Positions 1 through 64,000 of a DNA stretch of 64,000 nucleotides are shown here, one piece after another; positions within the stretch are counted from its first letter, which is position 1; the number at the start of each line of letters is the position of its first letter. The stretch is from contig NC_087251.1 in assembly GCF_037042905.1 (NCBI RefSeq), positions 33,234,001-33,298,000 of the forward strand, written 5' to 3'. A program made the position numbers and the translations under genes. This DNA comes from Lytechinus pictus (Eukaryota). The notes under the pieces are model-generated. The model worked only from the letters and a program-made list of their open reading frames with translations, ran no database searches and was not told the DNA's origin.

Positions 1-350
1 AAGTTCTGCGACCAAAAGACTTGCCTGCAGCATGCTGGCAGTTTGTTCGCCACATGTTCGCATGATTTGGTTGCTAACTTCAGTCCATATCCACATTACG
101 GCGCATGGCGAATCAAAGTGATCCGCGAAGTGATGTCTGAGGATTCAAACGACATCAAGAACGACAAAGCTGAAATACAGCCGTTCCCGATCGCGATATT
201 TGGAAAAGAGGTGGGTATATTGACCTGGAAATGTGACTGAGAGACTTGTCATGACATTTTGGGAACAAGTATTGGTGATGAGGTATGCTGGTAATCGGCT
301 GGTGCGAAACTGCATTAGCGCCCGGCTCGCTATCGTGCAGCCACCATTAA

Positions 351-2994
351 CTCTTTAAGAGCCATTGGCAGCTATAGTTGCCCATAGCCCTCTAGTGCCA
401 CTGGCAGCTATAGTTGCCCAACTAACTTTTTTTTGTTTAACCAATTTTACAGCCAGAAAATCAACACTATATTCTGTGTTTTTTATGTTGTTATATTGGC
501 AAGGAATTCACAATTGATTTTGTTATATAATGAATAGTGGTTTACATAGACATTTTTTGAGTAAAATGGCATTTTTGCATCATTATTTTGAAGAGTTGAT
601 TTCGGATATTGCCGCGATCTGAATCAAAATTTCCCCTATAGACACGTGTGATATAAAGATTGTGTGTAGCAATACACGTACTTCTACGGGCAGAGCAAAG
701 GCGAGTGTGCGAAGGCATTCAGCTCAGAATTGACCAATGACAGAGCGGTACGATGTCTCTCACCCAACGCTACTCGCCCATTCGCTATTGTTTTATGAAT
801 ATTCATGAGCTATCGATCGGCTCTTCTGCAGGCCGGTATGGTAGTATTCTTGTGTCAAGGCTTTTTTCTGCCTGCAAATGTGCACGGTTTGGGGGAGATT
901 TTTTGGGGGTGGGGGGGGGGTGGGGGAAAGGTCTTATAGTTTGTTTTTTTAGCATTCTCACAAAATTGTTCTCGTTATAAATATATGAGTAAAGAAGGCG
1001 GTCATTTCCAACTCTCATCGCACTGCAATCATCACACTCATTATTTATTTATTCATTTATTATTATTATTATTATCATTATTAGTATTACTATTATCGTA
1101 ATCATTATTATCATTATTGTTATTGCTATTATTATAATTATTATTCTCCTTTACCTTCTTATTATTAATGTTATTGCCATCAGAATCATCATCATCATCA
1201 TTATGATTATTATTAAAAAATAATTGTTGTAATCATATCAATTGCATTCCTTCTGCAGCCAAACTCTCTCTTCATAAACTTAAGATCAGGTAAATAACGG
1301 TTCATATTCGTTTGTGTTTTTATAGCCCAAACCATAAAAAAAGAATGATTGACATTGTTATGCTTATCAATATCATATTCAAACTTCTCACAAAAATATG
1401 AATCGTTCAATATTCTCCTCGAATCAAATAGGAAGAAGCAAAACAAATACATTTGATAATTAAAACGGCCGATAATACCGCTTTATTCGTCTCAAGATGT
1501 TTTGAGGAAAAGAAAAAAAGGGATACATTAACAAAACCGATCAGACCGACCTGTTAGTTGCTGCATCATTGACGTCACTATCAAAGGGATTTTAAAACGA
1601 CTTTAGAGAGTAGAAATGAAAATGATAACGATGATAACGGGTTGAATATTACATTTCTTTATACCACGCATATTATTGTACACTATGTTATCTGAACAAA
1701 TAAATTTCTTTTACCACGGATAGTGCTACGAGCTGGGGAGGCCCTGGGCGGATGCAGGATTTTTCTGTAGGGGGGCAAATTGTTTTCTCTTTACCTGGGT
1801 CACCCATAAGAAATCAATACCGGAACCTTTGAAAGTATTAAAATGTCAAATCAAAAGACGCGCGTTTTTGAGCCCCGATTTCTATGAACATCCTGCGCTA
1901 AATTACTCTCCTAGATAATAGGTCAGGAGGGAACGCGGATTAGAGATTCCTCATGAAAGAGAGTCTGGGCATCTATTGTTCATGACTTGGTGGCATGACC
2001 AAAAGAATGTAGTCACGTAGAATGTTAACAGGTGGCTACTTTGGTCAGACCAGTAATACAGAACAAATAGGCCTATTTTCTTTTTGAAAATTTGTATTGA
2101 TTTTTTTGTTTGTAACTGATTTGCATTCCCTCTTCTTTGATTCACGAAAAATAAACTTTTTTTTTCTTACTTCTGTGCACTTTGCCAAGAACGCCCATAT
2201 TATTTTGTGGGATTTTATACCCCAAACTTGTAAGTATTGAAACTGTCCGACCCCTCTTTATCTTTATTTCAATTTATCATCTTAAGTTCTTTTATATTTT
2301 GTCTCCTTCTGACTGGCAATAACTTTGTTTGTTACACTACGAATAAAAAACATTACAGAGTCTTATTTTGAAGACTACACGAATGAAAGGGTACGGTTGG
2401 CCGCACTTTGAAGATACATGGCTCTAATATATTATTGTGTGTGTTTGCGTGGGGATCGCAGCTGTGCTGTGATTGGTCACTTGATCGGCGACAATGCCCT
2501 TTTTTGGAACAGGTCGCTTTATCGTACTTCAGATGAAATAACTTGAATAGCAAAATAGTATTTTATTCAAAAGAGCATTATTTTTCGTTATTTCTTTTTG
2601 TTCAATTTCATTAATAGATACGTCATTTGAAAGGGTAAACATTGAACTTTCATTTTATCTTCTTAATTTCTTGGTATCTCTACAATTCCTCAGGTTATTT
2701 ACTTTTTAAAATGTTCATGAAATCATAATTTTCTAGGTTTTACTTATTGAAAAAAAACGATGTAAAATATTACATCTTTTCTCCATTTTTCCAAACGCAA
2801 ATATGAAAGATAATAACACGACCATAAAGCCCATGAACCATGCATCATTTCATGTGTAGAAGGTTTTATTATACAACGTACGGGTAAAGAATTATGACCG
2901 TTTTAAAATCAGTCGCTGCTCACATTTCGGTCAATTTAGGGTTCCCTCGAATATCCCTGGCAGTAGAGGGGTATTGGGCCTGGCAGGGTAAGAG
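351..2994. mobile_element. Putative non-autonomous piggyBac-like element
   Basis: TTAA at 347-350 and 2995-2998; ends CTCTT...AAGAG; internal inverted repeat ccctctagtgcca (near 388) vs tggcagtagaggg (near 2958); no transposase ORF. Confidence 0.5.
1040..1215. repeat. (ATT/ATC)n degenerate trinucleotide microsatellite
   Basis: Direct reading. Confidence 0.85.
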
Positions 2995-3239
2995 TTAAGG
3001 GGGTAACAATGCTAAATCCCCCCGACGGGGCTCATCGATTTTTATTTTTATTTCATGAAAATATATAAATAGAACTACCAAAATAAAGATTATTATTTCG
3101 TTTTGGCCTGAAATGCACCAAAACTGGGAAATATAAACTTAAAAGGGGAAAAAACAGTGACTTACTTCGGCTGTCGCGCAACTTCACTTCACTGCTTTAT
3201 CCGAACTTTATACATAAACATATGGCCATTGAGTCCCCT

Positions 3240-3770
3240 GTATGATGGGGGGACCTAAAGCTACGCACTTTGTTTTCAAACAATAAAAACTATCCCAATT
3301 TTAATATTTCAACCAATATCTTTCACTAATTTGTGGCAAACATTCTAAAGATCATTAACCAAGAAGAAAATATCCCAAAACTCACTAATACGAAAATCCC
3401 GTCGGTTTTCCGAACACCTCTTGATTTCGCCACCCGATGTAGAAGGTGTCCTAAAGCTATGCACTCGATTTATCATGCAAAAAAATAGTATTTCCTGTGC
3501 CTCAATTTCTAAAATATATTCATATTTAATATTAAAGGATAAAATGAAATTTAAGCGAATATAACTCGATCCAAAATTCCAAACAGTTGTTGGTTTTACT
3601 CTGCATTTAGAGATTTACTGCAGCCTCTGTAGAAAAAATTGAATAGGAATCGTTCGTCACTCTGCAGTCACAGTTCCACACACAGAGTGCGCATTTGCCA
3701 TAAAAACTGTATGCGCGATGAGTGGTGCGTAGCTTTAGGTCCCGCGCAGCTTTAGGACCCCCTACCATAC
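3240..3770. mobile_element. MITE with GTATG(A/G)T...cctaaagctacgcac terminal inverted repeats
   Basis: TIRs at both ends; a second, inverted, truncated copy lies at 63207-63680. Confidence 0.8.
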
Positions 3771-4479
3771 AGATCGAGCTAGAACTTCGGTCTCTGTATT
3801 TTGGTGAGTGGAGCCAACGGAGTTCAGCGGAACAACCAACATAACAGAGACCAAAGCTTTTGATCTAGTACCCGGTATGGTACCTCGAGTGATGCTTGTG
3901 TAGGCTCTACTCCACTTCACTACAGCTTCACTATGCCACACCTACCCGAACATGAAGGTGGTGAACTCGCTCTGGTACTCCGAGTGACAAAGGTGGGAAT
4001 GGGATTTTATGGGGGAAATTTAAAACTCATGCAACAACAGGACCTTTAAATAAAAACTGTAAATACTAATATTCTTACTTTTCACAAAGTTTTACTTCTT
4101 TTACACGCTTCTAGATCTAGTATCACTATCACTCAAAATTGGTGATTTATAGAGCCAGTAACCTTTTCCTCACAGACTTTATTTATTCACTGCCAATTCC
4201 AAAACATCGCAAACGCAAACTGCGCATGTGCGGAAATCGCAGCTCAATTCATGAACATTCATGAGTAGGAATATACATCGAGATCTGATGCAAAAATGCG
4301 AAACAATCTCGATGTAGATCTAGATCTATAGAAGTATAGTTGAAAGTTGGAAGACCAATGGGCACTAAATATTGCGTATTGATCAATAAGATTGGGCGTT
4401 GCATATCATGTACGCGTCAGCATTTAAGTGCAACCTGTCATACTTAAATCTTTGTGAAACACCCCCCAGGCCCAAGCAT

Positions 4480-4935
4480 TGTATATGAGGTGTTGGGATA
4501 AATAGAAATTTAACCTGGTCTGACCATGTTAAGCTACCATATTCAAAGCGAACAGGGTTTTAGGCCTCCTTCGAAGAAACTTGCATAGCTGCCCCCGAAA
4601 TGTAAAAGAAACGGCATATAAAGTATTAGTAAGTCCAAAGTTGGAGTAATCGCTGATGTGGTTTACGGTACACCATGTGAAGTGTTGTAGAAACAGTGGA
4701 TAGGAGAAGAGAAGAAATGGATAGGCGAGAAAGTTGGAGTACTTTGCTTCTGTGTGGGACCTATACACGAAAGACCACATCAGTAGACTAGAAGTAGTTC
4801 AACGAAGAGCTGCTAGAATCGTCTGTAAAGATGACAGGAAAATCAGTAGGCCTAGTGTTTCCAAGATGCTGAAGTCACTTGAATGGAAATCTCTTGAAGA
4901 GAGAAGAGCTATCTCAAGACAATAATGTTAAATTA
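4480..4935 (+). mobile_element. CR1/L2-type LINE ORF2 C-terminal fragment (degenerate)
   Basis: Translates ANRVLGLLRRNLHSCPRNVKETAYKVLVSPKLE...VWD...LEVVQRRAAR...LEWKSLEERR; continues near 6300-6490 (RTMVEWNLLP). Confidence 0.85.
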
Positions 4936-5205
4936 ATTATTATATGTTACAAGTAAGTAACGAGTCTGCAGAATGTGCCATAGTATGTGAGGGAGTGTGT
5001 GTGTGGGTGTGTGGGTTTGGGTGCTTCCGTGTGTTTGTGTGTTTCTGATTAATCTGATGACGGCACAGAGGGTTGAGATTTTTAAAGATTTATTTCTTGT
5101 CTATTTTGCACATTATGTACTGTATAATTTGTATGTATTTTGATTTACAGGGCCCGATTGCAAACCAGCTTTTTATCTTTGTTATAAATGTTTTTATCGT
5201 GTATA

Positions 5206-5237
5206 CCGTAAGTAACGGACTATAAACCGCACCCCCA

Positions 5238-5269
<32 letters not shown>

Positions 5270-6245
5270 CCTTCTCACATTATATTTGAGGTACGAAGAA
5301 ACAAAAACTAAATTAAAGATTTCAAAGTATCCAAAGAGATTACCAGTATGCAGAAAAATGCTGTTCTTGATCAATTCATCTACAAATGTTAGCAAGTAAG
5401 AAAGGTCCCGACAACATTGGCCTCTTACACACACACTCTTTCACCTCACAGTCACAGTGTACACACACAGAGCACTGCCGTTCTTGTCCATTGCAAACTA
5501 CGATACGGTATCAAATAATGATCTGTGTCTTTCCCGGCGTAGGAGGAAGAAACATTCACATTTCTTGCATCACAAACTCACAATCACTTTCAGAATTTGT
5601 CTAGCATTTGATGTCTTAGCATGAATTTAGGATACGGGATTACAGGAAGGTTCAAGAATAAAAGAAATTGGCATTTTTTACAGAACTTGTTTTTAAGGCT
5701 TCGTGCCGTCTCTCTCGTGCGTGGTGTACATGGTATCTTATGAAAAGCAAATGGGAAAGAAAAAATAAGCTGGCGTGAAACGGGACTTTGGAGGGGATCG
5801 AGGGTTAAAATGAATAGCGCCAGCTTAAGTCGCACTATAACCACAATACAACGCAAGCTAGCTCAGCTCACTCGCGCTCGCTCAGCTGTGACAAAATAAT
5901 AAAGAGTATGCTTGGCGTCTCTTTGAAAGGGAACTTCGCTGCTTTGAACCGAGAGAATAAAGTCGAAATTAGTGTCATGAAGGTGGGTGTGTTTGTTATG
6001 GACAATATTTGATAAGATCGTAATAATCGCTTCTCATTACCCGCGGCTCATACCCCTCTAAACGACATTGCCCTGGGCGGCTACGCCCGGCCACTCGATG
6101 TGTTGTGAACTGGCAGACGTCTTATATGTTCGGGAGGGGTTACGACGGGCTGGCTCAGACCCGTCACCGTGGATAAACCGCACCCCCGACTTTTGCTTCT
6201 ATTCCTGCCGAGAAAAAGGTGCGGTTAATAGACCGTTACTTACGG
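5206..6245. mobile_element. Tc1/mariner superfamily (Tc2/pogo-like) non-autonomous element
   Basis: TA at 5204-5 and 6246-7; about 28-bp TIR ccgtaagtaacgg(a/t)ctat(a/t)aaccgcacc. Confidence 0.85.
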
Positions 6246-6299
6246 TAGCTGAATTGGTTACCCTCTATAAAGATGTGAAATAAATAAATAAACTTACAC

Positions 6300-6490
6300 T
6301 TTTATATAAATCTGTGAATCACAGTCGATACCTAACAACTCCCCCTCAAATTCTGTCAGGAAACAGAAATCATCGGCAATCTCTTTCTCCCGACCAACAA
6401 CAAAAAAGTTTGCTTCAGGTACTATTTCCTTTCAAGGACTATGGTAGAATGGAATCTGCTACCAGTAGACATACGTGAAGCTAAACGAAA
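6300..6490 (+). mobile_element. 3' continuation of the CR1-like LINE fragment
   Basis: FLSRTMVEWNLLP resembles the FFPRT..EWN.LP C-terminal motif of CR1-group ORF2. Confidence 0.6.
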
Positions 6491-6598
6491 TTCAGATACA
6501 TGTGTACTTTTATCCGGGGGGCACATCATTAATTCAAATTCATCACTAGCCACACATGCCTGCAGCAATTATATCCCGATTGAGGAGTTTGCCTGCAG

Positions 6599-6896
6599 TA
6601 ATAATAATAATAATAATAATAATAGGCATTTACATGTATGTAGCGCCATCTATCTAGAAATATTCTATTCCGAGGCACGGTATTATTAATACCCGGCTTT
6701 AGCTCGAGCTGCCTTTCAGCGTTCATGCATTCAAGGAATTAATCCTGCCTGGTACCCATTCACCTCACCTGGGTTGAATGCAGCATAATGTGGATGAATT
6801 TCTTGCTGAAGGAAATTACGCCATAGCTGGGATTGGAACCCACGACCCTCTTTTTCAAAGTCAGAAGACTAATCCACTGGGCCACAACGCTCCACA
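6599..6896 (-). mobile_element. tRNA-derived SINE with (ATT)n tail
   Basis: Minus strand has A-box-like tggcccagtgg, B-box-like ggttccaatccc, a central cccaggtg...aatgggtacc core and a trinucleotide tail; related copies near 41357 and 46800. Confidence 0.8.
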
Positions 6897-6995
6897 CAGG
6901 AAGAAGAACAGAAAAAAGAAGATAGGCTGTGACACAGGCATGAGAATTAAGAGATTGGGGGAAGAGCAAGAGTGTAGAAAGGCATGAGGCTAGGC

Positions 6996-7407
6996 TTGTA
7001 TTTTATTATATGAAGTTAGGTTTATTCAAAAAAATTTCTACCAAGAACTAAAACAATTGGATTGACAACTGATAAAAAAAAAGTGCATTAGTTATTTACT
7101 GCTGCAACTTACATGTATTTCATCACAATGGAGACACATCATTTACACATGTATGAAAAAATGAGACAATTATGATGTCATGTAATAACATAAGAAAATT
7201 GAAAGTGGGGAAGTGCCATCATCAGCCAATCTAATGTGCATTCATGGCGATGTGCATATAACTGTTTTCACAAAATATTGATGAACTTTAAAATTCAATA
7301 ACTTTGTTATTTGTTATCCGATTTTGATGAGATTTTCAGCAATTTGCTCTGTGAATTTTACTCTATTTATTTAGATATAAATATTTTCAGCCCGGACCAT
7401 CCATTTA
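6996..7407 (-). mobile_element. Partial copy of the Kolobok-like MITE at 12539-13171
   Basis: Reverse complement of about 12539-12945; another fragment at about 8960-9105. Confidence 0.7.
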
Positions 7408-8433
7408 AGGAACACTTCAGTGATAATAAAAATGTGTTCTATGAAAAACTGTTTATACTTTCATTTTTAGGAAGTTAGATGTGATGTTGCTTCCTTTTTC
7501 TATCATTCTTAGAGATTTTCCTTGGGGTGGGTGTTGCATGAACTAAAGTAAAATAGAGACAAATAGAAGAAAGAAGATTATGAAATACTCTGTGTTTTGT
7601 AAATGATACATGTAGGTCAGCAATAATAATAATGATAATAATAACAATAAGACATTTGAAAACATACCGGTACTTGTTTTTGTTGTAGTGTGATTGTATT
7701 ATTGGAGAGCAATTTGTATAAAACGCATAGAGCAATTTTAATTGATTATGCGCTATATAAGTACCAATTTATCATTATTTTATTATTATTAATAGTATTA
7801 TCATTGTTCTCATTATTTTATTTTGATTCTTGTTTGTTGTTATTCTTGTTGCTACAATAAATTATTGATCTGAAACGGCTAAATGTCTGAAAAATGTTGG
7901 AACAGTATGATGTAAAATGTGATGATTATATTACATATAGATACATTTGTCATGAATGTTTTGAAAAGGATGGAAACTAAGTTTTAATTTCTTCCATTTT
8001 GAAAATGTTATTCAAGAAACACAAAAGAAATGAAGATCTTAAATACTCCCACAACATATTGTACAGACAAAATTGAAACACCAGCAGGCACTGTATGAAA
8101 AGAAGGAAAGTGACATAGTATCTGTATGGGAGGCGCAGGGGTCCAAATTCCTAGTATTGATGTTGTAGAGTCATTCAGTCATGAGCATTAACAATTACTT
8201 GGTGTGCCACAATGAATCCTATTTTCAAATCAACAATGTAAATGTATATATCAGTAACTGCTGAACCAGGGCAGGCAAGGCTTCCCTGCTTTAGGAAAGG
8301 TCACATGTAGTTTTGAAGTGGGAAGCCCCATGTATACATGTACGTGCATAACGCTCAGTTGGATTGGATTCGTTTCATTTTCAATATTAAGTTGGAGAGG
8401 TGGAGTCGGGATTGTGATAAACCTATAGTCTTT

Positions 8434-8940
8434 CCGAGGGGGGGAAGTTGGTCTACATGTATGTGCCGCGCCAAAGTCGAAAATGGGGGCTCTGGAATTA
8501 AAAATTGGTCTATGGAACGGCTCTTGGATCTACGATTGCTAAATATACAATGCTTCGGAACTGACTTAATAATACGGGGGTCTCCGGAACTCATTAGATC
8601 GTAGGCGCAATTGGTAGCTGCTATGGGAAAAGACGCACGTGTGTCTTGCTAGTTTCATAAACATGTAGACTAGCGCTAGCTATTTTTGGTGCTTCGGATG
8701 CCTGGTGCTACATGTAGCTGATCGAGCTCGCCGCTCCGATCGGCTGAGTAGTTAGTTCATAATTGGCGTGCATTTGAACGAGAAATTAAAAATGTGAGGG
8801 TCTCTGGAACGGGGAAATATAGCAATTTCTATGGTTTTCTGAATTGTTGATGCTATGGAATGGAATTTTAGGCTGAAAATGGGGTCTCAGCCACGACACA
8901 TAAGTATCATACATCTAAATTGAGTACCCCCCCCCCCCGG
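8434..8940. mobile_element. CCG(G)n...(C)nGG-terminal non-autonomous DNA element
   Basis: G-run/C-run termini with subterminal tatgtgccgcg / ccacgacacata; same architecture as 16297-16843; no TSD visible. Confidence 0.6.
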
Positions 8941-9209
8941 GCATTCTACCTCTTGCAGCATATGACTGTTTTCACAAAATATTGGTAAACTTTAAAATTC
9001 AATAACTTCCGTATTTGTTATCCGATTTTGATGAAATTTTCAGCATTTTGCTCTGAATTTTACTCTATTTATTTAGATATAAATATTTTCAGTCCAGACC
9101 ATTTCTTCAAACAAAAAAGAACATTTGAATAAACAGAGAAAAATAAAACAAGCCTATTTGTATTGCTGAAAATGTCATCAAAAATGAGTTTTCAACGTGT
9201 CACTTGTTT

Positions 9210-9362
9210 TTATCACCACCACCACCACTGTCATTATCATTACCGTATCATCATGGTTATGATCATAATTATCATAACCAATGTAGCGACATGTATTGTC
9301 ATAATGATCATCATCAACATCAGATTCATCATCAACCATCATTATCGTCATCATCATCTTCG
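9210..9362. repeat. (ATC)n degenerate microsatellite
   Basis: Direct reading. Confidence 0.8.
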
Positions 9363-9930
9363 TCAGCAGTTTGAATGATGAGAAAATTATTTGTAAAATT
9401 ACAGTGTACAATGGATGATGCATTAGAATATTTGTCTTGATTAATTACTTAGCTACGTACTATTATGTATATATGTACCTGTGTATTTGTGAAAAATATG
9501 AATCTGAACTGGAATATAATTTACTTACAGTACATGTAGTAGGCCCATGCTGATCTTTCAGTATACATGTACATGAAATTTGTACCACACACAAACATGT
9601 ATGTGGAGTAATAATGAGATTCATCTGACAAACCATTATTCCAAAATAGAACTGTTGAAGTACATGTACTGAAAGTCTGAGACCTGTCTGATCGATCTAC
9701 CAGTAGGCTTAATAATTCCTGGTGTAAAATTGCAATGTATACATGTACATGTTATGTATAGTGTGCAGACAGTATATGCATACCTACAGTGTAATGCACA
9801 GTCAGTATACGAGATGTACGTCTATCCATTGTGAGAAGGGGCATGTATTACAGTATGTAAAGCTGAATGTACATACATGTACTACATGTTAAAATGTAGT
9901 GAAGAAAAAAATGATATGCATGCATACATG

Positions 9931-10654
9931 GGTTACACTTTGTAATTCCGAAGGTTCGTAATTCCGAAGGTTCTTTATTCCGAAGGTTTGTAATTCCGAA
10001 ACACGTAAATTGCCTATACCTTGATGTTCGTTAATCCGAAAACGTAAAAGGGTTCGTTAATCCGAACATTTGTGGCGTTATTACGAAAGTTCGTTATTCC
10101 GAAGGTTCGATAATCCGAAAACGAAATAAGGTTCGATGTTCCGAAGGTTCGTTAATCCGAAAACGAAATAAGGTTCGTTGTTCCGAAGGTTCTTTATTCC
10201 GAAGGTTTGTAATTCCGAAACACGTAAATTGCCTATACCTTGATGTTCGTTAATCCGAAAATGTAAAAGGGTTCGTTAATCCGAACATTTGTGGCGTTAT
10301 TCCGAAGGTTCGGAAATCCGAAGGTTCGTTAATCCGAAAATGAAATAAGGTTGGTTGTTCCGAAGGTTCGTTAGTCCGAAAACGAAATAAGGTTCGTTAA
10401 TCATTTCGTTTTCGGACTAACGAACCTTCGGAATTACGAACCTCATTTCGTTTTTGGATTAACGAACCTTCGGAATTACGAACCTCACTTCGTTTTCGGA
10501 CTAACGAACCTTCGGAATTACGAACCTCATTTCGTTTTCGGACTAACGAAACTTCGGAATTACGAACCTTCGGAAATACGAACCTTCGGAATAACGAACC
10601 TTCGGAATATCCGAACCTTCGGAATAACGAAGCTTCGGAATTACGAATGTATGC
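9931..10654. mobile_element. Foldback-type element built of about 16-bp attccgaaggttcgta modules in two opposing arms
   Basis: Modules run forward 9940-10395 and inverted 10400-10647; gcatacatg flanks both sides (9922-9930, 10655-10663). Confidence 0.75.
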
Positions 10655-12538
10655 GCATACATGTACATGTATATTTTTACATAACATTGATTCATGTGTA
10701 TGTAGTTTGCCTGTAATACATGTATCTTCAATTACATTTGCTTCATGTGATAATTTAGTTTTCATAAAGTCAAATTAAAAAAAAAATACATGTAGCCCTA
10801 ATCCCTATGTGCCTCTTTATTTTAAATGAAAAAGCCTATCACAACCTAACCATACATGTACAAGAACGCTGTCACAAAACGTGCTGATCATTTCTGTGAC
10901 AGATCAATGCTTATAGTTTTCAAACCATGCAATTTACACAAAAAATGAAATTATATGGTACACATCAAAACACAGAACCAAGGAACACTAAAATATCCAA
11001 TAATCATGATCAAGAATAAAAAAAATAACAACTTTATACCGAAAAAATGATGACAAAGTGGCAAACTTTGTATTATAGTGCATGATTCTTATCTAATGGC
11101 AATGCTGATGTTGAATCATTGAATCATGTATTGAATACTCTTTTCTTGTATCACTGAAATTAAACAGTTGATTAAACTAGTGTTAATCTGTTCTTATCAT
11201 CAGTCTCATGCCTCATCTAGACTCACATAATCCTTTATTAAATTATACAACTCACAAGAATGTTCTGTAATCTGATTGGTCCCAATCTGGTCACATGATA
11301 TTCAGCGAATTGCACTATTGCATCCAAAATGCACTATCCTGCACTCTGACGTCATACCAAATACACTATCCTACAATCTGACGTCAGAGTGCAGGATAGT
11401 GCGAGTCCTGGAATTATCTAGAATTTATATCAAATATAACATTCGGGGCAACTCAGTAACGTGGGTGAGGAGGGGTTGTATAGAACAAACAATGCACGCA
11501 TTCTTGTCCATAGAGGACCTAAAATGGATATACCGCACTCGGTCCTGCGGACCTCGGTGCGGTATATCCATTGGCTGTTTTCGCACACTGATCATTATTT
11601 GGCCGTGCATGCACGCGCTTACGTGCATTATTTGTGTACTGTCTGAACTGTTATATCACTGTTATAAAGGCAGTGTTCACTGGCATGCACATGATACATC
11701 TTTGTATAAAATTTGTGACTGAACTGTGAATACTTCTCTTTATTCCTGCCTGGATTTGATATGAAAACAAAACTGAGCAAGGAGCAATCACATATTTGTT
11801 TCAGAAATGTTTAAAAAAAAAATGTTTCTTCTTATCCTTAAATAGATATCACATGAATGTTTGCTCTGATGTTATTATAGATTTTACTTTTCAAATTCTT
11901 CAAAGTCTCCTGAAAAATGTTATTGTTGTTTCCCAATTTCTGTTTTGTTTTTGTTTTGTTTCTTATTTGGGGGTACAGTAGGGTGTTGTGTTGTTTTTAT
12001 GAAAATTCAGATTTTTGTGCTCCAAATTCGAAACCCCCACACATTCATGTTCTTATTTACGTATTAAGCATGTCCCTTTCCTAATAAAAAAATAAAGAAT
12101 GATAGGTTTTGAAAGAAAAATCATGGTAAAGCTCAAGTTTTCATGTTTTTTTTTAATTCAATTTCAGAAATTTGATTGTAGAAGATAGGCATTCTGAACA
12201 ATTTTATGAGTGCTTTTATAAGAGTGTAATATATCAATGTCCTTTGTGATATTGACACGATTATTCACAGATCTATATAGAGTATAGTACACTACTGTAT
12301 CCCATTCTGTGCACAGATGTTTTTTATCAATTTTTTAAGGGTTTGAGGTAAGAAGTAGAAATCTAAAGTTGTTAAACATATACTGCACTCTTATCTTGTC
12401 ATTGCATAATTTTTCTATATTGAGCATTGCTTTTTCTGTTACTGTGTGTGTGTGTGTGATTATTGAATAGAATGGCTGTGTTCTCTAACTAACCTATATT
12501 TTGAGTCAAAAGTTTGTAAGGAAAGGACCTAGATTTAA

Positions 12539-13171
12539 AGGGATACCCCATGCTGAAGTTATTTATATTTAAATAAATAGAGTAAAATTTGCAGAGTAAA
12601 ATGCTGAAAATTTCATCAAAATCGGATAACAAATAACGAACTTATTGAAATTTAAAGTTAAGCAATATTTTGTGAAATCAGTTTAATATATGTATGTCAT
12701 CATGAATATTCATTAGGTGGGCGGATGATGTCACATCCCCACTTTCCTTTTTCCTATGTTATTACAGGAAATCGTAATTGTTTCATTTTTTTTCATACAT
12801 TTGTAAATGATGTGTAGAACTCCATTATAATGAAATAAGTTGCAGCAATAATGCACTTTCAGTTGTCAATCCAATTGTTTTAGTTCTTGGTAGAAAAAAT
12901 TTGAATAAACCTAATTTCATATAATAGAATAGAAAAGAACAAGTGGGGGTATGATATCATCAGTTTGCTCATTGAATATTCATGAAGACATGTCTAGAAC
13001 TGTTTTACTGGAATAATGCATCTGCCTATCTTAAAATTCAATAACTTTGTTATTTGTTATGCGATTTTAATCTAATTTTCTGCATTTTGCTCTGTGAATT
13101 TTACTCTATTTATTTTAATCACAATAAATAGAGTAAAATTCATATGAATATATTAGGCCGGGAGCATCCCT
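12539..13171. mobile_element. Palindromic MITE, Kolobok-like (TTAA|AGG... start)
   Basis: ttaa at 12535-8 followed by agggat; ends atccct|gtaa; long imperfect inverted arms; other copies at about 7.0 and 9.0 kb. Confidence 0.65.
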
Positions 13172-14987
13172 GTAAAACAAGTCTCGGCTATTGCTATATT
13201 TTGTGGAAAATTCCTACTTCTGGTGAAATTCACCCTAGTGTTCATTATCAGGGTGAATGGGAATAGTATTTTTCTCTTGTGTGAAAGCACTTTGAATTTA
13301 TTGTTTTACCCTCATCATGGCAGTTGGACAAACATGACCTTTAGAAGACCATTACTCCTGGCATCCATCCATCTCCATCTTTCCTCCCAACGTTGGGTGA
13401 ATCAATTGCCAAGTGTAATTGGGCGGCTTTAATTGTTTTGTGTTTAATGAATTCAGATTATCTTTTTTGTGCCACATTCATTTACACTCAAGGAAGATAG
13501 TAAATTTGAACATGGATTTGTAATGAAGCCAAGGACTTTTTAAAGTTGTCAAGATTTTTATTTGGCGCCTATACTTTGTTTTCAGATTCTCTTTTTTGTA
13601 CCATATTCATCACAAGATAATTTTTGTACATTGAAACTTGTTATCTAATGAGGCCAAAAGCTTCATGTACCTGCATCTACTATAACATTGCCTACTGGTG
13701 AAGTGTTTGTATCACAATGCTCTGTGTACCGGTACTTTATGTTTGGCAGATACTCATCTACACCGTACTGTAGTATAGGTATGTACATGTATGTGAAGTA
13801 GCCAGGTGGTTTGTAAATCATGTATTAACATGAGCATAATTACAACCTTCCATCTTTTTATCATGTGTGGAATCGAGGAAAATAGCTAATTATCATCTCA
13901 ATCCTCCATCATGCTACTGTACTGTAGTAAGTAGGCAAAACTGTGTTGCTGTATCTCTATGCATATAATGTATGCACATACTATAGATCCAAAATCAATT
14001 AAAATGTAGCATCAAATTAGACCGATACAACCACTTCCAGGAAGAAATTGAAAATGTTTGAAGTGCTAGATAATTAGATTTGGTGCATGTTGATACAGTG
14101 GGCTTAAAATGGATGTATACTGCATAAGAGCAGGGAAAATTAAGTTTAGGAACAATTGCATGTGAGGGGATACATGCAGTGGATAAAATGCGTACTGGTA
14201 GTTAAAGCGCTGAATATTGGAATAAGTTAAGAGGGATCAGGTTTTTAGAGAATGCATTCATGTGCTTTAAAACCCTTTAAAAAAAAATCCAAATTCCTTC
14301 CTCTTTTTGTTTTTTCTTTTCTTGTTGCTCTTGTTTTTGTCTTAATCTAATTTCTACATTTAAAGACTTTGATAAAATGTGTTGCCCACCTGTGTGTTTT
14401 GAATTATAATTCATATTTTATATATGTATATCTATATATATTTATTTTATACAATAGACCTATCATTTTAAGGCCAATAATTTTTCATCTGTTACTTAAT
14501 AGCTTTAATGGATTTTTGATATTTTAAACCTTTTATATTACTTATATATTGTGCTGTAATATGTATTAATTTCCTTCTTTAATAGTTGTTCTGTTTTACT
14601 ACATGTACATGTATCCATCTATGATTTGTACTTATGTAGATTTAAAATCATTAAATGCTACTGTAACTGTTTGTTGGGGACCTCTTTGAAAATCTGTTTG
14701 CTGAAAAAATTGCTATCCACACTTTGACAAGAACTAAAGTATTACAATAAATGTAAGCAGAGGAAGGCATAGATTAGGGAAATAACTACTAAAGTAACGG
14801 ATGTAGTAATCTTTAGAGGCTGTATCAGGCAGATGATCAGATCGATTACAATTTCTTGAGTTTTTTAAAAAGGAACTTCAGGTTCAAGTTCTAGGCGTGG
14901 AGGCAAACTTATACCCCCATGGTGCATTTGTGAATCATATGCATACTTCTTGATCTTTATAGCGATCATTGCTCCATAGCATAGAGT

Positions 14988-15251
14988 CAGTCTGCAAGTA
15001 CAGACCCTGATTAAAACTTTTATCAACAATTAGGTCTTCACACAAAGACTAGCACAAATAAAACTTGCTGTTTGGCAAGTCATTGCTAGTCTGCAGGCAC
15101 AGACCCTTATTGAAACTTTGATCAGCAAGTGTTTCTCCACGCAAAGACTAACACATACAAAACTTGAGCGAGAGGGCCTTCAGTACACAAGGCATGAGTA
15201 GGCTGCACATTCAGACCCTTAACTCAAGTGAAGGGTTTGCACAGCAGACAA
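14988..15251. mobile_element. TAGTCTG...CAGACTA MITE family copy (with partial tandem duplicate)
   Basis: Similar to 24311-24465 and 27231-27394. Confidence 0.65.
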
Positions 15252-16296
15252 GTACAGAGAAGTGATTAATCTCATAAACTTGTTATGACAAATCACGATT
15301 ATTATTGTGCTAATTGAGGTTCAAAACACAGATTGCACTAAATAATACGATTGCCAACTCAACTGATTCTCAGTCAGAAATTTCAACAATTTCTGGCTCG
15401 TTCTGTGTCCATATATATATTAGTGTGTGTGTATGTGGGGAGAGTTATTTGAACATATTGTGGTCCACTTCTCTCATCAGATCATCCCCAAGGTCTGAGG
15501 ACTTACATGTATCTAAGCCACTGTATAAATTGCTACTTTCATACATGCAAATGTAAGCGACAACAACAACAAAAATCTGCCCTCTCTACCCAAATTTTCA
15601 GTGGCCTGTTACGCCAAGTCAACAATTTTTTTGTTTTGCCAAATCTGCAACACTTAACAGAACTTTATGTAGAGTATTTAGCATTTCGTCTTGCTTTTAG
15701 ACTCAATAGAATAACAGAAGGTCATTGTACACGCTTGAACAGCAAAAGATGTTTATACCTCGTTACTTAGCTGAGTGCACAATTTTAATGAAGTACATGT
15801 ACATGTATAGCCTCAGACTGCATTTGATGAAGTCACATAATTGAAATGAAATGTGAGCATGTTGGTCTATTTTCCTTCTAAACAACCAACACAACAAATG
15901 TACAAATGATGGAATTGAATAACAGTGTTTTATCTATTTACTTAGATGAGATCATCTTATCCCTTTCATATGGATGCCAGCTACATGTACATGTATTTTT
16001 ATCCACAAAGTAGGAATATGTTGCAGCATTTGTATGGATATAATCCTGTTCATGGAGTATATGAATTTGGGTCAGTGAATTTACTGTTAGTTTTTTCCTT
16101 ATTTATTTTGCATCAGTGATATTGCTATAATAAAATACCGGTCCACCTAGAGATTGTGTGAAGTATTATTTTGCGTCACTCTGTACACTGTACATAATGC
16201 CATGATGAGATACATGAAAACAACTATTTTAAGCTTCCGGTAAGTGTGCAGAGCCTCTGAGGTAGTCATAATGCATCACATTGTCTTGAAAAACCA

Positions 16297-16843
16297 CCGG
16301 GGGGGGGGGGGGGGGGGGCGCTCAGTATATAACGCATAGTGGGTATGTGCCGCGGAGGGGACCCCCATTTTTACACTCAAATTTCCGTTCCAAGGCATAG
16401 CATTTTTGTCTTGTGAAAAAGAACAAAGAAAGCCGCATCAAAGCTTAGCACTTTCTTCTTATCGAGAAAAAGAAGAAAGAAATCCGCTCCAAAGCTTCGC
16501 ATATTTTCCGTTACGACGTTCCAGCCGTATTGATCTGCTACAATGAGCCGCAATTTTGGTGAAAAGCGGCCGCAGAGTGCTGTCTGACCATCGCATCTGC
16601 GCTAGCGCGCCCGTGCCGCCGGGCTAGCTGCATGCACGTATGCCCGTTCCATAGGGATGAATACGCAATCACACGCAGGCGACCCATTCCAAGGACCCCC
16701 GTTTTCACAAACACTTGTCGTTCCGAAGCCCGTTCCGAGGACCCTCCTTTTTACAATAAGCCCGCTCGAAGGCCCCCGTTTTTTGTCTCGCCCGCGGCAC
16801 ATACCCACTACTTTTTTGGTCAAGTGCCCCCCCCCCCCCCTGG
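16297..16843. mobile_element. Non-autonomous DNA transposon with CCG(G)n termini and 9-bp TSD
   Basis: gaaaaacca at 16288-16296 and 16844-16852; inverted subterminal tagtgggtatgtgccgcgg / ccgcggcacatacccacta. Confidence 0.85.
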
Positions 16844-18070
16844 GAAAAACCATTAAAAATTATTCAATTGGCTATTTTTTTTGTGTGTGTTTTGATATTT
16901 ATTAAAACTAGAGTCCTTTAAATCCAAGCTGAAAAACTTTCTTTTCAACCATCTAACATCTTAATTTAATTTATCCCATCATATTTCCTTATTATCTTTA
17001 TTTCATCAGTACAAGTCTTGAATTTTATATTTTACTGTCCATAGGGACTGCCTCGACAGATTATTTGCTTTGTTCTTTTGCAGCTTCCCATTTCATGTTC
17101 ATTTTTATGCATGTACTGTAAATAGCCTTGTACTGGCCTTTTTAAAAATCTTACTATGTATCTGTTTCTTTATGTATTTTTGTTATTTTTTATATGCTCA
17201 ATGTATTTTAATGGACTTGAATAAATCAATAAATGAAATATATTTTTTGATATTGCCCTTTTTATTATGTGTTCAGAAATGTAGTGTTAGTATTCACATT
17301 TGATTGAATAGTATATTTTAATGCATTAAGAAAAAAACATACAAAAGAAGTAAATAACAATATATTACAGAAAAAGTTCATGAACATATTTCATATTTGT
17401 ATAGAGTCTATAGACTATATGTATAATTTTTATTAAATACAAGAAAAGAGTATTGTAAACAATTAAATAAAACGAACTAGTAACTTGAAATTATAAACGC
17501 AGGAGGCCGTCGTCATGAGTGGGTTAAATTGCTTGATGTTGAGGTTTCAAGTTGGTAGCCTCAGATTTCATCTTGAATTAAAAATTGAGGGAAAATTGTA
17601 ACTTGCATGTATTTCATTGCTCAGTTTGATTCTATAGAATGGATGTATCATGTATTACACTTGAAATGTTTGCAAAATAACAATGATAATATTCCTCTTC
17701 TATATAGTGCTTTACAATGGACCAACATGTCTTTTAATTAGTGCTTGAAAGATATACATGTACAAGTGCAGGTACATTGTGGATACACAGTTTGCACCGT
17801 TCATTGACATTTAGATGTATTTTCGAGATATAGATTTATTCACATCCTCAGTATTGAAAACCACCGACACTAAAACGGAGGAAAAAGGGAATGTGTGGTT
17901 TATGTCAGCATATACATCGCATGCTGATGAAAGCTCTCATCTTGTTATCTTCCCCTCTAGTCCCACGCATGCTAATGTGACGTACCACTTTCCTCTGGCC
18001 ACGTCTTGTAAGCAGAGTGATCGAGAGGGGAGCATTCTTAGGAGAGGAGCGGAGCTGAACGTTACCCATC

Positions 18071-18193
18071 ATGTGGGGTGTAACCAATTCCTCTGAGAAC
18101 TGCAGTCTTCTGGGCAAGAACACTACGGCCATTTCCTTTCTTAAGTATGGAGGTATACCACAGAATATCGCCTACAACTGTATCTTTTATGTG
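18071..18193 (+). CDS. TMEM63: TMEM63 coding exon 1 (MWGVTNSSENCSLLGKNTTAISFLKYGGIPQNIAYNCIFYV)
   Basis: ATG with A at -3, in-frame TGA upstream at 18056, donor gtgagt at 18194; N-glycosylation sequons and GGIP resemble the TMEM63 N-terminus. Confidence 0.85.
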
Positions 18194-18642
18194 GTGAGTG
18201 TGGCAGGATTTATTTGACACTCTAAATGCGAGCACTCGGATACATTGTGTGAGTTGGAATAGGGACCTACAGACTATCATCCAAAAAGAGAGAAGGAAGT
18301 GTGATGATTATGAATAAAAAATTTCTGTACTAAATCAGTGACTGAATCTATTCATAATAAAATTAAACATGACAATTCATTTAAATGGGAAGAATTATAC
18401 TGGGAGAGATGGCAGTTTGGTTATCAAACAACTTTGAAAGCTGGAAGTAAATTGATTTTATTTGAATTTGAGTATATTCACAGTTTATTTGAGCAAATTG
18501 ATCCAGAAATGGCTGAAATACTACCCCCTATCGTTTCCTTGCTTGACGACGGTGTCATCCATTTGAGTTCAGTTACCAGCTAACAACATAAAAACAATTA
18601 TAAATCTATAATTTTTTTAATCTTCTTTTTTTTCTATGCCAG

Positions 18643-18725
18643 ATCTTGGTGGTTTTGTTTGCTATCTTCAGAAAAGTAGCTGGGGATTATGGTCGCATTG
18701 CTCTTGTGAACCAGGGCGAGGAAAG
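18643..18725 (+). CDS. TMEM63: TMEM63 coding exon 2 (ILVVLFAIFRKVAGDYGRIALVNQGEE)
   Basis: Polypyrimidine tract + ag, donor gtaag, DYGRIALV motif. Confidence 0.92.
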
Positions 18726-19546
18726 GTAAGAAATCAAATGTAATGCCCCCCTAAACAGGGACTTTGTGATACTCAGATACTGTTTTTAAGTCTTGGTTTT
18801 GTGCTAATTATAATACTAAAATTATATTTTGTGTCTCTGTTCATGTACATTATTTTTCATCTTTCCATTGTATAGTGGTTTAAAAATCTCTCACTTTTGG
18901 TGCAAAGAAGAAAAAAAGAGATGTTGCTCATCTTATTTTTATGAAATATACGTCAGTTGTTTGTTGATACCTGTGGTGGTAAGTAATGGACAGATCTTAT
19001 AATTTGTTACCATTTTAAAGAAAAAAAAACAACATTTTCTGTACTTAACCTACTGTATTTTTCCTACTTTCTTTTTGTTCCAAATTTTCAATTGTATTAA
19101 ATGCATCAATTTACCTGGGCTCAAGGTTGTTTTTTTTTACTGTAGGGGCAAATAACCCTTTCAGTCCCAGTGCTTTTTACTCATGTTTGTGCCCTTTGCT
19201 GCTTGTTAAGTGCAATTGTGTTGGACATGTAAGATTAATGCTGTAGAGTGTGAGGAGACCTTTGATAACGTAGTGCCGAAAGTCTTTGATGAAGATCTCA
19301 AAATTAATGATGGATCTTCAGCCGGAGTATACGACTGATGATGACACCACGGAATGTGAACTTAACCTCTTGGCTGGTAAACAAAAGACCACTGATGGAA
19401 ATCCACTCACAGATGCATCATAATCTGTTTGCTCAAGAATAGGTCCCTGTCTTACAAGGAGTTGTGATTGATCTGCTCCATTCAACTATGGAAAGCCATC
19501 AATGTCATAATTCTCTATATATAGAAAAATAGGAAATGTACACAAA

Positions 19547-19848
19547 GGCCCATATTCTGAATTCAGGTTTAACTTTATAAACCATGGTCTATCTCTGTGT
19601 TAAAATTATGGAAAGCCAAAAATATCAAAATTTTGTTTCTATGTTTACTGTGCTCTTCCCCAGTACTACAATGTTCAAGACAACTACCTCATTTATCCTT
19701 CCCTGTTAGATTAAGAATGATTTGAGAGTCAAATGAGCTGATACATTGAGTCTCTACTGTGAGAGATTTATGTCACAATTGGCTGTCCATAGTTAAACCA
19801 CAACTTTAGACCAGAGCTTAAATTAAACCCAACATCAGAATACGGGCC
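19547..19848 (-). mobile_element. GGCCCGTATTCTGAA-TIR MITE (about 300 bp)
   Basis: TIRs at both ends; inverted relative to the copy at 31188-31498; mini-derivative at about 60994-61047. Confidence 0.8.
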
Positions 19849-22800
19849 AAAATGGTTTTAGAAAAGAAAACGGGCACATTGTTTTGTCAAGACAATAATG
19901 CATGCAAGAGTGTACTGTACGTACCCCTGTACTTTTATTGATAAACATTTTGAACTGATGTATGAATTCTAGATGTTGGTGTTGGTGACTTTCCATAGTT
20001 GTGATCAATCAAATAAATCGCGAAGGTTTGTGAAACAGGACTCAGCTCCCTCTCTAGTGAGGATGTTCTCAAAGATGTGCCGATGCATCTTTGGAGTTGA
20101 TGCATCGGTGAAAGGAAAGGATTCACCAACGTCATTCTTGATGGGTACTGCTAATTTCTTTAGGGACCTTTATCCCATAGGTGGAGAGAAGAAAGATCAT
20201 TGGAGACTCATTAAATCTGAAAGCCCAATTACAGATTAGATGAGGAGAAGATTTATTGAGTCAAGGTATATACCCATGATGGGATAGTTTAAGAGCACGC
20301 CTCTCCTCCTTCATCTTCTTCAACCAACAACCAATTTTAATCCCCCTTCCATTTCTTTGAATCTCCTTACAGTTCTAAGAAGTCTTTGGAAAGAGAGAGA
20401 GGGGGGGGGGTTATACTTATATCTCTTAAATTAACCCCAGTAATGTAAAAACATTTGAAATTTACATTATTAATTCTCTTGATCACGGTAACCATTTGCC
20501 AAATATTGTCTAAATAATTAGAGGCACAAACTACAATTTGCTTTGTAATAATTAATGTGTATCTTTATTTATATATTTATTCAGATGAAAATGTAGATGT
20601 TACTTGGTTTATTTTATAGAGAGAGAGAGAAAAAAAAACCATATTCTATCTTTGTAGTCTGTTTTATTGTTTGTCGTTCCTAGCAACCTTGTGTCTATGT
20701 ATCATTGTATGAATTAAATTACGCAGTAACAAGCAAATATCCATGGTATACACCGTTTTATGTATTTTTAAAAATGTATATAGAAGAAGAAAGAGTAATG
20801 TAATGAATTCACTTTATGAAAGAGTGGGAGAGAAAGAGAAAGGGAAAGAGAGGGAGAGATATAGAGAAAGGGAGGTGATGAGAGGGAGAATGACAATAAA
20901 AATGACCCCAAGTAAAATTAATAAAAGAATTAATAAGATAAAGTATGTGTGCTCCTAAACCATCCTATCATCAGTATACCCCTTGACTCTTGTAATCATC
21001 ACAATATTATTGATATTACACTTTTGGTAAGGAGTGACTGCAAGATTCACAAAAATGCAACCTCCTGAAACTATTCATTCATCACCATTCTAAATAATAA
21101 AGAGAAAAACAAAACTTAATTACTATACACGGTTAAGGTTGCTTATCTCTCATTACCATAGCTGTCACCAGATCAATTTTGAGCAACTCCTTTAAAAAGC
21201 CCACTTGGAGATGGCTATAGAATACTGACTGCTTAAATGTCTGGGCCCTACAATAACAGAGTTCCCGTGGCCATATCATATTGATTGATTTATTGCGAAG
21301 GCAGACTTCATTTACATTTTACTATGCCGGAGTGGTGGAGTGCGGGAGGGCAATTTGAAATTCGATTTCTACATGTATAGCATGCTCTCTCTTTGGCGTT
21401 CAGTCGTTCCCCCACTCTGCCTGGTCTCGTGGGTTTATCAGTGTGTGAAGTCCCCCACTGCACCAGGGTTCATCCACACTGCAGGAGATAATGGTATAAG
21501 GAAATTATAATAGACGATATGCGGCCAATATGTATGTGTTCACACAGTACATGTATATGCCTATTATATTAATGAAATAAAATCTTGATGATACACATTG
21601 CTTTATCTGGAAAAGAACAAAATGCTTAGATAAAGGCACCTTTATTTATGAGTCATTTGAAGGCCATTGTCACAAGTTGGCACAATATCTTTCCATTCAT
21701 ATTTGTTGGGCCAGTGCTCTCTTTAACAAATGTTTCTTTTCAATGACCTCCTTCTCAAAGAAAAGGCATCCAGAACTTCTATTTTTCAGAATGATCATTA
21801 ATTTTCCAAACCAATAATCACACTTTTTCAAAGTTTGAATATATGAGACCAATTACCCTAGTAATCTATATGTTAATCATATCATGTACATACTAGTTAG
21901 TTTTATAAAGTGCGATTGTGAAAACTCCACTGCACATCATAAAGATGGCATGGAAACATTTTCTCAGTTTTGATAGTGGTGTAAATGGTGTGTCAAACTT
22001 GGTTTGGATTCAGGCAAACAGGAAACATCTCAATGCATCAGTCTGAAAATAACTGTTCAACGAATGAAAAATAGTGAATAATTGAATGTACAACACTTGA
22101 AATAGATGGTTCAAAAGAATGTGATGAAAATATCTCGAGGCATACTTGTTTTGTTCCAATTACCTTCCTTTTTTTCAGTTTGAAACTAGTTTACATTTAC
22201 TCCTTATGAGATGAAGTCATTCAGCTTTTTCATATGAAATAAACCTTTGATTCATTTTTAAAATGCTATTTACCGTATTAATTTCATTGAGACTATCCTT
22301 TTATTCTATAATATTTTTGGGGTTGCATGATTTTTTATGCCTGTTTGAGAGATTTCCAAGTCAGTGTTTTGGGTTAAAGTTTATTATATCTACTAATTAA
22401 AGTATTTGGCTTTCTGTGAGTCCATCTAGTAATAATGGCTTTATATTTATCAAGCATTATGCCCAGATGAAATGTTGATGTACATGTATGCCATATGAAT
22501 TTTCATGCAATGAGGATTGAATATTTTCAAATATTGAAATCGATTTCCTGTAAATATGAAATTGCACTGACCATTGAAGTGGCTGATAGTACATGTATGT
22601 ATGTCATATAGAAAATGTGTCAATAATATTGCCCACAGACTTCTGCATAATACATAATAAAAAATAGTTCTTGTCGATATGAAGTATTATAAATATCATT
22701 CCAAGTCCTTCACCTACAATACTGTCCAATAAATTGTCAGAGAAAGGATTAATGTTTAAATTGATAATTAATGTTATTATACTGCATAATACATACATGT

Positions 22801-23886
22801 GTCCTATGTCTTGATGCTCTAAAAAAGCTTGAGGACTTTATTTACATGTATGCATTATCCATTGAAATTTTATTGAACGAAAATGCCTTTTGCCATTTTC
22901 AGGTGAAGAGGCATAACCAGGAAAACCCTTTGAGTATTGAACTATCACAGAGGTTGATATAATAAGGCACACAAATTCCCCTGAAAGATGATTGCAAGTA
23001 TTATATTGAGGGAAAGGCGAGGACCTTCCCGCTGATGGAATTTACAGCAAACTGGATTTGGCGGGCAGAAAATGAGATGACCTTTGCGGAGAGCGTGTCT
23101 TTGTATATCTCATTTCCTTGCTAAGCCAAACCGTTCGCTACTTATGGCAGGTGGTTTATCGTTAGTCCACCTCATAAATGTATTGTTCTCTGATTGCTGA
23201 AGCACATGATGTCAGATGTAAAATGTCACATTGTAATATTTGAAATAATTAGTTTCAGTCATACACTGTACATACTTGTTGTTGTTAAATGTTGTTAAAT
23301 TCAATTGAACATTATATACATGTAAGACATTTGTATGAATATTTGGGTTGATATTTTAATATATTTTGTTTCGGCTGTATTCTCAACAATACACATTGAT
23401 GGAAATGTAAAGTTTACCCCAAAATCATTGATTTTTGTTTCTTGTCTTGAGCAATATAGTTTTTTGGTCGATACTTAATCATTAATTATAATCTTTATAT
23501 TTTTTTGGTGTCCATTCATTCTTTTATGTGAATGTACATGTATATACTTGCAATTTCTAAATGTATGTTTTCCTTGTTATTCATGTTATACCTGTATGTA
23601 TATTTCCCTCTTTCTCTATGACAGGAGAGTATTTTCATCACAAAATGGAACAGCAGGCTACAACATGTATGAATAAAATTCAATTCTTATTTCTGCAACC
23701 ATGCTTGAACCTCTCATCTCACACTCTTACACATTTTGGTTTGATAATCTTTGGTTCCGGTCTTTCTAATATCTTCAGAGCATTTTGCATTTTAGGTGTT
23801 GGTTCATACTAATGGATTTGATTGGTGCTAATCCTATTTTCTTTCTCACTTTCTACCTGGGCAATTCCATGAAATATTTATGTCTG

Positions 23887-24303
23887 AACGGTTTATTTCC
23901 AAATCGTCTAATGCCAATTCATCCAATTGCCAACTCGTCTACTATCTCATTTGGTCTACCATCAGTTCGTCCACTATCCACATGGTCTAATTGCCAATTC
24001 GTCCACTCACCATTTCATCTAATAACCAGTTGGTCCAATAGCCATGTAGTCCATATGCCATTTAGTCTAATTGCACTAATTGTTAATTGTGCAAAATGAA
24101 AGAAAAAGGAAATGGATATTAGACCACCTGGTTATGAGACGAAATGTTCATTGAAAAAATGATGATTAGACAAAGTGATGATTGGACCAAATGGTTGTTA
24201 GACGAAATGTTGATGGACAAAATGGCATTAGATGAAATGAAAGTAGACATTGTGGTAAGTGGACGAGTTGGCAGTAGACGAATTGGCAATTTACCGTCCG
24301 AAC
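23887..24303. mobile_element. Modular palindromic MITE (tcgtctac/ggtctaat modules)
   Basis: Left and right arms are imperfect reverse complements; a degenerate relative lies at about 62730-63170. Confidence 0.6.
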
Positions 24304-24310
24304 CCCTACA

Positions 24311-24465
24311 TAGTCTGCAGGCACAGGCCCTGATTTGATCAACAAGTGGGTTTTCACACAAGACTAGCACCATGCTGATTTTCAATTTGAGGGCCTTCAG
24401 TACAGTCATTGTAGGCTGTATATTCAGACCATTTAAGTCCAGTGTAGAGTTTACACAGCAGACTA
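24311..24465. mobile_element. TAGTCTG...CAGACTA MITE
   Basis: Short TIRs tagtctgc/gcagacta; three copies in the window. Confidence 0.7.
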
Positions 24466-24494
24466 CCCCCTATGTGTGGGGCCTACACCGGGGG

Positions 24495-24680
24495 GGGGGG
24501 GGTGTTTCATTAAAACTGTTTATGAGTTGAGAGTGACTTTGAGAACGACTGGTGAAGCTTTCTTACCCGCTAAACTATCGCCAATGAACATTTTGGTGTA
24601 TACCATTTACTGCAAGGAAGGATCACCAGTCGTTCTTAAAGTCGCTCTTAACTTACGAACAGCTTTATGAAACACCCACC
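24495..24680. mobile_element. Palindromic about 180-bp MITE (gggtgtttcat...atgaaacaccc)
   Basis: Near-complete hairpin; second copy at about 38957-39140. Confidence 0.75.
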
Positions 24681-27230
24681 TGAAATGCTTTGTTTCTATT
24701 TACAAGCTCATGAAAAGATGTAATGCTCTCCAATTATCTTGGCGGAAGCAGTTCACGGAGTGAAGTAAGTATAGATTAAATTGGGGGTTGGATGAAAAGG
24801 TTTAGTATTTTATGGAATTGCCCACTCAAGCATTTTTTTTATATTGACTAATGAATACATATTTATTTTCAGGTTTGCTCACATTGATTCACGAAACAGT
24901 TCATCATTGCATTTGCATCTTGAATTTGATTCTTACTATCCATTGCAAAATTCTAGTCCATGTCTTCTTTCATTTTCAAGTCAATCAAAGTTTGATTTCA
25001 AATAAAGCATAGCCAGACTTTTACACACTTGATAAATCATAATCGAAAATGATTGCATAACTTTTTGTAATCCATAAGATCTGTGATGATTTGGAAGTTA
25101 ACAAGTCCTGAATTTTATGGGAAACCTTCCTATTTTTCTTGCACAATGAGTAATTAACTTACAATGGTTTTTTATGTATGCTCTATTATTTGATGGATAT
25201 GAAATGATCTTTCAATTGTGACCAGCCAAAAATTTAATTTGTTTTTAGTGCTAGAAATCCTCGATTCTAAAATTATCAATTAATCTTTATTTCAAATCTA
25301 TCAGTGATTCTTCTTATTACATCATGCTCACCTTTTTCTTTTTTTAAATCTTAATCAATGTCACATTATTCTATTTTGTTCGTTTGGGGCTCTCTCTTTA
25401 AATATACATTCATACATTTTCTTTTATTTTAATCAGGTGTCAATTTATGGATTATGAATAAGGCTTCATTTAGTGCATCTTGCTTGAATATGTTTAAATC
25501 TATTTCATATGTTCATCCCCGTTTTGAGCATAGAAGTTTAATGGTAAGGAAGATATGTGCCATTATTTCACATTAATTTTCATTCTTTTATATGTCTTTT
25601 CTAATTGCCTAATTTTCCATCCACTCTCATGTTTTATTTGAAATCAATAATTGATATCGGATCCACTAAAACTCATGCAAAAATGTTTCAGTTAAAAAAT
25701 TCTTGTCTCACTTTTTTTAAAAAAGAATATTATTGAGTGATATCATTCAAACTTTGACTCTACTCTCTTATTGGAAACTAATCATCTAATAAATCCATTG
25801 CATCGTGCATGATGCTACATCACAGTTATTACAAATATCATCATCATAATTTCATAATCAATGTTTTCATTTTCAGCATCAATGTTCAGAATGCATTATT
25901 AACCAGTTGTAAACATGTGTAAGGCAATTATTGCGAAGAGGAGTTTAGGACCTCAAAATCTATTGCCAAATGCCATGGACCTTTCCCCCCCTATTTTTGT
26001 TTGCTCACCAAGAAAGAAGTTTAAGTTCATAAAAAGTGAAGAAAAAATGGCCCTAAACCTTAATCAGAAATAAAGCTACATGTATATTTTTGATAATATT
26101 CAGGTATTTTTTTCTCCTCTAATATCACATTGACTTTGTACACAAAATATTGTTGAGCAATGTCACTGTATAACTGAAGGAACCTTTAATGTTATCTTCT
26201 ACAACCATTATCAATATCTGCGTGTTTACATAGCTCAAGTGGATGATAAGCTATATTATGCATGTGTAATGAGTAGAAATACTTGTATGAGATTAAATTT
26301 TCATATACATTAGTTCCTCTTTTATATAAAGATATACTTGAAATGAGTACTTGTTCTTGCAATAATTTTTTTTTTTATCCATTCCTGTCATCTGTCTATG
26401 GATGTTGAACATGAAATAGAGATAGGTACCTTCTTTTTCTTATTTTGAATTCTGCTTTGTTTGCAAATTTTATATATTGTTTAATTTGAAGTGGCAATAG
26501 ATATATATAGTGAACAAGCACAGCAGGAATTTGGTGGAAATATAATTTCAAAAGTTTTTTATTCTCAATTTTGAATAAATGACAGAGTGCCACACCCCTT
26601 TATGACCTCTCCCCATTTCGCCTTCTTTGTCTTTCAGTTTATTTTATTTCTTTATAGTGGTAGGCTATCTTTCCATATTACAGCACAGATGGATATACAA
26701 AAATTTAAAGGGTACAATGAATCTCAAAGACCAATGACCTTCTAATTCAAGGGTCATGGATTAATTTAAGCCAAGTGTCATCTCTATATCCATCTTCATT
26801 CTTCTGCAGGAGGCACCTACCAATTCTTCCCCTATCCCCTCTTGAACATTTCGAGCCTGATCCTTTTGTCTTAATTTTGTAGGCCACTGGGCCTAGTTAT
26901 GAACGTTATTATAGACCTCTTCTATGCAGGATGCATGCCCAGTGGGTTATCTAGGGGAATAGACACTGAGCAAAAGCTATGAAAATTGCGACCCTTCCAG
27001 TGTTGCCCTGGGGCAATGCTGAAAATCGTGTCTCCTTTAAAACTGTTGTGGCCACTGGCTCCTTTGCTTGTTCTTAAATATTAAACTTTCTAATTTGCTT
27101 CATTTTTTTTAAATTTCTGTTATTCTTTTTATTTTGCTTTACTCTTGATTTTCCCAATTTGATTTTCCCTTACACCACTATTAAAGTGCAGTGGTATGTA
27201 TGCGACAGGACTTTAACCTTGGTAACAATT

Positions 27231-27394
27231 TAGTCTGCAGGCACAGAGCGTGATTGAAAATTTGATCAACAAGTGGGTTCTCACACAAGACTAGCATGTA
27301 TAAAACTTGTTGAGTGAGTGGGCCTACTGTACATAAGTCGTAGGCTACACATTCAGACCATTTGAATCAAGCGATGGGTTTGCCCAGCAGACTA
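27231..27394. mobile_element. TAGTCTG...CAGACTA MITE
   Basis: As 24311-24465. Confidence 0.7.
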
Positions 27395-28449
27395 GTACCA
27401 ATCATTGGGGCTCTATGAAAGCTTTGTATGATGAACGACCAACGTAGCAACTGGTATTGCCTTTGAGATGCAAGATTTAAAAGCTTGCCACGTACTGCTT
27501 AAAAATTGGAATTGGCCGTAATTTTAGCTCTTGCTGTCAGCGTAATATTTTTCCAAATGAAACTTTGCGGTTTATTCTTGTTTTGATCCTTCCCTGCCAT
27601 GTATTATAAAGTGTGCTCTCAATTCTCTCACAATTTTGCCTTTATATGTTTCTTTGAATTGATCCACCATATCTCTGCTTGCATAATTTGTTGATGGTAT
27701 TACTTTTCCATATTTCTCTCTCGACAATCTACCTGTAGATCTGTAGCTTGCAATTCTATTCTATGTCAGCGAACCCTTGATAGCATTTGCATGTGCATTT
27801 GGTCTGCTTGTATCGGGGATCATCAGTATGCAAGGGGCATGCATGAAGATACATATAACCTTACAGGGTTAGCACTTTAATAAGCAAGAAGCAAGGCACA
27901 GCATGACAATCTGCTAAGCTTAATTTTTTTTCAAATGATGTTTAAGATTGCTGGCTAAAGAATAACTTACAATGCAAAAAATGTAAAAAGGTAATGTATC
28001 TACTGCAGGCATAGTGATTTACATGTTGTAGGTTTTTATCACATGCTTAATATATACATGTAGTATTTTACTCTAAAACAATCATTTTATGTAAGTATTC
28101 CATCGGCCATGTAAAACTTACGTAATGGCTAAGCATTTTCTGTTTGAAATAAGCAATAATGGAATTGAATTCCAATTTCATATCTACTGTAGAAAGCAAA
28201 ACGTGAGAAAAGATGGAAGACACAGGAAAATATACATAACAAGACCCTCTTCATGTGACATTTTGTCATTTTCCCCCTTCCGTTGTCTTATTAAATGTAT
28301 TATTGTTTCAGATTTGTCAAATCCAGTGCTATCAAAATTGTTATGGATCAGTATCTATCCTAGGATAAAGCTCTCAAGGAGTGGCATATACTATAATTAA
28401 AAATTGGATTTGGTGCCCCGAGAGGACCACACACACCAAGATGTTAAAT

Positions 28450-28780
28450 CTACACCCCAAAGATTGAACATAACACCAAATAGTGCAAAAGTAGCAACCA
28501 GAGGTGTGGTAATAGCACCCATTGGTGTCGAACTAACACTGTAATTTTAGCACTGGAGTAAAATGACTAATGTGGTCCTCTGTGTACACAAATCAATACA
28601 GAACACTTTTTGCTGTACACCTTAAAGATTGAATACAATAACACCAAAAAGTATAGATGTAACCACCAAAGGTGTTATAATAACACTCATGGGTGTTGAA
28701 CTAACACTGTAAATTTAACACTGGAATAAGATGACTGGTGTGGTCCTTATATAAATCAACACCACAGTTTTTTGCTGTAC
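28450..28780. repeat. Two tandem copies of an about 165-bp unit
   Basis: aaagattgaa...ataacaccaaa...gaactaacactgtaa...gtggtcct...tttttgctgtac occurs twice. Confidence 0.75.
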
Positions 28781-31187
28781 TCTTATTATTGATTCCAGAA
28801 ATCGGCCTGCTCTTTACTTGATTTACATATGTACACTTTATAGATAGCAGATTATGCAATCTTTAGCTTACGGTATACCATAGTTGACGTTGATATATAC
28901 AGTATTGATCACAGCTTTTGTAATACATTGTCCTGGTGAGCATAATATGTGTAACACAAAGATTAGCAATCATATGCGCATTTAATTCAAAATACTGACC
29001 AGGTAACCAATCAGCAGTGTCTGTATTTGATATTCATTGCTAAGGTTTGTGTTACGGGTCCCTGATCTTAAAATGGTGTACAAATAGCAAATAGGCATGA
29101 GTGTGATGGTGCGACATTTCGCATGAGGTGAAAGAAAGAAAGATGCTCTATAATGAGGTGTTAGCTGAGTCGAATAGAGTATCTTTCACCGAATGTGAAA
29201 TGTCGCACTATTGCACAAATAAGAATATTTGCTATTTGTGTTGTAAAATGCCTCGGAAGGGAAAAATATGAACAATAATGAAAATAAGAGAATTTTTTTT
29301 TTTAAAGTCCCTCAAACGTGCATTGGATCTGCAATGACTATGCGCATATAGCCAGTAAACCCTGTGCATCTGCATTTACTATAAAAAGCGCATGCAATGC
29401 GTCGAATCCTATTTTTTATAGTGACATCACCCTTTCTTGACCCGTGCAAAGGTACATTATGGACGGTACATTTTGGATGGTACGTGTTCAATGGTGCAAA
29501 TGTTTAACATTCAGCCTCCCATTTGCTTGCGTACAACAAGCTAAGTAAGCGTTGTACATACAATACATAATAAATCAGCGAGATAGCCTCACTGCTATAA
29601 CCTTGTTTACAAATTGTTTATGTTCATCAAATCATGGAGGCATATGAAAGTTGATAGGATTACTAGTTATCAGAGACATGGTGAGGGAGATGTAGGATTT
29701 CCGAACTAAGCTATTCATTCAAAATTGCATTTTTGTTGGCCATACATGTAGGTAATAACTCTATGAAGCCATATGTGGCACTGTTCTTCTGATTGTAAAG
29801 CCTTTGGTAAATACATTTATCTGAGTAAACATGCAAGCGTAACTAAGTATATTTGTTTTGATTTATATATTGATACTACAGTTTTATTGATATGATAGTG
29901 TAGTTTAATGATATAAGCAGAAACTATGATTTTAGTGATATAATTGATAGGTCTCATTGTTTATCTTTGTTGTAAAAAGTTTATTACAATAAAATTCATA
30001 TGGAACCTAATTAGGGTATTTCAAGAATTTGAACCATGCAAAACGAAAAAATGGGTCGTAAATTTCAATGCTTTCAAGAGCCAAGATTATGTTGAATTGT
30101 CTATTTTTTCACAAATTTTCACCATCATGCATGTTCACATGTAATTGTATTGTGTTTAATAAAAGGGTCGGCTCTTTTATAATTAAAGAAAATGACATGG
30201 GTTATCAAACCACTCTTCAGTATATACATACGCAAAAGACGCAAAAGACATTGAAAGCCATATGTTTATCATGTACATCTTTTCCAGCAGCAACATTCTA
30301 TCGCACCCTGTTCCGGTGAATCTAGAAAAGAAACCCTAGATTATGCCTGTGCGTGGGCCGATCGACCACTCTGAATTCACACACCTTAAGATATGATTCT
30401 ATTGCTTGTAAGGTCGGTTAGAAACCAGTATATGGGGTAGGGCTGTTTTGCAGCCATTGCAGGGAAGGTACTTCACCCTGCGGGGGTTCGCTGGGACATG
30501 TAGACCAATTGGTGTGATCGATCGTTTGCTTAATTCCCCGGGTGTGGAATTAATATCCGTTTTTGTGTGCTCATCGGGTGATGCAGAAAGCAAGATACTT
30601 TAATCACCCCGCCGAGTCATCCTGGATCTGATTTCTGTTAAATATATATATTTTTTGTAAAGAATGGAGAAAGCAACAAATTTTAATCACCCCGGCGAGC
30701 CATACTGGCTCTGATGTCAGTAAAATGCATATATTTTTATAAAATGGAGAGAGTTAGATGTAATGCGTAAGATGGGGATAAGTGTCACTCTGGGATGTAA
30801 TATTAATTATCGATCTGCATGTGTGGAGAAATTAATTGTGGATATTTTATGCACTTGCATCCGTCCATGTTATAAAGTGTATCATTTGTGCAAACATAGG
30901 CCTACTTTTGCTCAGCTGGTCAAATAAGTGGAGGTGGCTTTGTAGATTTCATTGAAAAAAATAGATTACATCAGAAATTATTTCATACACTGCATTTCAA
31001 CAGGCTGTCAGTATTCTGTAAAATGATGATTTATAGTCACAACAATAATTTCAGAAGGATATTATATAGATGAATTAGGATGAGCTGTTTATATTGGTTT
31101 GTAATGTATCCTTTTATGGTCTTATATTTGCATGTTCGAGGTCAAATTCACCTACAGGTATGAATGAGAGTAGTTTGATGATATCAT

Positions 31188-31498
31188 GGCCCGTATTCTG
31201 AAGTCGGGTTTAACTTACACTCAGGTTTAAAGTTGTGGTTTAAGTATGGATAGCCAATTGTTACATAAATCACTAATGGTAGAGATATCATATTTCAGCT
31301 CATTTGGCTCTCAAATCATTCATAATTGTCTAGGAAGTATAAATAGATGATTGTCTTCACCACCCATGAATCAGGAAAGAGCAAAGTAAACAAAAGAAAC
31401 ATACAACTTAATAAAAATTTTGACACATTTGGCTTCCCATAATTTTAGCACAGAGTTAGACCATGGTCTAAGTTAAACCTGACTTCAGAATACGGGCC
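31188..31498 (+). mobile_element. GGCCCGTATTCTGAA-TIR MITE
   Basis: ggcccgtattctgaagtc...gacttcagaatacgggcc, flanked by at/at. Confidence 0.85.
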
Positions 31499-34400
31499 AT
31501 GACATGTGCACAGTACACATGCTTGCATACATAGATGCAACTCTCTATACTCCACACACAGTGAAAATATATTCATCATATTTTATTGATCTGTTGGTAA
31601 TTATCACCGCTACAATCACTCTGTTGTGGGATTATTGAATGGCTTTACCAAGTGCAGGTGGATTTGAAAAGATGGTACACGTAACTGGAAAATACAACCT
31701 GGGTCTTTATTTTTCATGCAGTTAATGGTATTACTAGAAATCTGAATCACAAGATAGTAAATTAAGCCTTTTGAATTGAGTCGATATATATCTTTTTCAT
31801 TGTCTTAGATTGATTAACCCAATTACACATGATTAGACTCACCAAAAAATCTTTGTTAGCATATAAATTATTAATCATATTCAAATATAATTACATTGAT
31901 TACCTGTATATGTGGAAATTATGAAAGATGTTTGGGAATTCCATTGACAGGCAAGAAAGATAAATATCAAAATTGGCAGCTACTGTACCCTGTGCATGTT
32001 CATTTTGAAATTTGTTACTTGATGATTTGCTACTGAAATTATTTTTAAAACAAAAATAGAGATCTTTAGATGATATGAACTGAGCAACTATTCAATTAGG
32101 TGTGCTTATGTTCATGTGATCTAATGTGAAGAAATTAAACATTCTGCTGTATGCGGTTTACTGTATAGTGAGTAATTTTTCTGGCACTCAAACAAAAGGT
32201 TAATGGTTTTAATCTTATCTTGGCCCAAAGGTCTGTCATTAATGAGTCGAATTATGAAAGGTAAACAAAACATCTGACAACATTTTGTAGATTTACTTTA
32301 CGTGGAAGATTTGGAAATTGATGATCTGGGAAGAATTTCACAAAGAGTTTTGCCAGTGGTTTTCATTCACTAATGTGCTCTCGACCAATCAGATGCAAGG
32401 ATTTCCAATAGCTTATAACGTCTGTCAGTGGAAATCAATAAAAAAAAATCATGAAATGCTCCCCTGTACTCTAGCTACTTGCCTTGACTGTTCCATGCAG
32501 AAAGGTATTGGCATATATGTAATTTTGCATTCAAGCTGTCATAATGAGAATTCATAATACAACCACTCGACCATTTCAAACAGAATCAATTTTGTAGTTT
32601 ATTTTCAATAATGAAGCAGCCATATACTAGTGATTACATGCTCATTGTGTTGTAGCCAGCGCTGGTTTCCTGTCAAATTTATCAATTCTGTCTCTCCCTT
32701 TTCACAGCTTGTTCAGCAGTATTAATTAGATGAATTCACCTGCGATAGTGTGCACGTCACTACAGTTTACATGTTGTAATGAGGTGAAGTTACAATGGAG
32801 TCCAATACATGTACAGTACATGGTAGAGCTGTGTAGGAGTGGTCCATATGACTGAGATTTTAATTTCAAAGTGCTGTGATTTTTAGATCATTTTAATATT
32901 TTCCATGAAGGAGGTAATAGTAATTGAAAATTTTGCAAATGTTATGCTACGGTCGCAAATACTGTACCCTTACCCACACCGTACTAATGATTTTTATACA
33001 TGTATAGCAATATGGTTTGTACTGTGTTCGTTAAGATATATGTGACCGTAGCATTAGACAGAGAGTGAATTAATGTCCAGCTATTGGGAATTTACTAAAC
33101 TGTACAAAAGACAAAAGTATGCAAACAGTTATAGTTAATGATTTTTTTTTTTTTTATTTGTCCAACTCTTTGGTAAATAAATGATACAACCTGTACATGA
33201 AAAAGTGCTGAAGAATTGCAGAATTTCACATTTCAAGTAATGCTTTGTAGATGATTTGACTCTCCTAATCATTTTTTTGAAATTACATCAGAGGTGCAAA
33301 ACATGGACTTGAAATGTTTAACTATCCAGTATTATATACTGTCAAATGAAAATAGCATGAGATACATAGACATGGAGCCGCAGTTAAAAAAAACCAAATG
33401 TACACAAATGTCTATTTCTACATGTATGCGAGTAGTAAACCTAGCCGGGAGCCATTAACAGATGCGTGAGAAGAGGGTTCTAATTTGCTCTGAAGCCTTA
33501 ATTGGATCAATGGGTTGTTGAGGGTGTATGGCCTTAGCGCCTTCCATTAGCTATGTATTCTGTTGCATATAGGATGCGGCAATGGATCATGGCTGCGAAT
33601 AGGGGTTTTTATGGCGGCACCTGCTGTCTTGACGTTTAATTTGCATTTTAAATTAAAGAATTAGATCGCGATAATTCCTTGGGGTGTTAGATTACATGTA
33701 GAGTCTGGCTGCGGAAGGGTGCTTATCATGTACATGTATGTAGGCAACTACTTGTATGTTGTGAAGTGCTTGATTTTGAAAAATTATAGAAGCAATTTAT
33801 ATGACTGATATGTATTCTTCTGCTGAATGGCAGAGATCAAGTAAAAAAAAATGAAATGCTCAAAAGAATCCTCAGAATTCCCCATTCACTATTAAAGGGT
33901 GATAGCTTTTCCAATGTTGCATATCTATTATAGGCAATCATTGTGAAAAATAGCCCCCCCCCCCCCAATTTTTTTTTTACATTTATGCCTTCAGTTATTT
34001 GACTAATGTCTCAGGATTAGCACATAAAGTATTTGTCTCAAGAAGGTAACTTGCCTGCATGTATTATGAAACGCATGACCTCTTGATGACTAAAATTCTA
34101 TGATGTAATCTTTCCCTAGATGATAATAAAAGATTATTTCATTGGTATAGAGAAAGAATGTGCGAATCATACCTAATTTTTCTATACAAATTGAATAATC
34201 TATTTTTGATTAATTAACAGATTAATATCAAAATGCAAAAAGAGCTCATGTCATAATGATTTCTTGCATCAAACATTCATTCAATGTTGGGTTTATATTT
34301 CATTTACATGTAGAAAATCATACGTTTGATTTTATACATGTTTGTCACATTTTTTTAATCTGTCAAAATAAGATACACTTTCACTTTCTAATCATTTATC

Positions 34401-34847
34401 CATGATTTATGGCATATATGCTTTCTCATTATGTCAACAAAGAAGTACATTCAATCTCATGTGATCTCATTGTTCATGAATCATAAACATCGTATTCTTG
34501 TCTAATTTCCTGTTAGAAGTGAACTTCAGATCCCATTAAATTTAGATACATGTTTAATAGTTATGTTACTTGCAATATTCTGAAACAGCTCACCTTTCAA
34601 ATGGTACCTCATCAAAATTCAAGGAATTGATGAGACTTAATGAATAAATCATCTTCAAAATCATATATTTTCAGCCAATTTTAAGTATACTAGTGCTTTT
34701 ATCATATATTTTATTTTTCACTTCTGTTTGCTTGAATATTTAATGCAATTTCATATCTTAAGTAGATGAAGAATAGATTTTGCTTGACATAAACCATACT
34801 CAACCATGTACATTATAACCAATACTACCTAATGCAATATTTAACTG

Positions 34848-35087
34848 TGCCCCGTCTTCTAAAGAGTCACGATTGATCTGATCAATCGCAACTATGGACA
34901 GCCAGCAATGTCAACATGTATTATACATGTTTGTTCAAAATATGTATATTCATGCATTCACTGTTTTCTTGAAAATTCATTGTGCTTCTCTTTGTTTACA
35001 AAGGACATTGTGCCAATCTCCTACAGAAAAAATTAAAGTCATGATTGATTGGATCAATCGTAACTCTTTGTATTAAAAGACGGGGCT
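34848..35087. mobile_element. gccccgtctt...aagacggggc MITE family copy
   Basis: TIRs; related copies at about 19441, 38765-38946 and 44372-46376 (split). Confidence 0.7.
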
Positions 35088-35810
35088 TTGCTTTTTCACT
35101 GACCCTTGTCTGGGTTATTACATGCATAAGGCTCAGTGTGTTCAGTTGCTGTAAATTTGCATTTTAAGATTGAAATTTTACTACACTAACTTTATTTGCT
35201 CTATTTTATTTCTATAATGATAATGCTGTATGACGGAAATTAAGATTATTCTCTGTGCTTAAATACTATCAGTATGATAATCCTCATTGCATTCTCATGC
35301 CATAGACATATCAGCAAAACCAATTTCAGACTGATCAAATTCATTATTTTCATTGATGAGATCTTTAGCAATCGTGACATTGGTCGATTTGGAGACAGCT
35401 GTGTTGTTGCTGCTATTGTAATATTGGGCAGACTGAAGAATACTTAATAATTTCATATGAAATCTTGAGATGATCTTCATTGTATTAAAGTGTATCTTTG
35501 GCCTTGCTTGCAGTGACATTTAAAAAAAATGTTAATATCTGGTAATTGCATGGGGAAACTGAAAGTTAATAAAATCTACCTTGCCTTCTATGTGTACTTG
35601 TACATCTACTGTACCTGTAACTTTACTACTGCTCGTAAATTGTGAAAACTATCATCTTTCATGCCCTGTGCAATTAATCACAGTGCAAAATAACTATTTT
35701 TTCAGCTCTCAGTGAAAATTGCCTTTTTCCAGAAGAGAAACGCATAATTTTAATAACATGTATTTTCAATATATTGAAAGAGCTTTATGATCTCCTTATT
35801 TTTCATTCAG

Positions 35811-35913
35811 ATGGACAAGCATGTTCTATGGGGATCATAGCTCCCAGGGGAAGTCTAAGAATGTCAACGCTGACGATGGGGTAGCAGACCATCCACCTCA
35901 TTCTCGCGCGTCG
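35811..35913 (+). CDS. TMEM63: TMEM63 coding exon 3 (RWTSMFYGDHSSQGK...SRAS)
   Basis: tttcattcag acceptor, gtgagt donor; phase 2 in, phase 0 out matches exons 2 and 4. Confidence 0.8.
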
Positions 35914-38227
35914 GTGAGTAGCAAATATCAAATATATAAATTGGATGGTGCAGAATGGATTACCAAGAATACTCCAAGAGTTAGGGTATATTGCATGAAT
36001 TGTTGATGAGGGGAATATTGCATGAATCATAGATGGGTGCAATATTGGCGCTAATGAGTGGAATATTTCTGGAATTCCATGAGAAAAACCATCCAATATA
36101 TTGTTATAATCTTTAATGATCATTCTTCGTAAGATTGTGCAATAGAGCATATTTTATGCACAGCAAGTTTTGCACATAAGACCATGTTGAATTTGACAGT
36201 CTTTGGCGCATCATGCGAAGCGCTCAGAAATTGAAATGAAAGTGGAACACTACTGAGTCATACTTTGAAGTGATATGTTTTTTATTGTTATTTATTATTA
36301 ATGGGATAATTCTGTATGAAAAAATCATGAAAGTTGGGTTTCTTTTTTATTGAGATAAAGAAAGATAGGATGCTGATAAACAAATTAATTCTTTGAGAAA
36401 GGGGGCAATGTAAAAACCATCAATTTGCTAGTCAATTTAGCTCCGAATCTCAAGATTGCTCATGCAATTACATCAATGCGCAAATGAAATTTACAATAGG
36501 TTCTGATAATTATCTTCGAATACACCCCAAGATTTTAAACACGAGTCTGACTTTTGTAAAAATATCTTCTATTCGCTATTTTTCATTCCCCTATTAGTTG
36601 ATATTTACTATATCCGGAATCTATGTTAAAAGTTGTAAGCAATATGGTATGAGGCCAAATTTAACTCAATGGGAGACTGAGCCCACATAAATCTGTGCGG
36701 GCTGGAGTTAATGGAAAACTTACTATAGCAAAATCATTAATGAACTACCTTGGGTCTGCATCACATTGTATGCAACCTATATGTCTGAATATGGGTCTTG
36801 GTCTGCATCACAGTGTATACATGCATATGTACAAATCCTATGGGTTTTGGTTTGCGGCAGTTCTTTGCTCAACTGAACGTAAAGCCCTTCCCTCCACATG
36901 AAACATGAACAGACATTATTTACATTTCCTGACACACTTTCATTTCCGTCGAGCAAAGATACTTCAAGGGAAAGATCAGACACTTCGGCAAGTTTTTGAA
37001 ACGCTCGCATAATGCTCATGGGGTAGGGCGCCCACTAGCATTGAGTAAGTAAGCATTCGCACATTGGTACGCTGCTGTGTATAAAACACGGGGAAAATGA
37101 GAGAGGGGATTTTGGAGAGGGCTCAAGGGCAGTGTACGGGAATAATTCCACCTTTTATTACCCAGAAAACTCAGAAATATATCCATCTTTAATTCAAGAA
37201 AAGAAAATTGAATAAAAAAAATTATAAAAAACCATTTCTCTCATGTTTTGTACACGACCAGATTGCAATACGCAAAGGTCAGAAAAGGTTGTTACTTACT
37301 CAACGCTGTAGGGCGCTCTTCCCGAGCATTTCATTGCGCGCTCTATGTAGTGTCCGATCTTCCTCTTGTAGTATCTTTGCTTCAAAGAGCTGGGACCCTG
37401 TAACATAAACCTTGGCGATTGATCGTTTGACTGATTTTTACAATTTATTCCATTGGTTATGGTGTATGATTAGTCGTGAAAACGAGCCCCTCAATTAATT
37501 GCTAAGGCTTATGTCACTGGGACCAGACCGCCATTGCTCTTGTATACCCCAAGTCCATGTGCTATCTCATTCATACAGGCACGGTGTAATCTAGTCAAAT
37601 GATGGCCTCCCGAATTTCCACACCTCGCATCTACATCCTCTCCAATCTATTACCCCTGGGCATGGACATGGCATCCTGGGAATGAAAACCGTAAAAGTAA
37701 CATCAGAGAATGACCGAAATACTAAATGTCATTTTCATCCATCTTCCAAGAAGCTTGCATGAATTAACACCCACAAGTGGATTAAAGATGCATATACTGT
37801 CTTTAATTCTGTAGCCATGATGCGAAATCTGTCTTTATTGAGTGGGGAGGGGGCCGTTAGAAATACATGTGGGTCAATGATGTTAACTGAGCTGCCAACT
37901 GTTGCGTTTTTGCCCAGAATTATTATGCTTTTTTCAACAAATTTTGCATTATTATTTTTAAATGTAAATTATTTCTTTAAAAAAATATGTACAAATTTTC
38001 TTGAGTGAAATAGAGCCAGTTTCCATATTTGTATACAACCATTGCTGCATGTTGGAAACAAAACCAATGTCATACTAGAATCTATCTGAATAGAGCCTAG
38101 AGGTAATAAATCTGTAAACATACATACCCCAAAAATTCTTACAATGCAGTGTAACACTGATTTGTCTTACTTATATTGAGTTTATTAATATTCCTCATAC
38201 TTTCATATTTGTTTGATTTCTATACAG

Positions 38228-38265
38228 GGATTATGTGACTGGATCCCAGCCATATTTAGAATCAA
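38228..38265 (+). CDS. TMEM63: TMEM63 coding exon 4 (GLCDWIPAIFRIK), 38 nt
   Basis: tatacag acceptor, gtaagt donor; resembles the G-x-x-x-W-x-x-AIFR segment of TMEM63. Confidence 0.88.
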
Positions 38266-38956
38266 GTAAGTGTATTTGGAACACATTTTAACCCATTCCC
38301 CCAGGTATTTTTTTCCTGATCGGGGTGGTGTGAAAGCACAAATAAACAATTTATAACTGAGAATATATTATCGGTTTGAATCATGCTGCCTTTAATATCA
38401 CATATGTTGCCAAAATTCTGCTTGTTTTCTTACCCCAGTTTATAAAAGAATATCTAGAGCATTGTTTCCTGTTATTGGTTGTTTATATGAAGGTATGAAA
38501 TGTGGTGGTGGGGGGGGGGGCGGGGGTTCAGGGCAATAAGGGCTGACTCTCGGGAGAAATAGGAGAGGAGGTATATAGGAGCTGAGGCATAATAATTAAG
38601 GCTCACTTTATAGAAATAGAAGTATGAAAATAAATTGTAGGGTAAATATGTAAGAATATAAATCCAGATGCTTTGAATACTTTGATCATAATGTGATGCT
38701 ATCTTGTAAATCTTTTTTGGTCATACACATGTACCTTGTCTTATACTGTGTGATCATATACGTGTCCTGTATTATAAAGAGTTACAATTGATTCAATCAT
38801 TTGCAACTATGGAAAGCTATTGTCCTGACAATTACTTGTATAAAGTGTGCTCCTCCTTGTCTCCATGCACATTAACTTTGTTTTTATGATGAATTTCCAT
38901 AATAGTGATGATAAGATCAGTCGCAAATCTTTGTAAGACAGGGCCCTGTAGTTCTA

Positions 38957-39140
38957 GTGGGTTTTTCATAAAGCTGTTCATAAGTTAAGAGTGACTTTGA
39001 GAACGACTGGTGATCCTTTCTTGTGGTAAATGATGTTCACCATTATATGTTTATTGGTGTTTATTTAGCATGTAAGAAAGGATCACCAGTCGTTCTAAAG
39101 TCACTCTTAACTTGCGAACAGCTTTATGACACAGTCACCT
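38957..39140. mobile_element. Palindromic about 180-bp MITE
   Basis: Copy of 24495-24680. Confidence 0.7.
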
Positions 39141-39282
39141 GATTTCCAGTCTAAAACCTCCAACCAGGAAAGGATATTTCCAGAAATCACATCTCCAGGC
39201 TTCCCTTGTTCCTTGACCATTTTCTCAAGCTTTTTACCTTTTCACTTGGACATCATCCCTTGTCTTCTCACTCCCGTCTCAG

Positions 39283-39474
39283 GGATGCAGATATCAGGAG
39301 CAACTCCGGGACGGATGCGGTCCAGTACCTCCAGTTCCAACGCTACCTGATCATCCTGATGATCATCATCACCTTCCTCAGTCTAGTGGTCATCCTCCCT
39401 ATCAACTTCAGTGGCAGCCAGGAGCTTGGAACAAACAACTTTGGTCGCACCACCATCACCAATATCCCTAACAA
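39283..39474 (+). CDS. TMEM63: TMEM63 coding exon 5 (DADIRSNSGTDAVQYLQFQRY...LPINFSG...FGRTTITNIPN)
   Basis: Inside ORF 39206..39550; ag/gtatgt boundaries; conserved CSC1 motifs. Confidence 0.95.
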
Positions 39475-40148
39475 GTATGTCCATATACAAATAGTGCACA
39501 TCACTGGGGGCATACGATTAGTAAGAATTACACACACGAGGTACCTGTGAACAGTTCTAACATGCTCAAGGCAAAGCCAAGGGCGTTGGGACTGTTGTAG
39601 AGGTAACAAGTGTGTGTAATTATCCAATAAAATCCATTACCAGTCAATGGAAGTAGTAGTCATTAGTACCAGTGATTAGCAAAAAGTATCACTTATGCAT
39701 AAATTAGCACAATTTATTATTTTGTAAAAAAATAACCATACAGCCATGCATATTACATCCCACACTACCATTTTTCCAAATTTTTACAGTGCTTGCATGA
39801 TCCCAAGGGGGTGATTTACCCCCCCCCCCCCCCAACCACAGAATCCGAAATAAGCCCGGCCTGGTTAGCAAGGCAAGCAGTTATTTGAGAGAACATTCAT
39901 GGAGTGGAGTATGCTCTTGAAGATCTTTGCTGGAATGCCTCCAGGGTATGGAGAAAGTGCTTGGATAAAGTGCTTACAATGTGTTTGGGCATTCTATAAT
40001 TCGATGACTGGGGTTATATCTGTGAATTGCTATTTACGACCAATGTATTACACCATATGTAATAGCAGATTATTATTTTTCTTGTTTGACCAAAAGTTTA
40101 CATGATCTTAATATGACTCTGCTTGAAAATTCGTTCCTTGTCTTCCAG

Positions 40149-40260
40149 AGATAGCAAGTTATGGGCGCACACCATCTTCTGCATGCTGTATTTCTTGATA
40201 GTGATTCTCTTCATGCGTCACTTCTCCATGCATCTGCCCTACAGGTCAGAGACAGACACG
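40149..40260 (+). CDS. TMEM63: TMEM63 coding exon 6 (DSKLWAHTIFCMLYFLIVILFMRHF...ETDT)
   Basis: tcttccag acceptor, gtaagt donor, LWAH and FMRH motifs. Confidence 0.92.
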
Positions 40261-41356
40261 GTAAGTACACATCTTGAGATCATTGACCATCCCAGAGGCT
40301 AGGCTGGAAAGGAATTTCTCAAGTGTTTTCAAGGCTCTACAGTTGTTCTTGCTAAGAGCAATATCACATAAAAATTTGGGCTTAGCCCTCGGGATTGTTT
40401 CATGAAAAATTGTATCATTGAATTTCACATGTTGGTCAACATATCCTTCATTCATTTTTTTTGTCTCCACTCTGTAGTGTGCTAGAGGCAACGTATTTAG
40501 CGTTGTTGCTTGAAAGGAATTTCTCAAGTGTTTTCAAGGCTTCACAATTGTATTTGCTAAGATATATATTATATATTAAAATATCTGCAGAATCGTAGTC
40601 TCCAGTTCCATGTTGGGTAGCATAACCTTAAATTTGTTGTTGTCTCCATCACATAGTTTGCTGTAGGCACCATATTTGTTGCTTGAAAAGAATTTCTAAA
40701 GTGCTATTAAGGATTTTAAATAGTTTTGGGTTACAACATTGCTAGCCTAAGATTTACTTTACTGTATTTTGCTTTCAATTTTTTTCTTGAAATTTTGTTT
40801 AGTGGTTTTAGAAATATGTTTCAGTGTCCTGAAGTATGCTAGAGGTTGCTGCTTGAAGTTATAGGCCTATCTGAAATGTTCTCATAGATTCACAATTGCT
40901 CTCACTGGTAGCAGTTTCATGTAAAATTATCGCTCACTGTGAATTTATATTAATATTCTGCAAAATGTTCAAATTCACTATTATGTCTCTGCCTTGAAAG
41001 ATGTTAGGGACGTCATGTTTTGGGGTTATTCTGGTAAGGTCTGAAGTGTTAATTTACTTCACAATTGTTTATCATGTGAAACAGTGTTACTATAAATTGT
41101 AAACCAAAGTTTGGCAACAGTTATTTTTCTTTTTTATGCCTCCGCTCTGAATTATGTATCATGTATTTTTCTTATTTGGAGAGTACTGTCCAAAATAATC
41201 CTTTACAATTCTGTTAAACATTGTTTTTGGTGGGTTTTTTTTCTTCATATAAATCTGTCAAATCATAATAATACTTTAATAATTGGGTGTACAACTCTGG
41301 ATTTGATGACATCATGTGCGATGGATATTACTTTTCAGCACTGTATAATGCAGTGT

Positions 41357-41570
41357 AGAGGTGTTGTGGCTCAGTGGGTAAGTCTCTTTTACTTTGAATT
41401 AAAGGTCCGTGGTTCAAGCACTCACGTTGGCAAGGCATGGAACAAGATTTGCCACTCTCCACTCAGGTTTAGTAAATGGGTACCTGGTAGGAAGGAATTC
41501 TCTTAAATGCATGAGTGCCTGATCAGGGTAACCTGGCTAAAGTTGAGGTAATAGTTCAGAGTGCTCACTA
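41357..41570 (+). mobile_element. Degenerate tRNA-derived SINE
   Basis: tggctcagtgg A-box, ggttcaagc B-box, aaatgggtacc core. Confidence 0.6.
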
Positions 41571-41614
41571 ATGATATATTAGAATATTACATATCATTTT
41601 AAATTGTTTTTCAG

Positions 41615-41688
41615 GTGTCTTGTACTCTTTTAGTGTCCGGTATACCCCTAGAGAGGACAGATCCTGCACTTATCAAACAACATTTCCA
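41615..41688 (+). CDS. TMEM63: TMEM63 coding exon 7 (VSCTLLVSGIPLERTDPALIKQHFQ)
   Basis: tttttcag acceptor, gtaagt donor, TLLVSGIP motif. Confidence 0.92.
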
Positions 41689-42196
41689 GTAAGTATTTAA
41701 TTTCATATCCTTATTTTGAATATATGGTACATGACCAAAACGATACACTCTAGTTTAAATACGGCAGGGCTTGGCCCTTTGCCATACAGGTTCTATTATT
41801 ATTCAAAGTTAATGGAGAGTACAGTTAAAGGACCTTTCGGCAAAAGGTTTAATAATTGGTAGCCAAAAGCAGAAGTTCAGTCTTTCAGCATTTTCTCTGT
41901 ACTCTATACTTTGAAACAAATTGGGACTACACAAATAACATTTCACATTTTGCATTTGTTGAATCTTTTATCTACAATGACAGAGAGGTCTATACTTAAT
42001 AATGATGATGATGATATAAAATTTTGCATTAATACAGTGCTCTCTAGTTAGAATAATAATTATAATGTGTGTTTAATATTATCATTAGTTGCCTTAGGTT
42101 AGGCCAGCTTGGGGTAAATCCAGGCTATGTACATAATACTGCACTCGTTTTTTTTTCTCCGTTGCTTTGACTATTCACTGTATTTTTTTCTGACAG

Positions 42197-42277
42197 GGAG
42201 GCCTATCCTGATGTAGTTGTTACAGATGTACAGTTTGCTTATGACATAGCAAGACTCAAGAGGCTTGATACACAGAG
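42197..42277 (+). CDS. TMEM63: TMEM63 coding exon 8 (EAYPDVVVTDVQFAYDIARLKRLDTQR)
   Basis: ag/gtaa boundaries, phase-consistent, EAYP...V...AYD motif. Confidence 0.92.
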
Positions 42278-43602
42278 GTAATCAGTTCAGATATTTAGTT
42301 CATCCTCAGTCGGGCGTGTATGCGAAGGGAGGGGGGGTCAGGTGGTTCAACTCCCTTCTCCTTTTGCTTTGACAGTTTTGTGGGTTTTTTTTAACATAAT
42401 ATACATGTATGTATGCGAAAATACCATCTGGAATATGCACCAGAACACACTATTCCACATTAAAAAACAAGAAAATCTTGACACTCTTTTACCTTACAGG
42501 TGGTTTTCAGTCAACCCTCACAACCCCCCCCCCCCCTTGAAAAAATATGTTTGCCCTACATCATAATATATAGACTTGGATGGAAGATGACTTGTTTCCA
42601 TAAACCTTGCTTTGCAGAGTTGATCACTGTGTTATTTTTCATTTTCATGGATGCAATTATTGGCAGGAATAATTATTCAAACATTAATGACCTATTGCTT
42701 GCCACTGTGATCAAGATTTTTTCTTTAAATACTGATAACGAAGCCTGTAAAACATAATTTTCATTTAAATGATAAGTGGATTATGCTCAGCATTACAAAT
42801 TATCACATGAAATTGACATAACCCTTAGGTTAAATTTGATTCACCTTTGTGAATTCTGACCATATTGTATATCTTGATAGTCAATTTCACAAAGATATAC
42901 CCGTAACAAATCATGGTTTGTCAAAGTACATCTTTAAATTTAGACAGTTTTTTGATTGAGTGCAACTGTACTCTACAAAGGGGACTATACTCAAGGGAAA
43001 CGAAAGAAGTAATCATTCATATAAGCAATATGGATGGAATTGTTGATTTGTATTTTGGCAAGTAAATGGTCCTCAAAGCTATACAGTTGTTTACATGTAA
43101 ATGATAGTCTTCTGATCACTTGTTGTTGAGAGTTTGAATATTTTGAGGAAAACACATATTGCTTATTTTCTGAAAATGTGAATGAAAAGTATCTCTTAAT
43201 TGAATGATCGTAAGCCTTTATTTAGGAGTAAAGGCCTATTTAGTTATCAAATCGTACCCAATGGTATGACTGCTGTGACATCATTATGACTAGATATTAA
43301 ATTTTGCTTTTATTTTAATAAGGATGATGGCATAGTTACTGATTTGAACATAGGTATACTTACAATGATTTCAAACATTACACAGTAAGAGATTCCATGC
43401 CTCAATGTTAGCATCAAATTCTACTACTTTTTATTCCAAAATTGGGATCGTAGAGTAATCGTAAGGTGTGCGGTATCCTTCAGGTGCTATTAAAAGTCAG
43501 TTACCTAGGCATGGAAGGTATGTATCACTCAGCACAAGAAAGGTTTGCCAGTTATGTTTAAACTCTGTCAATTTTTGTTGTATATTGATTTGATCCTTGC
43601 AG

Positions 43603-43714
43603 ACGAGATGCTCATCTAAACAGGCTTCATTGTGAGAGGATATACCAGAGGACCACCCAGCGCCCCACCCTCAGACCTGGGACCTGTGGACAGCTGGGAT
43701 GTGGAGGGCCAAAG
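43603..43714 (+). CDS. TMEM63: TMEM63 coding exon 9 (RDAHLNRLHCERIYQRTTQRPTLRPGTCGQLGCGGPK)
   Basis: ccttgcag acceptor, gtattt donor, phase-consistent. Confidence 0.88.
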
Positions 43715-44595
43715 GTATTTGTTTGTTCTTAAGTGATACCTTTTGAGAAATTATTCATTAATTATAGTGATGGATGAGGAGCCCACAAAAGTGGTCTTTT
43801 TGTAAACTTCCTTTTGGTAAATGTATCTTCACCCATAAAATACTAACTAAGTTTTACTATGGCAAGGAAATAATATAGGAATTTAAGAGTACCATTTCTG
43901 TCTGAGTTGAGTTAAAAGGTATTGTAGTACAACCGGTGAATATGGGTACATTACTGTAGTTCATAAGCGATTTCCTTTTTCGGGTTTGTTTCTCCAAATT
44001 CCTTTCTTTTCCTCTTTGATTTTTCTCAACTATTTTTTCTCTCATTTGTTTTATCTTTCTCTACCTCTGTTATTCTTTCTTTCTCTAACTCTTAATCTGT
44101 TTTTTTTTCTGGTTTGTTTCTTAACATCAATTAAGTGTACTACTATAATTAGCAGTATAGGGAAGTTGGCTCTTTTGTCCAGACACAAGAGCAGATATAG
44201 GCATCATATTTTGCTCCAGGTTTCCCCAACACAAATACATCAAATAGCACCATTTTGTGTTTTGTATAATTGTCTGACCTGACTTCCAAACAATTTATTG
44301 AATATTGCTTGCAAAGTACTTGAAATTACCATCTTTTCTGGACAAGGGACACATCTGGTCGTAGGACACCTGGGCCTTGTCTTACAAAGAGTTACGATTG
44401 ATCTGATCAACTTCAACTATATGGAAATCCATCAATGTCATCATTTTTCTACAGGAAATTTGCACAATGTACTTTGTGAACAAAGATAAGCTCACCGAAT
44501 TGTCAAGAAAACGATGAATGTTTGAATATACATCATATCTAGGAATTAATTTGAATAAACTTGCATTTTAGATGTTGTTGTCGCTGGCTTTCCAT

Positions 44596-46321
44596 TTAGC
44601 CTGAGCCATATCGATTATTTTGAAAACCGGCGTTCGACAGCTTTAATTCGACCAAACATCGATGCATCCAATTTTGAAGGCAGGGAAAATCGAGCCAATT
44701 ATTTTTGCTCCGGCGCGGCCGTCGATGCACGCACTGCGACGGTATGCGCTTGGAGGGTAAGTGTTGCACAAGCAAATGACAGAGCAAAGTTTGTTTGTTC
44801 CATGATCACGAACACAAAAAAGGGAAAAAATATCTTAAACAATGATATTTGCAGATGACAACATATAAGTTTAAAATGAAACAATATTAAAGACATGAAT
44901 CACGCAGAATCGATCCAAATGATTTTCCGTCAACTAGCATTCGCAGTCCAGACACGCACACACTCACTCTCATGAAACGACAGGCGTGCTTGCCGGCAAA
45001 ACAAGTGCTCTACCAGCGGAGAGCACTGCCGCTGGTAGAGCACTGTAACTCGCCTGAGATGTAGTTGGATCCAAAATGAGCTCCTAATTGATGGGCATAA
45101 TATATCATACCTAATTTTCTCTGGATGGTCATTTGAATTGGTATTCAATGCTGATATAACGATTGTGAGAAAAGATTATGGAATATGAGTTATGACGATG
45201 TTCGAGAATTAATCCTGATTTGATTGATAATCCATTTTTGATTTTAGACACAAGTGAAGAGCATGCGGGGATCGAAATAAAAACAAATGTCTCGGATCAA
45301 CTCTAAATTTATATAAATTATTATTGGATGTTAAATACTTGTAATTACGATTTTTTTTAATTTTATGGCCATACTAAAAATATTGACAATGTCAGCAACG
45401 TATGTTATGTTCATATGGAAGTACCGGTATTAATACTGTCATTATCTTTATTTTTATTCCATCTTTATATCTAGAAGTCTCAGAGAAAAGAAGCACAATG
45501 CGCATGCGCTTTCGATGACGTATGACATATTTTCCATTCATGGATTCAGAGCCCAAAGTTGGGCACAAAAGCGCTTCAAATTGATGGAAAAAAATATCAA
45601 ACGTAATTTTCTCTGTTTTGTGATGTAACATTTTATTATATGGTGATATTACGATCATGAGAAGAGTTTATGCATATTGACAATGTTCGAGAATCAATCC
45701 TGACATGATAATTTTTTATGTAGACAAGTGCACTCACTCACGTTGATCGTAATGTGCTGTCCGTCATTAAAAATTGAAATGAAATACAAATGTTTCACAT
45801 CAAGCTCTAGATTCATGTTAATGATTATCATATGCAAATTATTGTGAAAATATTATGATTAAATAATGTTCTATGGTCATGATATTAATATTGTTCATGA
45901 AAGCAAGGTTTATTTTACGTTGATCCCGTCATTTTTCTGGTTTGATTAAAGCACAGTACTGCGCATGCGCGATCGATGGCAATGACTCCATTTATGAATT
46001 CATTGTGCATAAATTATCTCAGCACGCACAGACGAGTAAGACTCAAACTCTGAATGAAATAAACTTCAAACTAATGGTGAATAGGCATCACAATTACACA
46101 ATTGGTTTCATTTTGGGGGGAATATAATCAAGTAAGTAGTAGTTAAGTTAGACCGTACTGTTTATTTTGATGATTGTGTGAACCAAACGAAACGGCCTGC
46201 AGACGTTTACTTTGATCTTTTTTCTTTCTTTTTTTTCGATGCACCAATTTTGCAAAATCTGCACTGGCGCTTGATGACATCGATCAAACACCGATTTTAA
46301 AATCGATTCGACTCAGGCTTA
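44596..46321. mobile_element. Non-autonomous hAT-like element inserted into a MITE
   Basis: 8-bp TSD ctttccat (44588-95, 46322-29); TIR ttagcctgagccatatcgatt / taagcctgagtcgaatcgatt; host MITE halves at 44372-44595 and 46330-46376. Confidence 0.85.
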
Positions 46322-46440
46322 CTTTCCATAGTTGTGGTTGATCGGATCAATTGCAATTCTTTGTAAGACGGGGCCCCGGTTATATGCGTCTCAAACCATA
46401 TTTTGTAATGCATCCCAATGATCCTTCTCCTTGTCTGTAG

Positions 46441-46574
46441 GTAGATGCCATTGAGTACTATGGCAACGAGGAGGAGGCCCTCACTGTTACTGTTGCAGAG
46501 GAGAAGAGAAAGGCTCTGAAGAGCAACCTTGGTATGGCCTTTGTGTCAGTGCACAGCGAGACTATGGCTACAAA
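46441..46574 (+). CDS. TMEM63: TMEM63 coding exon 10 (VDAIEYY...LGMAFVSVHSETMATK)
   Basis: ctgtag acceptor, gtaagt donor, DAIEYY and GMAFV motifs. Confidence 0.95.
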
Positions 46575-46799
46575 GTAAGTTTCATAGGATCTGTTAAGAA
46601 CATCACACACTTTTTGAGTATGGATATAGTAAAATTGCTGGTTTTCTGATTTATAAAATGCAAATATTCTGTGTTTTTTGGTGACATATGTGTACAGATC
46701 ATTTGATCAGCAATGGATGACTGAATGAATGATTGAAGAAATTATTGAATGAAGTATTAAGTGCTTGCAGGTATGAATGAGTGGATGATAATAATATAT

Positions 46800-47037
46800 A
46801 GTATTTATGAGGCACCAATTATCTAGCTGGCTATTCAAAAGCACACTATATACTACTCCAGCTTTAGCTCCAGCTGCTAAAGGTGCTTGGTGCATTCAAG
46901 GAATTAATCCTGCTGGGTACCCTGTCACCTCACCCGGGTTGAGTGCAGCACAATGTGGATCAAATTCTTGCTGAAGGAAATTATGCCATGGCTGGGATTC
47001 AAATCTAGGACCTTTTGTTTCAAAGTCCGGAGACTAA
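46800..47037 (-). mobile_element. tRNA-derived SINE (same family as 6599-6896) within (GAAT)n-rich DNA
   Basis: Shares gcattcaaggaattaatcctgc...cacctcacc...gggttga...ttcttgctgaaggaaatta with the 6.7-kb copy. Confidence 0.75.
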
Positions 47038-47330
47038 TGGATGGGTGGATAGATGAATGGATGAATAATTTCATTTTTTAATAAGGTCATGCATTCATAC
47101 CCATAAAATGAATAAGTTTCTATGTAAATGAGGGAATTATCTAATAAATACATGCACAAATAAATAATGAATGGAATCAATATATGAATGTGTAAATACA
47201 TATTTCATTAGATAATTGATTGAATGTGTAAATAAATGAACAGATAAGAAAATGAATGTATTGATAAATTGATGAATAAATGAATAAGAATATATGAATA
47301 ATGAACAAATATTGATTTGTTGTTATTCAG

Positions 47331-47450
47331 GATTGTGACTGATTATGCAACCCTAAAGACTGGTCCACCTACAGTATCCAGTGTTAGCAGACAGTTACAT
47401 TCTACTGTATGGGAAGTAGACTTCGCTCCCAAACCTGATGACATCATCTG
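47331..47450 (+). CDS. TMEM63: TMEM63 coding exon 11 (IVTDYATLK...VWEVDFAPKPDDIIW)
   Basis: tattcag acceptor, gtgaga donor, W-x-V-x-x-AP-x-P-x-DIIW motif. Confidence 0.95.
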
Positions 47451-48267
47451 GTGAGATATTCTAATTCATTTGTAGACCCATCCAAGATTGTGAAATTCCT
47501 TTTTTATGTTGGACATCCCCCCCCCCTTTTTTTTTTTGCTGTTGTGATTTCCTTTTTTTTGGTTGTACAAGGATGGCAGCTTTGATATAAATTAGCTTCT
47601 CAATTTCATAAAACTTGTTATTTGAAAGAATACTGAAAGTTTATGACAGGTTTTGCTCTGCATCTAACTAATTAAACCCAATCAGTAGCTTTTAACAGTA
47701 GCTTGTTACCTTCTATAAAAACATGATGATCTTTTACAAATGTGTGCTTAGATAACCCAGGAGGAGTTTTAAATTGCATAGTAGTTCAAATTCTTGTGTG
47801 AACTTTGATTCTTACAATCAGTATGACTTTCGATTGAATATTAGTTTAGCAGCTGACTGAGTTGACCAATTCTTAGGCAGGTTAAAGAAAACAAACAAAA
47901 AAACAACTGGTCTTTTCAAACATGTAATCATGCTCTTGCTTTCAGTATTGTTTGACTTCTTCATATATTTTTTAAAACCCCCTGTCTAATAAAAGTTGAC
48001 ATTTTTGTAATGTAGTTGAACAAATTTCTACTTCAACTTCGATTTTTTTTTTAATACTTTAAATACTCCAATAAGGTTAGCATAATTCAATAATAGTGTA
48101 AAATGATAAATTCTATGATCATCTCGTCAAAATTAACCCTTTCCCTCATCATTCCCTGTCTTACACACATGGGAACTTAGCAATTTAGTATTCTTTTGAT
48201 TAATTCTTCAGAAAGGTTTAATGTTGACATTTTGAGTATATATTTCCCTTTTTTTTAATTTTTACAG

Positions 48268-48326
48268 GGAAAATCTGTCCATCAGTCCATATGTATGGTG
48301 GCTCAGTGTCATCTTAATCAACATTG
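48268..48326 (+). CDS. TMEM63: TMEM63 coding exon 12 (ENLSISPYVWWLSVILINI)
   Basis: tttacag acceptor, gtaagt donor; completes the WENL motif. Confidence 0.92.
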
Positions 48327-48628
48327 GTAAGTTTGTTGTTTAATTGAATACTTCATTAGGCATGCCAACACCATCCTATGTTTCATATACAGTGCATCCT
48401 AGGAAAAACATAAACCCATTTTCAGAGATAAATATGAATATTAAAACTTTCTTAATTACAAATGAGATGCTAAAAATGAGAGTGAAATCTCTTCTCCGGT
48501 TTGAAACCAAATGCATCGTAAATCGTTCACTTATTATGGGTACAAGCAATATAAACTGAGGTATGTCAGAAATAATTTGCTCCAAAACTTAATCAACTCT
48601 TTAAGAAGAGTTGAAGAAACTTAGCAAA

Positions 48629-48799
48629 TGTTATGTTCTTGTGTTGTGGTTCTTAAAGGGATACATAATAATGAGATAATAGCACAGCGATGTAGAGTAG
48701 TGTCTGCCATTTAATGTTACGCCATCTTGCTGTCTCTCGCGCATGCGTACAAGGCTGCACATGAAGCTTGCGTCGTTAGTCTTCAGTTCATACATCACA
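48629..48799 (-). repeat. 3' LTR (171 bp)
   Basis: Direct repeat of 58593-58763, no difference seen by eye. Confidence 0.95.
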
Positions 48800-48812
48800 T
48801 TCCTCCCCTTTT
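48800..48812 (-). promoter_or_regulatory. Polypurine tract
   Basis: aaaaggggaggaa on the minus strand, abutting the 3' LTR. Confidence 0.9.
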
Positions 48813-49674
48813 AATTGGGAGCATATCCTGCTTCATTTCAACTGGCTAATGTAATACATTCACTACCCATGTATAACAATAGATACAACAAGTAACACTG
48901 TATAACTTGTAACCAGATAACAGTAATACTAAACTAGGCATGCTAGGCTAAACTTCGCCATAATACTTTGCTTACTCAACAATTAACCATAATCAATTAA
49001 ACATACATGGCTATTTCAAACTAACCTCTTTGAATATACTTCATCCTAAATCTCACTTTATAAAGAAATAGCTACAGGTGGCATTTTACTTCATTGGGTT
49101 ATCTGTTAATTGTTCACTAGCATAAACTGTGTGACTCTTATCACATGAATCAAATAATAATGTAATCCTTAAGACTATATCATATACTAAACCTTATCAA
49201 TAAGTTTGCATAAATGTGTTTGCATCAATGAATAATGTCTCGTGAATGACTCCAAATACAATTTTCACGACTCATATAACGGCTAAAATCTAAATCTCAG
49301 ACTAGTTTACTATATACAATGCGAGTTATGTGCTTTTCATATTTCTCCAATAAACAAACTTTCAAGATTACAACACTTGTGATTGTCATTATTTTCCTCC
49401 ATATCAAATTTAAAGGTAACACTTTTTCTCTACCTATAGAACTTCATTCTTCTCTCCACCCTCTATTTTTTTTTTTTAATCATTCAACTATCAAATTGAA
49501 TTACCAATTTATAACATACCTCTTTCCTTTTCTTTACAAATTAGTATCAATACCAACTAGAAGCCTTCTAACGTGGCTATAAGTGTTTATCCTAACTGTA
49601 TGTCCAACAACTATTTACAATCAGGTTAACAGCTTTTTTCCTTTTTTTTTTTTTAGCTGCTATTGTGTATAGCT

Positions 49675-51294
49675 TTAATGATATACAATGAAATCTCTTA
49701 ACTTTGAGGGTGTCTTTGACTTCCGGTTGGACATTCGTCTTTCTGACATAACTTTAGAATTTGGCATGTTTGGCATGACAGCTCCATCAGAATCACTTAG
49801 TGACTCTGTTTGGACCTGCTGTGACATGGCTGTAGTATCAGCGATACTCTGTTCAGTGTTTGAAATTAAGGATTCGCTAGTACTAGGTGCCATATTGGGA
49901 TTTTCTGTTGTCTGGCTTGGATACTGCGTCTGTTGAATCAGAATCTCTGGTTGTAGATTGGTGTTCTGATCAGGCATTTCTTCCTTGTCATGATCATTTC
50001 CATGCGATAGAGTGTAAAGTCTAATGTGATCCACATGGCGGCGTACCTCTCTACCATCCTGTAACTCTATCACGTACATGACTTCATTGAGTGTTTCGGT
50101 TACTATTCCTCTGAGCCAAGTTGGTCCGGCTGCAAAGTTCTTCACCAGAACAGTATCATTCAACTTGAACTGTCTCATCTTTGAGCGCTTGTCTGCCGCC
50201 TGTTTCATTGCAGATTGCTGCTTCTGAACCGACTTGTGCAGGTTCGGACGGACATGATCCATTCTACTTCTGATCCTCCTTTTGAACATTAGCTCACTTG
50301 GTGTTTTCATGGTAGTTCCTTGTGGAGTTATCCGATAGGTCATTAGGAATACTTGGATGCGCATCTCCAATGATGTTCCACTGGTTTTCTTAACTCCACT
50401 TTTCAAGGTTTGCACAGCCCTTTCAGCAAGGCCATTGCTGGAAGGGTGTTTTGGGGCTGTTTGCACATGTTCTACATTGTTGTTGAACAGGAAGTTCGAA
50501 AAGTCTTCAGAGACAAACTGGGTGCCGTTGTCACTTACGACTGTTTCTGGAATACCATACGTTGCAAACAGGCGTCGCATGGCAGTGACTGTAGCAGCTG
50601 CAGTGGCGTGTGCTACTCTAATAGCTTCAATCTACTTGGTGTATGCGTCAACAACAATCAGCACGTTCTGGTTATCGATGTAGGCGTAATCGATGTGGAT
50701 CCTACTCCAGGGTCGTTCTGGGAACTCCCATGGGTGGATAGGGGCAGGTGGTGGGCTTCGCTGGTGCTCCTGACAAGTTGTACAGATCTTCACCTTCTCT
50801 TCCAACATTTTGTCGATGCCTGGCCACCATACAAAGGATCGTGCAAGTGCTTTCATCTTGACTATGCCTGGATGAGTCCCATGAAGTTCATCTAGGATCC
50901 TTTGTCTCATCTGCTTGTTGTCTGGAATGACCACTCTATGCCCCCATAATATGATGTCATCCTCAATCGAGAGTTCCTCCTTCTTCTGCGCAAAGGCTTT
51001 GAGCTCTAGTGGAACGTTCTTGGGGTTTGGCCATCCATTCATCACATAGGCTGTTACTCTTGCGAGAACAGGATCCCTTTTGGTGATTCTTCTGACTTCA
51101 TCGGCCTCAACTGGTCTTGTGTCAATATCCAGCATGTTGATTTGAACTGGCGGCTGCTCATCCAGCTCTGCAAGACTCTGATGCGACCACACTGTTTGAT
51201 CATCTGCCAAGGGTAGGCGTGAAAGGGCGTCTGCATTCTGGTGCTGTTTACCTTCCTTGTATATGATGTCATAGTCGTAGGCTGAGAGGATCAT
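49675..51294 (-). pseudogene. Gypsy RNase H C-terminus and integrase, interrupted by an in-frame TAG at 50632-50634
   Basis: NADALSR, HGTHPG...CTTC (HHCC), RIHIDY, VSDNG, SNGLAER; ORFs 50632..51294 and 49675..50580 share a frame. Confidence 0.93.
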
Positions 51295-51650
51295 GTGCCC
51301 TGGCTAACCGTGCAGAGGCCATGGGGCTTGCAGGTTTGGTGTCACCGAATATGCCTAACAGCGGCTTGTGGTCTGTGATGATTGTAAATCGTCTTCCGTA
51401 CAGGTACTTGTGAAATTTCTTTACACCGAAAATGACAGAGAGTCCTTCTTTTTCATATTGGGCGTAATTTGCTTCACTTCTGGTGAGCGTGCGTGATGCA
51501 AATGAAATGGGCTGCTCTAGACCGTCTGTTCCTACATGGCTGAGGACTACACCTAGACCATAGGGGCTTGCATCACATTGCAACAACAAAGGCTTACTGG
51601 GGTCGTAGTGTGTCAACACTGTGTCACTCTGAACCAGTTCCTTTGACTTC
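51290..51650 (-). pseudogene. Gypsy RT connection and RNase H segment downstream of the DNA-transposon insertion
   Basis: [32 protein letters not shown]; frameshift at about 51297. Confidence 0.93.
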
Positions 51651-54600
51651 TAGTCGATTTGACACTTTCCTAACCTAGAAATGTTCTTTCCGATGAAGTT
51701 TTTTTCTTGATTCGTGTTCCTATGGGGTCCTAGAACAAATTCAGCTTGGTTGCCCAAAGTTGCCGTTTGGGCAATTTTGCTAATTTGCATAAATCCAAAA
51801 TGGCCGCCACATGCCCTCTTAAAAAACTAACTTTTGAACCCCTTGCCCTAAAATGATGAGGAAGAACTTCTTTATGGGTTAAGGTGTGTGTAGAATCTCT
51901 TTCTGCTTATCTATTTTGCAATATAAGGTCATTTTCAGGTCAAATTCAAGATGGCCGCCAGATGACGCCATCATAAATATTAACTTTTGAATCCTTTGCC
52001 CCAGAATCATGAATAATAACTTTATTCGTGAGTCATTTGGCATGTTGATTAAATTTTTGATGTAATTTTGCAATAAAGGATAATCTTCAGATCAAATCCA
52101 AGATGGCCGCCAAATGCCATCTTGAAAAGTTACTTACCGAGGCTTATAGTGTAAGAGCTTATGTAAGGGGATTTCAGTAAGAATACTCATTTCTTTTTAT
52201 TAATTCTCAATTTTTAGTTCAAGGGGAAGCCAGATCTGAGATGTTGTCAGACGTTCGAAATTAACTGCTCATCTTAGAATGAATCCTCGTTAGGTTTGGG
52301 CTATGATCAATATCGCGTGTACTTCTATTTCTTTTAATGTCCATCCATACTTTTGTACTGAAGAGGCTTTAAAGTCTTTTTTTAATTTAAAATTATTTTC
52401 TCCATATTTTTCCTAAATCAAAGTGTCCAATGATAGGTAGGCATCAGTTCGTCTAGGGTCGCTGGGGTTTACATTTTCGATAGTGGCTGTAGAGCTCCGC
52501 TCTATAGAGTGGCTGTCTCTAAAGCAAATTTGTACAGATGAAGGAGGATGACGCTGAGACAGGTTCAAATAGTGATGCTGCCCTAGCCTTCCTCCTTGAT
52601 CTTTGGCCTGCCAATGTAGCATTATGATTATTTTCTGACGTCTTGACCCCTGTACTTAGTAGCTCTCCATAGATGACGACTATCATCTACATCTTCAAAA
52701 GTGTTAGTGTTTATGCCGGCCAAGTTTAATGTCACGTTTGCAGGTGTGTTTATAACGGAGGTGTGATCTATCTGGGGACCAATCACATAGCTCATCTTAC
52801 ATTGGTGAATCCCTTCTAGAATTTGCCAAAGTTTCAGTCGGCGAACATGCCCCCAACCACTTGAGGCACCTTTCACTAAGGAGCGAGAATAAGCTGGTGA
52901 TGCCAGCATGCACGTACGCTGAAGGGCCTTATATTTTTCACTCTGTCCTGCCATTTCATGTGCGGGATACGTCCGAGGCAGCTGACATGGAAGGTGTTTA
53001 GCCGCTTTTTTTTTTATCGGCGTACGTTTTCGAGGACTTATTTCCGTTCAGGAGCTTGGCCATGGCTGTGACAGATATTCCCATCCTGGTGCTTGTCTCC
53101 TTGTCCAGTGAAAAAGAACTAGAGACAGATAGTCAATCCAAGGTAGGTGAGGAGTCCACCACAACCAGACAAGTGCGTGCTGTTGATAGAGATATCTGGA
53201 GGATAGTCAGTGTCTTGAGTCTATCAGGATTTCTGTCTTACAGGCTGATGGGTGATCCAAACTCCTTACATGCACAGGACAGGTGGCTGTATTACTAGGT
53301 CTTGTAGACCTACTCCCGCTTCTTTATGAAAGGTTGAAGAGTTTCCCATCTGCTCTGGTACGGATATACATGTAGATGCCTTCTGTGCATCCGTGAAATG
53401 CATACTGAGGAAGCATGAAGAAGATCCCAAATGAGAGTCAGGGCCAGGCGCAGCATAATTGCTTCACGCCACTGCTCACAGGAACTGAGGGAAGCTACCA
53501 GATGTTTCAGCATTGTAGCAAACTGTGCTCATGGAATGATGTGACCATGGATCAGTCTTGGGGGTTTATCTTCTACAGGAGGCTAAAACGTGCACTCGTG
53601 CTGACCAAGTCAAAGGTTTTTGTCAGGACGAAAAGTCCAATGATTATTATAAAGGAAGGTAATAAGTTAACCAATTATCTAAAAATACGGAGAAATCACT
53701 TTTTGATTAAAAAATAGTACTTTGAAGTCCTTTCAATAGAAAAATATGGCTGGACATAAAAAAATGATGAGAATTCCCGAAATGGTTCATAGCCAAAACC
53801 TTGAATGGTTTCATTCTAAGGTGAGCGATTAATGCCGAAATATATCAACCATCTGACCATCTGAGACCTGACTTGACCACTAAAAATGGAGAAATTAAAA
53901 GAAATGAATCATTCTTACTGAAATACCCTTACATGAGCTCCCACACATAATAGTAACCCTCTTTAGGATAGCGGGTACTTTTTGGGGAGAGTACTTCTTC
54001 AAGGTTCAAAGTTCGATAGTCTCGGGAAGTAGTTTTTTTTAATATGGCGTTTAGCGGCCATCTTTTTTTTTAATCTGAATGATCCTATATTTATTACCAG
54101 AAATGGAATCAACATATCAAATAACTCACGAAAAGAGGTATTATTCATGATTCGTGGACAAAGGGTTCAGAAGTTATTTTTTCAAAATGGCGTCATCTTG
54201 CCGCCATCTTGGATTTGAACCGAAGATGACATTATATTACAAAATAGATAGCAGAAAGAGATTCTACACACCCCAAAACCCCTAAACAGAGGTATTACTC
54301 GTCAATCTGGGGCAAGGGTATCAAAAGTCAATTTTTCAAGATGGCATCTGGCGGCCATCTTGGATTTGACCTGAAGATGACCTTATATTGCACAAATGAT
54401 AAAGAAATCGATTCTACACCCCCCTAAACCCATAAAAAGAGTATTTACTCATCACTTTGGGGCAAGGGGTTCAAAAGTTAAGTCTTTAAGATGGCATCTG
54501 GCGGCCATTTTGGATTTATGCAAATTAGCAAAATTGCCCAAACGGCAACTTTGGGCAACCAAGCTGAATTTGTTCTAGGACCCCATAAGAACACGATTCA

Positions 54601-54671
54601 AGAAAAAAACTTCATCGGAAAGAACATTTCTAGGTTGGTGTATTGAGCCTATGGGACTGTCAAATCGACTA
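51651..54671. mobile_element. Non-autonomous DNA transposon, Academ-like (TAGT...ACTA, 3-bp TSD, long modular TIRs)
   Basis: TIR tagtcgatttgaca at both ends; ttc at 51648-50 and 54672-74; removing it restores pol frame [20 protein letters not shown]; imperfect arms at about 51651-52412 and 53680-54671. Confidence 0.85.
52425..53635 (-). mobile_element. Heavily degenerate RTE-clade LINE 3' remnant inside the Academ-like element
   Basis: Frameshifted pieces LTKTFDLVS, PVSSGVKQ, IRTRADGKLFNL, TYLG, MKWQDRV, KWLGHVRR, HLRYKHTCKRDIK and a C-terminal Zn-finger relic; the (Y/F)ADD region is deleted. Confidence 0.85.
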
Positions 54672-54674
54672 TTC

Positions 54675-55755
54675 TGGAAGGCTCTTTCTTGGTCTCCTCC
54701 CCACTTCAGGTTTGGATCTGCTTTGTTCTGGTCTCCCCGCTTCTTTGGCACTGAAGCATACTCTGCCTTCAACAGCGTTATTAGTGGGGCGATCTCTTTG
54801 GTCAAATTTGGTATAAACTTCCGATAGTAGCCCAGAAGTCCTAGGTATGCCTGTAGTTGACTCTGGTTCTGTGGTCTTGGAGTCTTCTTTATGGCTTCTA
54901 TCTTGTCCGGGAGTGGGCTAACTCCATGTTGATCCAGCTTGTGGCCAAGGAACTCCACCGAGTCCATCATGAACTCACACTTTTCCCTTTTCAGTCGAAG
55001 TCCATTACTCTCTAGGCAATGCAGTACAGCTTGCAAGTTGGCAATGTGTTCTTCATCTGTCTTCCCGCTAACTATAATATCATCTAGGTACGGGCGACAC
55101 ATTGGTATGTCAGCTAAGAGTGACTCCATTGCTCTTTGGAAGAGCGCAGGGGCTGTGGCTATACCAAAGGGTAACCTAGTGTACTGAAAAAGTCCTCTGT
55201 GTGTATTTACTGTGGTGTACTTCCTTGCTTGTTCATCAAGTTCTATCTGGTGGTATGCATGTGAAAGGTCCAGCTTGCTGAACTGTTGACCTCCACCTAA
55301 GTCCTGGAGCATATCCTGGAGCGACGGAATTGGGTACCGTTCCACCCTTAGAACTTTATTTGCTGTCAACTTATAGTTGCCACATATGCGGACTTTACCA
55401 TTTGGTTTCTTCACCACTACGATAGGACATGCGTAATCAGCAAACTTCACCGGCTCAATCACGCCTTGGTCCTGTAGCTCATCGATGGCTTCGTCAATTT
55501 TCTGGCGCATTGCATATGGGACTGGTGCAGCTTTGTAGAACCTGGCTTTATCTCCATCATCTTGAGGATGCACCTTTGCCTGGTAGCCTTCAAGTTTACC
55601 AACTTTTGAACAGTCAAACACTTGCTTGTGCTTCACTAACATGTCTTGTAAGGTAGCTTGTATCTTATGCACGGTTTCTGGATTGTTGGAAACATGTGTT
55701 TGAAGGTTGAGGCGATTCTGTAGGAATCTGTAGATTCCTTCTGGTGCGGCTTTGC
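54675..55755 (-). pseudogene. Gypsy reverse transcriptase
   Basis: ORF 54575..55792: PIVVVKK, RICGNYK, FSKLDL, RLPFG, YLDD, FLGH. Confidence 0.96.
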
Positions 55756-56372
55756 ATCCAGTCTCGGCCCAGTAACGCAACACCTTTCTCAACTACAAGA
55801 AGTGTCAACTTCTTTGGTGGTTGGCTGGCATCAAACTTGACTTCTACCATTGCCTCACCAATGATTGGTACTGATGACTCTGTGTATGTTTTCAAGGAAA
55901 CATTTGTTTGCTTCACATCAGCTCGATGTCCCAGTTTATGGAAATCCTGCTGCGACATCATCGTCCAGGGGCTTCCTGTGTCTATTTCTAAGTTAACTTG
56001 GATCCCATTTAGGCTTAGACTAGTCTGGAACGGTTCACTGTACTTTGCCATCTTATTTACCATTCCACCCCTAAGGTGTCTGAGTTCTCCACCAGGCATG
56101 TTTTCTGTCAGTTCTGCACCTTCCTCACCATTCAAGTGGTTTGCAGATTTCTTTCTAGATCTGTATTGCTTGATCTTCTCACACTGGCTGCGGGTGTGAC
56201 CCACTTGAGAACACTGATAGCATTTCTCATCCTTAAATCTACATGCTGACTGGCCATGATCACCTGAACCACATCTCCAACATCTTGAGGCAGGCTTTTC
56301 CTGTTTCTTTTGGCTTTTCCTGCACTTCCTGCTTCTGTCTTTGATGTGTATTTTTACGCGATGAGGACACAA
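55750..56372 (-). pseudogene. Gypsy nucleocapsid (2x CCHC) and aspartic protease
   Basis: CWRCGSGDHGQSAC, CYQCSQVGHTRSQC, LEIDTGS, LLGRDW; frameshifted relative to both gag and RT. Confidence 0.93.
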
Positions 56373-56961
56373 ATGGTTTACGCTGGCTTCTGCCCTGCAT
56401 CTTCTGAACTGTAGGTGACTGGGTCCCTTTACTCAATACCTTAAGCTTTTCAACATCTCTGTCTGCTACCTCCATAGCTGTGGCGGTCTGAAGTGCATGT
56501 TGTAAGGTTAGGGATGACTCACTTAACAGCTTGCGTTGAATTGCGATATCCCGGCAACCCACTACTAAGCGGTCCCTAATCATGTTATCTAATTCTTTGA
56601 AATTACAGCCTTCGCTTAATTGGCGCAAATTTGCCACAAATTGCGGTATGGACTCATCTTGCTTTTGCACACAAGTGTAAAACCTATAGCGCTGAACAAT
56701 TTCGGTAGGCTTTGGTACGAAGTGTGACGTAAGCGTGTTTTTGCATACTGTGTATGTTTGATCTATTGGTTTACTCGGCTGCAAGAGAGCTCTGAGAATG
56801 TGATAGCTCTTGCTACCAAGATTGGTCAGAAATATCGCCCTTCTTTTCCCATCTTCCTGTATATTGTTAGCATCAAACCATGCTTCTAGGAGTTCAAGCC
56901 ATTCGTCAAAATTGTACCCATCACTCAGTTTGGGCACACTACCTATATGTTGGCTTGCCAT
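56260..56961 (-). pseudogene. Gypsy gag capsid region
   Basis: 233-aa ORF with Q..DESI..FVA.LR.L...C.F...IRDRLVVG gag motif. Confidence 0.9.
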
Positions 56962-58575
56962 AATTTTGTTTCATATGTTGTAAAAAATCCAGCTGTTAAC
57001 TTGATTGTGACTACACAATAGGTAGCTGTAACACCAAGTATATCTAGACTTATTGATCATAAAATATGATTTTGATCTTGCTATTGCGCGTAAGCAAAGC
57101 TTATTTTCTTAGTACATAATGCCTACAAAGCATTAATGTATACCTGAAACAAAGCTAGAACGACATATATAGTCCAACGATTGACAATACTATATCACTA
57201 CACACAACTGGTATATGTGGGACTACTCCCGTGTCGTGGGGCTGCAGTTATTCAATTGCATAGCAAATATAGGCACTGGGTCCTGGTCCTAATTGCTAAG
57301 TCTTAGACTATAATCGATCAACACTTTGGGCCTAAGTTAGTCCTACAACTGATTAGACCTAGTCCTGTTTTCTTAGACTTGGACCTTGTTTGGTCCTATA
57401 ACTCAGAGACCCGGTCCTACTTTAGACCTGCTTATAAGATTATACCTGGTCCTGCTTTTTAGACCTGGAACTTCTTGTTGGTCCTAAATTTCATAGGCCT
57501 GGTCCTACTTGCATAGTCTTAGACCAGTAACTGGACCAAAATATGACTACGGCATAAACTCAGCTTAAGTTTATTGTTATTTACTGTATAAACCTCAGAC
57601 CTCAATTCAGTCTTGGACTTGGTCCTGTTGGTTCTAGACCTAGATCTATAATTGCTATTTTAATGACCTAAATCTAAATACTACCTAATTGAACCAGTGT
57701 AACAACTCACCAGGGCATGTACGGTACTTTGTTACATTAAACCAGATCTATGTTTCGACTAATTCTTTAGTCCAACACGTTGCAATTACAACCATATAAT
57801 GTATTTTTGGACCTGGACTAATTTGTCTTAATCTTACCTTTAGTCTTAGATTAAGCTACAGTTCATAATGAATAAACGCTGTGTTTATAATTATTCATAA
57901 TAAGTCCATCAAAAAGTCTTAAAGTCTTTGATGTTTTGTTTCTGTTTCATTCATTACATATGCAGCTTGGCTTGATTTTGTATTGAGTCTTCTTGGCACG
58001 ACAACTTTGTCCTGGCTTGCAGACTCAAAACTTGCTTGGCTGGACTTGACTAATGAATGCAACACCGTCTGGGCTGAAACGGGCAAAAGAGGTCTCGGCT
58101 GGGTCCTCGGCTTGGTCCTTGGGCTCTGTTGGCTGTTGCTAATTGCTGCTGGGCCTGGGCTGGGCTGCTTTGGAGACTTCTGGCTTGAAGTTGGCTCCAA
58201 TTTGCTATGACTATGTCAATAGTCAAATGTAGAATCTAACAAGTAACATCTAGGGCTATGCATAATTTACAGCAATTGTCAATGTTATGCATATGCTATG
58301 GGCTGTAGACACTACATAACTCGGTCTCAATATAGGCTGGCATGAGCGGTGTGAGGCTTCTGCAAAGCGTCCATTTCAACAAGCCACATTCATCCGCCAT
58401 CCAAATTACGGCTAGGCTGCGATTGTCTAATCACACTATGCTTGCTTGCACTGCAGTGTATCAATGACAATGACAATGTCCATGACAATATCCGCGGCCA
58501 ATTTCCAAAAGCTATCCGGAATGCATGTCACTAACTGGAAAACAAGTCCAATCTATACTCTCATTTTTATCCCTG

Positions 58576-58589
58576 CATCCTCGTCGCCA
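58576..58589 (-). promoter_or_regulatory. Primer-binding site, complementary to a tRNA-Ser(GCU)-type 3' end
   Basis: tggcgacgaggatg 3 nt inside the 5' LTR; matches the recalled ...CAUCCUCGUCGCCA end of metazoan tRNA-Ser(GCU). Confidence 0.8.
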
Positions 58590-58592
58590 AAT

Positions 58593-58763
58593 TGTTATGT
58601 TCTTGTGTTGTGGTTCTTAAAGGGATACATAATAATGAGATAATAGCACAGCGATGTAGAGTAGTGTCTGCCATTTAATGTTACGCCATCTTGCTGTCTC
58701 TCGCGCATGCGTACAAGGCTGCACATGAAGCTTGCGTCGTTAGTCTTCAGTTCATACATCACA
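58593..58763 (-). repeat. 5' LTR (171 bp)
   Basis: TG...CA, direct repeat of 48629-48799. Confidence 0.95.
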
Positions 58764-59457
58764 GCAAAGAATACAAAATAAATGCTAATGAGGCACCCCC
58801 TTTCTTACACCAAACTGTTGTATCCTTTAAAAAAAATTCTTCTGATGATTTAAATGGAATAGCATATATCATTTTAAAAATGGAAGGTCCGGGAAATCAT
58901 TTTGGATAAAATTAATGTCAGGGAATCCAGGTTCCGTTTGTTCTGAGACTCACTGTTTATTGTTTACATTATAATACTGGGATATCAACTGACAAAGATT
59001 CAAGGGTGATGTGGAGTATGGAACAACATACATGAAATAGTGTATTTAAAAAAAAATGTATTTCCAGCAACACAAAAGGGAATACTACCTGGATGTACTG
59101 ATTATTTTTCTACAAGGTTTCAGAATCACTTTACAGTTTTTATAAAAAGCAATTATGAATGACTTTATAAGTACTAATTTCAAATTTATATTTGGTTGTT
59201 GTAAATGTATTTTGGAAAAATCATGCGTGAGTAACTTTGTAATAGTCTTCCCATTTCTTAAATTTACACTGAAATTGTAATACTGAAATGTGCTTGTCAT
59301 TAGGTGATCTTTGAAGGTTTGCATGGTAGTACAGGTAATGTGGGAGAGGTTAACGGTTCACCATGTGATTAGTCCTGAAAAGGCCTGTTGGATGGTAATT
59401 TGATAGAAATGAACATTGAAAACGCTCATTATTGTTATTGTTTTGCTTTCTATTCAG

Positions 59458-59552
59458 CTCTATTTGTGTTGCTTTTCTTCCTGACTACACCGTCTGTCAT
59501 TATGACCACTCTGGATAGTACAAACTACAAAGATGCTATAGCTGAGGCAAAG
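59458..59552 (+). CDS. TMEM63: TMEM63 coding exon 13 (ALFVLLFFLTTPSVIMTTLD...AEAK)
   Basis: tattcag acceptor, gtagat donor, FFLTTP motif; phase 1 join with exon 12 across the TE-filled intron. Confidence 0.93.
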
Positions 59553-60443
59553 GTAGATATTCAAATTTACTTTAAATTTCATTTCAATTTATTTGTTAAT
59601 GATAAGCATTAGATACATATTTATACAACTCATACAAAGATTCATTTGATTGGTTTAAAGCCATTTAATATTTGGTCCATTTTGTGCTGCATGCAAATTT
59701 TTTAATTTTATTTTACCATTGCACGGTTGAACTCTCTCCCTTAGTGTGTACCACTAAGCATGTGTGTGTATGTACATTTTGTATGTGTGTGTGTTTGCGC
59801 ACATCGAAGTTAGCACATCAACAAGGCTGACTGCGCTCTCAGATTCATGAATTAAAGCGCGTCCCAAAAGAACGAAAACATTTAACTGCTTTCATACACG
59901 GGGAAAATAATCATGTTTTCAGAGAAAATGAAATACACAGGGAAAAATAATCATGTTTTCAGAGAAAATGAAATGTCAGACAAAGGCAAAATATATTTGA
60001 ATTCCATCTGCTTTTGTATTTTTTCTTCTATATTGTCAAATAACACAATCTATAAGTCTATGAGTCGTTGTATAAACCAAATGATGCATGTTTTCATTCG
60101 TCCATTATGCGACCTATCCACTCTCGTTGAGGCTGTGTTTGCACCATTGCACTCAGCCTAACAGCTTTGTGCAATGGATTGAACAGAGCCTCAACTCGCA
60201 TAAGGATAGATCGCTTAATGAACTCATGTGCATGCATCATTTGTATAACATATTTCCTCCACTGGCTTATTGTGGACATGTACTATGTACATATGGAATA
60301 AAAAACAGTACCATAAACTGAATACCAGTTCACTAGTGTTTGTGATGTTAGTTGACCTGCCAAACTTTCTTTGTAATAATTCTCAATCTTAACCTATTCT
60401 CAAGCAAGTTTATTACTAGCAATCTTTTTTTCTTTGACAACAG

Positions 60444-60640
60444 TCTCCATTCTTGTCTCAATTCTTGCCGACCCTCCTTCTGTGGACGTTCGCTGCCCTC
60501 CTGCCTCTGCTAGTAGTCTACTCCAGCTACTACTTTGAGTTCCATTGGACACGTACTAAACTCAACCATACAATCATGAGGAAAACATTCATCTTTCTCC
60601 TCCTCATGATCCTTATACTGCCCTCTCTTGGTCTTGCCAG
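60444..60640 (+). CDS. TMEM63: TMEM63 coding exon 14 (SPFLSQFLPTLLLW...HWTRT...LPSLGLA)
   Basis: ORF 60453..60644; caacag acceptor, gtaatg donor. Confidence 0.95.
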
Positions 60641-60855
60641 GTAATGCTTTTCTATCTGACTTTACTTTGTGTGTAAATGTGAGTGTAATTTGATTAAATA
60701 TTTGATGGATGGCTTGTTCACAGGCTGAGAAATTGGAAGTAAATACTAATGACAGATAATTTCAAAAGAATATGCCTCGCTCCAATCCAGAGCATAATGC
60801 ATTATTATGAGTAATCATGAAATTGATGTTCTTTTCTTGTTATCATTTGTCTCAG

Positions 60856-60915
60856 TGCTCAGGCTCTGTTTGAATACAGTCTGAAGAGTGTGGCTGAGAT
60901 CAAAATGAGATGGGG
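60856..60915 (+). CDS. TMEM63: TMEM63 coding exon 15 (SAQALFEYSLKSVAEIKMRWG)
   Basis: tctcag acceptor, gtaagt donor, phase 2-2. Confidence 0.88.
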
Positions 60916-61695
60916 GTAAGTTGCACATGTTATTCCTAAAGCTGTTACGCATGAATTCACAAATGAACTTTAAGGTGCTAAATCAGACTCTCAGGCCCGT
61001 ATTCTGAACTCAGGTTTAAATTAAACCCTGGTTTAAAGAATATGGGCCTCTGTGTTCTTAATTTCCATCAACTAAAATTGAAACCAGCATTCAATGTAGA
61101 GTTTCTTACTTTCATAATACCAAAATGCAACATTTTATAAAGTGCTTGATACTAACAAGATATGTGGAGCAGTTGGACTGTTTCTAAGGTGTCAAGTGTG
61201 TAATCAAATGACTGAGCAAAATGATGTGTATTATACACATCTTAAAATAGTGATAAGGATCCTTGTTATTTGAAGACCATTCTCTGAAAATAATGGCCTT
61301 TTAATTGAACTAATCAATACTACCAGTCATTAGCAAATTTTCATGTTCGCTAAAATAACAGACTGGTCACATGATATATTTCAGCCTATCATTTGATTAG
61401 GATCCAAATCACCATTTGATAAAAGTAACGTTAGAATCGGCTAAACATGAAAATACGGAAAACTAAGAACAATCCAAAACATCTTTATAAAACGACTTTG
61501 TTCTACTTTGATTGCTATGATAATGACAATATATTTCTTGCTGAGTTAAAAATTAATGATGAATAGAATGATGCGTTTGCTTGTGAACTATCTGAAGATG
61601 AATTTGCATGGAAGATGGATTGACAAATGAATCATTTCAAAGTCACATTTTTCCTTCAACATGTGGTCCTCTTTTTTTTTATTCACAACCCTTAG

Positions 61696-61858
61696 ATGCA
61701 TATTTCTTCCTGAGAATGGAGCCTTCTTTGTAAATTTCATCATCACGTCGGCCTTCATCGGCACCGCCCTCGAACTTATCCGCTTCCCAGAACTCTTCTA
61801 CTATGGCATCAACATGCTGTGGACACGGTCCGAGGCAGAAAAGAGTACAAAACGAAGT
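61696..61858 (+). CDS. TMEM63: TMEM63 coding exon 16 ([31 protein letters not shown]...KRS)
   Basis: ORF 61661..61909; cttag acceptor, gtgagt donor; pore-region motif. Confidence 0.95.
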
Positions 61859-62137
61859 GTGAGTTTGTTACTGGTCAAAAAATATCAGAATTCTAGTGAT
61901 AAAATATGAGAAAAGCTATGTTTGGTAGATATATAAGTGATTTGATTATAGCAAATTGTCTCTCAAAACTCACTAATTTCAGCAGATGTGTAGTAATTAG
62001 CTTAATTGGATGAGCCTTGCTTATGAATGATTTATCAGAAATATGGGGCAATATAAATGCTGTGGATCATCATCAAAAGATTGAATATTTCCTATTTCTA
62101 ACCTTAGATACACAAAACCTGTAGAGGGGCTAAATGA

Positions 62138-62335
62138 ACGGTGACACAACATTTGCTCCTGCGACAAGTGCTGTGGGAATTATTTCATCAAAGAAGTAGG
62201 GTTAGGGTTGCAATAGGGTTTTATGTTAGGTTTAGGGTAGGGTATAGTGTTAAATCCCAGGCTGAAGTTAGTCATTTGGTGAATGTGTCGAGTTTATAGT
62301 GGAACAATTGTCGCCAGAGCAATTGTCATTGGACC
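62138..62335. mobile_element. Short element with ggttag-rich core, possibly Helentron-associated
   Basis: Inverted acatttgctcctgcgacaa / ttgtcgccagagcaattgt around degenerate gggtta repeats. Confidence 0.4.
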
Positions 62336-62509
62336 AAATAAACTACATTTTCCATTAAATGGTACCATTATATAATACCAAACAATTTTTTATCAGAGTT
62401 TGATGGAAAGTCTTTGTACAAAATGAAATCGGTTGTAGTTGCAATATATCGAACACTACTATTCACATCATGAATGCGAGTAATTTCATGTTGTATTTTG
62501 TCTTTGCAG

Positions 62510-62615
62510 AGAGTGGCGTATGAGTTTCAATATGGAGTCCAGTATGCCTGGATCCTAACAACTTTTACTGTTGTACTGGTATACAGTATAACATGCCCTC
62601 TTATTGCCCCATTTG
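62510..62615 (+). CDS. TMEM63: TMEM63 coding exon 17 (RVAYEFQYGVQYAW...YSITCPLIAPFG)
   Basis: tctttgcag acceptor, gtaagt donor; strongly conserved TMEM63 segment. Confidence 0.95.
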
Positions 62616-63206
62616 GTAAGTTGTATAACAGATTTCTAATTAAACATAAAATGTCTGCCAGTTCTAGCTGAATTGATGATGAAGTGTTTATGAAAATTAA
62701 TAAAATAATTCTATCCCTTTTTGTTTTGCATTTAGCTGAATTGCAATCTGGTCTGATTCAAACTTGTTCGATGATCATTTGGGTACCATTTCACTTTGTT
62801 CTATTAAATTTGTTCATGGCTATTATTTCTGAAATTCATTTGGTCAATTAGCCATGTACACCTATTTATCATCTCATTGATTTTCACTATGGCTAATCTC
62901 ATTTAGTCCGATACCCACTTAATCCAAGAGGTATTGTCCAATACCTCTTAATCTTAATGAGTGCATGACCTAATAATTGACAACATAGTCATGAGAGGAA
63001 ATAGGTAGTACCAGGTAGGTAGAATTGGCCATTAGAAGATTGTTATCATCAGACAAAATAATAATAATCAGCCCAAGTGATACTAGAACAAATGGCTATT
63101 GACTAAAGTGATAGTACACCAAATTGAAGTTCTCGTAGTGATGTTAGATAATTGTGGTATTATACCTACTGATAACACCCCAAGTGGCTATAAACTGTTT
63201 TATCTG

Positions 63207-63680
63207 GTATGGTCGGGGGTCCTAAAGCTACGCACCACTCCATTGCGCATGCAATTTCAGTGGCAAAATAAATGCGCACTCTAGCTCTGTGTGTGGAACT
63301 GTGACTGCAGAGTGACGAACGATTCCTATTCAATTTTTCTACAGAGGCTGCAATAAATCATTGAATGCAGAGAAAACCAACAAATGTTTGGAATTTTAGA
63401 GTTATATTCACTTTAATTTCATATTTTCCTATAATAATATGGACATATTTTAGAAATTGAGACACAGGAAATACTATTTCTTTGCATGATAAATCGAGTG
63501 CGTAGCTTTAGGACCCCTTCTACATTGGGCGGCGAAATCAAGAGGTGTTCGGAAAACACTGCAGGATTTTGGTATTAGTGAGTTTTGTGATATTATCTTC
63601 TTGGTTAAGAATCTTTAGAATATTTATTACAAATTAGTGAAAGATAATTTGTTCAAATATTAAAATTGGCATAGTTTTTA
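63207..63680 (-). mobile_element. Truncated inverted copy of the 3240-3770 MITE
   Basis: Long reverse-complement match, e.g. ctctgtgtgtggaactgtgactgcagagtgacgaacgattcctattcaa. Confidence 0.85.
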
Positions 63681-64000
63681 TCATAATAACGATATGGAGG
63701 TAATATTTTCAGATTTTTGTAGTTTGCCGTGATTGATCACTTTTAAAACTTATAGGTGAATCATTTATGATGTGAGTTTGAACACATTTACTTGTACATT
63801 TGATTGACATTGATGTATTTTTTTTAAATCAGATTGTTGAATGCTTATTCTTATTTTAAAAATGTGAGAAAATCACACTCCCTTGACTGGGATTTGAACC
63901 TGGGAACCTGGATTGCATGACAAATGATCTATGATTATTTGAAATCCTACCAATTATGATACCATATATCATATCATATTATTATTCTTAAAAGTCTATG

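Follow-up and report, generated by a model that had tools for sequence, protein, structure and literature searches.

How does a reverse-transcriptase (RT) relic full of frameshifts and stops come to lie inside a DNA transposon that is itself inserted in gypsy pol, in a host element with identical LTRs? The question is raised by a locus in a 64,000-nt stretch of Lytechinus pictus DNA (the whole of which is called the window here; all positions refer to it). A preliminary description had proposed that an Academ-like non-autonomous transposon had captured a decayed RTE-type LINE in the manner of Pack-type elements, and had then carried it into the gypsy element as cargo. The three insertions can be considered in turn, from the outside inwards.

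The gypsy host and its interruption

The outermost layer is a gypsy element with a K02A2.6-like pol, on the minus strand (48629–58763), which has a 5-bp target-site duplication (TSD), GCAAA, on both sides and is interrupted by the insert. Its LTRs, likewise on the minus strand, are each of 171 bp: the 5' LTR (58593–58763) is followed by what we take to be a PBS-like sequence, and the 3' LTR (48629–48799) is preceded by a purine tract. As had been claimed, the LTRs are identical (171/171; with no differences, the 95% upper bound on their divergence is 1.7%), and the gypsy RT shares 99% identity with P0014, a protein of Lytechinus pictus. The sequences on either side of the insert share one reading frame and match consecutive residues of P0014 (638/639), so the claim that removal of the insert restores the pol frame is borne out. 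Contrary to a reading of the host as intact, it carries, besides the insert, three further frameshifts (near 56.3, 55.75 and 51.29 kb) and one stop (near 50.63 kb) over ~3.9 kb, some of which could be assembly errors. Two long non-coding stretches are also present in this element, one of ~1.6 kb before gag (56970–58590, with an 88-bp tandem repeat at 57351–57510) and one of ~0.9 kb after the integrase region (48800–49675). Elsewhere in the window, an exon-like ORF on the plus strand (39155–39550) matches the Pfam family RSN1_TM (E 6.7e-11); we take it to belong to a TMEM63/CSC1-type gene, which probably overlaps the window and within or close to which the gypsy element may be located.

The insert (51651–54671, 3021 bp, with no strand assigned) has the form of a non-autonomous, Academ-like DNA transposon with terminal inverted repeats (TIRs). 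Its ends are perfect inverted repeats over the terminal 14 bp (TAGTCGATTTGACA), giving TAG...CTA termini, and they are directly flanked on the plus strand by TTC at 51648–51650 and again at 54672–54674. Among the 119 inverted pairs in the whole window (outermost, perfect, of at least 14 bp and within 6 kb), such a flush 3-bp duplication was found for only two, the other being an AAA case nested in another inverted repeat. The borders are independently confirmed by contigs from public sequencing runs: in all four runs analysed there is a joint (51647 to 54672) that skips exactly 3024 nt, which is the element plus one copy of the TSD. Gypsy copies without the insert therefore exist, and represent the pre-insertion state. 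The extent of the insertion and its TTC duplication are thus as first described. Because the divergence of the host LTRs is below 1.7%, the last jump of the insert was recent on the LTR scale, being later than the insertion of this young gypsy copy, as had also been suggested. No long ORF was found inside the element, and no second copy of it within the 64-kb window.

Two imperfect inverted arms make up most of the insert, and their lengths agree with the ~0.75 kb and ~1 kb given in the preliminary description: the left arm (51651–52411, plus strand) pairs with the right arm (53681–54671, minus strand) with 93% identity over the outer 202 nt, 83% over ~460 nt and 73% over the inner 270 nt. Each arm begins with the 14-bp terminal repeat, beyond which the ends diverge into a short type on the left and a long type on the right. 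Both contain subrepeats of ~150 bp, which are more numerous in the right arm (2.5 copies at 54131–54517, as delimited by TRF), and in the left arm CAA(G/A)ATGGCCGCC motifs occur at 51796, 51947 and 52099. Without the LINE and one copy of the LINE's own TSD (see below), the element would measure 1811 bp. The LINE does not stand in for a lost core, as had been supposed, but sits in the ~60-bp spacer of this 1.8-kb foldback structure.

Several other repeats of the window may be recorded here. An inverted pair of ~420 bp (6996–7408 and 12535–12934; 80% alike and 5 kb apart), with partial copies at 8958–9102 and 13031–13115, is possibly another old TIR element. A 460-bp repeat is present in two copies (63214–63681 and 3283–3746; 86%), the first of which has a perfect, MITE-like 20-bp inverted repeat (63216–35 and 63498–517). 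Further foldback, palindromic or duplicated repeats were seen at 9934–10651, at 19547–19849 with 31187–31505, at 24500–24683 with 38957–39142, and at 45063–45709, these including units ~490 bp apart at 45.1–45.7 kb.

A decayed LINE with its own target-site duplication

The innermost layer is a 5'-truncated and decayed LINE of 1200 bp on the minus strand (52435–53634), recognized by protein alignments and comprising the second half of the RT region through to the C-terminus, with a short 3' UTR. It aligns on the minus strand with residues 609–1041 of a 1045-amino-acid endonuclease and RT protein, and when its first 127 codons were used as a protein query, 13 RT proteins were among the 63 candidates. 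The closest relatives, P0003 and, from Batillaria attramentaria, P0004, are 58–62% identical to it over ~360 aligned codons, and full-length relatives consist of a single ORF of ~1045 amino acids with endonuclease and RT domains. From its motifs and from this architecture we take the core to be of RTE type, none of the listed relatives being named RTE; in its sequence from RT to C-terminus it resembles the RTE-type LINEs of marine invertebrates. No close intact parent was found among 125 RTE-like proteins, none of which outscores P0004, and the best identity to the core was 62% (with relatives aligned across frameshifts); this is a weak negative, from 8000 scored candidates among which most matches were unnamed. 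One RTE-like RT, P0217 (62% identity to P0003), is recorded as a protein of the bacterium Alcanivorax profundi, probably through contamination of that assembly.

Frameshift-aware alignment to four relatives gave 12–15 frameshifts, 4–6 stops and two deletions of ~26–27 codons in 1.18 kb, in keeping with the earlier account of an RTE-like core of ~1.2 kb full of frameshifts and deletions; the core is so decayed that none of its three minus-strand frames matched any Pfam family. As a control on the aligner, three gypsy relatives of ~60% identity were used, which gave 0–1 frameshifts and 0–1 stops per piece, all of them breaks already known in the gypsy element, with no extra calls. With this control, the count of disabling lesions (17–19 in 1.18 kb of the LINE versus 4 in 3.9 kb of the gypsy element) indicates that the LINE is far more decayed than its host, as had been asserted. 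Nothing about the LINE suggests a function, and we regard it as passive cargo.

How did this relic enter the foldback element? The preliminary description overlooked a perfect 10-bp direct repeat, GTCCAATGAT (both copies read on the plus strand), of which one copy (52425–52434) lies at the 3' end of the LINE, beyond the last ORF codons and a short UTR, and the other (53635–53644) adjoins the start of RT similarity, at the 5' truncation point where protein similarity stops. This is the longest of six direct repeats of at least 6 nt between the junction regions, and a 10-nt repeat was reached in only 11 of 5000 random draws of paired 41-bp segments. The marks of retrotransposition (a TSD of its own, 5' truncation inside RT, and a 3' end) are therefore all present, and from these we conclude that the LINE arrived by ordinary retrotransposition rather than by Pack-type capture, inserting itself, to judge from these sequence features, at the middle of a foldback element of 1.8 kb. 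The survival of a perfect 10-bp TSD through at least 10% decay is somewhat unexpected (a chance of roughly 1 in 10, by estimate), and its odds would be higher if GTCCAATGAT were the surviving core of a longer TSD.

Movement of the LINE with its carrier

Whether the LINE then travelled with the arms can be judged from other copies. Nineteen of the 24 public runs listed contain 5–26% of sampled window words, and the contigs of four (X1, X5 and X6 from organism A, and X16 from organism D) were aligned to the window at 80% likeness, those runs in which the share of words was small (organisms B and C, among others) being left out. What follows draws on 32 aligned pieces out of 6588, on 15 joints out of 214 and on 24 loose ends out of 1153.

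Among the 32 pieces listed, five cross a junction between arm and LINE and extend 31 letters or more to either side of it: two at the left junction (X1 rec2 and X5 rec19) and three at the right (X1 rec5, X5 rec21 and X6 rec27). These listed junction pieces differ from the window by 9.2–12.9% substitutions and a further 10–29 gap letters, whereas the listed gypsy pieces differ by 2.5–4.9% in X5 and X6, and by ~1% in X16. Since the insertion allele cannot be older than its gypsy host, junction pieces at 9–13% divergence must be paralogues. Several of them probably come from a single locus sequenced in two samples, so that the distinct bridged loci among the pieces listed are few, about two on the left and two or three on the right. 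Variants of the junctions also occur, namely a 67-nt skip (52447 to 52515) in three of the four runs and, in X5, a join from LINE to right arm (53609 to 54035). The bridging pieces listed all belong to organism A, the more distant of the two organisms from the window; none of those listed came from organism D. An 81-nt (27-codon) deletion in the LINE near 53055 is common to all five of the listed pieces that span it, four of which, at 3–15% divergence, are from organism D. The shared junctions and the shared deletion together imply that the decayed LINE was copied along with the arms before the jump into gypsy. The arm–RTE junctions that had been proposed as a check were thus found in diverged contigs of three samples, and of the idea that the LINE was captured early and then moved as cargo, the movement stands on these paralogous junctions and the shared deletion, but the capture does not, because the LINE has its own TSD, a feature that the preliminary description had itself named among the grounds for refutation. 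The greater age of the LINE relative to the gypsy element, as first thought, is likewise supported.

The summed depth over seven core bins was 545–40,248 in X1, X5 and X6, compared with 51–475 for gypsy bins, a measure that is not copy number; the copy number of the composite is probably high. Within the core, the depth at 53316–53466, near the second large LINE deletion, was 545–783 in the three organism-A runs, against thousands beside it; several deletion joints begin at 53368, and copies differ in this interval. None of the 32 pieces listed extends over a second composite in full, with a TSD of that copy's own. Two pieces (X1 rec6 and X5 rec22) match the right arm from 53648 and then have 67 unaligned letters at the position of the LINE, and another (X1 rec4) ceases to follow the window 13 nt beyond the TSD; some copies must therefore have another centre.

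Taken together, these observations make probable a history in three layers, in which an Academ-type foldback element received a LINE, moved as a composite and jumped into gypsy. It would have begun with an old family of ~1.8-kb foldback elements, non-autonomous and of Academ type (an empty ancestor of this size presumably existed); a 5'-truncated RTE-type LINE would have retrotransposed into the short central spacer of a single copy, leaving its 10-bp TSD. As the LINE decayed, the composite would have kept moving by means of its intact ends, giving rise to diverged paralogues with the same junctions and lesions; finally, one copy would recently have landed within pol of a young gypsy element, creating the TTC duplication. 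The insertion of the LINE with its TSD, its decay, the existence of paralogous copies with the same junctions, and the later insertion into gypsy are matters of observation; that an Academ transposase moved the composite in trans is suggested by the ends and the TSD.

Two other histories would give a similar final structure. In one, an empty element jumped into gypsy and the transcript of an already defective LINE was then inserted in place by an intact RTE acting in trans, its decay having been inherited from the template, so that no cargo would ever have moved. The perfect state of the LINE's TSD would suit such an origin, and the high core depth could come from a free family of defective LINEs; yet diverged contigs span both junctions in three of the four runs, which largely refutes it, and neither an empty-element joint (15 of 214 listed) nor a loose end bordering the LINE (24 of 1153 listed) was found, although neither result is proof of absence. 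We give this history hardly any credence. In the other, LINE DNA would have been copied in during gap repair or template switching, replacing the core, as in Pack-type capture. The LINE does fill nearly the whole interval between the arms, and it travels with them; but copying of that kind would be expected to bring in foreign flanking sequence or a LINE cut at random, whereas here the TSD copies are separated from the arms by just 13 and 36 nt, and the LINE has a TSD of its own, ends at its ORF C-terminus plus a short UTR, and is truncated at the 5' end. Capture is thus very improbable, and the three-layer history is the one that we adopt in what follows.

Affinities of the carrier and significance

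To which superfamily does the carrier belong? Judged by its ends, its TSD length and its subterminal motif, it is likely, with good confidence, to be a member of Academ, as the preliminary description had it. A TSD of 3–4 bp is given for AcademX (PMC10045372), and TTC/TTC fits this. In a curated bivalve library (PMC10294476; the first ~400 letters of each sequence), 13 of the 14 Academ entries listed, out of 100, start with TAG, and 11 of the 14 with TAGT, so that the TAG...CTA termini of the carrier fit the Academ starts among those 14; the other superfamilies listed there start with CAG, CAC, CTG, CGA, CCC, GAC, AG, TTAAGG or AAT. When compared by eye with Academ_A.marissinica_19, the carrier shares 38 of 42 nt at 51768–51809. 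A 14-nt subterminal word had three matches in that library, two of them in Academ entries, in both of which it is followed by ATGGCCGCC, and one in a TcMar entry without ATGGCCGCC.

Under the rule used by Repbase for non-autonomous elements (PMC4455052), terminal positions 1–11 should align, with at most one mismatch, to those of a classified family, and the TSD should have the same length. No entry of the one bivalve library had the same terminal 9 nt by exact match within the first ~400 letters of each sequence, and the best terminal match seen there to a curated Academ element by exact search was 7 nt (Academ_S.constricta_5). The terminal motif was likewise absent from supplement files 1–12, 24 and 25 of PMC10294476, within the first ~400 letters per sequence, and was not found in the literature; the terminal pattern had no matches in viral contigs. 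In metagenome contigs, it was found at six loci (L001–L006), all in one assembly and in animal-like marine DNA. These share the terminal 14 bp, a similar asymmetry of short and long ends, and 67–78% identity over the longer arm matches. Three of them are two-ended, and are of only 367–535 bp; one has a perfect TSD (L005, TAA/TAA), one agrees in two of three letters (L004, TTA/GTA) and one has none (L001). None of the six matches RTE protein, so these elements, alike in their ends to the carrier, differ from it in size and in having no LINE; as they come from another animal, they are silent on the empty form in Lytechinus pictus. The occurrence of the 14-bp terminus in another marine animal would point either to an old and widespread family or to horizontal transfer.

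The same history could have been played out with a carrier from some other TIR superfamily with 3-bp TSDs, or from an unclassified foldback family. No transposase is linked to the ends, the best terminal match seen to a curated Academ element in the library is just 7 nt, and a perfect 3-bp TSD is present in just one of the three two-ended relatives, all of which would suit such a carrier, as would CAAGATGGCCGCC-like motifs, which may occur also in other marine-invertebrate transposons. Against this, TAG ends with a 3-bp TSD fit Academ, the other superfamilies among the library entries listed start differently, and two of the three subterminal-word matches there are to Academ, both with ATGGCCGCC, which the TcMar match is without. 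We therefore consider a carrier outside Academ improbable. Compared with non-autonomous Academ (AcademX) elements, the Academ-like carrier is alike in its TAG...CTA ends, 3-bp TSD, long imperfect arms and CAAGATGGCCGCC-type subterminal motifs, and differs in being without a transposase and in containing 1.2 kb of LINE.

The hitchhiking of a retroelement in a DNA transposon is already known, and the process seen here is one of ordinary nesting and amplification. Ricksha, a human non-autonomous MuDR-type element, carries ERVL sequence and so shares with the present case a retroelement passenger in a non-autonomous DNA transposon; according to Dfam (PMC3531169), it picked up an ERVL 3' end long ago, and such cases are termed hitchhiking. 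The present case is set apart from Ricksha by an Academ-like carrier, by a LINE passenger that still has its own TSD, and by a recent last jump. Pack-MULEs, as described in PMC6446971, are likewise non-autonomous TIR elements that move foreign DNA, but their cargo consists of host-gene fragments, whereas the Academ-like carrier holds a retrotransposon that entered by its own insertion. No report of an Academ element carrying a LINE was found in the literature searched; such a family may be recorded in Repbase Reports or in Dfam entries, which lie outside that search. Nothing suggests a function for the host.

What the locus offers is a record of three layers, a LINE in a DNA transposon in an LTR element, from which the order of events can be read by means of three TSDs. 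It points to Academ-type transposition within the lifetime of one gypsy copy with LTRs as yet identical, and to the spreading of dead LINE sequence by a class II element, in copies that an annotation pipeline would treat as separate, old insertions of a LINE. We suggest, tentatively, that the LINE-bearing form might even have displaced the empty one and now be dominant and still mobile, in which case hundreds of apparent 'RTE' insertions in this lineage would go back to one ancient retrotransposition, which an active Academ transposase had since multiplied. Core and arm depths of similar order, the presence in organism D of a copy with just 3% divergence, and the absence of an empty-element joint among the best supported (15 of 214) would all fit such dominance. 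We know of no test of the mechanism of Academ transposition; if the LINE-bearing form were indeed dominant, LINE age landscapes would be distorted, and the composite would provide a traceable substrate for studies of Academ transposition.
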